Shown here one piece after another: positions 1 through 64,000 of a DNA stretch of 64,000 nucleotides. A program made the position numbers and the translations under genes. The stretch covers positions 3,286,001 to 3,350,000 of the forward strand of contig CDPCPM010000164.1 in assembly GCA_976551045.1 (NCBI GenBank), written 5' to 3'. Position 1 is the first letter of the stretch. Each line of letters opens with the position of its first letter. The notes under the pieces are model-generated. The model worked only from the letters and a program-made list of their open reading frames with translations. It did not search any database and was not told the origin of the DNA. This DNA comes from Glaucostegus cemiculus. Taxonomy: Eukaryota.

Positions 1-1204
1 GCACCAACATAGAATGCCCACAACTTCCTAACCCGTAAGTCCTTGGAATGTGGGAGGAAAGCAAAGCACCCGGAGAATGTACAAACTCCTTACAGACAGC
101 GGCTGGAATTGAACCCGGGTCGCTGGCGCTGCATTAGCATTGCGCTGACCGCTACACTACCAGAGCCATATAAACTACCAGCATGGCTTTGGGATGTGGG
201 AGGAAACCGGAGCAACTTGGTGTAAACCCACGGGGAGAACATACAAAGCTCCACACAGATAGCACCCCAAGGTCAAGATTGAACGCAGGTCTCTAGGGTG
301 GTGAGTCAGCAGCACTACCTACTACACTACTGCATAGAGTGTATTTTTAATAGAAGCATTCACTACCACTGTGGATGTAGGGACAGACTTGTCTCTATGC
401 TATTCCAACTCTCCTAAAGGGAAATTTAATGGCAATACTTGAAGAAAAAGGCAAGAGAAAGCAAAGGAAAAACAAGTGAAAGAGAGGTTGTATAACTGCA
501 AAATCCAATGTGAACTTGCTTTCGGGTGTCTTTTGTATCTTTTGACTGAACTCATGCATTGTCATGAGACAATGCTTTCCAAACGTGACTTCGTTTGCAT
601 AGCCCGGACAGATTTGACTTGGCTTCTGCACCAAACCACCGCTAAGTTATCAGAAGGTGACTAAAGCAGGGACAAATGTTGAAAGGTGAAGAGGCTAAAG
701 GATTTAAATACTCAAATGTTCATACCATTGGGGAGTGCATTGCAAATTGAACAGAATAAAGCTTCAACATTCCCAAACAGAATAAAATTATACTCCTGAA
801 AACTCCAATTTCTGCCTTTGGCCAATCGGTGAGGCCCTCCCGGGCTACCTGTGGTCAATCATAAAGCAAAATACAGAACATATCAGAAATCTTAAATAAA
901 AACAGATAACAAGATAGTTGGAAATACTTGGCAGGTCAAATGAAAGCTCATTGACCTGAACCATTAATTCTTTCTTTCTCTTTGGGCACTGTCTGAAGTG
1001 GTGAGTAATTTCACCATTCTGTTTTTATTTCAGAATTTCAGTGACATGGAGCTAAGTAAAATAGAGGGCTGTGGGTAAGCCTAGTAATTTCTAGTGTAGT
1101 GACATATTCAGCACAGCTTTGTGGGCCGAAGGGCCTGAATTGTGCTGTAGTTTTTCCTATGTTTCTATGTTCTATCTGTAGGACATGCCTGATGGTGCTT
1201 TACT

Positions 1205-2197
1205 GGTTAGAAGAATTGGTTTATTATTGTCACATGTACTGAGGTACAGTGAAAAACTTGCCTTGCATACTGTTCTTACAGATCAATTCATTACACAGTG
1301 CACTGATGTAGTACAAGGTAAAACAATATAGAATGCAGTGTCACAGTTACAGTGAAAGTGCAGCCCAGGTAGACAATAAGATGCAAGGTCATAAGGTAGA
1401 TTGTGAGGTCAAAAGTCCATCTTGTATTAGGGAACCATTTAATAGTCTTATAACAGCAGATAGAAGCTGTCCTTGAGCCTGGTGGTACGTGCTTTCAGGC
1501 TTTTGTATCTTCTGCCCGATGGGAGGGGGGAAAAGAGAGAATGTCTCGGGTGGGTGGAGTCTTTGATTATACTGGCTGCTTCACAAAGGCAGTGAGAGGT
1601 ATAGACAGTCCATGGAGAGGAGGCTGGTTTCCATGGTGTGCTGAGCTGTGTCCACAACTCTCTGCAGTTTCTTGCAGTCCCAGGCAGAGCAGTTGCCATA
1701 CCAAGCCATGATACATCCAGATAGGATGCTTTCTATGGTGCATTGATAAATGTTGGTGAGTGTCAAGGAGGTCATGCCAAACTTCTTTAGCCTCCTGAGG
1801 AAGTAGAGGCACTAGTGAGCTTTCTTGGCCGTGGCATCTACGTTCATTCCTAGTAACTTGAAGCTCTCAACTCTTGACCTCAGCACCATTGATGTAGACA
1901 GGATCATGTGCACCACTACCCCCCCCCCCCCCCCTTCCTGAAGCCAATGACCAGCTCTTTTCTTATGCTGACATTGAAGGAAAGTTTGCTATCATGACAC
2001 CATGTTACTAAGTGGTATCATCTGCAAACTTGTAGATGGTGTTAGAGCAGAATCTGACCACGCAGTCATGAGTGTATAGGGAGTGGAGCAGAGGTCTGAG
2101 GATGGGGCACCAGCGTTGAGAATAATTGTGCTGGTGTTGTTGCTGCCTATTCTCACTGATTGCGGTCTGTTCGTCAGGAAGTCAAGGGTCCAGTTGA
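1205..2197 (-). mobile_element. Rex1/Babar-type LINE fragment (RT remnant, C-terminal region and 3' UTR)
   Basis: Minus strand NWTLDFLTNRPQSVRIG (about 2195-2145), IYKFADDT (about 2038-2014), YQCTIESILSGCIMAWYGNC, PSGRRYKSLKARTTRLKDSFY; tail gtacatgtgacaataataaacc. Confidence 0.85.
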
Positions 2198-4099
2198 CAT
2201 TTCCCCTGGTTGGAGTGTCTAGAATTAGGGGTCACATTCTCAAAATAAGGGGTTAGCCATTCAAAACCGGTTGAAAATAAATTTCTTTGCCAAAGGGTGG
2301 TAAGTCTTTGGAATTCTACTGGGGAGCGCTCGGTCATTGAGTATATTCAGGACAAATATAGATTTTTGGATATCAAGGGATAAAGATCAGTCGTAATCTT
2401 ATTGGATGGCAGAGCAGGTGAGGGGCGGAATGGCTTGTTCCTGCTTCAACGTCTTGTATTCCTACTTGCCATTCTGACAGTAATCAAACTGAACACAAAT
2501 AGGCATCAAACCTGGGGTCGCCTTCTTGTTCAGCGCTGTTCAGTGATTTACACAGGCAAACACATTTACTAATGTTATTATCTAGTTTCTGCTTGCTGTC
2601 ACCTAGCAGTAACAAGTTCTGAGCCAATTTCTTTTGTAAACTGCTCCTTTTTTACCCCCCTTCACATCCCTGCCTTGACATAAGTCTTTCCAATTTATTT
2701 AAGTGCTGTTACAAAACAAAGTGCACAAACTTTCGATATAAGAATCCTTGACTTTTACATTTCCCACATCTGAGTTATTTTGTTTTTCCTTTGCAAATTG
2801 ACTCGATAAAACTGTTTGCAGTTCGTGAGGGTTGAAATGTGTAGTTACCTTTTCCCTCTCTTGAGCAAAGTATAAACACAGAGCTCGGTGGGAAGGAAAA
2901 GCTGGGGTGGGGTTAAGGGTAATATGTGATGATCAATGTATCTTGTGTAAGCACATTCCTGTTTAGGAGTCCCTGGACTCCATCATGTCACTGACAAGAG
3001 CCGAGGATATAAAGGGTGATGGAAAGTTTTGAGCTGAGCTGTCTGCTCCTGCTGCCCTCTGTGTGAACTGTTTCCCTCTTGAAAGCTCACACACAAAGCA
3101 GGCTGACTGCCAACTCTAGCGGTCTAGAATGTGTCTGCTCTTTGCTGCAGCCAGTTTGGGGCTGGAAGGGGCTGGAGTAGTTAGACAAGGTGGGGTGGGA
3201 ACGGTGAGCTTGGGCTTTGCACAGTTTGCCTTGTCGATGAGGGAGTGTTCACTGGGTCTGACCAGCTGGGGTCATTTCCGAGAACATAGCCAACGCTCAG
3301 GTTTCAAGTAACATTTGGAATTAAATGCTGGAAAGTCAAAACACAAGAGATCGTTTCCTGCACTTGCTCCCAGTGTTTCCATTAGCGGCTCAGTCGGTTA
3401 ATGTGCTCGCCCCATGGGTCAGAAGGTTGCGAGTTCAAGTTCCACTCCGGAGACTTGAGCAAACAAAATCTAAGCTGAGCCTCCAGTGCTGAGGAAGTGC
3501 TGCGCTGTTGGAGGTGCAGTCTGTCAGATGAGACAGTGAACCAAGATCCTACCTGCGCTGTCCAGTAGAGGTGGAAGATCCCATGGATTTAGAATCATAG
3601 ACTAATACTACATGTAAGTAGGCCCTTTGGCCCAACTCATTTATGCCGACCATGCTACTATCCAAGCTAGTCCCACTTACCTGCATTTAGCCCCTATCCC
3701 TCCAAACCCCTTGACTCCTAGCAGCATCCTCCATAAATCTTCTCTGCACTCTTTCCAGTTTAACAATGCCTTTCCTATAACAGGGTAACCAAAACTGTAC
3801 AGAATACTTCAAGTGCGGTCTCAACAAAGTCCCACACAACTGCAACATAATGTCCCAACTGCTATACTCAGTATCTTGACTGATGAAGGCCAGCGTGCTA
3901 AATGCCTGGGATATTAGAGGGCGATGGATAGTTTTGAGCTGAGCCTGCTCTCCTTTGATAAGGAGCAGGGAGTTGTTTTCTGTGGTAAGCTGGTCGATAC
4001 TTCACTCTCGACCCGCGTTTTTAAACGCAGAACACTTGGATGTTATCGTTTTGCTTTGCCGGAGTTTTCTGTGCACAAGTTGATTTCACTCTTCTGACA

Positions 4100-4605
4100 T
4101 AATTGATTTAATGTTGTCACGTGTACCAAGATACCGTGAAAAGCATTTGTTTGCGTGCCATCCAGACAGAGCATTCCATGCATCGAGGTAGTACAAAAGG
4201 AAAAGAAAACAGAATGCAGAATAAAGTGTTACAGTTGCAGAGAAAGTGTCTTACAGGTAAACAAATAAATTGCAAGGGTCATGATGAGGTAGATTCAAAA
4301 ATCATCCTTATTGTATGAGGGGTCCATTAAAGAGTCTGATAACAGCAAAATGGAAGCTGTCCTTGAGCCTGGTGGCACATGTTCTAATGCTCTCGTATCT
4401 TCTGCTCAATGGGGGGGGGGGGGCGTGGTGGTGGTGGTGGTGGTGGGAGGAGAGAGAGAATGACCGGGGTGGGAGGGGCTTTTGATTATGCTGGTTGCTT
4501 TCCCGAGGCAGCGGAGAGTGTAGCGAGAGTCCATGGAGGGGAGGCTGGTTTTCTCGATGGAACTCTGCAGTTTCTTGCAGTCTTGGGCAGAGCAGTTGCC
4601 ACAGC
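4100..4605 (-). mobile_element. Rex1/Babar 3' fragment
   Basis: SRRYESIRTCATRLKDSFH and the family 3' UTR. Confidence 0.8.
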
Positions 4606-5734
4606 AAGGAGTAACTTGTAGTAACGTTCAACTGTGAAAACACTCCTAAAGTGTTTTGTTGGCTGAAAAGCTCATTGGACCACTCTGAAAGGGACATTCT
4701 GACAGGGTGCTCATAAATGTAGGGCTTTATTTAAAATAAAACTGGCTCTTAACTCTGGGTGTCACTGGTGAATAGTAAGTGCAGGCAACAGAGTCTGGGA
4801 AAACACTTAAATCCTCAGCATTGACATCACTCCTCCTTGATGAGTCCAGAGTTTACCATAATAATGATACTCCTTGCTGTGGGTAATCAGTATTGTCTTC
4901 TGAGATTTGTGTGAATCTGTACATTTGCCCTTTTTATTTGCTCAAACTTGACAAATAGTATTTATTGCAGATCGACTGCCAACTTACCCCACGGCTAAAG
5001 AACATGAAAGATTTATGCTTGTACGTTCTCAGAAATGTCTCAGTGTTTCCCATCCGATGAATTAGCTTGCTCCCCAGAGACTGATGCTGTTGGCAAACAT
5101 CGTGGCCATTTTCATAGCCTAGATTTTCCAGTTATTCTCCTTCCCACAGACAGTGTTTAAATGCTGTCAGGATTCTAATTTGATCTGCTTTTTGGTGAAG
5201 TAATTTGAGGGAAGCAGTTTGGTCAGGGCATGGATGGGGCCTGCAGGGGAGCTTAAAAGTGTGGCCTAGTGGGTAGCACACTCAACTCTTGACACAGAAG
5301 GTTGTAGGTTCAAGCCTCTCTCCAGAGACTAGAGCACAAAAAAAAACTAGGCTGACACTCAGTCCAGTCAAGAAGGGTGAAGCTGGCAGAGGTGTTGTCT
5401 TTTGGATGTGACATTAAACTGGGCCTCTCTGATGGGCATGTACAATCCCATGGTTCTCTTTTGAAGCAGTACATAGGAGTTGTTCTTACTGTCTTGGCTG
5501 ATGCGTATAGCTGTCTCTGAATCAGATTATAGACCATCCCCATGTTATGGACAGTTACACCCCTTTTACAGATGTCCATAAGTAGATTTTGTCTGCAAGT
5601 CAGAAGATACATAAAAATCACTCCTTGTGCTAACCACACCTCCACAGAATTGTAATAAATGGCATCAAAAGAGTGATAAGAAAAAACGATTACAAGTGGA
5701 GGGAGAGAGGAAACTAATTTGTAGAAACATTTGT

Positions 5735-6215
5735 ATGGTATTGGTTTATTATTGTCACGTGTACCGAGGTACAGTGGAAAAACTTATCTTGCATACCGAT
5801 TGTACAGGTTAATTTATTACACAGTGCAATTACATTGAGTTAGTATATAATGCATTGATGTAGTGCAGGTAAAAACAATAACAGAACAGAGTAAATTGTC
5901 ACAGCTACAGAAAAAGTGCAGTGCAATAAGGTGTAAGGTCACAACAAGGTAGATCATGAGGACATAGTCCATTTCATTGTATAAGGGAACCGTTCAATAG
6001 TCTTATCACAGTGGGGGTAGAAGCTGTCCTTAAGTCTGGTGGTATGTGCCCTCAGGCTGCTGTATCTTCTACCTGATGGAAGAGGAGAGAAGAGAGAATG
6101 ACCCCGGTGGGTGGGGTCTTCGATTATGATGGCTGCTTCATCAAGACAGCGAGAGGTAAAGACAGAGTCCAAGGAGGGGAGGCTGGTGTCCATGATGCAC
6201 TGGGCTGTGTCCACT
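5735..6215 (-). mobile_element. Rex1/Babar 3' fragment nested in a MITE
   Basis: IIEDPTHRGHSLFSPLPSGRRYSSLRAHTTRLKDSFYP. Confidence 0.85.
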
Positions 6216-7519
6216 TTTTGGGCTTTTGAATTTGATAATATTATGGGAGTTCGTTGGTATATAGGGGTGTCCATAAGTCAGGCTGTATCTTGTTTTTATT
6301 ACACCAGTGGGAGGGTACTATGTGTAAATTGGCTGCCATACTTCCTACAGCGTTGCATCAGCTGTGAAGCACCCTGGAATAGATCTGTGAAAGCTGCTTT
6401 GTAAATGCAAATCTTTCTTCTTTAGAAGGTTGGACTTTCAATTTTGGAAGTGACATAAAGGTGGTGATGACAGACCAGGTGCCCTTTGTAGCCCAACCAA
6501 TTTTTCTTTGCGCATTGCAATATCTGCCTCATAATGGGAATTGCTGATGCAAAATTGTCTTGTAATTACATCTTCTTGCCTGAGAAGGCACAGAGGCCCC
6601 TCCAGAATGGTGCATCTTGTGCAGAATTTTCCTAAGTTGTATGTGGAGATAAACATTGGAATAAAATGCACAGATGGTTGTTTTCTAATGTGTATCACGG
6701 ATGAGCAGATTATTGTTATTAGGGCACCCTATCTTTCACAGCCCTTCCACGTTCTGCTTACTTGATCAGATGATGTTGCACTGGGAGTGCACATTCCAAA
6801 GTTTGCACAGATGGTGAGGTGCTTCAGATTTTAAACGCGTAACAGAAAATGGGAGTCAGACTAAATAAATTAGAGGTAGATTGCGGGTAGGGAGAGCATT
6901 CAAAGCACACACCTAGCTTGCAAACGCTTTCCTAAAGTTTGAAAAGTTTAAATGGTAAACATTTTAAAGCGCAAAATGTCACACTGTTCATTTTCATTCT
7001 GGTGATGGCAATTTATGGTTCTTTATGCAGACCCAGTGGTATCTGGATTGCATCCTACTGGCTTGGCCAGTTTACACAGAGTGAACGGAGACATCTGCTA
7101 TTTATAATCAAAGTGGTCAGTCTCTGCAGCATCTAAGTCTTCACCTTTATCTTTGCCAGTGGATTATTTGAGCCAACTTTTACTCATATGCAAGCAAGTT
7201 GACCTTTCCCTGTGTCAGAAGGAGATAGACACACGCAAATGCACTTGGTAATGGAGTGGGCTCTCGGAAGCATTCCTGCCTCTGAGTCTGACTGTTGTGG
7301 GTTCAAATCTCTTTCAGATGCCACCAAACTACTTTGAAGACAGAAAGGAGATTTATCCCTGCCAGTATCCTGACCAACCTTTATCTCCTAAAGCAGATTA
7401 TTCAGTCCTACATCAGCAGCTCCTACATCACATAAAGCAGATTATTCAGTCATTATAATACTGCTGTTTGTGGGTGCTTGCTATGCACAATTAGTGACTA
7501 TGGTTCAAAGTATTTCAAA

Positions 7520-7790
7520 CACTAGAAGACAGGCGTTTAAGGTGCGAGGGGGAAAGTTTAAGGACAATGTTTGGGGCAAGTGTTATTTTTACACAGAGAG
7601 TGGTGGGTGCCTGGGACAGGCTGCTGGGGAGAGTGGTGGAAGCAGGTACGTTTAAGAGGCTTTTAGATAGACACATGAATCTGCAGGTAATGAAGGGATA
7701 TGGATCACTTGCAGGTAGAAAAGATTTTGGGCGCAGATGTGGTGGGCCAAAGGGCCTGTTTCTGTGTTGTAGTGTTTTGTGTTCTATTTC
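7520..7790 (+). mobile_element. CR1 3' fragment inserted in a DeuSINE
   Basis: FTQRVVGAWDRL and CR1 tail; DeuSINE halves at about 7245-7520 and 7790-7850. Confidence 0.8.
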
Positions 7791-9099
7791 ATGGCTGTGC
7801 AGTGCTTTGGGATGTCAGATAAGGTGTTACATGAATGCAAGGCTGCTCTTACCTTCTCAGTGGGAGAGCTGCCATTATGTGAGGGAGCTGCCTGTGATGG
7901 GCAGTACACCTTCCAGTCTTCTGTGGACCTTCTCCAGTCACCAGCCTAGGGGCCAGAACTGGAGCCCCAATGAGAGAGACCAGGTATGCTCCTTTATTCT
8001 TTAATTGGTGGCTTAAGCTGGAGGGTTCACCTCCCTTGCAAATATAGAAAGTAAGAATAACTCCAAAAAAAAAAACCCCATCAGTTAAAAGAAATGGAGC
8101 AAAAAGCTTCCAACATATCACTTCAAACTAAGTTGTAACACCTGGCAGGGGTGGGCTGATAGGACGGGGCAACCCTGTTCTGAAGAAAGGTCTTCAATGT
8201 GAAGCATCAACGGCTTCTGTTTCACAGATGCTGCCTGACCTGATGAGTGTTTCCAGTATTTCCTGTTTTGTTATTTGAGATTTCCAACATCTGCATTTTT
8301 TTTTCCATTTATAACGCAGGGTCCCACCTAGCAAAAAGTTAATTCAGCATCAGTGCGAGAAAATGTGTCATCACGTTGTGATCAATGGACAAAATAAACA
8401 TTGGTGGTCTCTGAGCCTTCTCTCGCACTCTCTCTCTTGCTCTCTCTCACTCCACTGCTGTATTTCCTGTTCCTCTCTCCTCCCCCCCACCCCCGTATTT
8501 TATAAATGAGCAGTCAAAACGTCCACCATTTGGGTTGGCATGCAGTGTCTCGTCTTGCATCACCCACCAGTGAGCAGGGTGCATTTATTGAGCCTGCTGA
8601 AGTTCTCATGTAGTTGATGCCACTCTCTGTCTTCGGGGAACACCAGAGCAGTGTTCGGCTCTTGACACGGGGGCTGAGATGCCTGAAGGGTCTAATTCTG
8701 TCTGTTCTCTGGAGGAGATGGCAGAGATGCATCTCTCGTAGCTCACTCCTAGAATGTGTATGTGCTGAAGTGCAAATTAATACCTTTTATTTAGCTAAAA
8801 TTGAGTCCTACAGCATGGAAACATGCCCTTTGGTCCACCAAGCTCCTGCTGACTGTCAACCATCCATTTCCACCCAATTACATTAATTCCATTTTTTTAA
8901 TGCTCCCTGCATACTCATCAACTCCTCCAGATTCTGTCACTACCTACACTCTGGGAATAACTTGCAGTGGCCAATTAACTACCAACCTATACGTCTTTGG
9001 AATGTTGTAGGAAACCAAAACTTCGGGGGGGGGGGGTGAGAAACCCATGCAGTTACAGGGAGAACATGCACATTCCACACAGAGTGCCTGATGTCAGGA

Positions 9100-9779
9100 T
9101 TACATAGAACATAGATACCTGCAGCACAATTCAGGCCCTTCGGCCCACAAAGCTGAGTCGAACATGTCCCCACACTATTAGGCTTACCCTTAACCTTCTA
9201 TCTTATTTACCTCCATGTACCTACCCAAAAGTCTCTTGAAAGACCCTAACGTATCCACCTCCACCACCATCTCTGGCAGCCCATTCCACGCACTCACCAC
9301 TCCCTGGGTAAAAAACTTACCCTTAACATCTCCCCTATATCTTCCCCCCAGCACCTTAAACCTATGTCCTCTTGTGGCCACCATTTCAGCCCTGGGGAAA
9401 AGCCTCCGACTATCTACCCTATCCATACCCCTCATCATCTTGTACACCTCAATCAGGTCCCCCCTCATCCTCCGTCTCTCCGAGGAGAAAAGGCCGAGTT
9501 CCCGTAACCTGCTCTCATAAGGCATGCTCCTCATCCCAGGCAGCATCCTCGTAAACCTCCCCTGCACCCTCTCTATAGCTTCCACATCTTTCCTGTAGTG
9601 AGGCGACCAGAACTGAACACAATACTCCAGGTGGGGTCTGACCAGGGACCTATACAACTGAAGCATTACCTCCCTACTCCTAAATTCAATCCCTCGACCG
9701 ATGAAGGACAACACACCATACGCCTTCCTAACCACAGAGTCAACCTGCGCAGCCGCCTTGAGCGTCCTATGGACTATGG
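9100..9779 (-). mobile_element. Young CR1/HER1-type LINE 3' fragment (C-terminal ORF2 still open) inserted into an HE1 SINE
   Basis: Uninterrupted ORF with LYRSLVRPHLEYCVQFWSPHYRKD...RRRMRGDLIEVYKMM...TRGHRFK...FFTQGVVSAWNGLP; ctatgt tail. HE1 halves at about 8800-9100 and 9780-9830. Confidence 0.92.
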
Positions 9780-9874
9780 ATTGAACCTGGGTCTCTGGCA
9801 CTGTGAGGCAGCAGCTCTACAAGCTGTGCCAATCTGTGTGAGTGGATATCACTAACAGAAATCATCACTAGGGG

Positions 9875-10460
9875 CCCAGAGTACAAGAGTCAGGAAGTCA
9901 TGATGCAGTTGTATAAAACTTTGGTTAGGCCTCACTTGGACTATTGTGTGCCGTTCCAACAATCCCATTCCTTGAAGGATGTGGAGGCTTTGGAGAGGGT
10001 GCAGAAGCGTTTCACCAGAATGCTGCCTGGATTAGAGGGTATGAGCTATACGGAGAGTTTGGACAAACTTGGGTTGTTTTCTCTGGAGCATTGGTGGCTG
10101 AGGGAAAACAGGATAGAAGTTTATAAAGTGATGAGAGGTGTAGACAGGGTAGATAGAATCTCTTCCCCAGGGTAGAAATGTGAAATAGAAGAGGGCATGG
10201 CTTTAAGGTGGGAGGGGGGGTGGTAGTTTAATGGGGATGTGCAGAGCAAGTTTTATTTTATAGAGAGCTAGGTGCCCTGAACATGCTGATAGTGGAAGCA
10301 GATACAATACTGGCATTCAAGAGGATTTTAGATAGACACCTGAATATGCAGGGATATGGATCACGTGCAGGTAGAAATGATTAGTTTAATATGGCATCTT
10401 GCTCAGTACACACATTGTGGGTCAAAGGGCCTGTTCCTGTGCTGTACTGTCATATGTTGT
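9875..10460 (+). mobile_element. CR1/HER1 LINE 3' fragment
   Basis: MQLYKTLVRPHLDYCV...RFTRMLPGLEG; tail gggtcaaagggcctgttcctgtgctgtactgt. Confidence 0.88.
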
Positions 10461-11266
10461 ATTAAATCAAGACTTGTCCGTTAGAGTTAAAGATTTTAAA
10501 CACTAACACAGTGAGTTGAAACTGCACTGAGCACAGTTTTAAATTCCAGTGGGCATTCATTGCTGTTGTATGTGATTCCTGAAACAGGATGAAATCCCTT
10601 GTTGGCTGTAATAATTACCTGATTATTAATGCTTGGTGGAGGATATCCAGTCAGTGGAATCCAGCGCTACATCTGATGTACCAAGCCTGCAAGCTGTAGG
10701 TTAATTATGTTATTTTGAAATTGTTGTTCTGATAATAGCTCCTTGTTTGTATCTTGATTGAATCCCTGATTTACAGATTCAATCATCATTGACACAGATG
10801 CTTTTCAAATTGGTGGCTTTTCGTCAATGAGGTTAGCCATCACTGCTAATGCAGTCTCGTCAGTGCTCTGCCTTGGTACAGGAGAATGACACAAACACAC
10901 ACACACAAGTAAGTGGGAGCAGGAGTAAGCCACTCAGCCCCTCAATCCTGCCCTGCCTTTCAATACGATCATGGCTGATTTGCCCTAGGCCTCATCTCCC
11001 CTTTCATGCCAGTTCCCCACAGCCGACCTTTCAAAAATTTATCTACTTCCTCTTTAAGCACCCCCAATGATCTCGCTGTTACTACTTTTTGGGTAGAGTA
11101 TTCCAGACGTTCATCGCCCTTTGCAAGAAGTAGTTCCCACGCACCTCAGTCTTAAATGACTGGCCTGCTAATCTTGTATCTATAATTCTCCCGCTAGTGA
11201 AGAAATCGTGACATCTACACTGCTGTGCCCCCTCAGAATTTTACTCTTCTAAACTCCAAAGAATAT

Positions 11267-11723
11267 ACAGGCCACCCCCTTGTTAAAGGCCGTTCGTATA
11301 ACAGAGATTCACCTGTACAAATCACTATTTGAAAATCTAAGATAAGGAATAAAACTTGCTCTCAGAGTTCGGGGGGGTGGGGGCAAAATGTAGATAACTC
11401 AAATTTTTTTTCACACTTGTCCTATCACAAGTGGCTTAAGGAATTAGATCTACAGGTAACCCCACCCCCGCCACGTAACTGAGGGGTCGTGTTCCAAGAA
11501 AACAAGCTGTATCACAATTTTCCGTAACGTGAAGCCATGTCATCCGCACATGTCAAGAAACACAACATGGGGGAAAAAATAAATTTTGTGTTGATTTACC
11601 TTTTCCCACACTAATTCCATGAGGGTGAATTTTATTCTGTAATGCAAATTTACAGGTAAGGGTTTGTGAATTCTGTAAGGGTGAATTTCTGTTATCCAAA
11701 TGGCTGTAACATGATTGCCTGTA
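11267..11723. mobile_element. Tigger-like MITE fragment(s)
   Basis: TA-CAGG starts at about 11267 and 11451, and a ...gcCTG-TA end at about 11723, typical of Tigger/pogo TIRs. Confidence 0.45.
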
Positions 11724-12660
11724 CTCTAAAGCAGGACTTCAACCTGTATATTTCTGAAATTGGGATACAGGAGAGCTGCCTGCTAAGGCTATGTTGTCAC
11801 TGGTGTGAGATGCTTTGAATTGTTGGACTTGCTGTGGAAGAGCCTCTGAACTGGGAGCACCTGGTTTCTCCATGGCTTCTTGGCATTCCCACAGCTTGTC
11901 TGCCCAACAGGACAAGTACTTGGAAATTCAAACCCCTGACTCTCGGCCCTTGTATCAATGGTTACTTTTGACGGGACCATGCATAACCTAATAGATATGC
12001 TTGAACTTGTAACCCCTGACCTTTTGCAGAACTCTCTTGCCTCAAACATTGCGCCAGCAAAAAAAATGGTAGTAACATTGAACGCAATTTACCAAGAAAT
12101 GTCAGGGTGATTCTGGTCTGCCTATTCACATGGTATTGTATATCACCCGACACAGTTGCCTGTAATGCTAATCCCTTGGGAAAGGAATAAAACTCTTCAC
12201 TTTTCAACAACTCAGAACTTTCTGTACTTTATCCAAAATTGTTTATCCTGTTCTCCCAGATTCTGTTATCCCAGATAAGATACGGCAATTAGCTCTAGTT
12301 TCTATCTCCATCTTTTACTGTGCTTGTCTTTCTCAGACTTAATGCTTCAGGAAGCCCTTCCCTCTAACTCCTTACTCTTGGAATTGTGCCTGACCTGCAG
12401 CACGGAAGTGGGCCATTCGTTCCAACTGGTCTGTGCTATGTTTATGCTTCACTTGAGTCTTTCCCGCCATGCTTCACCTCCTATTAACTGAAGTTGTGAA
12501 TCCAGATTGCAAGTTACCGTCGTTTAACTGTGTCAAAGCTGTGACTCGCTACGTAGTACTTTTTTAGCTATTGTTTGTCTGGCCCTAAGGATATTGATGC
12601 TCACTTTTTCCTGTGGCCTAACCACCCAACTAGAGCTCGAGCAAACCCATCTATTTATCC

Positions 12661-12910
12661 ACAAGACACCGCAGAAGCTGAAATCTGGAGCAATACACGG
12701 CTGGTCAGACAGCATCTATGGAGGGAAATAGTCGATGTTTCCGGTCGAGACTCTTCATCAGTACTTTCCAGACCTCTTGTATGATAAGATGGACTTTTGA
12801 CCTCGCAATCTGGACCAGGTGAAGGGGGTCATAACCCAAAATGCCGATTGTCCATTTCCCTCCATAAATGCTGCCTGACCTGCTGAGTTCCTCCAGTGCT
12901 TGTGTGTCAC
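12661..12910. mobile_element. PLE-derived fold-back element with two opposed hammerhead remnants and a short Rex/Babar-like spacer
   Basis: Minus strand CTGATGA-AGAGTCTCGACCG-GAAAC-ATC at about 12761-12734; plus strand caggtga-agggggtcataaccc-aaaat at about 12816-12842; inverted arms. Confidence 0.75.
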
Positions 12911-15144
12911 TATATGTCCTGGACTTGGGTCTGTCACCCTTGGACTCAGGACATGTTTCGACTGAATGTTGGGTCAGGTTTTAATTTTCTACCCAACAGG
13001 CCTCTAACTTGCTGTTGCTATGCAACACGGGCCTTGCCTTATGGTGGCTCCTCCTAATGACTGTGATATGCTAAGGATACAGGCCACATCCATGGGACTG
13101 AGGAGTTCCAATCCTGGTCGCTGAACCACACGGTTCCTTCCTCTCCTACCTCACATCTCTCAGGTTCCCTGTGTCCTTCACCCAGTAAGTTGGAAGGTAA
13201 TTTGACTGGAATCGCTCCGTGTACAAACCACGATGTGGTGAAGCAAGGATCGCCCTCGGCCTCTGCTCAGACCGGCTCCAGGGTCACCAGCTGGAAGGAT
13301 TTGTGTCTTTAAATTATCATGAGATTAAGAGAGAGGGATTATAAAGCAAAGGAACAGCATACATGGAGTGATCAGAGTTGTGTGCAACTAGAAAAACTGC
13401 GAGGGATTGTATGTGCTGTTTTAAGAGATGCATCGCTCGTTGATAATGGACTACAGATGTCTTGCCCCTGGCAATTGCAGCGGATAGATGAATAAAGCTC
13501 CAGTCTTGGCACTGTCGCTCAAGTATCCTCTGTTTCTAGTAAGGTGTGCCAACTGTTTTAATTTGACCAGCGCTACAAATGCCAGCAGCAAATACATGAT
13601 TTGCTTTGCTTGAGAGTTTCTCTCTAAAGTTGCAAGTAATTTTGGGCATGCTGTCTGAATGGCTTCTTGCAAAGAACAAAGAACTGAGCAGCACGTGGAG
13701 CCTGAGGCCTGGATCACTTGGAGCCTCGTCACCAGGCCTGGGCCTTTCAAAGACTTTGCATGGTGATGGGCAAAGAGCAGGGGAATGGGACTGATGGGAT
13801 TGTTATGCTTGGAGCTAGAATAGATTTGATGGGTCAAGTGGTTGCTTCTGTCCTGTAACAATTCTATGATCAATTGACGGACCAATAACTATCTAACATC
13901 AATAAAACAGATAAAATGCACAATTTGCCCACCATGCTTCCCACATTACAGCACTGACTACACTTCAAAAGTATCTCATCGGCTTAAATCTCATGATTTA
14001 AGAATATAAATGCAATGTCTATTTCATAGAAATGTTAGAGGTTGAAGGGCAATTTTTCTTTTTTTATTCAGACTTCACAGTTTGAAAATAAAACATTCTT
14101 TGCCTTGAAGTTGAGAGTTTTTGCAATATTTATCAAGGTGCAGAAACCATTTAATCATCAGTATCAAATTTATAAAGAGGATTAGATTAGTTCCACATAA
14201 TCTGTTTAGCAGTGATTTCCATTTCATTATGTTGCTGAGATGTAAACTTAGTTTGGTCCAGCTATTTGATTTTTGTCACTTTGTTACTTTCATCTAATTG
14301 TGTGGATTTTATTGGAGAAAAAACTGGGTGAGAGAAGTTAAAATATGATTGAAGTTGCACTGCAATAGATGTCTTAGCTGATTCAGCATATTTGGCCAAT
14401 TTATTTCTTTTGACTGCTCTAGGGAGCTTGTTTCCCAGACAGATCCAGATGCCTCATCCAGTCCCCAGTCTTTATACTAGAGCCTGTTGAGTGAGGCTGA
14501 CATTTGTTACTGCCAAGTTCTGTGGAGGTCCATGCAAGCTGCCCAATTGCATTAACTAACCAATAATGTCTTTGAAAGTGAGGAAAAGGAAGAGATGCAT
14601 TTATATAGCACCATTCAATATCTTAGAATGCCCCAAAACCTGTTACAATAAAGTACTTTTGAAGTGCAGTCATTGTAGGAAACGCAGCAGGCAATTTCTG
14701 CATGGCAAGTTCCCATGAACAGCATTGTGATGAATTTGGATGATCTGCTTTTCTTTATTGATATTGGTTGAAGGTTTAAATACTATTCAAGATGACTTCT
14801 TCTGTCCTTAACAAATAAGCACCCTTATGGGCTGGTAGAATGATCTCAGGGATGTACCTGCCTCATCTTTGCTGCTTATTTCTGATTGAGCTGTGAACTC
14901 CCAACCTCTTGACTCAGTGCACAACCACTGAGCTACAGATCTCACACCGGACTGTTAACTGGCTAGTAAACTGTTAGAAAGATAGTTCTTGGTTGGCAAT
15001 GTGGTGCTGTAAGTAGTACCGCTATCTCGCAGCGTAAACAACACGGGTTCAGTTCTGACCTCTGCTGTCTGCATGGAGTTTGCACGTTCTCCCTGTGACC
15101 ACATGAGTTGGCTCTGGCTTCCTCAGCATCCAAAGGTGTGCCAG

Positions 15145-15572
15145 TTTGTCTTTAACTCTCGTTGTCTTGGTGTAGCGGCCAGCATAGTCAAAGACCCCAC
15201 TCATCCAGGACATTCTCTCTTCTTTCCTCTTCCATCGGGTAGAAGATACAGGTGCCTGAGGGCACGTATCACCAGACTTAAGGACAGCTTCTACCCCACT
15301 GTGATAAGACTAAGGAACGGTTCCCTTATACAATGAGATGGTCTATGACCTCACGATATACCTTTTGTGACCTTGCACCTTATTGCACTGCACTTTCTCT
15401 GTAGCTGTGACACTTTACTCTGTACGGTTACTGTTTTTACTGTACTACATCAATGCACTTTGTACTAACTGTGTAATCTGTACTGTGTAATGAATTGACC
15501 TGTACGATTGGTTTGTAAGACAAGTTTTTTCACTGTACCTCGGTACAAGTAACAATAATAAACCAATACCAA
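15145..15572 (+). mobile_element. Rex1/Babar 3' fragment fused behind a V-SINE head (about 14995-15145)
   Basis: IVKDPTHPGHSLFFPLPSGRRYRCLRARITRLKDSFYP; tail caataataaaccaataccaat. Confidence 0.85.
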
Positions 15573-16759
15573 TGCTGTAAATCAGCCCTGGTGTAGGCGG
15601 TGGCTGGAGAATGAGGGAATTGTTAGTGAGCCTGTGTGAGAGAAGCTGCTGAGGAGGCACGAACAATAACATTTAAGTGGCATCTGGACAGGTACTTGAA
15701 TGAGCAGGGCATTAGAAGAAGATGGAATTAATGCAGGCAAGGATAAGAGATAAGATTAGATATCTTTATTAGTCACATGTACATCGAAACACACAGTGAA
15801 ATGCATCTTTCGCATGGAGTGTTCTGAGGGCAGCCCACAAGTGTCGCCGTGCTTCCAGCGCCAACATAGCATGTCCACACGTACGTCTTTGGAGTGTGGG
15901 AGGAAACCGGAGCACTCAGAGGAAACCCATGCTGACACGGGGAGAGCGTACAAATTCCTTACAGACAGTGGCCGGAACTGAACCCAGATCGCTGGTGCTG
16001 TAATAGCGTTACACTAACTGCTACGCTACCGTGCCGATAAAGATTGATAAACATAGGCATAATGGTCAGCATAGATGTGGCAGACCAGAAGGTTTATTTC
16101 TATCCTGTACAATGCTGTGATTTCTAATCATTTATAGGGAAAATGTGTGGGAATGGATTGATGGACTGTTTTCTGAGAACCAACACAGACTCAGTGGGCC
16201 TTCTTGTATATTGTAAGTAAATATAAAAAAAGAATAGCACTTCTAAACATTTTCCTCATTGTTCCAAAGCTCTCCGGTGACAGTGATGTATTTAAAGTGA
16301 CAAAGATGCTGTTGTAATATAAAAATAATTGTGCCCAATCTGTGCAAATCAAGCTGCCGGTGATCAGATCTTCTGTCATGTGGATCAGTCCTGGCCAAGG
16401 CACTGGGGTTCTGTGCTGGGATTGACACCTTAAGAATGTTGTCATGTATTGGAGGGTATGAAGAGGGAATTGAGAGGATTGATACTGGGGTAAGGAATTT
16501 CAATCATGTGAAGAAGCTAAAATGGCTTCTTGAAACACAGAAGACTAAGAGGAGATTTAGAGGTGATGGTCAAAATCATCAAGGTTTTCATGCCCAGAGT
16601 TAGGGGTAATAGGCAAAAGAAGAAAAAGGAAGGTGAGAACTTTTATTTTGAGAAAGTGAGTTACCATGTCCTGACTTGCAGCTTGAAGTATATAAAACTG
16701 AAATGTTCTAAAGGGAATTAGATACAATAAGTGCTGGAATATCCTCAAGAATGCGTTAT

Positions 16760-17135
16760 GACATAGAACATCACAGCACGGTACAGGCCCTTCGGGCCAC
16801 GATGTTGTGCCAACATTTTATCTAAGCCTTTCCTCCCACATAGCCCTCCATTTTTCTATCATTCATGTGGCTATCTAAGAGTCCCTTAAATGTCCCTAAT
16901 GTATCTGCCCCCACAACCACTGCTGGCAGTGCGTTCCACACACCCACCACTCTCTGCGTAAATAAAAAACACTTAATCCTGACATCCTCCTTATACCTTC
17001 CTCCAGTCACCTTAAAATTATGCCCCCTCGTGTTAGCCACTTTTGCCCTGGGAAAAAGTCTCTGACTGTCCACTCAATCTATGCCTCTTATCTTGTACAC
17101 CTCTATCAGGTCACCTCTCATCCTCCTTCTCTCCA
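16760..17135 (-). mobile_element. CR1 LINE 3' fragment
   Basis: LERRRMRGDLIEVYKIRGID / NTRGHNFKV...FTQRVVGVWNALP. Confidence 0.88.
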
Positions 17136-17944
17136 ATGGTATATGTGTGTTTGTGTACATGGGTATATTTGTAATACTTAAGTGGTAATAGTTTACTTGC
17201 AAGGCAGCACACTTTAACTGTGTACACGTTAACAGAATATTCAGACTGTCTGTGAGAGTGTCACAACACTGCAAAGCAGGGCTCCCACCTGCCTCAGCTG
17301 TCCGATAGACTTGCAGTATGAGTGCATACACTCGAATACAGAGAGAACAGCATGTCTGTTACAGGGGCTCTGGGGAATGAAGTGGTACCAAGAAAGCAAT
17401 TTCATAGAGATAGCATAGATACAATGGGCTGAGCTGCTTCCTTTGCTTTATTTGCCCCACTTCAGGGACCTATGGGACTCTTAGTGAGTGGATTTGCAGG
17501 TGAGTAAAGTAAGGAAGACCTGGTGGCTTGTTTTTAGTGAGGTTACTTGAGGGATAAATACTCCCCCATGTATAAAGGACAACACTTTCCCATAATGGTG
17601 GCTAGGGATCTCTGTAGAAAGCACACGAAGCGGACAAGGCCTCTGTTTGATCCTTTATTTAAGTCTAACCTCCAACAGCACAGCACCCTTCAGGTATCAG
17701 CCTGGATTTATTTGGGCTCAAGTACCCATTTAGATGTAAATTCCCTCATTCTTCAGACTCTGGCTGAACCACAATTGGCATGTGTTAAACATTTTGAACA
17801 TTATTTTGTGTTGTTCGGTGGACCCTGTCACTTGCTGACATTGGACAGACTTCAGCGCAAATGTTTCCTGATCTCTACCAGAAACCTATTCGTGATCAGA
17901 ATGGTTTCTGGTGGTTTCCTGGGCTCCTGAGACCAGTAACAGCC

Positions 17945-18212
17945 TGGCACCAATTCCACCCCCACCAATCACATCTGCACCCCATCCCTCACCCCAAACA
18001 CCCCCATATTCCATCACTCCATCCACCCAAACACCCTCACACTCCAAAAATCCCATCGCCCATCCCAAATACTCCCATTCACTCTAAAATCCCATCACCC
18101 CACCTCAAACACAACCATCACCCCCAAACACTATCACACTCCATCACCCCATTTCCTCCCTATCCCCTACCCCAGCCCACACACCCATATATATATATAC
18201 ATATATTTATTT
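17945..18212. repeat. C/A-rich low-complexity imperfect tandem repeat followed by (TA)n
   Basis: Recurrent aaacacccc...atcccatcacccc units; G-rich on the minus strand. Confidence 0.7.
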
Positions 18213-18445
18213 ATTTATAGTGTGGTAACAGGCCCTTTTGGCCCAACGAGTCCGCGCCGCCCATTTTAAACCCCCAAATTAACCTTACCCGTATGTCTTT
18301 TAGAATGTGGGAGGAAACCGGAGCACCCAGAGGAAACCCACGCAGACACAGGAGAACGTACAAGCTCCTTACAGTCAGCAACAGGAATCGAACCCCGATC
18401 ACTGGCGCTGTAACAGCGTCACGCTAACAGCTACACTATCATGCT
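18210..18445 (-). mobile_element. V-SINE with a third, short tail type; second copy at 40102-40290(+)
   Basis: Same head and V-domain, then ggttaatttgggggtttaaaatgggcggcgcggactcgttgggccaaaagggcctgttaccac...aaataaa. Confidence 0.8.
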
Positions 18446-19405
18446 GCCCTTCCCCCCCCCCCCATGCTATTGTGCCGCCCCGGGAGACGTTCACGGCATT
18501 CGGCATTGTGAAATGATCTGCAGTGTTTACAGGATATGTGGTGGCGACGTCTAGATGCTTGCAGCAAGGTTCCTTTGCTGAGTCTATCACCCCCTTTGCT
18601 TTCAGGGACTGTACAGGTGCAAAGGAATTGTGAAACTTCAATGTAATTGATTTGCAAGGTTTAAAAAAATTCACATCCCCACAGGCTCTATGAAAGTGAA
18701 CAAGTCCTCTGCTCATTGGGTTGCTTCCAAGAGCTCTGTATTTATTAGTCTGTGAAATAGATGGCCTGGGAGTTGAAAGGTGAAGGCCTTTGAATAATTG
18801 GTTTGTAATGCATGAGAAATTAAACCAGTAGTCACGGAGGTGCCCCAAACACTGTGAAAACAAAGGGCAATGTGCCATCTAGATATGTTCTCCTCCCCCT
18901 GCATCTACTGCTGTGATTGAAATATTTTGGTTATAATTACCAGCGTGAATTTGCTCATTCCTTAATCTGTTATGGTGCTGAATTTTAATGAGCATGTAAA
19001 TATTTAACAGGGAATATTTGCTTCAGCTGCATGTTTGCCTTACAGAAACTAATAGGCAGGAGTAAATAAATAGGAGTTGACAAGATTGGAATAGTAGATG
19101 ACCTCTGCATGAAATGTTCTGATTAGAGCTTTATCAGTTTCAATGCCAATTAGCCTCTCTTTTCTCCTTTTATTGAAGATGTTACAGTGGTCCCTGACAA
19201 GTGGGCCTTGAGATAAGGCGGGGAGAGAAGGAGATGTGTGTCCGAGCGAGAACTGCTGACAATGCCTTCAGTATATTTGGCTGTGGCAAATGCCATCCGA
19301 CAAAGAACAGCATCTTGCCCTACTTTCTTCTGCAGCGTTGTTGTGGGCTAACTGCGGTTAATTGTGCAAGGAGAGGCAAGGCACATTGATGAGGCTGATC
19401 CACAT

Positions 19406-19540
19406 CAGTCCAGGTGAAGGGTCTGGACCCGAAATGTCGACTGTCTGTTTCCTTCCATAGATGCTGCCTGACCCGCTGAGTTCCTCCAGCTCCTTTGTGT
19501 GTTGCTCCAGATCTCCAGCAACTGCAGTCTCTTGTGTCTC
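19406..19540 (+). mobile_element. PLE pLTR half-element beginning exactly at the hammerhead motif
   Basis: CAGTC CAGGTGA A GGGT CTGG ACCC GAAAT GTC GACTG (19406-19443), followed by the family arm ending gcagtctcttgtgtctc. Confidence 0.75.
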
Positions 19541-19765
19541 TTAATCTGACTGAACTTTTTTGGTTTCAAAATTTATTCCAAACTGGGTGATACTGCTGTT
19601 CCATAAGCCTCTTGTGCCCTCACAGCTGGTTTTGTATCTCAGTACCATTTTCCTGCACTTGCCCCTTTTACCCTTAAACATGTATTGACCTCAGTCTTGG
19701 ATTCATGCAGCTCCACAGCCCTGTTCTGTTAGGAACGAGATGTGGAAACATTGGCACTTTATTGA

Positions 19766-19962
19766 GACACAGAAGACTGCAGATGCTGGAATCTGGAGCA
19801 ACAAATAAGGTGCTAGAGGAACTCAGCAGGTCAGGCAGCATCGGTGGAGGGAAGTGAACAGTTGACATTTACCAATTTTTGGGTCAAGACCCAAAACGTT
19901 GACTGTCCATTTCCCTCCACAGATGCTGCCTGACCTGCTGAGTTCCTCTAGCACTTTGTTTT
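19766..19962. mobile_element. PLE-derived fold-back (hairpin) element with TSD
   Basis: Inverted arms (tgctagaggaactcagcaggtcaggcagcatc...gagggaa versus ttccctcc...gatgctgcctgacctgctgagttcctctagca). Flanking direct repeat TTG(G/C)CACTTTATTGA at 19751-19765 and 19963-19977. Confidence 0.85.
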
Positions 19963-20419
19963 TTGCCACTTTATTGAATTGCTTTTGATGCTTCTCTTGA
20001 AAAGACCTCTGGCTCTTTCCATTTTGCCCTTTGTTAATCTTACCCCCCTCCCCTCCCCTCTCCCACATCTCCCAATGAATGTGGACCTGTCGCTCTGTAA
20101 AGAGTTAGTTTTGGGAAGAACCCCATCTCTTCCTGTTTGGATAGCACAACGATGTACATCATTAAGAACTTCCAATTATAAGCAACTTGAGCAAAATTCT
20201 CCATGCCAGACCTATTAGACAATTTTGAACACTCTGTCAAATGAAATATTAGGACAGATAAAGCTTGTTCAAGTGAGGTGGATTTGAAGGAGTGACTTAA
20301 AGGCAGGAACAGAGGCTAGAAAGCTGTAGGAAGTAAAATCCCAGGCTTGGCTACCAATATTGGAGTGGTGAAAATGGAAGAAACTAAATTTGGAGGAGAG
20401 TACGTATCTTGGAGGGTTA

Positions 20420-21235
20420 TAGAGTCGTACAACATGGAAACAGACCCTTCGGCCTAACTTGCCTTACTGGCCAAGATGCCCACCTAAGCTAGTCCCACTT
20501 GTCCCATATCCCATTAAACCTTTCCTATCCAGGTACCTATACAAATGCCTTTTAAATGTGTTATTGTACCTGGCTCAACCATTTCCTCCGGCAGCTTGTT
20601 CCATATAACATACCACACTCTGCATGGAAAAGGTAGTCCTCTGGTTCCTATTTAAGTCGCTCCCCTCTCTCCTTAAACCCATGCTCTCTAGTTCTTGATT
20701 TCCCAACCCTGGGAAAAGGACTGTGTATTCACCCTATCTATGCCCCTCATGATTTTATGCATCTCTACAAGTTTACCCTTCAATCTCACATATGCTCCAA
20801 GGAATAAAGTCACAGCCTGTCCAACCTCTTCCTGTAACCCAGTGCTCCGGTTTCCTCCCACATTCCAAAGACGTACGGGTTAGGAAGTTGTGAGCATGCC
20901 ATGTTGGCACCAGAAGTATGGCGACACTTGTGGGCTGCCCTCCAGAACAGTCTGTGTGTTTTGATGTACATGTGACTAATTAAGAAACCTTACCTTATCC
21001 TTAAGTCCTGGCAACATCCTTGTTAATCTTTTCTGCACTCTTTCCAGCTTAATGGCATCTTTCCTATAGCAGGGCGATCAAAACTGAATGCAATACTCCA
21101 AGTGTGGCCTTGCCAACGTCTTGTACAATTGCTAGATAACATCCCGACTTCTATATTCTATACTCCGTGCCCTGATGAAGGCTAGTGTGCCAAAAGCCTT
21201 CTTCACCACCCTGTGTGCTGTGATGTCACTGTTTT
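20420..21235 (-). mobile_element. CR1 LINE 3' fragment interrupted by a V-SINE tail (20845-21000)
   Basis: CR1 motifs on the minus strand (aatactccaagtgtggcct, cccaaccctgggaaaag). Confidence 0.8.
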
Positions 21236-21487
21236 GTATATGGGAGAAGGAACTGAGAACAGAGCACTTGGATTCTTGATAAACAAGGGAGATGAAAGGT
21301 TATTGTGGATGAGCAGAATGAAAAGTTGATGTAACACTTTTTCCACATAGAGGGTGATACTGTATGGAACGAGCTGCCAGAGGAATTGGTTGAGGAGGGT
21401 ACAATAACAGCATTTAAAAGACATTTGGACAGGTACATGGCTAGGAAAGGTTTACAGGGATATGGACCAAATGCTGGGAAATGGGGA

Positions 21488-21650
21488 CACAGAAAATTCT
21501 GCAGATGCTGGAATCTGGAGCAATACACAAAAGGTACTCGGAACTCAGCAAGTCAGGCGACATCCATGGAGGGAAATGAACAGTCGACGTTTCAGGCTAA
21601 GACCCTTCTTCAGGACTGGAAAGGAAGAGGGCAGAAGCCAGAAGCTGGGA
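21488..21650 (-). mobile_element. PLE-derived pLTR fragment inserted in a CR1 3' end
   Basis: ctgcagatgctggaatctggagcaa...ggaactcagc...gggaaatgaacagtcgacgtttc, same family as 49715-49820. Confidence 0.75.
21581..21618 (-). ncRNA. Minimal type I hammerhead ribozyme motif (PLE type), catalytic core intact
   Basis: Minus strand CAGTC CTGAAGA A GGGTCTTAGCCT GAAAC GTC GACTG: stem I CAGTC/GACTG, CUGANGA box, short stem II, GAAA, palindromic minimal stem III (ACGT), GUC cleavage triplet. Confidence 0.7.
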
Positions 21651-22909
21651 AAAGGTGGTACATGGTGACTGGCAAGAGAATTAGAGGCAATGCAAGGGAA
21701 TATCTTTTTTAAGTAGAGTCATTTGGATTCAAAATGTACTGCTTGTAAAGGGTGATGGAACCAACTGCAACAAATGATCTGCTGGAGGAACTTATCTGTG
21801 TTGATATTTCAGATGGGCATCTTGGTCAGCATGGTGAGTTGGGCCAAAGGGTCTTTTTTCCTGTTGTATGACCCTGTAACCCTCCAAAATACCTACTCTC
21901 CTCCAACCTCCAGCCAAATTACATGGCAGAGCAGCTTGAGAGGCTGACTCTTGCTCCTACTTCTCACATTAGGATTTTAAGCTCTTAAAATGATCATTTT
22001 GTCAGCAAACTGGTGCTGCAAGGAGTGTTGGGAGTCTTATGGAGCTTGGCATTTTATTGGTTAAATCAAGACTTGAAAGTATTGCTGCTTGCTTCTAATC
22101 AGAATGCACGTGTATCAGCCATGCACAATGGGAGGCACTGTGAATTGACTTTCCCCCTTTGGCCATTAGTGTTTTTACTGCTGCACCAATGCAACACATG
22201 ACATTTCAGAAGAAAGCTCGATTGTCTGCCCTAGATACTGAACAGCACAGTGATTGCCCATGTCTGCATAGTATTTCACAGAGCACAGAGGTACTTGAAA
22301 GGTCTTTCCTGTTATGCCCGGGAACTTTTCCAGGCAGCCAACCCAGAATTCTCCCAGGCCGCAGGATTCAGTCGGTGCCTGCGTAGAACGGGAATGCACG
22401 TGTGCAAAATGGAGGCTGGTGTCTGACTGTCCTGGATTCGGTTGTGTCTGCACGGGCCTGGTTCCAGCTGTTGGACAGACCTGGTCACGGTGGGGGGTGG
22501 GATTTATTTTTCAGTTTATCAGAATCATGTTGGCAGCCCATGCTGGCTATTTAGAGAGGTGAATGTTTCACTGCAGACATCCTATCTATTCCTAGCAAGC
22601 TGTCTTCTCTTCTGTATGAGCTGCTTTTGAGAATGATTATCAAACAGTTCACCAATTGTGTCGGTGTTGTTTAGAGACTGGGTACGTTTAACTGATCATA
22701 CAGTTGAAATGCCTTGCTGATTGTTGGGGATTAATTTATAAGCAGCAGGGTACAGCATTGAAAGAAACCATCTAGACTGGCTCTTTCTTAAAGTTTAATT
22801 GTACTCCCCTCTTCTTTCCTCATTGCTCTGTAATTTTTCTTCCCTTCATGTACTTAAGCAGCTCTCGTTAACACTCAGTACTACATTTGTTTTCATTAGA
22901 GAAGAGGAC

Positions 22910-23128
22910 ACTCATGAGACTGCAGAAGATTGAATCTGGAGTAACAAACAATTTGCTGGAAGAACTCAGCAGGTCAAGCAGCATATGTGTTTGTGGGGGG
23001 GGAGGGGGTGGTAAAGAATTTGTCAACACTTCAGGTCGAAACCCTGCAACACAACCTGATCCTGATGTAGGGTTTTGACCCGAAGCATCAATGCAGATGA
23101 GTGCCTCCAGCAGATTATTTGTTGCAGT
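22910..23128. mobile_element. PLE-derived fold-back element
   Basis: gagactgcagaagattgaatctggagtaacaaac...; ctgatgt-agggttttgaccc-gaag; ...cctccagcagattatttgttgc. Confidence 0.7.
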
Positions 23129-23524
23129 TGTTTCCGTCACCCTTACAAGCAGTGCATTCTGAATCCGAATGACTATTAAAAACCATTCCCTTGCATTGCC
23201 TCTAATTCTCTTGCCAATCACTATGTACCAGCTCTTCAGCCAATGAAAGCTGCTTTCCTTACTTACTTCTGTCAAAGCTTTTCATGTTTTCAACGCCATC
23301 TTCAAACCTTCTCCTTTTTCTATTCTGCTTCGAGGAGACCCATTCCCCAGTTTCTCCAACCTCATCACATAATTCTCCGTATAATAATAGTCCATAATTC
23401 TCAACACCAATCGAACAAACCTCCTTCCTCTGCTCTCCTTCCCTAAAGCAAGGTGCCCAAAACAGAAAACAATACTCAGTTCAGGCTTAATCAGTGTTTT
23501 TATAAAAACTTTGCTTCATCAGAC

Positions 23525-24130
23525 ATATAGACATAGTTATACTGCATGAAAATAGGCCCTTCTGCCTGACTGGTCCATGCCGAACAAGATGCCCCATCCA
23601 AACTTGTCCCATTTGCCGGTATTTGGACTATAACCTTCTAAACTTCTCCAGTCTGTGTACCTGTCCAATTGTCCTTCTAAAGTTGTTATTGTACCTGCCT
23701 CGACCACTTCCTCTAGCAGCTCATTCCACACAGAGACCACCCTTTGTGTAAAAACAAAAGTTGCCCCTCAAGTTACTATTAAATCTTTCCCCTCAGGTCA
23801 GTGTAACGCTATTACAGCACCAGTGACCTGGGTTCAATTCTGGCAGCTGTCTGTAAGGAGTTTGTACGTTCTCCCCATGACTGCATGGGTTTCCTCTGGC
23901 TGCTCCGGTTTCCTTCCACATTCCAAAGGTGTGTGGTTAGGAGCTGTGGGCATGCTACGTTGGTGCCGGAAGAGGGGCGACACTTACGGGCTGCCCCCAG
24001 CACATTCTCAGTAACACAAAAAGATGCATTTCACTGTGTGTTTCAATATACATGTGACTAATAAGTAAATATCTAAACCTATGCTCTCAAGTTCTTGATT
24101 CCCCAACCCTGGGGAAAAGACTGAGTGTAT
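23525..24130 (-). mobile_element. CR1 3' fragment interrupted by a V-SINE (23797-24075)
   Basis: ORF-track peptide VSVWNELLEEVVEAGTITT; CR1 tail on the minus strand. Confidence 0.8.
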
Positions 24131-25258
24131 TAGAATGAGTGCTTGGATAAAGCAGTTAAGCTCAGTACCCCATGTGCTCTTTCAACAGCCTTCCCTCCTC
24201 TTTTCCTGCTTCTTTCCAATTTGACCATTTAGTTCCAAAGTTCTCACCTCAGTCTCCCAAGTTATTGGAATTCCTCCTGTTAGAAGAGGGGGAAGAAAAG
24301 AACTTGCACTTAATCAACTTGTATCGTTCACGATTTAAGTTTGTCACAAAACTTTTTACCAGAAATACTGGACATAATCAGCAGGTCAGACGACATGTGG
24401 GGAGACGAACAGAATTAACATTTCAACCACGTTTCCCTTCTAATGCAGCTTCCCAGCATAGAGCAATACAGCACAGATACAGGCCCTTCTGCCCAACAGG
24501 TCCATGCTTGACAGCATATTGTGTTTGACTTTTCTCTGGACCCCAGTTACGTGGACCCCACCTCCTCACACATGGTCAAATTGTTTTAGATAATACCACA
24601 ACTTGGCTAGCCTGGAATCCTTTTTATTTTAAGGAAAAGCAAAGACAGCTTCACTGGAGCACAATTTTGTTCCCACTTCTCACCCTCCCAGCTGTCTCCA
24701 CCTTCACCCTTCCCTTCCCCCCCCACCTGCCTCCAACTACCTTTTTTTGCCTACCTCCACCTATCATCCACCTGCCTCCGATTCCCAACTCCATTACTTC
24801 CCCTCCCCTACCCGCCTCCATCTGCCCATCATCTTTCATCTCTCCTCAGTCCACCAATCACCTACTGGCCCCTGTCTCAGCCCTCTTTCCTCCAATTGGC
24901 TATCCTCAACTCAAAACATCAGCAATTCCTGCACCCTGTGTCCCCAAACGTTTCTTGACCTGTTGAGTTCCTCCAGCAGACTGTTTGTTACAACTTCATC
25001 ACCCTTTCCCCTATTCATAAATTCCTGACAGCTGGAATAGCAGTGTATGAGAACGCAATGTGATTGACTTCTAGTGAACTTCTGAGCTTAAGGGAATTGC
25101 CTGCAATGTACATAGGCTGTTAGCAGATAAATTATGGAGGGAAGAGGTTATCAAGCATATAATTGGCACAGGTAACTGACCTAACTATGCTAGCAACACC
25201 GAGGATGAACAGGCAACACAATCATACAGTTCATCTCTACTGTATCTGATGACAGTAC

Positions 25259-25660
25259 CTGATGCTGCCTGGTTTGGAGAGTATGGATTATGAGGGGAGA
25301 CTAAGGGAGCTAGGGCTTTTCTCTTTGGAGAGAAGGAGGATGAGGGGAGACATGATAGAGGTATACAAAATATTAAGAGGAAGAGATAGACAGCTAGTGC
25401 CTCTGTCCCAGGGCACCAATGCTCAATACAAGAGGGTATGGCTTTAAAGTAATGGGTGGGAAATTCAAGGGGGATATCAGAGGGAGGTTTTTTACCCAGA
25501 TCAGTTGGGGCATGGAATGTGCTGCCTGTGGTGGTGGTGGAGGCAGGTATGTTGGTCAAATTCAAGAGCTTGTTAGATAAGCATATGGAGGAATTTGATA
25601 TGGGGGAGGAAGGGGTTAGATAGACTTAGGCGAGGCTTAAAGGACAGCACAACATTGTAA
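25259..25660 (+). mobile_element. CR1 LINE 3' fragment
   Basis: MLPGLESMDYEGRLRELGLFSLERRRMRGDMIEVYKIL. Confidence 0.88.
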
Positions 25661-26049
25661 CAGCTGCATACGATCCTACCTGTAGCTTGTAAAAGATTAT
25701 TTTGTGAAGTAATGTTAATTGTTTTGGAATTTTAAGTGCTGATTACTCTACAATAAATTGAAATATTTCAGCAAGGGATAATGAGGAAGGATAAAAGACT
25801 GGGCAAATATCCTCAACACGCATTAAAATTGCAATGAGTTCTTCATGCAGAGCAGGACACTCACTCACTTTATTGCATGACAATTGCTTTTGCCAAAACA
25901 ATGCTAGATGTTGCAACTAATGCAATCAGTCGCTAGATCTATCATGGGAATTAATGGCCTTGTTTATTAAAGTTTCATTAGAACATCCGTCTTGCTTATC
26001 TCCTTTTGAGAAGTTGCTCCTGTGGGAGCCATGCAATTACTCCTCTGTT

Positions 26050-27560
26050 GGAAATGGAAATATCATTCAAGCTAACACTGGGAGAATGCTGTGTACCACG
26101 AGGTCAGCAGAAGAGCAAGGAGCTCTGTGGAAAAACAGTGAGAACGGGGAAACTATTTTAATGTGAGACTTCAATCAACCGAATGTAAACTGGGAAACCA
26201 AGTTGTTTAGAATGGGTAGATGTGGTCAAGGCTGCTTGCTGCAAGCAGGCCAAAAGAAACTCCACATGAGGCCCACAACAGATCTTGATCTATTTTTGTT
26301 AAGTAAAAGAACGAAAACATTTGCACCAAATGGAACTTTTAACACTATTCAAGTTCAGTAGTAGATGTCAACTGTGGCTCAATTGGCAGCACTCTTGTCT
26401 TTGAGTCAAAAGGTTGTGGCTTCAAGTCCTGCTCCAGAGAAAATTTTGACTGATGTTCGGTGCATTACCCAGTGAGTGGTGTAATGCCAGAGGTGCTGTT
26501 TGTTCGATGAGGTTAAACTGAGGGGTTATATGGTTGTAAAAGATCCCATTTTGCAGGGGGGTAGGTGAGATTTCCCTCAATAAGCTTACTGTGTATATTT
26601 TTTTAAAAAAGCACTAATTAGGAGAGCTTGCCAAGCATAAATTCCTATAGTATAACAATGACTACACTTCAGAAGTACTGCAAAATACTTTAGGGTATCT
26701 TGAGGATATACAAGATATACAAATGCAAGTGTTTCTTTTTAGAATGGGGGCCAGATTACCTTAAAAAGGCTAAAGAATCTGAGTAGATAACTAATAGGTT
26801 GGATAGGCATTCAATAACACTTGCATAGAAACAGAAGTGTGTGTGTGTGTAAGATAAATAAATTGCCAAACCAGCAAGCTCAGTCTAAATAAATTTGCCT
26901 ATAAATGGATTAACAGACAAATTAAAAGAGGAAATAAAGAATAAAAATGGTCTGTTTGGATCCAACTGGGGACATGGGCTCATTAGGATCACAAGTAATG
27001 TGGAGAGACATTAATAGGTAATCAGAACACCAAGAGACTCTCTTTAAAAATTGCCATACAACTGAGTCTACATCTAAGTGTGAAGATATTCCTTCAGTAC
27101 CTTGACAATAAAAATGCCTTCAGAGATGAGGTGAAAACCATTAAACGGTGTTCTATGAGAAAAGGCAGCTAATTAAATTTACAGCAGAGGGATTTGCAAT
27201 AAATCCTACCACTGTGTTTAAAAAAAAGTGGTTGAACTATGGGCACACATTAAAAGAATTCACGCACAAGCATCTTCCACTGCAGTTCTGAGTAAGTTAT
27301 CACTTGATCCAGAGGGACCGCTTAAGGAGAAAATGGGAGAAAGTCTCCTCTGATGGAGAAGATAACTCAGTACACAATATTGTTTCCATTTTACATAAAT
27401 GTCCTGGGTTTGAAAACTCAATGCATGGTCAAATTTACAGATCATTCCAGACCCAGTGTACAAATTAGACTTCAAGAGGCACTTCTGCAAGGAAATTATA
27501 GAAACGTTTGAGAAAGTTGGCATGAATATCATGGGTGAACCCATGGGAAGGACACGTGGT
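26050..27560 (+). mobile_element. Highly decayed CR1-like ORF2 remnant (endonuclease to RT region)
   Basis: Degenerate GDFNxPxxNW (gagacttcaatcaaccgaatgtaaactggg), LDL, KxPG and YLDFxKAF-like (tacaaattagacttcaagaggcac) motifs in the expected order. Confidence 0.45.
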
Positions 27561-28554
27561 CTTTCTGTTTGTTATTTGAATGGTGCTGGAATTAATGAAG
27601 TGAAGCTCAAAGACTTTAGTTCTCCAACTTGAGATAACTCCCTCTTCTTTGTGTTTGTACTGGGACAGGGCATTTTTGCCTGCCAGCCCCCTCTCTTCCT
27701 TCAGGTGAGACTTGAACCCCTAAAGACTTTCTGCCGCCTGAGCTGCATTATCGTGGGGAAAGAAGAGAATTGGGACCAAGGGAATGGAAGGCATCACTGC
27801 CAGTGATGGAGGCGAAAGAATTGGGAAGAGGTCAGAATTCAAGAATTTGCAGAGGATCTATATACTCTATAGCAGGATTAGCATGGGAACTGGAGTTGGT
27901 GGGAGGGGGAAGAGGGCAGGGGGCAACAGCGGAGGCCACCATGAATCCAGTACAGAATGATAAAGCCTTTATCATCTAAAGCCAGTGTAGGGCAGTGCCA
28001 CTCAGCAAGCATGGGGTCTTGGCATTAGTCAGGATATGGGCAGCATCTGTTTATAACCCACTTTGTTGCTAACATCAAGGCTTCATGGCTTTTTGATATG
28101 GTTTCTTACAGTGCATCCTCAAAGCTAATCCAAGTTTAAAAAAAAATAAAAGGGTTAACCGGAGCATGGAAGTGTCAGATGGGGTCCAGATGGTGGAGCA
28201 GGACAAAGGCCAGCAAGTTCAACAGGGAATAAACTGGTTTCAGAGTTGCAACTTGAGTACAGTAGCTAACTAATTGGAAAAATGGTCCCGAGATCTTTGA
28301 GGTAATAAATCCCTCAGTTGACTGCTGTTGGCAGGGGCCAAGGGTTGCTGCCAGCCGAAAGTACAAGGCCAGGATTGTTTAGTTGGGTTTGTGCATAAAC
28401 CTGGTCCAATGAAGTAAGGTTGTTGGATTCATCTGGGCCCAACTCTGTGAGGGTTCCGGCTGTGTCACATCTGGAGCCAGTGTTGGATAGGAATCCAGAT
28501 GTGAGCTGGAACTGGTGCAAAGCATCAACAAATATTGGAGCACAATAGTAAAAG

Positions 28555-28877
28555 GGAGAGACATAGGGCCATACAGCATGGAAACAAGTTCATTCTGACC
28601 ATGAACCATTCATTTACACTAATCCTACACTAATCCCATTTTATTCTCCCCATATTCCCATCAACTTCTCCCACAGATTCTACCACTCAACCTATATACT
28701 AGGGGCAATTTACAGTGGCCAATGAATTTACCAGCCCGCACTTCTTTGGGATGTGGGAGGAAACTGGAGCATCCGGGGGGAAACCCACACGGTCACAGGG
28801 AGAACGTGCCAACTCTACACACACAGCACCAGAGGTCAGGATCGAACCCAGGTCACTGGAGCTATGAGGCAGCAACT
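28555..28877 (-). mobile_element. HE1-type V-SINE with CR1/HER1 tail; other copies at about 170-330(-), 34270-34600(-), 35825-36150(+), 41200-41430(+), 42125-42350(-), 47480-47815(+), 54975-55450(+)
   Basis: tRNA-like head (gctgcctcatagctccagtgacctgggttcgatcc), V-domain (gtgtgtagagttggcacgttctccctgtgaccgtgtgggtttcc...ccagtttcctcccacatcccaaag), tail ttgtttccatgctgtatg. Confidence 0.85.
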
Positions 28878-29694
28878 TTACTAGGAAAGAAAGTGATGTC
28901 AAAGCGTTGGTGGATAATGATGCAGAGATGCTTATGTTTGTTGTGGGTCTGACGGGTGATAGAAATTGCAAAATAGTGTGAGCATGTGGGAGTGAATGTC
29001 ACTGGGGAATATCCCAGCTGTGTAAAGGTTACATAGCAGGTCTGTCTGTGACCCTCCCCTCCACACCTCTGACAACACTGTTTTCCTGAACCAATCACCT
29101 CTTCCATCTCCCCTTCCTGATGGTGCTGCCACGTTCTCAGATTCTTAACTTTACCTCTCTCGGTTATTCCATTATTGTCACTGTAGCGTTTCTTTTTGCA
29201 CTACTTCAGATTGCACTAGAATCTATGCACCATTCTGTTGTTCTGTGCGGGTTGCTGGATTTATGCTGTATACTGCCTACCCATGAGTTTCACACGAACA
29301 AGGAATTTCATTGCTTCCTGGTGTGTATAGGGCAATAAACTGATCTGGATCTGGATTCCTGCCTCTTGCCCACTCCCAACTTCCTTCACTCCACCATTGG
29401 CTGCCTTGCCTTCCCCTGGCTGGGCCCTGAGCTCTGGACTTCCCTCGCAAATCCATTCCAATCTCTCATGTTAACACCAGCCCCTAGTCTAGTCATTTAA
29501 CCACAGTCTTCTCCTTTTGCTTCATCGCCATTTTGGGTCTCCTGTAAATTGGTTCTTCAGTTTTACTGCAGTCCAAGTCGTTCCCCTGGGAGTATATGGG
29601 CAGTAAAACCATGCCCCAAACCATTGTGCCAGTTGAAGTAAGGGTATGCCCCAAATTCAGGTATTGCTTCGTTTACCTCACACCACTGCTGCAA

Positions 29695-31050
29695 GTAAGG
29701 TCGAGTTTATTGCCAAATGTACGTACGTGTTTGCACAGGTGCAATGAAAATCTTGCTTGCAGCAGCAGAACAGGCACGTAGCATTAGAGACACAACATTC
29801 AAAAGAAAAACATAAATTAAGCATTAAGTTATACAGTATTATCCAAGAAAGAACTCAATTAGAACAAAAAACCAGAGTCCATTATCGTGCATAAGTGGTC
29901 ATTATGTTGTAATACTGAGGTCGTGATTGGGGTTGTGCCGGTTGGTTCAAGAAGATAAGATATTTTTATTAGTCACATGTACATCAAAACACATAGTGAA
30001 ATGCATCTCTTGCGTAGAGTGTTCTGGGGGCAGCCCACAAGTGTCACCACGCTTCCGGTGCCAACATAGCATACCCATAGCTCCTAACCCATACATCTTT
30101 GGAATGTGGGAGGAAACCAGAGCACCCGGAGGAAACCCATGCAGTCACAGGGAGAATGTACAAACTCCTTACAGTCAGCGGCCGGAATTGAACCCGGGTC
30201 GCCAGCACTGTAATAGCGTTACACTAACCGCTGCACTATCGTGCCTGCCCACTCACAATTTTATCAAATTGGTTGAAGGGAAGTAGCTGTTCCTGAACCT
30301 GATGATATGGGACGTCAGGCTTCTGTACCGCCTGCCCAATAGTATCTGCGAGAAGATGGCATGGCTTGAAAGGTGAATGAAATGTAATCTAATTGTTTGC
30401 AAGGTAGTTGACACTGAAGAATCAGAGTCAGGTTTATTGTCACTGACATACATCGCGAAATTTGTTTTGCAGCAGCAGTATAGTGCAAGACATAAGTTAC
30501 AAAAATAAATAAATAGTGCAAAGATAGTGTTCATGGACCATACAGAAATCTGATGGTGGAGGGGAAGAAGCTGTTTCTGAAACATTGAGTGTGGGTCTTC
30601 AGGCTCCTGTACCTCCTCCCTTATGGTAGTAACAAGAGGGCATGTCCCGGATGGTGAGGGTCCTTAATGATGGATGGTGCCTTCTTGAGGCACAGGCTCT
30701 TGAAGTTGTCCTTGCTGGCAGGGAGGGTTGTGCCTGTGATGGAGCTGGCTGAGTCTACAACGCTGTGCAGCCCTTTTCGTTCCTGTGCATTGGAGCCTCC
30801 ATACCAGGCAGTGATGCAACTAGTCAGAATGCTCTCCACCGTACATCTGTAGAAATTTGCCAGAGTCTTAGGTGACATACCAAATCTCCTCAACCTCCCG
30901 ATGAAGTAGAGCCACTGGCATGCCGCCTTTGTGATTGCATCAATGTGTTGGGCCTGAGATGGATCCTCTGAGATGTTGATGCCTAGGAACTTGAAGCTGC
31001 TCACCTTTTCCACAGCTGATCCCTCAGTGAAGACTTGTGTATGTTCTCCC
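29695..31050 (-). mobile_element. Cluster of Rex1/Babar-type 3' fragments (two subfamilies) with an inserted V-SINE
   Basis: FKFLGINISED...LRRFGMSPKTLANFYRCTVESILTSCITAWYG; GRRYRSLTSHIIRFRNSYFP. Confidence 0.85.
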
Positions 31051-31747
31051 GACCTGGTGCTGGCAAATTCTATTCAAGCTCATTCACGGGCAGCAGGTCG
31101 AAAAGTGATTACCTTTTTGCTTGTGGGCCCATTATCAGAGCAGTCACAATCTCAGTGGCCTCCAGAGTGTGCATGACTGTGGCAAAGGCTCTGTTTAGCT
31201 CCATAGCAGAGTGACAAGGCTAGGAAAGGGACCATAACAACAAGACCCCTGTCCATGCCCCACTGTATATTTAATGTGGGCTTCACAGTGGTGAATTATC
31301 TGTTAAATTCTGATCACAGACTGCTGAATGTGACAGGATATTGATTGGAACCACTAGCTAGCCAGGCCGGATAACAAGTGGATGTGCTGAACTCGTCCCG
31401 AGGTTCTCCAGTGAATTCAGAAAATGAAAGGAAGATGTAAAGTTAAGGAGATTCAGCAGGGTAGCTGGAGAGAAACCTTACCTTGAAAAGGTCAGGGAAT
31501 AGAGAGCATGGATAAGAATCTTAAAATTTGAGCCAACGTAGAGTCACGGAATCAAGCAGCAGGGAAACAGGCCCTTTGGCCCACTGAGTCCATGCTGACC
31601 ATGAACCAGCTATTTACACTAATGCTGCTTTAATTCAATTTTTTTTATTATCTCTACATTCTCATCAACTCCCTCCAGATTCTACCATTCACCTGCCCAC
31701 TAGAAGCAATTTACAGTGGCTGAGTAACCTACCAACCCTCGCATGAG

Positions 31748-32045
31748 GTGCGCATGGTAGTCTAGCGGTTAGCATAATGCTATTACAGCGCCAGCGACCC
31801 GGGTTCAATTCCTGCCGCTGTCTGTAAGGAGTTTGTACATTCTCCCTATGTCTGTGTAGGTTTCCTCCAGGTGCCCTGGTTTCCTCCCACATTCCAAAGA
31901 CTTACGGGTTAGGAAGTTGTGGGCATGCTACATTGGCACCGGAAGCATGGCGACACTTGCGGGCTGCTCACAGAACACTCTATGCAAAAGATGTATTTCA
32001 CTGTGTGTTTCAATGTACATGTGACTAATAAAGATATATTATCTT
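31748..32045 (+). mobile_element. V-SINE with Rex/Babar-like tail, inserted into an HE1 copy; other copies at about 1-157(-), 15750-16035(-), 23797-24075(+), 29953-30248(-), 44840-45127(-), 46365-46635(+)
   Basis: Head ggtagtctagcggttagcataatgctattacagcgccagcgacccgggttcaattcc, V-domain, then ggttaggaagttgtgggcatgct...tttcactgtgtgtttcaatgtacatgtgactaataaagata. Confidence 0.85.
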
Positions 32046-35000
32046 TGGAATGTGGGAGGAAACCAGAGCACCCGGATGAAACCCACGCAGCCACAGGGAG
32101 AATGTGCAAACTCCACACAGGCAGCACCCGAGGTCAGGATTGAAACTGGGTTTGTGGTGTTTGGGAGTATTTATTTAGTCATAGGCATGGACATCACTGG
32201 TGATTAATGTCTGTTCCTAACTGCCCCTGGATGGATTGATCAGATTTGAACCAGAGTCTTTCCTGTTCCCTGATTTTATTGTAGAAGGGCATCACACCCC
32301 CAACTAAACAAAGATTAGGAATATTAGGAAGGAATGGTCGGAAAATCCCAAGCTTGGGCTAAGTTTACAATTGTAGGTGAGAGTGAATTCTGATTAGCTG
32401 AAGGAGCATTGTTCTCCTGGGTGTAAAAGGTAGGATTGCCATGGGATTGACCTGGATTCTTCCGGAATTACTGGACACCACCTCCAGGAACTAAAGATTA
32501 ATCTCCCAGCCACTGCCACAGGGAACACAAAGGACATAAAATTATAGGAACAGTACATTTTGTCCCACTGAATACTTTCTTTCATATGTTGTATAAAATT
32601 ATTGGAGAAGGGAGAGGAATAAAAATTCTCTTTGAATAGGAAGCATCTAATGAACTATTTGGAAATAGATCCAGCAATGGGAATGCAGGATTAAGAAGCT
32701 GGGAAAGTTAGCTGTACACTAGGACAAACAATACACAGCATAATTCCAGTGCCTTGAGCAACTGTATAATTGGAGAGGCTGCTCTTGTTACTGTAATCTG
32801 TGCCCTCCCCCCCCCCACCCCCATCCCATAACACAATTCCAAAAGCTAGCATTCCCATTTTTTTAGTGTGAATTAGTGGAAATTTCCTCTCTAAACACTG
32901 TGACTTGGTGTCTCAGTTGCAAAGCACTCAATTCTCATCAGGGTATTAGTTAATTTGTTCCCTTAATTCAATTTTCTTGGAAGTATTGGTTGGTGTCCAG
33001 CATTGTAAGCCAAGAATTAGGTGCAGCCCTTTGTAAAGGATCACTCTCAGTGTTGTTAAGATTTAAAACCCACTTGCTTCTTCTGCTTTAGCCCCTCTTT
33101 CCATACCAGGGAAGTATGAGCACAGGTCATGCACCCACAATGCCTACACCAGTCCATCAACCCCAGTAAGCCACGTCCGATGCACCAATGCTGTCACACA
33201 CCATCCCCAGCACAATGCGTGAGGGAATGCACAGTGCAGTCTTTTCACTGTATGAAGCACCAGTGACACTGAGGGAACTTTCAAACTAGCTTGATTTCTT
33301 CTGTTCTACAAGAGTTGCCTGCAGTGGCCACTCCTGCAAATACTGATCCATTCCCTACGATCTCTTCCCACACTTCCGAGAGACCATGCCACCCATCCCA
33401 AGGACAGGCTGCCTTTGCAGGAAGTCCTGCATTAACGAGCAGTCAAATGCAGAAGTTCAAAAATCAGCTGACAGATGAAAAGAAACACAAGGCACAGAAG
33501 GGTCCATTCAACCCATCGTGTCTGGACAAGCCCTTTTTCAAGGGCTGTCTGGTTGGTGGAACTCCCCAACATGGTCTCCACTGCTCTCAATCTCTTTCCC
33601 TTTTCAATTACTTGCCAATTTCGAGAGTTTCCGTCAAATCCGCTTCCACTGCTCGCCTTGGATGACCACCTGGTCCAAAAGTATGTGGCTTCCAGTAAAC
33701 CAGCCTGAAGCTGCCTGGAATTTCATTAGTGGGGTGTCTCCTGAGATAGTAGAATGGATTGGTGCAGAAAAGTCCTTACCCTTTCTCCCCACTCCCCTCA
33801 GTGCAGAGGTCAGAGAAGCTTAGGTATGACCTCATCCCTAGCTGGTCAGTTAGGAGCTAACACCATATAAGCCAGTCTCCCTTCTCTCCCAACCACTAAA
33901 CAATCTACAGTATAGGAGTAAGAGTCGGGTCTCCAACCTCCAGGGACTGACCCAGCTATCAATTAAATCATGGCTGATCTGTATCTTAATCCAGCCATCA
34001 TTTGATATATCCTTTAACCAGCACCTGAAATTAATTGCTGTCAACTCCAGTTTCTGTACTTTCAGTTGATTTTCAGTTACAACTTTTTGGGAGACAGATT
34101 TCAAGATTGTACAAGTTTCCAAACACGTTAGGAAGTTGTGGGCATACTGTGTTGGTGTCGAAAGCATAGCAACACTTGTGGGCTGCCCCCCAAAAATCAC
34201 TATGCAAAAGATGTGTTTCACTGTGTGTTTCAATGTACATGTGACTAATAAAGATCTTATAACATGGAAGGAGAGGCCATTTGCCCCATCAAGTCTATTG
34301 CCAGCTCTCAGAGCATTCCCATCAGTCCCTTTCCCCCACTTATTTCCTTGTAACCTATTCTCTCCCACCCGCCCATCAATTCCCCCCTGATCCTCCAACT
34401 ACCCACCTATACCAGGAGTAATTTACAGCACCCAATCCATCCACCAACTCCCACGTCTTGGATACATGGGGGAAACAGGAGCACCTGGGAGAAACCCGCA
34501 CAGTCAGAGGGACAACGTGAAAACTCCACGCAGAGAGCGCCCGAGGTCAGGATGGAACCCGGGTCGCTGGCACTGTGAGGGAGTAGCACTACCTGCTGAA
34601 CCACATGGGAATTTAACAACGTTTGTGGTATGGCTTTCTCCATTACAACAGCACCAATGGTTTTAAATTGCTCCCTTGCATTTTGGGGCATCCTTACATC
34701 ATGAAGATGGTTGAAGGAATAATAGTCTTCTAGTAGAGATGAGGAAGTGTTTGACAGGGGTAAACTGTCAAGATAACAGGCCCATTGCACTGTACTTTGA
34801 ATCTCAGTCCCCAGGCTTCCTTATAGTCAGACTGTTTACAGCTTTATATTTAATTGGTAGATTATATGTCATGCTGGTAATATTTGTGACTTGAGTAGAA
34901 GTAGTGGGGAGTAATGAGCACTGTCCCTTTAAATTAATCATGAAGGATTTATTTTGAGAGTCTTGTGTTCTTCTCTCTTTCAGATAGAATGTCAGCAGCT

Positions 35001-37724
35001 TGGGTTTCATTAGTGATTCAGTGCAGTGAGCATACTGGAGTGTGCTGGTATCTTGCACTGGCATTGTTATTCTGAGATAGTTGAATGCAGAGGTGAAAAT
35101 TAAAATACATTGCCTTGTCTCCCCTCTTCCCTTGATCAGGAAGTTCACTGAAACAGCCATTGGCCTTGACTAACACTTGGTAATAGCTCATTTGACCTGG
35201 TTACCAAGCTCCAAGTGACACATGCCGATGAAAGCAGGCTGAAGATCGAGTAAAACATAGACCATACTGTGCTGCGAGGGACTAAGCAAACACAGCTAGC
35301 ATTGAGTAACTTGTTCCACCTGGCTTGGGGCGGAAGTCTCTAGATGTGGGCCAGTTGGACGAGCCCAAGGAATGTGGTAGCAAACCGCCGCCTTGAACTG
35401 AGGGTGCTCCCACAGTTCCATTAAAAGTTGCAGAGTTTTTGACCTGGCTCCCACTGTGTTGCCTTTAACATTCTTATGAGAGGAAGTGTTAATAAATTAG
35501 TTATCGGACTGGCTTGTAACTGCTAGCCTGTGACCATGTCTGTGTCTAGGTTTCTTCTGACGGAGCCAGGGTCGGATAGTTGACTGCAGAGATGATGCTT
35601 ACTATCCAGCCACACACATGCCAAGTGGACGTTTGATCTAAATGCACATCGTTGGTAGCAGTGACTTTTGATCTAGAGGGCATAGGTTTAGGGAAGGGGT
35701 AAGAGGTTTTGAGGGGATGTAAGGAGTTTTTTTTTCATCCAGAAGATGGTCAGAAACTGGAATGTACTTCCCGAGGGGGTGGTGGAGGCAGGTACTCTCA
35801 CAATGTTTAAAAATATCTAGGCGGCCAGCACAATGGTGCAGTGCGTAGAGCTGCTGCCTCACAGTGCCAGAGACCCAGGTTCAATCCTGACCTCAGGACC
35901 TGTCTGTGTGGAGTTTGCACGTTCTCCCTGCGAATCTCCCCCCCCCCCCCCCCCCATATCCCAAAGATGTGCAGATTGGCAGGTTAATTGGTAGGTAAAT
36001 TGCCCCAATTGTGTAGGTAAGTGGGGGAAGTTGATGAGGCCGTCAAAAGAATTTAAGAAATGGGATTAATGTAGGGTGAATGTAAATGGGTGGTAGATGA
36101 TTGGCATGTACCTGAGAGGCAGAAGAGCCTGTTTCCTTGCTGTATGACCCTATGATTCATGACGAACATTTGAATTGCCAAGACATTGAAGCCTATGGAC
36201 AAAGTGCCGGTAAATGAGAACCGTATAGATGGGTTCTTGATGATCAGTATAGACACGGAGGGGCCAAAGGACTCGTTTCCCTGCTCTACATCTCCACCGG
36301 TCTACAACTGATCTCTGCTTCCATTGGCTTCAGTGGAACTGAATGTTGGAGGCAGCCGCAGTGTAGGAGACTGAGGACCGATTCCCTCCCTGAAGTCTTT
36401 GTGACTGTTAGCACATGGATGATGACTGTAACATGAGTCACCTCCCTAATTTGAGAAAGGGAAACCTGGTGGTGAAGGATGAAGGGAGACGGTCTGGGAA
36501 GAATCAACCACTCTATACAAATCTGTCCAGCAACCATCAGATGTGTGGAATGAACAGAAGGCTGACTTTGGACAACAATAATGAGCATCCATTGGAACAT
36601 AGCCAAAGTGAAGGCAAAACTCCGGGAACATCAGACAGCATGTGCACATGGAGAAGGAGATTTACTGGTGTGCTGGCATTTCAGGGTTGGCAGATGTTGT
36701 CAATGCACACTGGATTGGGCAGGATGGGGGCAGGATACACTGGGAGTGGCGATGGCTAAAGGTGACAGAGGATGAGAGTGGGCAAGGATGGAAAGTGAAG
36801 GTGTTTCTGGAGGAGGTGAGTGTGGTTACGGCAAATAGGAGGGTATCTGGTAAATTGATGGAACAGAGGTATGTGACTGGAGGTGATCCTCACCTACAAG
36901 CCCATGCACTTCCTTGAGCCCACGGCCAGCAGCAGCTGGCACCCCAGCTTGTCCTAGTCTCTAGTAGGCACTCTGTCTCCATGCCAACCACCACATCCAC
37001 CCCCCACCCCCAGCTCAGTGGGCACCCACTCTTATATCCACCTGCACCCTGCCCTCACTCCTGATGGGAAGCTGTGTCCCTTCCTCTATCCTGTGGCTCT
37101 TCCGCAGCCTTGCTAAGCTGTCATTCAAAGAGGAGTATGATGCCTAGTGCTTCCTAAAATTTATCTACAATCCAACGGTTGTAAGAAGCCAGCTTTCCTG
37201 TAAGAGCAAACTTTGAAACGTGAAGGAGTGATTGATGACTTCATTCTGCCTCGGACTACGTGAAGTGTCAAGCCAGAATGCTTTGAAATGCCTGATAATG
37301 AGGAGCATTGAGAGTCAGGGAGCTCGTTATTCAGGAACAGACTGCAATCAATACAGTTTTCAACAGCACCAGTGCATTTTCCCAAGTGGCTGCCTCATGT
37401 GACTTTAGGACCAGACAGTGTTGTGTAACGGTTCTATAAGTGGCACTGGCTTCTTCCTAAAGCCTACTTCGTGGTGACAGCAATTCAAAGGTTGTGACCC
37501 TCCCCTACCTCTTCACCATTCTCCTTGAAGTGGCCCCCACCATCTGACCCAGAATCTTACTGAGAAGGACAGATTGTTAAATGGCTGAAGCAGAGCAAGT
37601 TGTTCTTGCAGTGTGAGAGAGATTTTCTGTGGATCAAAGCGAGTTTAATGGATTCAGTGTACCAGACACGTGCCAAATGGCTCATGCAACACAGTGTTGG
37701 TCACTCTGTTAGACGAAAGACATT

Positions 37725-38025
37725 AAGCTGAAAAGAGTGCAAAGAAGATTTACGAGGATTCAAGGACCTAAGTTATAGGGAGAAGTTGGGTAGGCTAGGA
37801 CTTAATTCTGTGGAGCGTAGGATACTGAGGGGTGACCTTGTAGAGGCATATAAAATCATGAGGGGTATAGATAGGGTGAATGCAGACAGTCTTTTTCCTA
37901 GGGTTGGGGAATCAAAAACTAGAGGGCATAGGTTAAAGGTGAGAGGGGAAAGATTCAAAACTGACCCAAGAGGCAACTTCTACACACAGAGGTTGGTGTG
38001 CATTTGGTTTCCATGCTGTATGATT
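37725..38025 (+). mobile_element. CR1 LINE 3' fragment
   Basis: LRGDLVEAYKIMRGIDRV...KTRGHRLKVRGERF. Confidence 0.85.
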
Positions 38026-39214
38026 CTAAACATTTGTTGCTATGGTAATATTCACCAGGAGGATTATTATCAGAGTGTTGCACTGTCACAGGAGCTGCCT
38101 TTCAGATCAGTGCTCTGCTGAGGTATACAGTTAAAACCTGCCCCGGTCAGCCAGTCCTAACCAGAACTGAGCCTAAGAACCTTTTTTGATACCCAAACCT
38201 GACACATCTAGCCAAGTCCCATCAGGCTTGGGGTGGGTAGCCAGTTACTATTTTGCAGGTGAAGTCAAACTAAGCACCCAGGTAGGTCTGAAAGATCCTA
38301 TGGCTTTGTTTTGACAAGGAGAAGGGCTCCTAGGGTCATTATTTATCTCTGAATCATCGCCACCCAAAATTAACTTGATGTTATCATATTGCTTTCTGTG
38401 GGAACTTGCTCTGTTATTGCTTTTCCCTTTGTACTGCCTCGATATCCTGATGTTGTGAAATGATCTGTATGGAGAGCATGCAAAGCAATGTTTTTCACTG
38501 TACCTCAGTACATATGACAATAATAAACCAATTTCCTCTATTACGACGTCACTTCCACACCTCCCCTCCGCTCCATCCATCCCTGGTAACTGTGAACATA
38601 TACACTGTGGCAGATATCAGCAGTCCTCCTGCCCCTTGCGTCCCGTACAATTTGTGATACCTTGTCCATCACGATATATCCTGTCCGCACCCCGTCCATG
38701 TGATCTGCTGCAAACGTTATGGGCCAGACATAAAATCCCAAGCCAATTTGGAAGAGGAAAATTTGGGCTCTTCCCCCCCTCCAAGTGATTGGAGCCAGAC
38801 CAAGCGGTTGTTCTGCCCCGAGTTTCCTCTGCCTCCCTTATGTGTGGGGTGGTATCTGACCCACCACTAAACAAGTCGAGCTCTCACCTGAAGGGACATT
38901 GTGAACGGGGCAGCTCCTGTTCTGAATGAACCCTCAGACTGACATCATTCAAACTAAAATTGTGCCCCTGGTTCCCTCAACTTCCATTTAAACCAAAGCA
39001 AACAGTCATTTGGAATATCTTCTAAATGTCAATTGAATCATTCTGCTCTGCACACTCATTAAACGAGTCCATGCTGTGGTCCTTGCTTTTCCAATTTACC
39101 TTGATGGTTCAAACAAATTAGTTTTGATTAAGATTAGTGGACCAATAATCATGTCTTTTATTTCAAAGAAAGTAGGTTCAGGAGTCTATTTACACAGAAT
39201 GTTCATTGGCGAGC

Positions 39215-39870
39215 TGAAATTGGTTTATTATTGGCACATGTACCGAGGTACAGTGAGAAACCTTGTTTTGCATGCCAGAATCAGAATCAGTTTTACTGTC
39301 ACAACCATATACATACATAGTATGCATAGGAGCGAGATACCGTCCTCCTCGGGTGCTCGTCCCATTAAATAACAAACAGCAGAGACACACAGACACACTG
39401 AACAAAAAAAAACATTAAAAAAAATCCATACAGACCATTTCATTACAGCAATGCATTGAGGCAGTACAAGGGTAAACAATAGCAGGGTGCAGAATATAGT
39501 GTTACAGTTGCAGAGAAAGTGTAGACAACAAGATGCAAGACTATGATGAGAGAGATTGTGACGTCAAGAGTCCATCATATTGTACTAGGGGACTGTTCGA
39601 TAGTCTTATGACAGTGGGATAGAAGCTGTCCTTGAGCCTGGTGGTACGTGCTTTCAGGCTTTTGTATCTTCTGCCCAATGGGAGGGGAAAGAGGAGAAAA
39701 TGTCTGGTGCAGGTGGGGTCTTCGATCATGTTGGCTGCTTTACCAAGGCAGCAAGAAGTGTAGACAGAGTTCATGGACGGGAGGCTGGTTTCTGTGATGT
39801 GCTGATCGGTGTCCACAACTCTCTGCAGTTTCTTGCAGTCTCAGGCAGAACAATTGCCATATCAAGTATA
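39215..39870 (-). mobile_element. Rex1/Babar 3' fragment
   Basis: PLGRRYKSLKARTTRLKDSFYPTVIRL and the family tail. Confidence 0.85.
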
Positions 39871-42699
39871 CCTTAAAAGGATGGGAAAGGACCTTTGGCT
39901 AATGGAGCGTGTGAAAAGGGGAAGGGTTGGGGGTGGTAAGGTTGCTAACATTCTTCCTAGCTCGCTGATCTTCTGTCAGATTGTTTCAGCCGAGTTTTCC
40001 TAATGGTAGTAATGAGGCCCTGACAATTGTGAGAAGGGTTGTGGCATCTCTGTGTTGAAGAAAACAGTTGTCTGATGAACGGACTCCCTTCAGCACATTA
40101 GGGTGGCACGATAGCGTAGCGGTTAGTGCGACACTGTTACAGCGCCAGCGATCGGGGTTCGATTCCCGTCGCTGTCTGTTTCCTCCCACATTCTAAAAGA
40201 CATACGGGTAGGTTAATTAGGGAGTTTAAAATGGTCGGCGTGGGCTCGGAGGGCCGAAAGGGCCTGTTACCACGCTGTAAATAAAATTTTTAAAAAATTA
40301 AAAAATTTAAGTGAGTGTGGAATTGCTTTGCAGGCATGGCTTTGGGAGTGCACCATTTTACTTCCAGTTTTTCAAATGATTTGTTTAGTCAGGATGGTGA
40401 TGTAGGAGCAGTTTAGTGCCATTATGACACAAAGTGAAGTCAACAGCACTGGACTGTTGCTTAGTAATATGTCAACAAAAATAAAAATACCATTACCGTG
40501 CAGCGTGTCCATTATCAGAGGACAGCCGGAATGTTTTAAGTCAATTAGTAATTGACAGATTTAGCTAAAAAGCTTCAGTGTATGAACATAAGAAATAGGA
40601 GTAGGCCCTCATGCCTGCTCTGCCGTTCTAAAGGATTGTGACTTGTCCTTTACCTCAGTACTGCTTTCCTGCCCATGTTCCTTGATCTCCTTTTAATATC
40701 CAAAAATCTTGAATATACTCAGGATTCACAGCCCATCTAGTTAGAGAATTCCAAGGATTCACCACCCTCAGGGTGAAGAGATCTCATCACAGTTCTGAAT
40801 GGGTGACCCTTTTATTCTGAAACCCTGACCTGTGGTCTCAGACAGCTGTTCTGTAGCATTTCTGCATATCAGTATAATCTCACACAGAGTTTAGATAAAA
40901 GAGAGAGGGAGAGAGATTCTTCTGTTTCCCCAGCTGACCACCTTCAAAGTGACCTTCACATGAATCATTAAACAGAGGCCCTGTCAGCCTTCTCAGGTAA
41001 AAGGTCATTTGAGAACAGCAGTGGAGATCTCCCCGGTAACGTGGCCAATATTTATCATTAAAACCACATCACTAAGCCAGCTTTCTGGTCGTTATCACAT
41101 TGCTCTTTAGAGTTTGCTATGTGCTCATTAGCTGTAGTATTTCCTACATTACAACTGTGACTGGATCAGAGGGTGGGAGGGAAAAGGGAGACAGCGGGCA
41201 GTACTGCTGCCTCATACCTCCAGTAACCCATGTTCGATCCTGACCCTAGATACTGTCTCTGCCCCAGGCATGTGCTGGTTGGTAGGTTAATTGGCCGCTG
41301 TAACTTATCCCTGGTGAAGGTATGTCATGGGACAATTAGAAGGCTAGTTGGTGGGCATGCGAGAGAGCATGGGTTACAAGGAAATAAGTGAAGGATTGGC
41401 ATAGATGATGGGCTGAATGGCCTCCTTATCTGTCTTCATATGAAAATATCTACTGAGTGTAAGGGTCCTGAGGCAGTGAAAGGTGGTGTTTAAATGTGAG
41501 TCTTTAATATCCTGGGTGCAGTGAATGGAAGGAAGCTAGGAATAAAGGGTTGAGTGATATGACAGACACCCAATTCCCCAGCTGATTTTTCCATTTATTT
41601 CAATTAATGGGAGCTCAGCACTTTCCCTGATCATGTGTTTCAGGCACCCACCACATTGTGTATATTTTTAAAAAAACCTTGCCTTGCAAATCTCCTTCAA
41701 ACTTTCCGCCTCTCACCTTAAACCTTTGCCCTCTAGTGTTGCGATTAAAAAACAAAAATAATCAGTCAATTAACTTCGAGCTAACGAGTCTGTGCTACAA
41801 CTGCAATGCAGTGTGTTTAAGAATGGCAGTGGAATGATTCCTTCTTGGGACCGCTTTGTCAAAACCATTTCCTTATTTTTTTAATATCAGTTGTCTTATT
41901 GCCTCCTTTGTCACTGCTGAGCCAATACAAACATATTAAAAATAATACCTTCATGACACCAGCCAACAGTCCTGGTTAAGTTGTGCCACAATTTTTAATA
42001 TTCTCACTCTCAAATCTCATTATGGTCTTGCCTCTCCCTATCTCTATAACCTCCTTCAGGCCTACGACCCTTTATTGATTATCATTCCTCTCCAAGATGT
42101 TGGCTGTGTCTTCAGCTGCCAAGGACAGAGGGTCATACAGCATGGAAACAGGCCCTTTGGCCCACCAAGTCCAAGCTGACCATCAAGCACCCATTTACAC
42201 TAACTAACATTAATCCCATTTTATTCTCCCCATTATCTCCCCCCCCAGATTCTACCACCTACACCTACCCCAGGGACAATTTACACTGGCCAATTATCCT
42301 AAGAAATGGAGCATTCAGAGGAAACCCTTAGTTACAGGTAGAACATAAAAACACTAGGTCTTATTCACCACCACTCTTTCTTCCTTTAAAACCAACTTCT
42401 TTGACCAAGCTTTTAGTCATCTGCTTTAGTATCTCTTTGCGTGGCCGAGGACAATTTTTCTTTGATTAATAATGTCTCTATTTGGAGCTCTGGGTCAATA
42501 TTGAACCATTAAACTTTATAAAATGGAAATTATTTTCAATAATTGTTAATTTGTATCTCTATCATTTCCTTTGTTGCATCTTTCAATGACTATAAATATG
42601 ACAGTTTAATTAACTTAGATGAAGATCTCGGGATAATTTGATGACCTTTGCCAACTTGTTTCATGTTCAGGAAATTAAGATGATCCAATGTTCTTTGCA

Positions 42700-43190
42700 A
42701 GCACAATAGAAAATGACCCTGGTGAGAGATTGAAAGGGGTTGGCGTTCAGAAGGACCTGGGTATCCTTATACTTGAATCACTGAAAGTTCATATGAAAGT
42801 ACAGAAAGCAATTTGCAAGGCAAATGGTTTGTTGGCCTTTATTGCTGGATGATTTCATACAAGAGTAATGATCTCATGCTCCAATTATAAAGACCCCTCT
42901 GAAGGTGATACTTCCTCTGGAGTAACATACGCAGGTCTGTTCTCACCACCTGAGGAAAGATGTAATTGAATGCAGTGAAGATTCACCAAATTGGTTCCTG
43001 TAGTGGTGGGTTTAGTGTATGAGCAGAGCTTAGACTAACTGCACCTATGAAGAGAGTGTAGACAAACTGCACCTATGAGGAGTTTAAAGGAATGGAAGTT
43101 GATCTCTTTGAAACATGCCAAATTTTGTGGGGCTTGACGTGATCAATCCTGGGTTTTCCAGAGCCAGGGATCACAGTCTCAAACTAAGGG
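42700..43190 (+). mobile_element. Old CR1 LINE fragment
   Basis: cagaaggacctgggtatcctt, gcaaatggtttgttggcctttatt, gattcaccaaattggttcctg (degenerate end of the RT domain). Confidence 0.65.
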
Positions 43191-44119
43191 CTTCTTCCCC
43201 ACCGCGATCAACCTCCTGAACCAATCATCTCTTTCACATCCCCTTGCTGTTACACTCTTGAACTCCTAATTCTACCTCTTGGTTATTCTGTTATTATCAC
43301 TTTAGCGTTTATTGTTGCAGTCGTTCAGGTTACACTACTATCTTTCCACCATTCTGTTGGTCCCCACTGACCAAGTGGCCCATTCCTCCTCCTATTTCTA
43401 ATGTTCTGAACCAAGACTGGAGCTGCCAATCATTCATTACCAGGGGTCTTGAGAAAGTAAATATCAGCTCCTTGGGTATCGTTAGATCTTCAGAAAAATC
43501 ATAGGTGCCTTTGGGAGTGAAGAAAGATTTTCAAAGTTAATTTTTATTATTTATAAAAATATTTTTTTTAACAAAAGGGGATGTTTAGCAGGGCAATTGG
43601 AGGTTATGCGATGAAAGCTCCGGGAAAACATTCAGCCAGAGGGCTTTGATCTTTTTTCTTGGAATCACTGATGCATTTTTCCAGGGGAAGGGAATTCCTG
43701 CTGCAGAACCATCTGTTAAGGTTCAATTAAGACCCCATGCATCTTTTTTGTACAGGAAGTGGAGATTTGGCTCACATCAAAACAAATCTGCACCACATGT
43801 TCTGAACTCTACAACATCGAGCTATCAAGAAGCAAGTGGCAGGATTCAAATTCTTGCCACACTTAAGTAAAGATATTTTCTTTATATATTGCATTCATTC
43901 TCATTATGTGGGTGTAACCATCCAAAGATGGGAAACGCCTCAAAGGCTCCCACTGGTAATGCACCAGTCCTTGCCCATGTGGTGAAGGACATAGCCACCA
44001 AACCATTGGCTGGGATTTTCAGGATGCATTTTGATGGGATAATATTCAACAGCTGCATTTGGAATATCACTTGTGCTCAATTGGTCTGAACTCCCCTACT
44101 ATTGGAATAGTTTTGTGTG

Positions 44120-45250
44120 TTTTATATTGGTGAGACCACATCTGTGCCAGGTACTGCTCCCCTCGTTTAAGGAAGGAAGTTACACGGTTTCCTCAGTAAT
44201 GAACAGGTTCCATTTTTACAGACGTCCATTAGTTGATTTTGTTCATAAGTCAGAAAATACACAAAAGTCACTCGAAATGGTAACCACCCCGCCACAGTAT
44301 TGTACTGAATGGCATCAAATGCACCTAAGATGATTTGAAAGACAAATTACCAAAAGTGGAGAAAAGGTGGAAACTAATTTTGCTGCTCCTAGGAGCGAAT
44401 GTATGTACATATGTCAGACTTTTGAATTTAATAATATTATGGGGGCTGGTTCTTATGTAGGGGTGTCCGTAAGTCAGGCATTCTTAACCCCAGGGATGGC
44501 TTGTAATGCATTAGAAGCAGTTGCGGGAAGGTTTACCTTGGTGAGTTGTCTTGGGAGGAAAGGCCTGACCAGACTAGACTTGTACTTGCTGGGGTTTGGA
44601 AAAGTGAGAGGGAATGTGATTGAAGTGTATAAGGCCCTGAGGGATCTTGACGCAGTGGATGTGGGGAGAATCTTTCCTCTGTGGGAGAATCAAGAATCAG
44701 GGTTCACGGTTTGAAAATAGTGGATCTCCCATCTGAGACAGGGATGAGGTAAGTTGTTGGGTTTATAGGTTTTGGGTTTTAGAATGCTCTTCCTCCAAGG
44801 ATGGTTGAAGTAGAGTCTGATTATTTGAGACAGACATAGATAAATAAGATATCTTTATTAGTCAAAACACACAGTGAAATGCATCTTTGTATAGTGTTCT
44901 GCGGGCAGCCCACAAGTGTCACCATGTTTCTGGCGCCAACACAGCATGCCCACAACTTCCTAACCCGTATATCTTTGGAATGTGGGAGGAAACCGGAGCA
45001 CCCGGAGGAAACCCACACAGTCACGGGGAGAACGTACAAACATCTTAGTGACAGCAGCCGGAATTAAACCCTGGTCACTGGCACTGTAATAGCGTTATGC
45101 TAACCACTGCACTACCATGCCTGCCCCCAGGAGGGTGAAAGGTTTCTGTGGGGAGATAGGAATGAAGAATTGAGGTTACAGTCAGAACTTATTAAATAGT
45201 GGAGTGGGCTTAAGGGGTAGATTGGCCTATTCTTGCTCCTAATATGTATT
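44120..45250 (+). mobile_element. Old CR1 fragment split by a Tigger-like MITE and a V-SINE
   Basis: ggtgagaccacatctg...; GKVRGNVIEVYKALRDLDAVDVGRIFPL; continues after 45130. Confidence 0.65.
44180..44504. mobile_element. Tigger/Tc1-mariner-like non-autonomous DNA element; related copies at 5528-6300 (split) and about 58640-58929 (opposite orientation)
   Basis: Shared internal motifs (gacttttgaatttaataatattatggg, ggtaaccaccccgccacagtattgtactgaatggcatcaaa); TA-flanked degenerate termini (...gggatggcttgTA). Confidence 0.6.
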
Positions 45251-48200
45251 TTCATATTCCAGTAGTTTGATCAAGTCACCTTTGTACTACCCATTGATTA
45301 GTCAGTGATGTGGCAGAGCTAAGAATCCAGGTGGGAGTGCTTTCATGGCACAGACTAAAGCAATTCAGAATGTAGCCCCTCCAGCAATTTTCCCAGAGGT
45401 GGGCAATGATTGGCAGCCGTACCAACAACCTTCATTCCACCAGAAGGAGAGAGGACCAGATGATGGAATCCAAGTTCTCCCATTCTCTCTGCAGAACTAC
45501 TCAAAGACAGGATGCCACCTTGTCCATTTGGAGGATTAAGTCCATTGTACGTGTGAAGCCGATTTCCAGGAATGTTGTGCAACATGGAGCCTCTTTTCCC
45601 ACCTGGGAATTCTATATGTGATGCTAGTCTAATTGAGGTAATTGAACAACACCACAGGCAAAGAGAACAACCTGTTGTCTTCAAGTCAGCCCTTTGGACT
45701 GAAGCCTTGAGACGCCAGAAGGATCTGATCTGTGTTTCTTGGCTGTGGGTCAGGAGGTGTGTCCTTCCAGAGTAAATCTGTTTTGTGACAGTCATGGCAA
45801 TAAACTCAACACATCGGCAATCCCCACGCTCCTTGACCCTGGTGAGCAATGACATTCTCCCAGTGGAATTAATTGGTCATGATGTCATTACCACAAGCCC
45901 ATCGAGCTGTAGGCTTTAATTCATTACTCAGTTCCACCATTTCCTATTGCTATGGTATTTTGTGTGTGAGAGTGTCGGGGTGAGAGGGAGGACCATGGGA
46001 CAACATAAGAAATAGAAGGAGAGGTGCTCATTCAGCTTGCTTTGCTATTCAGTAAGATTGTGGCTGATCTTTTACCTCAGTGTCACTTTCCTGCACTAAC
46101 CTCATACCCCTTAATATCTAAAAATCTATCAGTCTTTGTCCTGAATATATTGACTGTTCACAGTCCTCTTGGGTAGAGAATTCCAAAGATTCACTGGCCT
46201 TTGGGTGAGGAAATTTCTTCTCATCTCTGTACTGACTGATTCTTTTTGTTGAAACTGTGACCCCATTAGGTCTAGCCACCTCAGCTGTAGTGAACAACCT
46301 CCCTGCATCCACCCTGTCAAGCAAACAGATTTAATATCTTAACAAATCATTTAGAAAACATGGAAAGTAGTGGTTAGCATAACGCTTTACAGCGCCAGTG
46401 ACCCAGGTTCATTTCCGGCTGCTGTTTTTAAGGAGTTTGTACGTTCTCCCCAGTTTCCTCCGGGTGCTCCGGTTTCCTCCCACATTCCAAAGACGTACGG
46501 GTTAGGAAGTTGTGAGCATGCTATGTTGGCGCCATAAGTGTGGTGACACTTGCAGGCTAACCCCCCCCCCAGAACACTCTATGCAGAAGAAGCATTTCAC
46601 TGTGTTTTGATGTACATGTGACTAATAAAAATACCTTGAAAAAAGATAAATTAGGCAGCCATTAAACCAGCTTTGGCCATTTCGTCATGAAGTCCCAGCC
46701 ATGACCTATTTATGATAAAGCTGGTCAGCATTACGTAATAGGCAGCACAATTTGATTGCATCACTTGTATGTGATGTCACCAAATGTCACCCTGAAGCCA
46801 ATGTATTTCCTGGTTCACTGCCTGTCTTCTACTAGTAAAGTATTTTTCTTTTAAAAAGAATGCATTTTATAAGGTCATTTTCAGGTTGGCAAGCTCAGGG
46901 ATGTCAGCAGTCAGGAGCAGAACCTGTTTTGAACTTGCGTACTCCAGGTTAGGTGTCGTGGTCAGGACTTCTTACTCTGGTCTGCCTCAGATCAGAATGT
47001 ACCAATATGGGTGTACCGCAACTAGCCTTACTTCATTGGTAACATCAGTTTCTTGATTTGCCCTTCCTGGACGATTGTCAAGAAACAGGGGGTCATGTTT
47101 GAGAAAGGTCTTCCAACTCATTCCCATCTGTGTCTGATGGACATGTCCTCCAACGAAGGGCCATGGAGCTGCAGTCTTAAAACTTCGGTTGAATCTTTTC
47201 CTCCTCCCTCTTGACTTCGAGACATGTCAAAATTATGGTATCGCTTTGCTCTGCTGGGAACTCTGGGGTTTAATTGGGGAACTTGACTATTTTTATTTTC
47301 CAAAGGAGTTTGTTGTCAGGAGATAGATGCTGCTACTGAGGCAAATCCCCCATTGCCTTGACAGGACTGGTTGCATCGACTGATCGTAGATGGTGCAATA
47401 GCAGCTTCTTAATTCCACAGGTTGTGTTGGAACCTGGGCTGACGTTGCTGAAGCCCAGCCTCTGGATGGCATAGTCACACAGCTGGTCGAGCCACTGCTT
47501 CACAGTGCTAGAGACCCGGGTTTAATCCTGACCTTGGCTACTGTCTATTTGAAGTTTGCATGTTCTTCCTCTGACTGCTTCAGTTTCTCCCACATCCAAT
47601 AGACGTGTGGGCTGGTAACTTAGTTAGCCACTGCAACTTGCCCTTAGTGTATAGTTGAGTGATCGAACCTGGGGGGGGTGGGGGGAGGAAGAGATAATGA
47701 GAATGTGGGGGGAGAAAATAATGGGATTAATGTGGGATTGGTGTAAATGGGTGGTTGGTGGCTAGCATGGATGGTGGGCCGAAGGGCCTGTTTCTGCGCT
47801 GTATCTCTCCATAACCTTGAGTCTATGCCTCCATGCAGAGTTAGCCTGATGATTTTGAGATGAATTCTGGTTCATAGTGAACGGTGCAACATGCACCCTC
47901 CAGATGTCAATCATTTGTTTGTCCATTGGGGCTCAGGTGAGTAACTTTCTTGTCACATGGTCAGATCATGGAATTAGTTCTCACTCCAGAAGGGACTTGG
48001 GGCCAGGAACCAGGCTAAGCAACCAGTGCAGTGCTAAGAGAGTACAGCATTGTCTAAAGTGTTGTCATTGGGATCAGAAGTTAGAGAGCCACCACCTTCT
48101 TGGGTGAATGTTATAGGTACCTTAGCAGCACTTTGAAGACCATGGGTGCTATCCCTCAGTTTCCTGGTCAATACTTTATACCCTCCTCCAATATTCCTGG

Positions 48201-48428
48201 GCTGCAGATCATCAGGCTGTTTCCACATTGCTGTTTGTGGGATCTTGCTGTGCACCTCTGGCTTACTTGTTTCACATGCACACCATTAGTTTTGGGATGT
48301 CTGCTCATAATATAAGTGCAAGGCCTTTTTAAGTTTTGAAAAGCCCAAAGTGTATATGTCTTTACAGATTTTGTGTTTCACTACATTTTTTTTCCTCTCT
48401 CTCTCTCTCTGTTTTATCTGGTTGCCAG

Positions 48429-48467
48429 GGACCCCAGATACAGTGGACATTGTGACAGTTCATCACC
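48429..48467 (+). other. LZTS2: 5' UTR portion of LZTS2 coding exon 1
   Basis: Long (CT)n/T polypyrimidine tract at 48385-48420, followed by AG at 48427-48428 and a second AG at 48436-48437. Confidence 0.7.
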
Positions 48468-48926
48468 ATGGCAATGGTTCAGGCGATGCCCATAGCTTCT
48501 GAGCATCAGAGTCCGGAGAGTGGGGCGAGTCTGCAAACTTCTGCACCGTCGCCAGTCTTGCCGAGCACCATGGGTAGTGTTGGCAGCCTTGTCTCAGGAC
48601 GTAACTACCATGACAAGCACTGCAAAGCCACAGAGTACGGCAGCAAGTGTCGCAAAACCAGCCAGATACAGAACATTTTCAGGCAACAGGATGGGCACCT
48701 AAAAAATGGCTACTCTCAGGACTGCATTGGTGGAATGGCGACCAAGAAGCAGAATGGGAACTATGCACACCTAAAAGACGACCGGCGCAATGGAGGCTGG
48801 AATATGATAGAGTCGCCTGCCAGTCCTTGCAGTGATCCCGAGGACGTGCGGGAGGGAAAGTCGGTCAATGGAAACATCCGGGGTCCTCCTCCAAAGATAA
48901 TTCCGGTGTCGGGCAAGCTTGAGAAG
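48468..48926 (+). CDS. LZTS2: LZTS2 (leucine zipper tumor suppressor 2) coding exon 1, aa 1-153
   Basis: Kozak caccATGG at 48468. The peptide MAMVQAMP...MGSVGSLVSGR...FRQQDG...SPCSDPED...RGPPPKIIPVSGKLEK matches the LZTS2 N-terminus. Pyrimidine tract and acceptor ttgccAG at 48427-48428; donor AAG|gtaaga at 48927; 459 nt, phase 0. Confidence 0.93.
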
Positions 48927-49714
48927 GTAAGATCACACTGAGGACTTTCCCTGGGGATGTGGCAGTGAGCTGTGTTACATATTCAAAGCTACGGGCCTTC
49001 ACACATGCTTTTGGTTTATTATTGTCACATGTACCAAGATACAGTGTAAATCTTTGTTTTGCATGTCATCCAGACAGATCACTCCAAACATAGAACATAC
49101 AACAGCACAGCACAGGAAAAGGCTCTTCAACCAACGATCTTGTGCCGGACTAATTAAACTAATGACATCTTTTGTCTGCATGTGATTCATGTCCCTCCAT
49201 TCTTTGCATAGGATGGCTAGGATGTTGTGCCCAGCTGTTGAAGGTGGGGTTAGGAGTCTGTTCGGAGGGGACGGATGAAATCGGAGACCCACAGAGGAAC
49301 TGCAGCAAAACTTAACTCAGCATCGGCCAGGTTCCACATGCCCAGCTCTGTGGACTGGATACCCCCTTTAAGTATCAGCAAAGTGAACCCTTGCATTTGT
49401 AGCATGGGTGGGCCACACACGCTGCAGATGAAACGTTGTCCAGGTGTTGGATGTCTGCTTACCTCCTTGTCTTCCCAAGTCATGCACTTGCAAAGCCCAG
49501 AAGCAATGTCACGGATATTGCAATTGATGCAATAAGAACCCGGCTGTGCTCAGGTCTATGCCAGCTCACAGGGCAATCCCATCAATCCCATTCTCCTACA
49601 TATTTCCTAGTAACCTATTCTCTCACATATGCTCATTAACTGATTTTCCCATCCACCTGGTATAGGTGTGATTTATAGTTAAGAATTAATCTTACAACCA
49701 ACATGCGGTTATAA

Positions 49715-50220
49715 AAGATGAAAAACACAGTGATGCTGGAGGAACTCAGCAGGCCAGGCAGCATCCATGGAGAAAAGCAGGCAGTCAACGTTTTGAGTCA
49801 GGACCCTTCTTCAGGACTGAAGATGGTAAAAGGGGAAGCCCAATATATAGGAGGGAAAAGCAGAGCAGTGATAGGTGGACAAATGAGGGGAGGTGGGGTG
49901 GATACAAGGTGGTGATAGGTAGATGCAGGTAAGAGACAGTGATAGGCAGGTGAAAGAAGAAAAGAAGAAGCATGGTGTGGGGGGGAAAGGGTGTGGGGAT
50001 TACTTAAAGTGGGAGAATTCAATGTTCATGCCATTATACTGCAAGGCTCCAAGACGGAAACTGAGGTGCTGTTCCTCCAGTTTGCGCTTGGAATTCTGGC
50101 AGTGGCGGAGGCCGAGGACTGACGTATCTGTGATAGTGGGGGAGTTGACGTGACTGGTAACAGGCAGCTGCAGATCGCGGTTATGGACAGAGCGCAGGTG
50201 TTCTGCGAAACAGTCACCTC
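49715..50220 (-). mobile_element. Penelope-like element 3' fragment: GIY-YIG endonuclease C-terminus plus 3' UTR/pLTR with degenerate hammerhead
   Basis: Minus strand 50218-50000 reads GDCFAEHLRSVHNRDLQLPVTSHVNSPTITDTSVLGLRHCQNSKRKLEEQHLSFRLGALQYNGMNIEFSHFK*, typical of the end of a PLE GIY-YIG domain. It is followed by a pyrimidine-rich UTR and CAGTC-CTGAAGA-AGGGTCCTGACTC-AAAAC-GTT-GACTG at 49819-49782. Confidence 0.85.
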
Positions 50221-51189
50221 CCCGGCACCTGCCTATAATTCTTCTAAACTCTGGTTATGCCAGTCACACTTCATAGTATAAACTCTGCATCCCGGGAACC
50301 AATGGAGAGAGAGAGTACATTACATTGATTTCAAAGCCTTCATTCGATACAGACACCAAAACCGCACACAGTTCTAACAGCATGGTATACAATTCATGCA
50401 AGATTAAAATACAAAAAAGGTCCAATATATTTTGTAATATTTATACAGTAGAATTACAATAGACAAATAAAATTAGTCGTCTTAGTGCTAGAATAAGAAA
50501 AAAGTGAGATTTGTGTGGGTGGGTGAGTGCTTAATATTTGGTACGGTCAGTGGGCCAAAAAGGTCCTGTTGCCGTGCTGTATGACCATCAGATTTTCCAA
50601 GTGTAATATGGTTCAGTCACAAACTCGGCACAGGACAGTGGCAGTTCAGCTCTGACAGCTCCAGTTCTCCAGGTTTCATTCTGATGTCCAGTACTGTATG
50701 TGTGGAGTTCGCATGTTCTTGCAGTGACCACATGGGCTTCCTCCCATATCCCAATACTCCAAGTGCGATGTAACCAGTACAGATGCAGTGTAACATCCCA
50801 ACTTTTATAACCACATGAGAAACAAAGGACTGCAGATGCTGGATTCCAGAGGGAAAACACTATGATGCATTTAGAAGGATTGGCAAATTGGGTGCCAATA
50901 AAGTAGCTTCCTACTGCTGGGGAGGCCAGAATTAAGGGGCATGGTGTCAGCATAAGTGGTCAACCATTTAGAACAGAGGTGAAGAGAAATCTCCTTGCAT
51001 AGTGGGTTGGAATTCCCTCCCTCGGAGGAGAAAATGAGATGGATTAAAACTTTGGACGATATGAATCAGAGGATATGGGATCTGGTGAAGAAGTGGACTG
51101 GGGCCACAGGATCAGATAATAACATTGAATTGCAGAGCAGGGTTGAGAGCTTCTCACACTTTTGCACTCTTGTACGTCAGTCCATTACA

Positions 51190-51860
51190 ATGAAGCCAAG
51201 AAAGGTAGGTAGGGTTGCTAAGAAGGCAAATGCACGCTTGCCTTCAAAGATTAAGGAATAGGATATAAAAGCTGGGATGTTGCCTTCATAGATTAAGGAA
51301 TAGGATATAAAAGTTGGGATGTTACCTTGCACTTGGAGTGTTGTGTGCAATTCCAGTCGCCACGCTATCGGAAGGGTATGGTTGAACTGGAGAGAATGCA
51401 GTGGAGATTCACCAGGATATTGCCTGGATTGGAAGACTTTGGTTATGAGGAGTGATTAGATAGGCTTGGTTTGTTTTCCCTGTAGCAAAGGACTCTGGAG
51501 GGTGACCTGATAAAGTATATAAAATATTAAGCAACGTAGATAGGACACATAGTCAGAATCTTTTTCCTGTAATAGGGGTATCGAAAGCAAGAGGGCATAG
51601 GTTTAAGGTGAGAGGAGGAGCCTTACAAGGGATTTGAGGGGATAGTATTTTTACATAGAGAGTGGTTGACATTCGGAACTCACTGCCAGAGGAAGTGGTG
51701 GAGTCAGGTACAATCACTAGTTTTAAGAGACATTCAGACAGGCACCTAAGGAGGATATGGACCTAATGTGGGCAAGTGAGATTAGTGCGAATGGGCAAAA
51801 AGGTTGTCATGGATGTGGTTGGCTGGAGGGCCCATTTGTGTACTGTACAACTCTATATGG
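51190..51860 (+). mobile_element. Degenerate CR1 LINE 3' fragment with internal 42-bp tandem duplication (about 51249-51330)
   Basis: cacttggagtgttgtgtgcaattc...gattcaccaggatattgcctgga...gagggcataggtttaaggtgagagg. Confidence 0.8.
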
Positions 51861-53023
51861 CTGTAAATCAACCTTCAGAACCTTCTCTGCACTGGCTGCA
51901 ATGCAAGTAACTCGTATACTCTGCTCCCTGTATTTAAGAAACATAATACTCCAGGTGTGGTCTCAATAGCATCCTGTAAAGTTGCATCATAACACTTTTA
52001 TACTCAATGCCCTTTGCAATAGAGGCCGACATCCTATTAACCTTCCTAATTATTACTTTACTGCATGCCTAACTTCTTGTGTTTCATGTACTGGGAAACC
52101 CAAATCTCTTTGTAGTCCAACATATCACTCCATTTAAATAATAATTTTTATTCTTCCTTTCAAAATGAGTAGCTTCACATCTTCCCACATTATCCTCCAT
52201 GAATCAACTTGCCCCATTCACTGAATCTATCTGTATCCTCTTAAAGGCTCTTTCTGTCTTCCCCAGAACTTGCTGGCCCACCTATCTGCATCACCAGCAA
52301 ATTGTCCTCCCAGTTTTTACCTCAGTGGGTTTCCCCAGTGTGACTTCAAGGTTGGAATCTAATTTGGAGGACAGACTGTAACGTTGCCAGGTTGCTTGGG
52401 AGCACTGTAGATACTTCAGCAACCTTACCATCACACTCCCATTCAAGTGCCCCACCAAGCCCACTGCTTCAACACAGGTTGCAGTGGTGATTGAGCCCAC
52501 AGTTGTTTGATTCACAGGTAAACATCTGCTACCTCGGCCAAACTGGCACTGAGGATCAGTGGGAGTTTGAATGAAATTCCCTTTCCACTTTATTCTAAAT
52601 GGGCTAACACCTTCATTAAACTAGCAGCTGAGGGAATATCTTGTAAGTTTTTACATGATAACATTCACTCCAAGATGTTACAAGACCCATGAGTGTTTTG
52701 GTAACATGGCCAAGTGCCAGCAGTGTTTGGAAGAGAATTGTAAAGACAGCTCCAGCAAGAGTGCTATTTCCAATGCAACCAAGGATCCTGAAGGCCATAC
52801 TGATCTTCCTTTCTTTGAAAAAAAACCAATCCTGGCTTTGAATTATATTTCCTTCAAAATGCACTATGTATGGAACCTTAGGAGTGTGTAAATAACTGTA
52901 ATTTAATCCAGTACAGATGACATCCTGAACCACAAAAATGAAGCCCTTGGAATGGTTTACAGACGATAACAAAAGCCTGCCATTGAATCTACATCTCCCA
53001 CTGTGGCTCTGCTTCTCACTTTG

Positions 53024-53151
53024 NNNNNNNNNNNNNNNNNNNNNNNNNNNNNNNNNNNNNNNNNNNNNNNNNNNNNNNNNNNNNNNNNNNNNNNNNNNNN
53101 NNNNNNNNNNNNNNNNNNNNNNNNNNNNNNNNNNNNNNNNNNNNNNNNNNN
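53024..53151. other. Assembly gap (128 N), next to a (CT)n microsatellite at about 53213-53266
   Basis: Run of n in the sequence. Confidence 0.99.
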
Positions 53152-53412
53152 TCTTTTTCCTTCACACTCTCATTTCTCATTCCTTCACTTGTTCTCCTTC
53201 CCTCACACACGCTCTCCCTCTCTCTCTCTCCCTCTCTCTCTCTCTCTCTCCCTCTCCCTCTCTCTCATGTTCCTTTGCCCTCTCATTCATATGATTTTTC
53301 TAATAAATACTGAGGCACAATGCTATTGCATAACTCATGGAATAGATTAATAAGAGGGTTTGCATTTCAAAGAATAATTGTAGCTGTATAAAGAAATTAC
53401 TGAAATAAAACC

Positions 53413-53620
53413 AAAATATCACAGATGCTGGAAATCTAAAATGATCAGCAAAAGTTGAAAACACTCGGTAGGTCAGGCAGCATTGGTGGGGAGAGAAACC
53501 AAGTTAACATTTCAGGTTGATGGCATTTGATCAGAAATCTGCACCACATCAGGGTTTGACCTATTGAGCATTTCCATCTTTTGCTTTTGGCTTTTATTTC
53601 AGATTTCTAGCATCTGCAGT
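53413..53620. mobile_element. Older PLE-derived fold-back element (similar old copies at about 870-1040, 8180-8300 and 24660-24990)
   Basis: cagatgctggaaatct...ggtcaggcagcat... / ...ttatttcagatttctagcatctgcagt inverted arms. Confidence 0.6.
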
Positions 53621-55770
53621 TTACACATTTGTTTACATTAAATGTCACCCATTTTCTTCCCAGAGTTTATTGAATTGTCAAAGTGCTTGTGGTAATTATC
53701 AAGAACTCAAATTTTTTTCCAAGCACTTGTTCCCTGGGAAGAGATGCAATTGTTGGCTAAGTGTTTGCTGTTGCTTTTAATCAGTTGGGACTAGCAGCTT
53801 TCTGTGAATCTTGTAACATCAACTCTTTCACAACCTCTTCATCTTCTGCCCAATCATTTAGTGATGCCAAAAATGTCAGTGCTAATGCAGCCTTGTGATA
53901 AAATGGTATTGGTTTAAATTGCTCAGTGCAGGGCCAGACTAGCCTATGGTAGCAGTTTGAGCTCTGACCTACTTTACACAATACAAAAGTCTGCTCCTGG
54001 AACTGGGAAGAAGCTTCGTTGCAGCAGGTGCGTTTGAATGAAGGGATCCAGGTTTGATCCTGACGTCTGTGTGGAATTTTCACGTTCTCGCCAGGACTGC
54101 GTGGGTTTCCTCCGGGTACTCCGGTTTCCTCTCACATCCCAAAGACGTGGTGGTAGGTTAAAGAGCTGCTGTGTCAGTCAATGACTGAAAAAAGGGTTGG
54201 GGAATCATAAACTAGAGGCACAGGTTTAAGGTGAGAGGATTTAAAAGGGACCCAAGGGGCAACTTCTTCATGCAAACGGTGGTGGGTACATGGAACGAAC
54301 TGCCGGGGGAAGAGGTTGACAGATACAATAATGTTTGGACAGGTACATGGACAAGAAAGGTTTAGGGGGATATGAGCCAAATACAGGCAAATGGGACTAG
54401 CTTAGATGGGCATCTTGGTCGGCATGGACAAGTTAGACCGAAGGGCCTGTTTCCGTGCTGTATGACTCTGCCTCTATTGCCAAAGGGGAGTTGATGGGTA
54501 TATGGAAGAGGGAATAATTTGTCGGATACAGGGAAATAATGGGAATAAAGGGGTGGTCCCCTGAGATCTGGCCTGAACCTGCCGAGTTGAATGATCTCCT
54601 GTTAACTAAGCAGTGTTTATTTACATAATGCACTGACCCTTTCATCTACAAAGTCTCCCTGTATTGGGGGGCAGGAGAGGGAAACAGACTGCATCAAGGG
54701 GTACTCTCTCGCCTGTAGAGTGTGCGGTAGGTGGTCACTTTATGGAGGTGGTTACCTCCGAATACTGCAGTGCACCCAGTGGGTTTCCGGGGCCATTTTG
54801 GTCTGAGCTCAATTGAGAGAAGTCTGCCCGAGTTTCTGGAACAGTGGAGTAGCCTGATGGTTTAGGTTGAGGATGCAGAGAACCTTAACCCAATAAAGAA
54901 AAGTTGTCTTGAGGCTCTCCCCTCTATGTACTATTTCTGTAAAGTTGATCTATTTTAAAATGAACAGCATGAGGACAGCCCAGATAGAGCTGCTGACTCA
55001 CAGCTCCAGTGACCCGGGTTCAATCCCGACCTCCGGTGCTGTTGGCGTGCAGTTTGCGTGTTCTGCCTATGACCACGGCTGCTCCGATTTCCTCCCACGT
55101 CACCAGGCATGTGGGTTGGTCGGTTGGTCTCTCTGAATTGTCCATCGTGTTTAGGGGGGCTCGGTGGGAATGTGGGGAGAATAACATGCGTTACTGTAGG
55201 AGGAGGCCAGAGGAAGTGGGAGAGGTGGGTGCAATTATGACTTTTGAAAGGCATTTGGACAGGAATATGGATAGGAAAGGGTTGAAGGGATAATGGCCAA
55301 ATGCAGGCAAAGGCAACTTGGTCGGCATGGACAAGTTGGGCTGAAGAACGTTTCCATACTATATAGGTCTATGACCCTCTGTGTATAATTGGGAGTGCTT
55401 AATGGTTAGTGTGTACCACTAGGCTGAAGGGACTGTTTCCATGCTGTATATCCCCTATCGAGGGTGACCATGAGTGGCTGTAATGACTTCAGTCAGCTGC
55501 ACACTGGTTGCCAACTACCAGTGATTGATGCATTCCTTTTTATTGACTGTCCCCGGAGCCTGGTATTGTTTTATAGACCACTGCTGGCCAAGGCCCATTC
55601 AGTATTAAAAGGGAACTGACTGCTTAAGGCAACGCTACCAAAGCTTTGCTGTTCTCTTTTGTAGTGGGGATAAATGGGAGATGTAAGGTATTAGCGCCGT
55701 GTCATGTTAGTTGTGTCTGTTGACTGTATCATCATCACCATCATTTCTTCACCTTTCCTCAGTTCGATTC

Positions 55771-56135
55771 GTGACACAGTGAGGTGGCCCACTTGCCACT
55801 GAGCCAGAAGGTTGTGAGTTCAAGTCCCACTGCAGGGACTTTGAACAGCAATGCTCAGTGAAGTACAAAGAGGGTGCGGCACTGTCAAGGGTACCAGCTT
55901 TCAGACACTTTTTCAGATGTCAAAGATCCCATAGTGCTATTTTCAAGAAGAGCAGAAGGCTCTTCCCATGGTCCTGCCAATAAGCATCTCAGAAGCTGAT
56001 GGGCTAGCTGTAATGTGGTTTGTGGGAGCTTGCTATGCACAACTTGGCTGCTGCATGCCTATCTTGTAGCAGTTGCTACATAAATGGTGAAAGGTGTCCT
56101 GTTGTTGTGTTGGCACTATAGAAATGCAAGGCTGT
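55771..56135 (+). mobile_element. DeuSINE (SacSINE1-like); other copies at about 3385-3590, 5260-5527 plus 6305-6423, 7245-7850, 14590-14940(-), 16200-16440(-), 26372-26739, 40975-41160, 48000-48330
   Basis: Head gagccagaaggttgtgagttcaagtcccact, Deu-like core aaagatcccatagtgctattttcaagaagagcag, gtgggagcttgctatgcacaacttggctgc, tail tatagaaatgcaag. Confidence 0.75.
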
Positions 56136-56157
56136 TCACTTTTGAAATGAAGGAATC

Positions 56158-56830
56158 TCCTCCCTGAAAGTGGCCACGCAAATAGATAGGGTGGTAAAGA
56201 AAGTGTATAGTATACTTGCCTTCATTGGTTGGGGCATTGAGTATATGAGTCAGGAAATCATGTTGCAGCTGTATAAACCTTTGGCTAGGCCACACTTAGA
56301 GTATTGTGTGCAATGCTGGTCTCCCCATTACAGGAAGGATGTGGAGGCTGTGGAAAGGTTGCAGAAGAAGTTCACCAGGATGCTGCCTGGATTAGAGAGT
56401 ATGAGCTATAAGGAGAGGTTGAACAAACTTGGGTTGTTTTCTCTGGAGAGTTGGAGGCTGAGGGGAGACCTGATAGAAGTTTATTAAATTATGAGAGTCA
56501 TAGATATGTAGACAGAATCTTCTTCCCAGGGAAGCAGTGTTCAGTACTAGAGGACATGGTTGTAAGGTGAGAGAGGGAATATTTAAAAGAGATGTGCGGG
56601 ACCAGTTTTTTTTCACACAGAGAGTAGTGGGTGCCTAGGACAGGCTGCTAGGGGGAGTAGTGGAAGCAGATATGCTAACGGCGTTTCTGAGGCTTTAGAA
56701 TATGCAGGGAATGGAGGGATATGGATCGTGTGTAGGCAGAAGGGATTAACTCAATTTGGCATTGCGTTTGGCACAGATATTGTGGGCTGAAGGGCTTGTT
56801 GCTGTACCATACTGTACTGTTCTATGTTCA
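56158..56830 (+). mobile_element. CR1/HER1 LINE 3' fragment ending about 60 nt before LZTS2 exon 2
   Basis: QLYKPLARPHLEYCVQCWSPHYRKD...LRGDLIEVY; CR1 3' tail. Confidence 0.9.
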
Positions 56831-56890
56831 TATGAGCAACCTCTCTATTTGGATCTTCCCTGTGTGATTTAATGTCCGATTGTGTTTCAG

Positions 56891-57760
56891 AACATTGAGA
56901 AAAACCTAATCAGGCCAACAGCGTTCAAGCCCGTTATGCCCAAGAACAGGAACTCTGTCCAGTACCTCGTTCCCCGTCCCACCAATGGATTGTCGGACAG
57001 TCAAGGGAGCCTAAATATCGTCTTCAATGGGAATTCACTGGGGTCTGTCAGCTGCGCCGAGAAACGGAACTCACTCCAGAGCTATGGTTGTCCCCGGAGC
57101 AGCGCGCAGTCGGGAAACCTCTCGGACTCTGGGAGGAACTCTTTGTCCAGCCTGCCCACCTACAGCACGGGCTGCAGCCAGCAGCTGGAGGCGGTCAGCT
57201 CCTCCACAGGGCACATCAACCTGGAGGGAGGCGGAGGGCAGCAGGGCTTCCACGAGAGAGGCGCAGCCTCGCTGAATGGCCTGTCCAACTCAGACAGCGG
57301 CCGCTCTTCCTCCAGCAAGAGCACGGCCTCGCTGAGCGGCCGCGCCCCGCCGCTGTCGGACGGTGAGCGCTCGCCCGGCGCCAGCCACGACCTGGTGGTG
57401 CGGGAGCTGGAGGAGAGGCTGCGGGAGCGTGAGGCCGAGCTGCGGCAGCTGAGGGAGAGCCTGGAGGAGAATGAGGCGGCCCTGTGCCAGATCTACGAGG
57501 AGAAGCAGCGGCGCTGCGAGCAGGAGATGGAGGAGCTGCGGCAGAGCTGCGCCGGCAAGCTGCGGCAGAGCTCGCAGAAGGCGCAACGGGTGCAGCAGGT
57601 GCTGCAGCTGCAGGTCTACCAGCTGCAGCAGGAGAAGAAGAAGCTGCAGGAGGACTTCACTCAGCTGCTGCAGGAGCGCGAGCTCCTCGAGAAGAAGTGC
57701 GCCTCCATCGAGAAGGAGCAGACAGAGCTGGGGCCGCGGCTGGAGGAAACCAAGTGGGAG
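56891..57760 (+). CDS. LZTS2: LZTS2 coding exon 2, aa 154-443 (Ser-rich region and start of the coiled coil / Fez1 domain)
   Basis: Acceptor tgtttcAG|AAC at 56889-56890. Peptide NIEKNLIRPTAFKPV...LSDSGRNSLSSLPTYSTG...SDSGRSSSSKS...LQLQVYQLQQEKKKLQEDF...LEETKWE. Donor GAG|gtaggc at 57761; 870 nt, phase 0. Confidence 0.95.
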
Positions 57761-58385
57761 GTAGGCAGATGTCCATGGTCACCATGGTGACAGGGACCCA
57801 ATGGGAGATAGGCAGGTGCCCGCAGTCACCACGTGACAGGGACCCAATGGGAGATAGGCAGGTTCCCATGGTCACCACGGTGACAGGGACCCAATGGGGG
57901 ATAGGCAGTCGTCCACAGTCACCATGGTGACAAGGACCCAGTGGGGGATAGACAGGCACCCACGGTCACCACGGTGACAGTCACCCAATGGGGGATAGGC
58001 AGGCACCCACAGTCACCATGGTGGGGACACAATAGGGGATAGGCAGGCACCCACGGTCACCAAGGTGACAGTGACCCAATGGGGGATAGGCAGGTCACCA
58101 CGGTCATGGACCCAATGAGAGATAGGCAGGAGACCATGGTCACAATGCAACGGGAACCCAGTGGGGGTAAGCAGGCATCCAAGGTAATTGTGTCGATGGA
58201 GACCCAAGTGGGAGTTAGGCAAGTACCCACGGTCACCATGGCAACAAAGACCCAAGTGGGTGGTAAGCAGACATCCATGGTCACCACGGCGACAGGGACC
58301 CAATGGGAGGTAGGCAGGCGTCTAAGCTCACCGTGGTGATGGGGACCAGTGTGAGGTAGGCAGGCACCCATGGTCACCATGGCAA
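57748..58385 (+). repeat. ~47-bp minisatellite, about 13-14 diverged copies, first unit overlapping the LZTS2 exon 2 donor
   Basis: Unit gacccaatgggagataggcaggttcccatggtcaccacggtgacagg (57841-57887). Units start at 57748, 57795, 57841, 57888 and onward. Confidence 0.92.
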
Positions 58386-58458
58386 TGGCTCTGCAGGTAT
58401 TGGCCTGTCCCAGGAGGTTTGGAGTTCAAGTGTCACCCCCGAGAAGATGGGCATGAAG

Positions 58459-58575
58459 CTGGGGGGGGGGGGGTGGGGGGGAGGGTGGTGGGAGGGACAA
58501 GGGATGTGGGCTGTGGGGTTGGGGGCTGTGTAATGTGAGGGGTAGTGGCTGGGGCGGTGGGGAAATGGAGGGGCT
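58459..58575 (+). repeat. G-rich tract with G-quadruplex potential in the LZTS2 intron after coding exon 2
   Basis: Many G3+ runs (g13-t-g7-agggtggtgggagggacaaggg...). Confidence 0.6.
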
Positions 58576-59449
58576 GTGAGACAGGAGCATAGTAGGGCTA
58601 TGAGAAGGGCTTGTGGAAAGAGTGATGAGAGAGGGGAATACAATTCCAGGCCCTTCCCTGGTTACGGGCGCCACCTACATATGACACTCCTACACATGAA
58701 CGAGCCCCCATAATATTATTAAATTGCAACGTAAGTACATCATTCCCCTCTCTCTCCTCTTTTAGTGATTGTTCTTTCTTATCAGTCTTGTGTACTTTTG
58801 ATGCCATTCACTACAACACTATGGAAGTGTGGTTACTATGTCAAGTGATTTTTGTGCATCTTCCAAACAAAATCGACTTCTGAACATCTGTAAGAATGGA
58901 ACCTGTTCATTATCCAGGGATGGCCTGTAACAATGTAAATTCCTAAAATTAAAAGAAATACATTTAATTGTCACTGATCGTACAACCGCTTCTATAATTC
59001 TGCCACTGCATCTCAGACCCTGCTAGGAAGCACTGTTAAGAAAGTTCTGGTGTCCTGGAGAATCAGCAAGGCACCATTCTCTCTCTCTTTCTTTGTAAGT
59101 CATCCTTTTTTCTTTCCTGTCATTCTCTCTTGCTGACACTCTTCAATTCTCCAGTTCTCATTACAGTGTGTTCTCCTTTTAGATCCTGCACTACCTTTAC
59201 CCTACTTTAGTCTTTTCCCCAAGCTCTTGGCCTTTCTTTTTGTCTGCAAGCTATATATTACATTAGTGCTGCTTCATCCTCCTCTTTCCCACTCTCATCC
59301 ATCACTGCCCCATGGGCTTCAGTCTTCACCTAGTTTTCCAAATGGAAGTGAAATGCAGACATAGTGGGCAATCATAACTCTGTTGGAAGTGCAGAAGGAA
59401 TAGCTACCACTGATCTATCTCTTCTCTTGTTGTTGCACCCGACCTCTAG

Positions 59450-60151
59450 GTTTGTCAGAAGTCTGGAGAGATTTCGCTCCTGAAGCAACAGCTAAAAGAC
59501 TCCCAGGCTGATCTGGCCATGAAGAGCAACGAAATAGTCTCCTTGAAAGCACAGCTCCGTGATATACGAGCCGAGTTACAGGACCACGAGGATGAGATTC
59601 ACGAGTTCCGAGATTCGGTCCACACCAAGACCTTGGAGCTGGAGGTGTGCGAGAACGAACTTCAGCGCAAGAAGAATGAGGCTGAACTTTTGAGGGAGAA
59701 GGTGGGCAAGCTGGAGCAGGAGACCACTGGCCTGAGGGAAGCCCTGGGCAACACGAGACATGCAATTGGTCCCTACCCTGAGCGGGAGGACACTTTCCTG
59801 ATGTACGAGAGCGACGAAGCCAAGGTCCAGCGGCAAAACGCAGACAACCAACAGAGCCTTAGACAGCAAATGGAAAAGCTGAGGGCTGAGCTCATGTATG
59901 AAAGGAGGAGGAGCGAGACTCAGTTGCAGAACTTTGAGGTGGAGCGGCGCACGTGGCAAGGAGAGAAGGAGAAGGTAATTAGGTACCAAAAACAGCTCCA
60001 GCACAACTACATCCAGATGTACAGGAGGAACCGCGAGCTGGAGAGAGAAATGAGGCAACTCAGTCTGGAACTGGAAGCCAGGGAATTAGATGACCTTGAA
60101 GTGCGAAATGAAGACATTCGATTTGATGAGATCACTGCAACAGAAATCTAA
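59450..60151 (+). CDS. LZTS2: LZTS2 last coding exon, aa 444-676 (Fez1 coiled coil, C-terminal PDZ-binding motif TEI)
   Basis: Acceptor cctctAG|GTT at 59448-59449. Peptide VCQKSGEISLLKQQLK...ESDEAKVQR...EKEKVIRYQKQLQHNYIQMYRRNR...FDEITATEI-stop, in frame with exon 2 (ETKWE|VCQKSGEI is the LZTS family junction). Confidence 0.95.
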   Translation, partial: VCQKSGEISLLKQQLKDSQADLAMKSNEIVSLKAQLRDIRAELQDHEDEIHEFRDSVHTKTLELEVCENELQRKKNEAELLREKVGKLEQETTGLREALGNTRHAIGPYPEREDTFLMYESDEAKVQRQNADNQQSLRQQMEKLRAELMYERRRSETQLQNFEVERRTWQGEKEKVIRYQKQLQHNYIQMYRRNRELEREMRQLSLELEARELDDLEVRNEDIRFDEITATEI

Positions 60152-62140
60152 AATAATCATTTTAATAAAGGACAAACCCACCTCTGCCAAATTTTTGTGT
60201 TAGATAAATATAATGCAAACATGATGGACAATCATAACTCTTTAACATGATTTAGTTTATTTCCAATGTTTGTAATAAAAGGACGTATGACTGCTTTGAC
60301 ATAATCTTCCTCTAGGCACGTTCAGACATCTCAATCTGTTGTTGCTTCCATGGAAGTCTTCTGATGTTCCCATGAAGTGCTTTCCAATTTCTTGCAATGT
60401 GAATTTAGGGAGATAAACTGAAATAAAACAGTGAAATCAACCACACCAGTGAGCAAGCACTCAGCAAATATATATAGTACATCAGCACACAACACCAGCA
60501 AGAAGGCATTGGCATGCTAGATGGTTCATTATACTAGATGTACCAGAGCTGTCATTGACCTTTCCCAAGAATAGTTGGCCAATACCATTGCCACTCATTT
60601 ACCATTAAAGGTTAAGGCAAATTTGACCAATTTTGCTTGCGGGTGAAGATAGTTTCAGAGAGGAACAAAAGCAGTTATCCAAAAGTAAATTGTCTGGGAT
60701 GCATTTCTTCATAATGGATGTCTATAAAATAAAAACTTGAAAACATTCTTTATTTTGAGAATTGCTCCTGTAAAACAATTCTGAGCATCTTTTACAAAAT
60801 GGCGTGAAATGATGAAGGTGATTTCTTTTCCTTTATTGGATAGAAGGAAACTGGATTTTTCTGCTGGATTTGTATTTTAATATACCAAATTATATGTCCT
60901 AGCTGTTTGTATCCGGGCTCTTACTTTTATCAGGATTCCATTACTTGCTACCTGTCCGTGTTATAGCCACGGGTGAATCTGGACAGACAGAGAGTGAATA
61001 TTATGCAAAGCCGAACTTCAGAAACCAGTATCCCTGATTTCCAGAAGGACAAGGCCAAAATGGTTTGGGCAATTGATGCGGGAACCCATCATCACAATGA
61101 CCCTGAGCAAGTGGTAGAGCAAGGAATGGGATTGGGAAAGACAATTCCTCCATCTTTTCACCCCTTTGCACTTGGTGTCAGGAAGTGAATTTGGGACAGT
61201 TTGTTCGGCCAAAGTTTCCACCCATTTCAAGTTTAACGCCAACATCATTCCCGTCCTCCTGTTGCCCCCAAATAGGTATACTATATTTTTGCATAACGTT
61301 GGGACATAGCACTGCCAAGTGCCAGAAGGAAGGGTTAGTGGCTATGCAAAAGCTTGGCTTCTTTCTGGAAGCAACCCACAAACTACTTAGAAACAGAAAT
61401 CCTCCCACAGTTCCCTCAGCTGACCTTCGTGAGACTTGGGCCTAGTTTGCAGGCCATTGATTCATTCTCCTTCTCCAGCCAAGCAGTGGCCCCAACTGTG
61501 CAGCTGCCGATGTGGGTGCCGGCCCATTATATTCCAACTGACCGACCCAGGGAGTTCCAACAGAGGCAGCGTGGTGCATGATACCAACTTGGGGGCAGAG
61601 TTTGGTTCTGTCACAGTGCAGTGGAGGAGTGGGACGTAGATTTGGGGAATTGGTGCAGAATGATCCAAGGGGAGAACTAGATTGCCTCATGGATTGAAAT
61701 AAAAAGCTCTCGGAGTGTCAGGATTTTGTCTGTCTGCTGCGCACAACAAAACTAATGCTGGTAATCCATGTATCACAGCAATACACAGATGTTTTATATG
61801 GAAAGCTTGAGAAAATTATAATACTGGTTTATGCCCTACCTCAGCCACCTTGCTTCATTTTTGATGATATGCACACCATTCTGTTCAAAGTTCTAACAGT
61901 TAAGAAGAAATTTAGCCATATACATCTCTGCTCAAAGCCTCACAGCCAACCATCATCTTCAGGTAAGAGCCCAGGAGCTTATTGAGTAGGACGAGAGCAA
62001 GTGTGAAAATGATGGTAACTACCCTTAATGAATCTTCATAAACACCATCACCAGTACTTTGGTTTCTCAGTACCTAGGATGGCTGTGTTCACCTTTCCTG
62101 TTGGTTACTAAGCTGCATCTGGTTGAGCAACCAAACATCT
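60152..62140 (+). other. LZTS2: Probable LZTS2 3' UTR with several candidate poly(A) signals
   Basis: About 2 kb with no recognisable TE after the stop codon. AATAAA at 60164, 60274, 60422, 60728 and 61698. The true transcript end is unknown. Confidence 0.5.
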
Positions 62141-62159
62141 GGGCTGTTAACTAATGTTG

Positions 62160-62350
62160 GAGACACACAGACTGCAGATGGTAGAAGCTGGAGCAACACA
62201 CAAAGTGCTGGAGGATCTCAGTGGGTCAGGCAGCATCTGTGGAGTGAAAGGGACAGTCAATGTTTCAGGTCAAGACCCAAAACATCAATAGTCCACTCCA
62301 ATAGGTGCTGCCTGACTCACTGAGTTCCTCCAGCACACTGTGTGTTGCTA
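62160..62350. mobile_element. PLE-derived fold-back element with 13-bp TSD
   Basis: Same inverted arms; TTAACTAATGTTG at 62147-62159 and 62351-62363. Confidence 0.85.
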
Positions 62351-63274
62351 TTAACTAATGTTGTCTTGTTGCTGGCCGTCTACAAAACTGGATTCTATTG
62401 GCTGATGGGACAAGTGGTACAGCGGCTGTTTAAATTTCTGGAGGTTCACAGACTGTGAGATGGGCAGTTAATCTTCCTGCCAAAGATCTTGGCTTACTTG
62501 ATGATGTTCTGGAACAGTCTGCCCCATTACTGACGAAGTAACGAGTCATCTTAATGGATTGGCCTAAATCCCTCAAAACTCCCAGTCTACCTTCACTGGC
62601 ATTTAATAAGTTTATTTATTTGTTTACAAGACATGGATGTAGGTCGCAACAGTGGCTTTTATTATATAACCGCTCCAGAAATGAGAAAACAGTCAACCAG
62701 CTTGGTGAGTCTGGTGTCACAGATGGGCCAGACTGGGTAAAGATGACCGATTTCAATCTGTCAGGATGGGTTTTCACAACATTCCTGTAGTTTTATGTTC
62801 CTGCTAGTGATACTGGTCATTTTTAAGTTCCGGATTTTTAATTACTAGAATTTACATTCCCCCAGTGGCATGGGATTCGAATCCATTTCTGTGGCTCAGT
62901 TGTCCAGAACTCTGGCTGCTGGTCCAGTAACTGAACTGCTATGCTAGGGTATTCCTGCAATCCAGGGTAAAGTAGATCTGTTTGCAGAATGTGTTACGAA
63001 TGCAGCTCCTGTGGCCACAAGATGTTGTCAGGCCTTGTGCTTGGGCATCCAAAGTAGTCCCAGACCTGCATCAGATTTCTCACATTTCACCACTCTTCGT
63101 GGCACATTCTCTAAAAGGCACATGCATTAAACCCATCTCCTTCTCCAAATAACTTCCAGGTATGGTGTAAAGAGGAGGCTTTATGATGACCTGACCTGCC
63201 TCATTCTCTCTGTCAAATATGCAGCAGTTCTGAGACTAAAGCTGGACTTGGTGTAAAAAGTTCCATTCTGATGC

Positions 63275-63530
63275 GTCATTGTAAGCCGTACATTTTCACT
63301 CCTACATGGTCTTGCCTTCCCTATTCCTGTAAGCTCTTCCAACCACCCAACACACTGAGATCTACCCATTTTGGCCTGTTCTGCATCCCCGATTTCCCTC
63401 ACCACCACCACCACTGGAAGCCATGCCTTCAGCTTACCATGTGCCAAGCTCTAGAACGTTCAATCCTAAATGCCTCTACCTTTAAAAAAAATGCTTCTCA
63501 AATCCTACCACTTTGACCAAGCTTTGGACA
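63275..63530 (+). mobile_element. L2-like LINE 3' fragment (similar at about 29355-29460 and 41990-42125)
   Basis: ctgcatccccgatttcc...ccactggaagccatgccttcagct...aagctctagaa, resembling the L2 RAFS...LWN region. Confidence 0.5.
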
Positions 63531-63544
63531 TCTGTCCTAAAACT

Positions 63545-63757
63545 CTGGAGACGCAAGAGACTTCAGATGCTGGAATCTGGAGCAACTCACAAAGCGCTGG
63601 AGGAACTCAGTGGGTCAGGCAGCATCAATGGAGGGGAATGGACAGTAGATGTTGTGGGTCAAGACCAGATGAAGGGTCTCAACCCAAAATGTTGACTGTC
63701 CAATTCCCTCCATAGATGCAGCCTGACCTGCAGAGATCCTCCTGTACTTTGTGTATT
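63545..63757. mobile_element. PLE-derived fold-back element with 12-bp TSD and degenerate hammerhead
   Basis: Same inverted arms; TGTCCTAAAACT at 63533-63544 and 63758-63769; cagatga-agggtctcaaccc-aaaat-gtt-gactg at about 63666-63698. Confidence 0.85.
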
Positions 63758-64000
63758 TGTCCTAAAACTTTGTTGTGTAGCGTGGTGCAATTGTCAGCTG
63801 ATGACACTCCTTCAAGTGCCTTCAGATACTTCTGCCACTCTGAATGCAAGTTGTTGTTGCTGCTGTCTGTAAGAAAGAGTGAAAGATGGAAGTGATATTA
63901 GTGGTGAGCCATTTAAGCAGAGAGGTGTAAACCTTTGGAATCCTCCACCTCGTGGCGGTGGATGTGTAGTCGTTGTCCACACCACCCCTACCAACAGGAA

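Follow-up and report, generated by a model that had tools for sequence, protein, structure and literature searches.

At position 19764 of the DNA analysed here, a ~200-nt insert made of two inverted arms is flanked by a direct repeat. What left this insert, and does the hairpin spread as a unit or arise as a by-product of another element? The window, i.e. the whole stretch analysed, comprises 64,000 nucleotides of Glaucostegus cemiculus DNA (assembly GCA_976551045.1, contig CDPCPM010000164.1, positions 3,286,001 to 3,350,000, forward strand). The initial annotation named six such hairpins, derived them from Penelope-like elements (PLEs) and proposed a non-autonomous, ribozyme-processed retroelement. 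We recovered all six hairpins as head-to-head arm pairs.

The focal hairpin and its sister copies

The insert at 19764–19966 has two inverted arms of 73 nt with 88% complementarity. The arms are predicted to fold into a long RNA hairpin, as had been claimed; the calculated energy is −130.5 kcal/mol (z = −18.3) and 0 of 200 shuffled sequences folded equally well. The target site duplications (TSDs) of three copies differ in length and sequence (15 bp with 1 mismatch, 13 bp and 12 bp), again as annotated. The hairpins of the window represent PLE subfamilies A1, A2 and C, which are defined in the next section. Signed positions refer to the PLE sense strand; the predicted hammerhead cut lies directly 3′ of GUC, and the base that follows it is numbered +1. 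The motif reading and the numbering follow general hammerhead anatomy, checked against PMC4209133. The features are listed below.

19751–19765, no strand: left TSD of the focal hairpin; 15 bp, 1 mismatch against the right copy; the final 2 bases also match the element end
19764–19892, − strand: tail-bearing arm of the focal hairpin; PLE subfamily A1b 3′ end, from helix II of the hammerhead (~−20 relative to the cut site) up to the end of the tail (~+100)
19881–19892, no strand: junction of the focal hairpin, inside the helix II palindrome of the minimal hammerhead; ~6 nt of microhomology
19881–19966, + strand: tail-less arm of the focal hairpin; also an A1b 3′ end, ending at ~+65
19963–19977, no strand: right TSD of the focal hairpin, read directly
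12660–12907, no strand: hairpin with A1 arms and one tail; no convincing TSD
22906–23125, no strand: hairpin of subfamily A2 with one tail; both arms reach ~−30; no convincing TSD
53422–53622, no strand: hairpin of the older subfamily C; the sole case in the blind sample (see below) or window with tail sequence on both arms; no convincing TSD
62147–62363, no strand: span of A1b hairpin 62158–62349, with one tail and a helix II junction; 13-bp exact TSD at 62147/62351 (17 bp with 1 mismatch)
63533–63769, no strand: span of A1b hairpin 63546–63757 (arm pair 63546–63752), with one tail; 12-bp TSD at 63533/63758

In the 12660 hairpin, the ~49 nt between the arms (12766–12814) fit the references poorly and are possibly captured or templated filler. 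A run of 128 N, at 53024–53151, lies ~270 nt from the 53422 hairpin.

Rfam searches over the window returned no hammerhead model and only four chance-level matches; a weak match on the focal copy was to a plant miRNA model (E 1.6). In a related organism whose flanks differ by ~6%, contigs bridge the right end of the focal insert (19906–20032) and enter its left end by 28 letters, which is below our bridging rule of 31 letters. The insert is probably older than the split from that organism. In two RNA runs from another species (150-nt reads), the unique flanks had no depth and the repeats had depth on both strands, with no pile-ups of starts or ends; reads of this kind bear little on small circular RNA or on editing.

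The arms are 3′ ends of GIY-YIG PLEs

Each arm is the 3′ end of a GIY-YIG PLE, consisting of a predicted minimal hammerhead, ~65 nt and a 35-nt tail. Arms were sought with a cut-off of 18 bits; the best score in a reversed-sequence control was 8.7 bits. Clustering of 145 full arms, followed by upstream extension, yielded six related 3′ ends: A1a, A1b, A2, A3, B and C. All six have a pyrimidine-rich UTR, a predicted minimal hammerhead, ~65 nt and a tail to ~+100, and copies are 10–16% diverged from these references. Of 30 long A1a copies, 20 have PLE coding remnants upstream, as do some of the long copies of A1b, A2 and A3. Subfamily B is linked too, so that the coding link is seen for each subfamily but C, of which no long copy was recovered. 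Beyond the tail, 192 tailed arms contained no conserved continuation, only unrelated shared flanking repeats.

The initial annotation had equated the arms with the 3′ UTR beside a GIY-YIG remnant at 49715. The remnant is real and the PLE origin stands, but the element at this position belongs to a sister subfamily:

49716–50224, − strand: 5′-truncated PLE of sister subfamily B; GIY-YIG C-terminus at 50003–50224, pyrimidine-rich UTR, minimal hammerhead and tail-less end (+71)

Pfam gave no match for the 74-aa GIY-YIG remnant. A genome search with the remnant returned 35,956 candidates, and all 150 of those scored were matches. In the decayed frames of longer genomic relatives, motifs of RT type and of GIY-YIG type can be read, as can a three-Cys linker. 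The three-Cys linker lies between RT and endonuclease in two of the loci (L058 and L056); a Cys-rich linker has been ascribed to both the Neptune and Nematis clades (PMC8557442). One longer piece matched GIY-YIG clusters in the Atlas at a cosine of 0.96–0.97, and Pfam GIY-YIG was returned for one of three longer pieces at E 0.06, below the cut-off. The copies show the hallmarks of EN+ PLEs: RT and then a C-terminal GIY-YIG upstream of the repeat end; a predicted minimal type I hammerhead in the pLTR, with core, helices I and II and a palindromic helix III in the references; an optional 30–40 nt tail on one side of inverted inserts; and a TSD of variable length.

One contig region, C17:6383886-6457050 (L051, L052), contains at least nine identical matches spaced by ~5.95 kb or multiples of it. 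In 20 kb of this array, the tandem unit includes a decayed subfamily B PLE fragment.

Abundance and target site duplications

Our blind sample consisted of sixty 10-kb stretches at round coordinates, 600 kb in total, of the 2.85-Gb assembly. It held 105 PLE elements: 86 single ends and 19 head-to-head pairs, 18 of the pairs being short. The claim of high genome abundance is therefore borne out. Extrapolation gives a total of ~85,000 hairpins (Poisson 51,000–135,000, or ~50,000–135,000), assuming that the large contigs sampled are typical. Because arms were paired only where their 5′ ends lay within 70 nt, longer inverted inserts may be represented among the singles by their halves. Search loci and the sequence around them supplied another 39 pairs, of which 29 had been chosen for likeness to the copy at 19766; these are reported apart.

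TSDs with a score of at least 9 flank 7 of the 24 blind and window hairpins with flanks (0 of 300 shuffled pairs), with lengths of 12–17 nt. They flank 17 of the 39 other hairpins (0.7% in shuffled pairs; 9–18 nt) and 9 of 55 short solos (0.3%; 9–15 nt). Overall, TSD lengths are 9–18 nt and mostly 12–16, in keeping with the variable length first noted. Old subfamily C copies rarely keep a TSD. Hairpins and solos have TSDs of equal size and hence a common endonuclease signature.

One tail per hairpin

The 3′ ends of the arms are bimodal, at ~+65 and ~+100. Exactly one tail is present in all 19 blind pairs, in 24 of 25 pairs when the window is included (binomial p ~2e-6 against 0.5) and in 59 of 64 pairs overall; four of the 64 have two tails and one has none. 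Among solos, 43 of 86 have the tail. For the 24 hairpins defined by TSDs, the ends fall at +94 to +105 and at +48 to +82. The tail-less end of hairpins is also the tail-less end of solos. Tail-to-tail neighbours within 70 nt numbered 0, against 64 head-to-head pairs. The one-tail layout extends to longer inverted inserts of 470–590 nt (L104, L134 and L148). Primer–template overlap averaged 1.4 nt at each insertion end, a figure that has no null and is inflated by maximal TSD extension.

The head-to-head pLTR with its one-sided tail is already known from published PLEs, and a tail on one end of inverted inserts has been described qualitatively (PMC8557442, PMC3846280). The regularity reported here (exactly one tail, half of solos tailed, either arm longer, microhomology and stops at the hammerhead edge) was not found in the published literature searched. 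In L100:953-1290 and L107:814-1290, at the long end of the series, the inversion junctions lie within the GIY-YIG coding region.

Junctions and 5′ stops

Junctions were analysed in the 60 pairs of up to 330 nt; four longer pairs were excluded. The junctions are distinct in 53 of 60 pairs (23 of 24 in the blind sample and window), with calls uncertain by a few bases because the copies are 10–16% diverged. Some junctions recur in pairs, and the recurring ones sit on built-in microhomologies of helix I or II. Arm 5′ ends span −76 to +58. Microhomology of at least 3 nt is found at 15 of 54 filler-free junctions, against 7% expected (A1b reference), and at 6 of 23 in the blind and window set (p 0.005). 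There is no microhomology at 25 of the 54, and filler is present in 6 of 60 pairs. Of the 60 pairs, 25 have a tail arm that extends further 5′ and 28 a tail-less arm that does so, while in 7 neither arm exceeds the other. If a single cDNA had snapped back, the loop would lie on the tail arm, and this model hence fails for the 28.

Both arms pass the ribozyme cut site in 42 of 60 hairpins. Hence, the usual template would be uncleaved RNA, as in vitro. In 11 of 60, an arm ends within −3 to +4 of the cut site, as would be expected from microhomology in helix I but equally from occasional cleaved templates. The annotation had placed the hammerhead at the hairpin centres. Remnants are indeed there, but the core motif is intact in only 1 of 60.

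Solo ends define a stop zone. Of 51 blind and window solos, 16 end at −37 to −20, 5 at −38 to −120 and 22 further upstream, with 0 within −5 to +5; subfamily C was omitted from this count because its upstream reference is short. The stop density is ~0.021 per base at the 5′ edge of the hammerhead against 0.002 upstream, a difference of ~10-fold, and 9 of 13 TSD-defined solos start at −23 to −34. Tailed and tail-less solos stop at this edge equally (8 each), so that the stop is set by position and not by length. It may reflect the 5′ end of the transcript, an exon boundary or arrest of RT.

Immediately 5′ of helix I, pyrimidine content is 82–88% in all six references, and in four of them this stretch closes with a splice-acceptor-like CAG at the stop site. 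The end of an intron maps to helix I in the D. virilis PLE (PMC4209133). By eye, no shared spliced first exon was seen upstream of −30 in 38 solos.

Relationships among hairpin copies

Hairpins occur in five PLE subfamilies (A1, A2, A3, B and C). In 35 one-tail A1 hairpins, the identity of both arms to the reference is 89.7%; the two arms of one hairpin agree at 85.6% and arms of different copies at 82.8%, and these last two values argue against strong conversion. Non-consensus bases common to both arms amount to 1.54, against 0.76 for the arms of different copies (0/5000 permutations). These private bases suggest one source lineage at insertion, followed by separate decay. The subfamily call is the same for both arms in 56 of 64 pairs and different in 8.

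No column separates left from right arms of A1 hairpins after correction for 66 tests (smallest p 0.011). A search for A-to-I editing in RNA-seq had been proposed as a check. The copies contain no A-to-G excess of the kind expected from an edited hairpin RNA template, and no excess in the predicted direction is present in tail arms (A>G 24/459 against T>C 65/1071) or in tail-less arms (T>C 57/1071 against A>G 37/481). Among the arms examined there are no head-to-tail arrays of three or more units, only isolated two-unit neighbours on the same strand.

Origin of the hairpins

The observations to be explained are the PLE origin, the staggered nicks, the two 3′ ends, the one-tail rule, the variable junctions and the stop zone. 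We consider it probable that each hairpin is an independent, extremely 5′-truncated GIY-YIG PLE insertion, made by asymmetric twin priming. Independent truncated PLE insertions were the outcome that the initial annotation had set against its own proposal, and they largely describe the copies; the inversion points, however, are clustered and not random.

In LINE-1 twin priming, two target nicks each prime a cDNA on the RNA; the 5′ part is inverted, the cDNAs are joined at microhomology and one TSD surrounds the insert. The two L1 cDNAs copy adjacent stretches of RNA from variable internal sites. Conversely, the cDNAs of the hairpins would copy the same stretch from two fixed starts, which would give a hairpin.

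For PLEs, we infer one cDNA per RT start per nick, joined head-to-head, with loss of either one yielding the 50:50 solos. The element protein, probably a dimer, would nick both target strands 12–17 nt apart. RT primed from either nick would copy RNA of the same kind, starting in one case at the end of the tail (~+100) and in the other ~35 nt upstream (~+65). Both cDNAs would then enter the uncleaved hammerhead and usually halt at its 5′ edge (−20 to −37). Joining of the cDNA ends, often via short microhomologies of the palindromic helices I and II, would produce a one-tail fold-back between TSDs. A single surviving cDNA would leave a solo end with or without the tail, and one cDNA running further would leave a longer inverted PLE. 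The hairpins would thus be dead by-products of PLE insertion.

The anole Poseidon PLE provides a biochemical parallel (Frangieh et al. 2024, PMC11167929). In vitro, its RT initiates at two internal positions, one at each boundary of the tail, and the protein, a predicted dimer, nicks both target strands, which are then extended. The template is uncleaved RNA, and the hammerhead lies ~100 nt upstream of the RT starts. It differs in belonging to another clade (no Cys linker); its ORF starts inside the hammerhead. Coupling of one start to each nick, and inverted products, are not described in the main text of that paper.

A stronger form of asymmetric twin priming, to which we give somewhat less than an even chance, is that PLE integration is obligately double-primed by a dimer. 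Starts 35 nt apart, one per nick, would then yield the tail, the inverted pLTR, all solos and the hairpins, and the 5′ edge of the hammerhead would be the transcript end or a programmed stop. If so, the genome preserves tens of thousands of natural products of this process.

The main alternative considered is self-priming, which we think unlikely. The template or first cDNA would fold back at the hammerhead palindrome and extend on itself, and an endonuclease would resolve the hairpin by a staggered cut, so that the tail is one-sided; the hairpin would still be a by-product of PLE insertion. Self-priming has been inferred from palindromic inverted junctions as a model for rotifer PLEs (PMC3846280), and the tail has been ascribed to endonuclease resolution (PMC8557442). 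Our junctions cluster at palindromic helices and source variants are common to both arms, as this model expects. However, snap-back of a target-primed cDNA needs the loop on the tail arm, but in 28 of 60 hairpins it is the arm without a tail that extends further. In addition, the tail-less end of hairpins is shared with solos and corresponds to a second RT start that has been demonstrated in vitro with sense RNA (PMC11167929). Self-priming on antisense RNA (PMC3846280) may still account for the hairpins.

The remaining readings place the origin elsewhere. A non-autonomous hairpin retroelement, SINE-like or retrozyme-like, with master copies, excised by the hammerhead and mobilised by PLEs, would fit the copy number (18 in 600 kb), the fixed outer ends, the TSDs and the junctions that recur in pairs; a transcribed hairpin would bear the PLE tail at its 3′ end, making occasional secondary copying possible. 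Yet SINE-like descent from masters with a common internal structure is not what we find. The junctions are distinct in 53 of 60, recurring ones lie on built-in microhomologies, and five subfamilies are represented, with no arm-specific fixed differences and no editing signature. Non-LTR retrozymes are head-to-tail tandem units with complete hammerheads, whereas the pairs here are head-to-head, the 60 hairpins include a single intact core, the cut site is crossed by both arms in 42 of them, arrays of at least three units are absent among the arms examined and solos exceed pairs by 86 to 19. Solo ends also avoid the cut site (0 of 51 within −5 to +5), where monomers would end. Hence, the proposal of a hairpin spreading as a unit is not supported, and we hold it to be very unlikely. 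About as unlikely is that two separate PLE insertions met at one site, or that long inverted PLEs lost their middle through hairpin instability. In favour of this reading, 600 kb contain as many as 105 PLE ends, there are long inverted forms that might collapse, and 8 of 64 pairs have differing subfamily calls. But both arms lie inside one TSD and the one-tail rule is strict; tail-to-tail neighbours are absent within 70 nt, against 64 head-to-head pairs; and solos halt at the same 5′ edge without a partner, so that short length needs no deletion. A MITE of a DNA transposon resembles the inserts in size (~200 nt), inverted arms and high copy number. The initial annotation had already leaned away from it, and rightly: TSD length varies from 9 to 18 nt, a 35-nt tail on one side makes the termini asymmetric, and the arms derive from the 3′ end of elements with RT and GIY-YIG. 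Neither fixed-length TSDs nor symmetric terminal inverted repeats are found; the variable TSDs and the PLE link rule a MITE out for practical purposes.

Relation to known elements

EN+ PLEs with an inverted pLTR and tail have reportedly been described in their anatomy by Evgen'ev and Arkhipova. Published EN+ PLEs share with the hairpins a head-to-head inverted 5′-truncated copy, strong 5′ truncation, a 30–40 bp tail at one end only, a TSD round the insert and palindromic junctions (PMC3846280, PMC8557442). Unlike them, the hairpins here are often just two inverted ends (~200 nt), occur at ~30 per Mb and have 5′ stops piled at the hammerhead edge. TSDs quoted for rotifer PLE copies are 8–10 bp, against 12–17 nt here (PMC3846280, PMC8557442). 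The short fold-backs are therefore known PLE insertion anatomy in miniature and not a new element.

The ribozyme is likewise familiar. PLE hammerheads are of minimal type I, with helix III reduced to a palindrome, as here (Cervera and de la Pena 2014, PMC4209133). According to that paper, most minimal motifs are dispersed single copies from truncated PLEs, Schistosoma has dual motifs 100–700 bp apart on opposite strands, and the genomes of Xenopus and coelacanth contain minimal hammerheads by the thousand. In contrast, the two motifs of our hairpins are adjoining or overlapping, and most are disrupted at the junction; junctions, tails and TSDs are not mapped in the Results of that paper. The non-LTR retrozymes (bioRxiv 10.64898/2026.07.22.740005) are also short, non-coding and derived from PLE pLTRs with a type I hammerhead, but form head-to-tail arrays with an intact ribozyme in each unit, as opposed to head-to-head pairs with broken cores.

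Searches of the open-access literature returned no account of short fold-back PLE inserts from sharks or rays; the families may be catalogued in Dfam or Repbase. The formation of PLE inverted repeats and the one-sided tail has been called undefined (PMC8557442). The minimal inserts provide a large natural data set in which a sharp rule separates twin priming from self-priming, and the one-tail rule makes the mechanism of PLE integration testable in an existing in vitro system. Repeat pipelines may misfile such inserts as MITEs or microRNA-like hairpins. Perhaps 50,000–135,000 ready-made dsRNA formers are present in the genome and could be putative substrates for editing or small RNAs.

Other PLE pieces and genes in the window

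Four further PLE pieces lie in the window.

8177–8304, + strand: solo PLE end of older subfamily C, −32 to +97
19405–19540, + strand: solo PLE end, A1b, −34 to +100; no inverted partner
21486–21643, − strand: solo PLE end, A1a, −58 to +102; 12-bp TSD (1 mismatch)
24705–24989, + strand: longer decayed A2 3′ end with UTR, tail-less

A second, unrelated fold-back at 31817–32125 has 84-nt arms that are 87% complementary and is built from another high-copy repeat. Open frames at 9193–9816 and 30624–31073 (− strand) resemble LINE reverse transcriptase C-termini; the latter frame also has a Pfam ALKBH8_N match (E 3e-5).

The window contains a gene encoding a Fez1 domain (Pfam Fez1, E 2e-74), with coding exons at 48456–48939, 56873–57788 and 59450–60149 on the + strand. 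Presumably, it belongs to the LZTS family. Two of the PLE pieces, the remnant at 49716 and hairpin 53422, lie between exons of this gene. The hairpins at 62158 and 63546 are 2–3.5 kb beyond its last exon and could fall in the 3′ UTR.

What the first reader, a model, noticed from the sequence alone, without database searches (positions are those of the whole stretch)
57748..58385. Minisatellite born from the LZTS2 exon-intron junction multiplies the 5' splice site
Seen in sequence: the first 47-bp unit starts 13 nt inside exon 2 (aaccaagtgggag|GTaggcag). The proximal copies have the donor GT changed to AT (gggagATaggcag), but distal copies keep donors: GGG|gtaagc (58167), GTG|gtaagc (58263), GAG|gtaggc (58310, identical to the real donor) and GAG|gtaggc (58356). 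Read-through hits an in-frame TGA at 57788-57790. Inference: using a distal donor would give a premature-stop, NMD-type isoform lacking the Fez1 C-terminus and PDZ ligand, so repeat copy number or variant order could tune LZTS2 dosage. The GT-less proximal copies may reflect selection against competing donors.
Basis: partly seen in the sequence, partly recalled or inferred. Interest (0 to 1): 0.7.

Follow-up and report, generated by a model that had tools for sequence, protein, structure and literature searches.

The report
Splice-donor minisatellite in ray LZTS2 intron
An old 47-base repeat has copied the end of one exon and its splice signal 13 more times into the last intron of a sawfish-like ray's LZTS2 gene; the same oddity is known from several human genes, and the spare signals here look silent.

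Summary
A 14-unit, 47-bp array (57746-58391) starts 15 nt inside the second coding exon of LZTS2a of a ray close to Pristis pectinata (11 differences in 676 aa). Eight adjacent copies carry AT at the donor position, one TT, four distal ones keep GT; a TGA follows nine codons after the real donor. This is a known kind (human F7, CBS, 6-16, LMNB2, PDGFA, ABCA7; amphioxus 'mirages'), where the first donor is normally used and leak goes to the nearest copies, which here are dead. The AT copies look like one mutation spread by local duplication, with co-inherited changes elsewhere; a founder hits the GT by chance about one time in three. Units are 58-91% alike and at least part of the array lies in two relatives, so it is old. 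In two RNA runs of a relative, exons had depth 4-18 and six bins inside the array had none; junction reads were not visible and NMD was not blocked. Dosage tuning is unsupported, not excluded. This scan noted the same kind in other genomes (10 findings).

The parts
48468..48926 (+). First coding exon of LZTS2a (153 aa), followed by a GT donor at 48927
   Evidence: Matches residues 1-153 of Pristis pectinata LZTS2a (P0001) with 6 differences
56891..57760 (+). Second coding exon (290 aa), ending ...EETKWE; its last 15 nt belong to the first repeat unit
   Evidence: 99% identical to P0001; 3 differences; AG before it and GT after it
57746..58391 (+). Minisatellite, 14 units of 36-50 bp (mode 47), pairwise identity 58-91%
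57746..57792 (+). Unit 1: 15 exonic nt, the real donor (GT at 57761-57762) and 32 intronic nt
57778..57791 (.). 14-bp perfect palindrome inside unit 1, repeated with 0-1 changes in several other units
57788..57790 (+). First in-frame stop (TGA) on read-through, nine codons after the real donor; six more in-frame stops follow in the array
57793..58152 (+). Units 2-9: block with AT in place of the donor GT, more alike to each other than to the rest
   Evidence: mean identity 0.81 within, 0.72 to the others, donor column left out
58153..58391 (+). Units 10-14: older, more diverged copies; pseudo-donors at 58167, 58263, 58310, 58356, a lost one in unit 11, and an out-of-register candidate at 58184
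59450..60151 (+). Last coding exon (233 aa, VCQK... to ...EITATEI, stop); acceptor AG at 59448-59449; holds the Fez1 domain
   Evidence: Pfam PF06818 E 2.3e-74, profile positions 5-199 of 199; 2 differences from P0001

Best explanation
An old, decaying minisatellite that arose by tandem duplication of a 47-bp piece across the last exon-intron junction of LZTS2a. The first round left copies with an intact donor (now units 10-14). One copy then took a G-to-A change at donor position +1, together with other changes, and was amplified to eight units next to the exon, pushing the intact copies 406-595 nt into the intron. The spliceosome uses the first donor (57761) and removes the whole array with the intron; the four distal GT sites behave as ordinary latent donors behind an in-frame stop, and any rare leak is degraded. 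Shown: anatomy, origin from the junction, block structure, stop position. Inferred: order of events, silence in this species, neutrality of the AT block.
For: Junction older than the repeat: EETKWEVCQK in 116 of 120 long homologues; among 120 shorter hits, 49 run on differently after the motif and 43 of those begin with Val, as a phase-0 GT read-through gives. No dispersed source: the best matches of units outside the array are 15-17 nt. One founding event: the 8 AT units are contiguous (chance 7 of 3003), only 4 of 3003 groups of eight are as alike, column -7 follows the same pattern (A in 7 of 8 AT units, 1 of 6 others), and a single AT clade is not rejected (AU p 0.48). The AT consensus differs from the GT consensus at 9 of 47 places, so it hits the GT by chance with p 0.35; distal units lost 1 GT of 5 against 1.7 expected. 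Decoys are commonplace in this gene: 13 of 492 GT sites of intron 1 pair with U1 as well as the real donor, against 2 of 46 in the array. RNA of a relative: depth 0 in all 6 bins from 57837 to 58382 in both runs, with mean exon depths of 7.2 and 3.8 upstream and 12.7 and 17.8 downstream. Precedent: in F7 only the first of identical donors is used, even against stronger pseudo-sites (PMC1557585).
Against: The RNA is from a relative, two samples of one study, shallow, without NMD block; the canonical 57760-59450 joint was not among the 15 joints shown (74 hidden), so no donor was seen in use. The upper bound on extended transcripts is loose, about 4-45% depending on assumptions. The best tree does not itself group unit 9 with the other AT units. 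The dead copies sit exactly where leak occurs in 6-16, CBS and ABCA7, as selection would predict. The array has about twice the density of strong decoys of intron 1 (3.2 against 1.6 per kb), and a G-rich run follows the distal donors.
Confidence: 0.72

Rival explanations
1. Same origin and same silence today, but the AT block is the product of purifying selection: only a donor-dead unit could expand next to the exon, because GT copies there would have leaked into stop-containing transcripts. The block now acts as a spacer between the real donor and its intact copies.
For: All 8 nearest copies are dead and intact ones start 406 nt away. Known leak goes to the nearest one or two pseudo-sites (6-16, CBS; PMC1557585 introduction; ABCA7 one-unit retention). 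A CBS paper is titled for a substitution in the second repeat that prevents alternate splicing (reference title only). The junction peptide is conserved in 116 of 120 homologues.
Against: One event only; chance of hitting the GT 0.35-0.45. A column outside the U1 site shows the same block. Units with intact GT must once have stood next to the exon and were tolerated. F7, LMNB2 and PDGFA keep identical neighbours without leak.
Confidence: 0.2
2. One reading: distal donors are used at a measurable rate, perhaps under stress, producing a stop-containing, NMD-sensitive transcript, and array length or unit order tunes LZTS2 dosage.
For: Two distal donors equal the real one over -3..+8 and one is nearly as strong. 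The stop lies 376-565 nt before the last junction. Latent donors are activated by heat shock and hypoxia (PMC3510495 abstract). ABCA7 shows a VNTR donor giving an NMD-sensitive isoform.
Against: No RNA depth inside the array in two runs of a relative. No read-through protein of this kind among the 240 listed homologues. No two units are identical (best 91%), unlike a fast-changing VNTR. In ABCA7 the one-unit retention was a minor isoform and did not change with VNTR size. The exon would grow from 870 to 1276-1465 nt. Every downstream donor gives the same stop, so unit order cannot change the product.
Confidence: 0.06
3. The array is an assembly artefact, or a dispersed repeat that landed at the junction and resembles the exon end by chance.
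For: None direct; whole-genome copy number could not be checked because no genome is held.
Against: Units differ by 9-42%, which a collapse or stutter of the assembly would not give. Contigs of two other organisms lie on parts of the array, and one 492-nt contig runs from 58279 in the array into the unique flank. Units match the 15 exonic nt at 7-12 positions.
Confidence: 0.02

Closest known systems
Human F7 intron 7 37-bp VNTR (Borensztajn et al. 2006, PMC1557585; abstract, outline and passages of introduction, results, discussion and references read)
   Same: Minisatellite whose first unit spans an exon-intron boundary, so the donor is reiterated in the intron; downstream copies are pseudo-sites.
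   Different: F7 has 5-9 units with identical donors and is length-polymorphic; here 14 diverged units, 9 of 13 copies have lost the GT, polymorphism is unknown, 15 exonic nt are copied rather than 4.
Human CBS intron 13, 6-16 intron 2, LMNB2 and PDGFA minisatellites (known here only from the introduction and reference titles of PMC1557585; PMC306954 not held)
   Same: Reiterated donors; CBS has a substitution in the second repeat that, by the paper's title, prevents alternate splicing, the nearest parallel to the AT block.
   Different: In CBS and 6-16 two pseudo-sites are used (in 6-16 the two nearest); here the eight nearest are dead and no use is seen.
Human ABCA7 intron 18 25-bp VNTR (De Roeck et al. 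2018, PMC5954066; passages and section 21 read)
   Same: Repeat beginning at a donor; a repeat-borne donor gives a stop-containing, NMD-sensitive isoform.
   Different: ABCA7 alleles range from hundreds to thousands of bases, the donor used is one unit away, and the length effect is on skipping of the next exon, not on the repeat donor. None of this is shown for LZTS2a.
Amphioxus 'mirages' in Adh3 and globin genes (PMC3087553; passages read)
   Same: Tandem copies of an exon-intron boundary in a chordate; many but not all units keep the splice signal; local homogenisation that spares the ends; regular splicing not disturbed.
   Different: Units of 10-72 or about 155 bp, 81-100% alike in BflGb6 and length-unstable; this array is more diverged.
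Latent 5' splice sites behind in-frame stops (Nevo et al. 2012, PMC3510495; abstract and outline seen)
   Same: Consensus-like intronic donors preceded by a stop, normally unused.
   Different: Here they come from tandem duplication of the real donor rather than from chance sequence.

Membership tests
Boundary-spanning donor minisatellites (F7 IVS7, CBS, 6-16, LMNB2, PDGFA; amphioxus mirages) | Head-to-tail array with a minisatellite-size unit | tested here: met
   Period 47, 13.8 copies, score 491; 14 units
Boundary-spanning donor minisatellites (F7 IVS7, CBS, 6-16, LMNB2, PDGFA; amphioxus mirages) | First unit spans a real exon-intron boundary | tested here: met
   Exon ends at 57760, GT at 57761; three exons sum to the 676 aa of P0001; later units match the exonic 15 nt at 7-12 positions
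Boundary-spanning donor minisatellites (F7 IVS7, CBS, 6-16, LMNB2, PDGFA; amphioxus mirages) | Donor sequence reiterated in the following intron | tested here: met
   4 of 13 copies keep GT; 2 equal the real donor over -3..+8
Boundary-spanning donor minisatellites (F7 IVS7, CBS, 6-16, LMNB2, PDGFA; amphioxus mirages) | Only the first donor, or the first and the nearest pseudo-sites, are used | tested here: inconclusive
   No depth in six array bins in two RNA runs of a relative, but shallow, junction rows not shown, no NMD block
Boundary-spanning donor minisatellites (F7 IVS7, CBS, 6-16, LMNB2, PDGFA; amphioxus mirages) | Copy number varies among individuals (needed for the name VNTR) | not testable with these tools
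   No run holds more than 0.18 of the sampled words, so no individual of this species was at hand; unit divergence speaks against fast turnover
Splicing-active VNTRs (ABCA7 type) | Isoform ratio or transcript level changes with allele length | not testable with these tools
   Needs genotypes and RNA from the same animals
Latent 5' splice sites behind in-frame stops | Consensus-like intronic donor with an in-frame stop between it and the real donor | tested here: met
   Stops at 57788, 57809, 57881, 57902, 58040 precede 58167 and all later sites
LZTS2 (Fez1 family) | Best hits named LZTS2; Fez1 domain; C-terminal EITATEI-type end | tested here: met
   The ten best hits that bear a name are LZTS2/LZTS2a; PF06818; EITATEI ends 103 of 120 homologues and the window's protein

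The most novel reading that the evidence does not exclude
The array records a splice-site repair in progress: donor duplication once caused leak into NMD, selection let only a donor-dead unit expand beside the exon, and that block now works as a spacer whose length sets a residual, stress-inducible use of the four intact distal donors, giving sawfishes and their kin a heritable dial on LZTS2 level.
Probability: 0.07. Interest if true: 0.55.

Novelty: new member of a known kind. Interest (0 to 1): 0.17.

Why it matters
As it stands, little: one more example of a known arrangement, in a cartilaginous fish. Its modest value is as a natural test piece. Two distal donors equal the real one over eleven letters but lie behind eight dead copies, so a minigene would show whether the first-donor rule found for F7 holds outside mammals and over 550 nt. 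Pooled with other such arrays, it is one data point for asking whether copies next to the exon lose GT more often than chance. If allele-dependent leak were shown, it would be a rare case of a repeat tuning a developmental gene through NMD.

Tried and rejected
Own-genome search: no genome held, so copies elsewhere in the genome were not counted. Run search: no listed holder on record as RNA, and no run of this species (best share 0.18); this blank says nothing on expression. Junction reads: with likeness 80 and share 1 the joint table was filled by a G-run and a high-copy repeat in the intron; 74 joints, 349 letter rows and 11,891 pieces were hidden, so neither the canonical joint nor the donor letters of the relatives' units could be read. 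RNA structure as a mask or switch: the array folds only slightly better than shuffles (z -1.8, 1 of 20 shuffles as good), and predicted accessibility is low for all donors, with no clear advantage for the real one; rejected as an explanation. Annotated truncated isoform: none of the 240 listed homologues (120 of 1078 long hits, 120 of 180 short hits) holds the read-through peptide, and no named short hit is from a shark or ray; weak, because NMD targets are seldom annotated as proteins (recalled). MaxEntScan was not available; a U1 pairing energy stood in for it and under-rates AU-rich sites such as 58184. Literature on this locus: of 2,824 papers holding three of LZTS2, intron, minisatellite, VNTR, tandem repeat, sawfish, the 15 listed do not mention LZTS2; a five-term search on VNTR, donor and NMD gave 0 papers; a search on LZTS2 dosage listed nothing of use in 10 rows. 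These are thin searches. PMC2812944 (passages) adds only that repeats at exon-intron boundaries can change splicing. No look-alike stretch among earlier findings. No supplements were opened.

Full report
What is there. The window holds LZTS2a of a cartilaginous fish. The 290-aa second coding exon is 99% identical to Pristis pectinata LZTS2a (P0001), and the next hits are other rays and sharks at 70-88%. Three exons, 48468-48926, 56891-57760 and 59450-60148, give 153 + 290 + 233 = 676 aa, the length of P0001, with 11 differences in all and GT-AG ends on both introns. The animal is thus a sawfish or a close relative (inference). The last exon carries the Fez1 domain, profile positions 5-199, and ends in EITATEI; that this end is a PDZ ligand is recalled, not tested.

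The array. TRF finds period 47, 13.8 copies, 73% matches at 57750-58382. I cut it into 14 units from 57746 to 58391, 36-50 bp long and 58-91% alike, no two identical. Unit 1 holds the last 15 exonic letters and the real donor at 57761. The 23-letter junction word has 9 matches at 17 or more letters in the array and none in the rest of the window. Each unit also holds a near-palindrome, perfect at 57778-57791, which may have helped slippage (inference).

Direction of origin. The exon end is older than the repeat. EETKWEVCQK stands in 116 of 120 long homologues. Among 120 shorter hits, 26 continue as VCQK, 45 lack the motif and 49 continue otherwise; 43 of these 49 begin with Val, which is what read-through of a phase-0 GT gives, so the intron sits at this place across the family. 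Matches of units elsewhere in the window are at most 15-17 letters.

Strength of the spare donors. With a U1 pairing energy (U1 end recalled; a stand-in for MaxEntScan), the real donor scores -9.3 kcal/mol; 58310 and 58356 are the same eleven letters, 58167 scores -9.2 and 58263 -8.0. The proximal units are not free of GT: weaker sites lie at 57816, 57862, 58021, 58065, 58094, and 58184 matches the consensus at 8 of 11 letters. Decoys this strong are not special: 13 of 492 GT sites of intron 1 reach the real donor's score (1.6 per kb), 2 of 46 in the array (3.2 per kb), 0 of 63 in the rest of intron 2. Read-through meets TGA at 57788 after nine codons, then six more stops; every downstream donor gives the same 452-aa frame, with the stop 376-565 nt before the last junction, beyond the 50-55-nt rule for NMD (recalled). 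Copy number could change only the rate of leak, not the product.

Is the AT block selected? It looks like one event. The eight AT units are adjacent (chance 7 of 3003); with the donor column left out they are 0.81 alike against 0.71 among the other six and 0.72 between groups, and only 4 of 3003 groups of eight are as alike; column -7 shows the same block (7 of 8 against 1 of 6); a tree forced to hold one AT clade is not rejected (AU p 0.48), though the free tree places unit 9 apart with weak support. The AT consensus differs from the GT consensus at 9 of 47 places, which would hit the GT by chance with p 0.35 (0.45 against unit 1), and the distal units lost 1 GT of 5 against 1.7 expected from their divergence. 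Neutral turnover suffices. One event cannot exclude selection, and the dead copies do sit where leak is known to happen.

Relatives and RNA. No public run of this species turned up; the best hold 0.18 of the words. I laid four of 22 runs on 57200-59900. Organism A's contig covers 58812-59898 with 45 other letters, and organism B's covers 58900-59898 with 35, so both are about 4% away. A's contigs lie on 57746-58018 at summed depth 18-40 against 10.6 for single copy; B's lie on 57746-57836 at 53 against 12.4, and one 492-nt contig runs from 58279 in unit 12 to 58780 in the flank. At least part of the array is thus shared and older than these splits; the holes prove nothing. The two RNA runs carry A's exon letters. 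Their mean depth is 7.2 and 3.8 on the second coding exon, 12.7 and 17.8 on the last, and 0 in all six bins from 57837 to 58382 and in the four bins 59020-59383. Any transcript spliced at a distal donor must run through 57837-58018, where A's DNA does map; 13-37 read-equivalents would be expected there if all transcripts were extended, so the bound is about 8-23% by reads or 16-45% by fragments, and 4-25% if the stretch up to 58166 is counted. This rules out a dominant isoform in two samples of one study, no more. The canonical joint was not among the 15 shown, and NMD was not blocked.

What is known. Borensztajn et al. (PMC1557585; abstract and passages) describe minisatellites whose first unit spans an exon-intron boundary in F7, 6-16, CBS, LMNB2 and PDGFA: only the real donor is used in F7, LMNB2 and PDGFA, and two pseudo-sites besides it in 6-16 (the two nearest) and CBS; in F7 stronger pseudo-sites still did not compete. 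A CBS paper is titled for a substitution in the second repeat that prevents alternate splicing (title only). In ABCA7 (PMC5954066; passages and section 21) a donor one unit into the VNTR gives an NMD-sensitive isoform that did not vary with VNTR size. Amphioxus 'mirages' (PMC3087553; passages) keep splice signals in many but not all units, homogenise locally and do not disturb splicing. Latent donors behind stops are abundant and normally unused (PMC3510495; abstract). Earlier notes of this scan report the same kind in 10 findings from at least 5 genomes, two of them in sharks (unchecked), and none resembles this sequence. I found no paper on this locus in thin searches.

Verdict. A real and tidy new member of a known kind. 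It most likely works like the F7 array: the first donor wins and the array leaves with the intron (silence about 0.9; neutral history 0.72, selected spacer 0.2). Dosage tuning has no support here and keeps about 0.06. Interest 0.17.

Noticed in passing
window 58683-58930: A very high-copy repeat in the same intron: contigs of both relatives pile up to summed depth 58,000-70,000 against 10-12 for single copy. Its left end recalls a Tigger/pogo-type DNA transposon remnant (recalled, not tested).
   Followed up: no
window 58460-58497: A G-rich run about 100 nt after the last pseudo-donor (TRF period 15); G-run density 68 per kb at 58392-58640 against 14 in intron 1. G runs can aid an upstream donor (recalled).
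   Followed up: partly
window 56150-56700, 9190-9816 (-), 7498-8004 (+), 30621-31073 (-): Stretches whose translations recall the C-terminal part of LINE reverse-transcriptase proteins (recalled). Pfam found nothing in 6 of 7 long ORFs tested and ALKBH8_N (E 3.1e-05) in 30624-31073; 56150-56700 was not tested.
   Followed up: partly
   Followed up: no
window 53024-53151: A 128-base assembly gap inside intron 1, next to a CT microsatellite at 53212-53266.
   Followed up: no
window 48463-48477: The 15 letters around the LZTS2a start codon equal the tail of unit 14 (E 0.002); probably chance.
   Followed up: no
window 51238-51328: A 42-bp unit in 2.2 copies, 93% matches, in intron 1.
   Followed up: no
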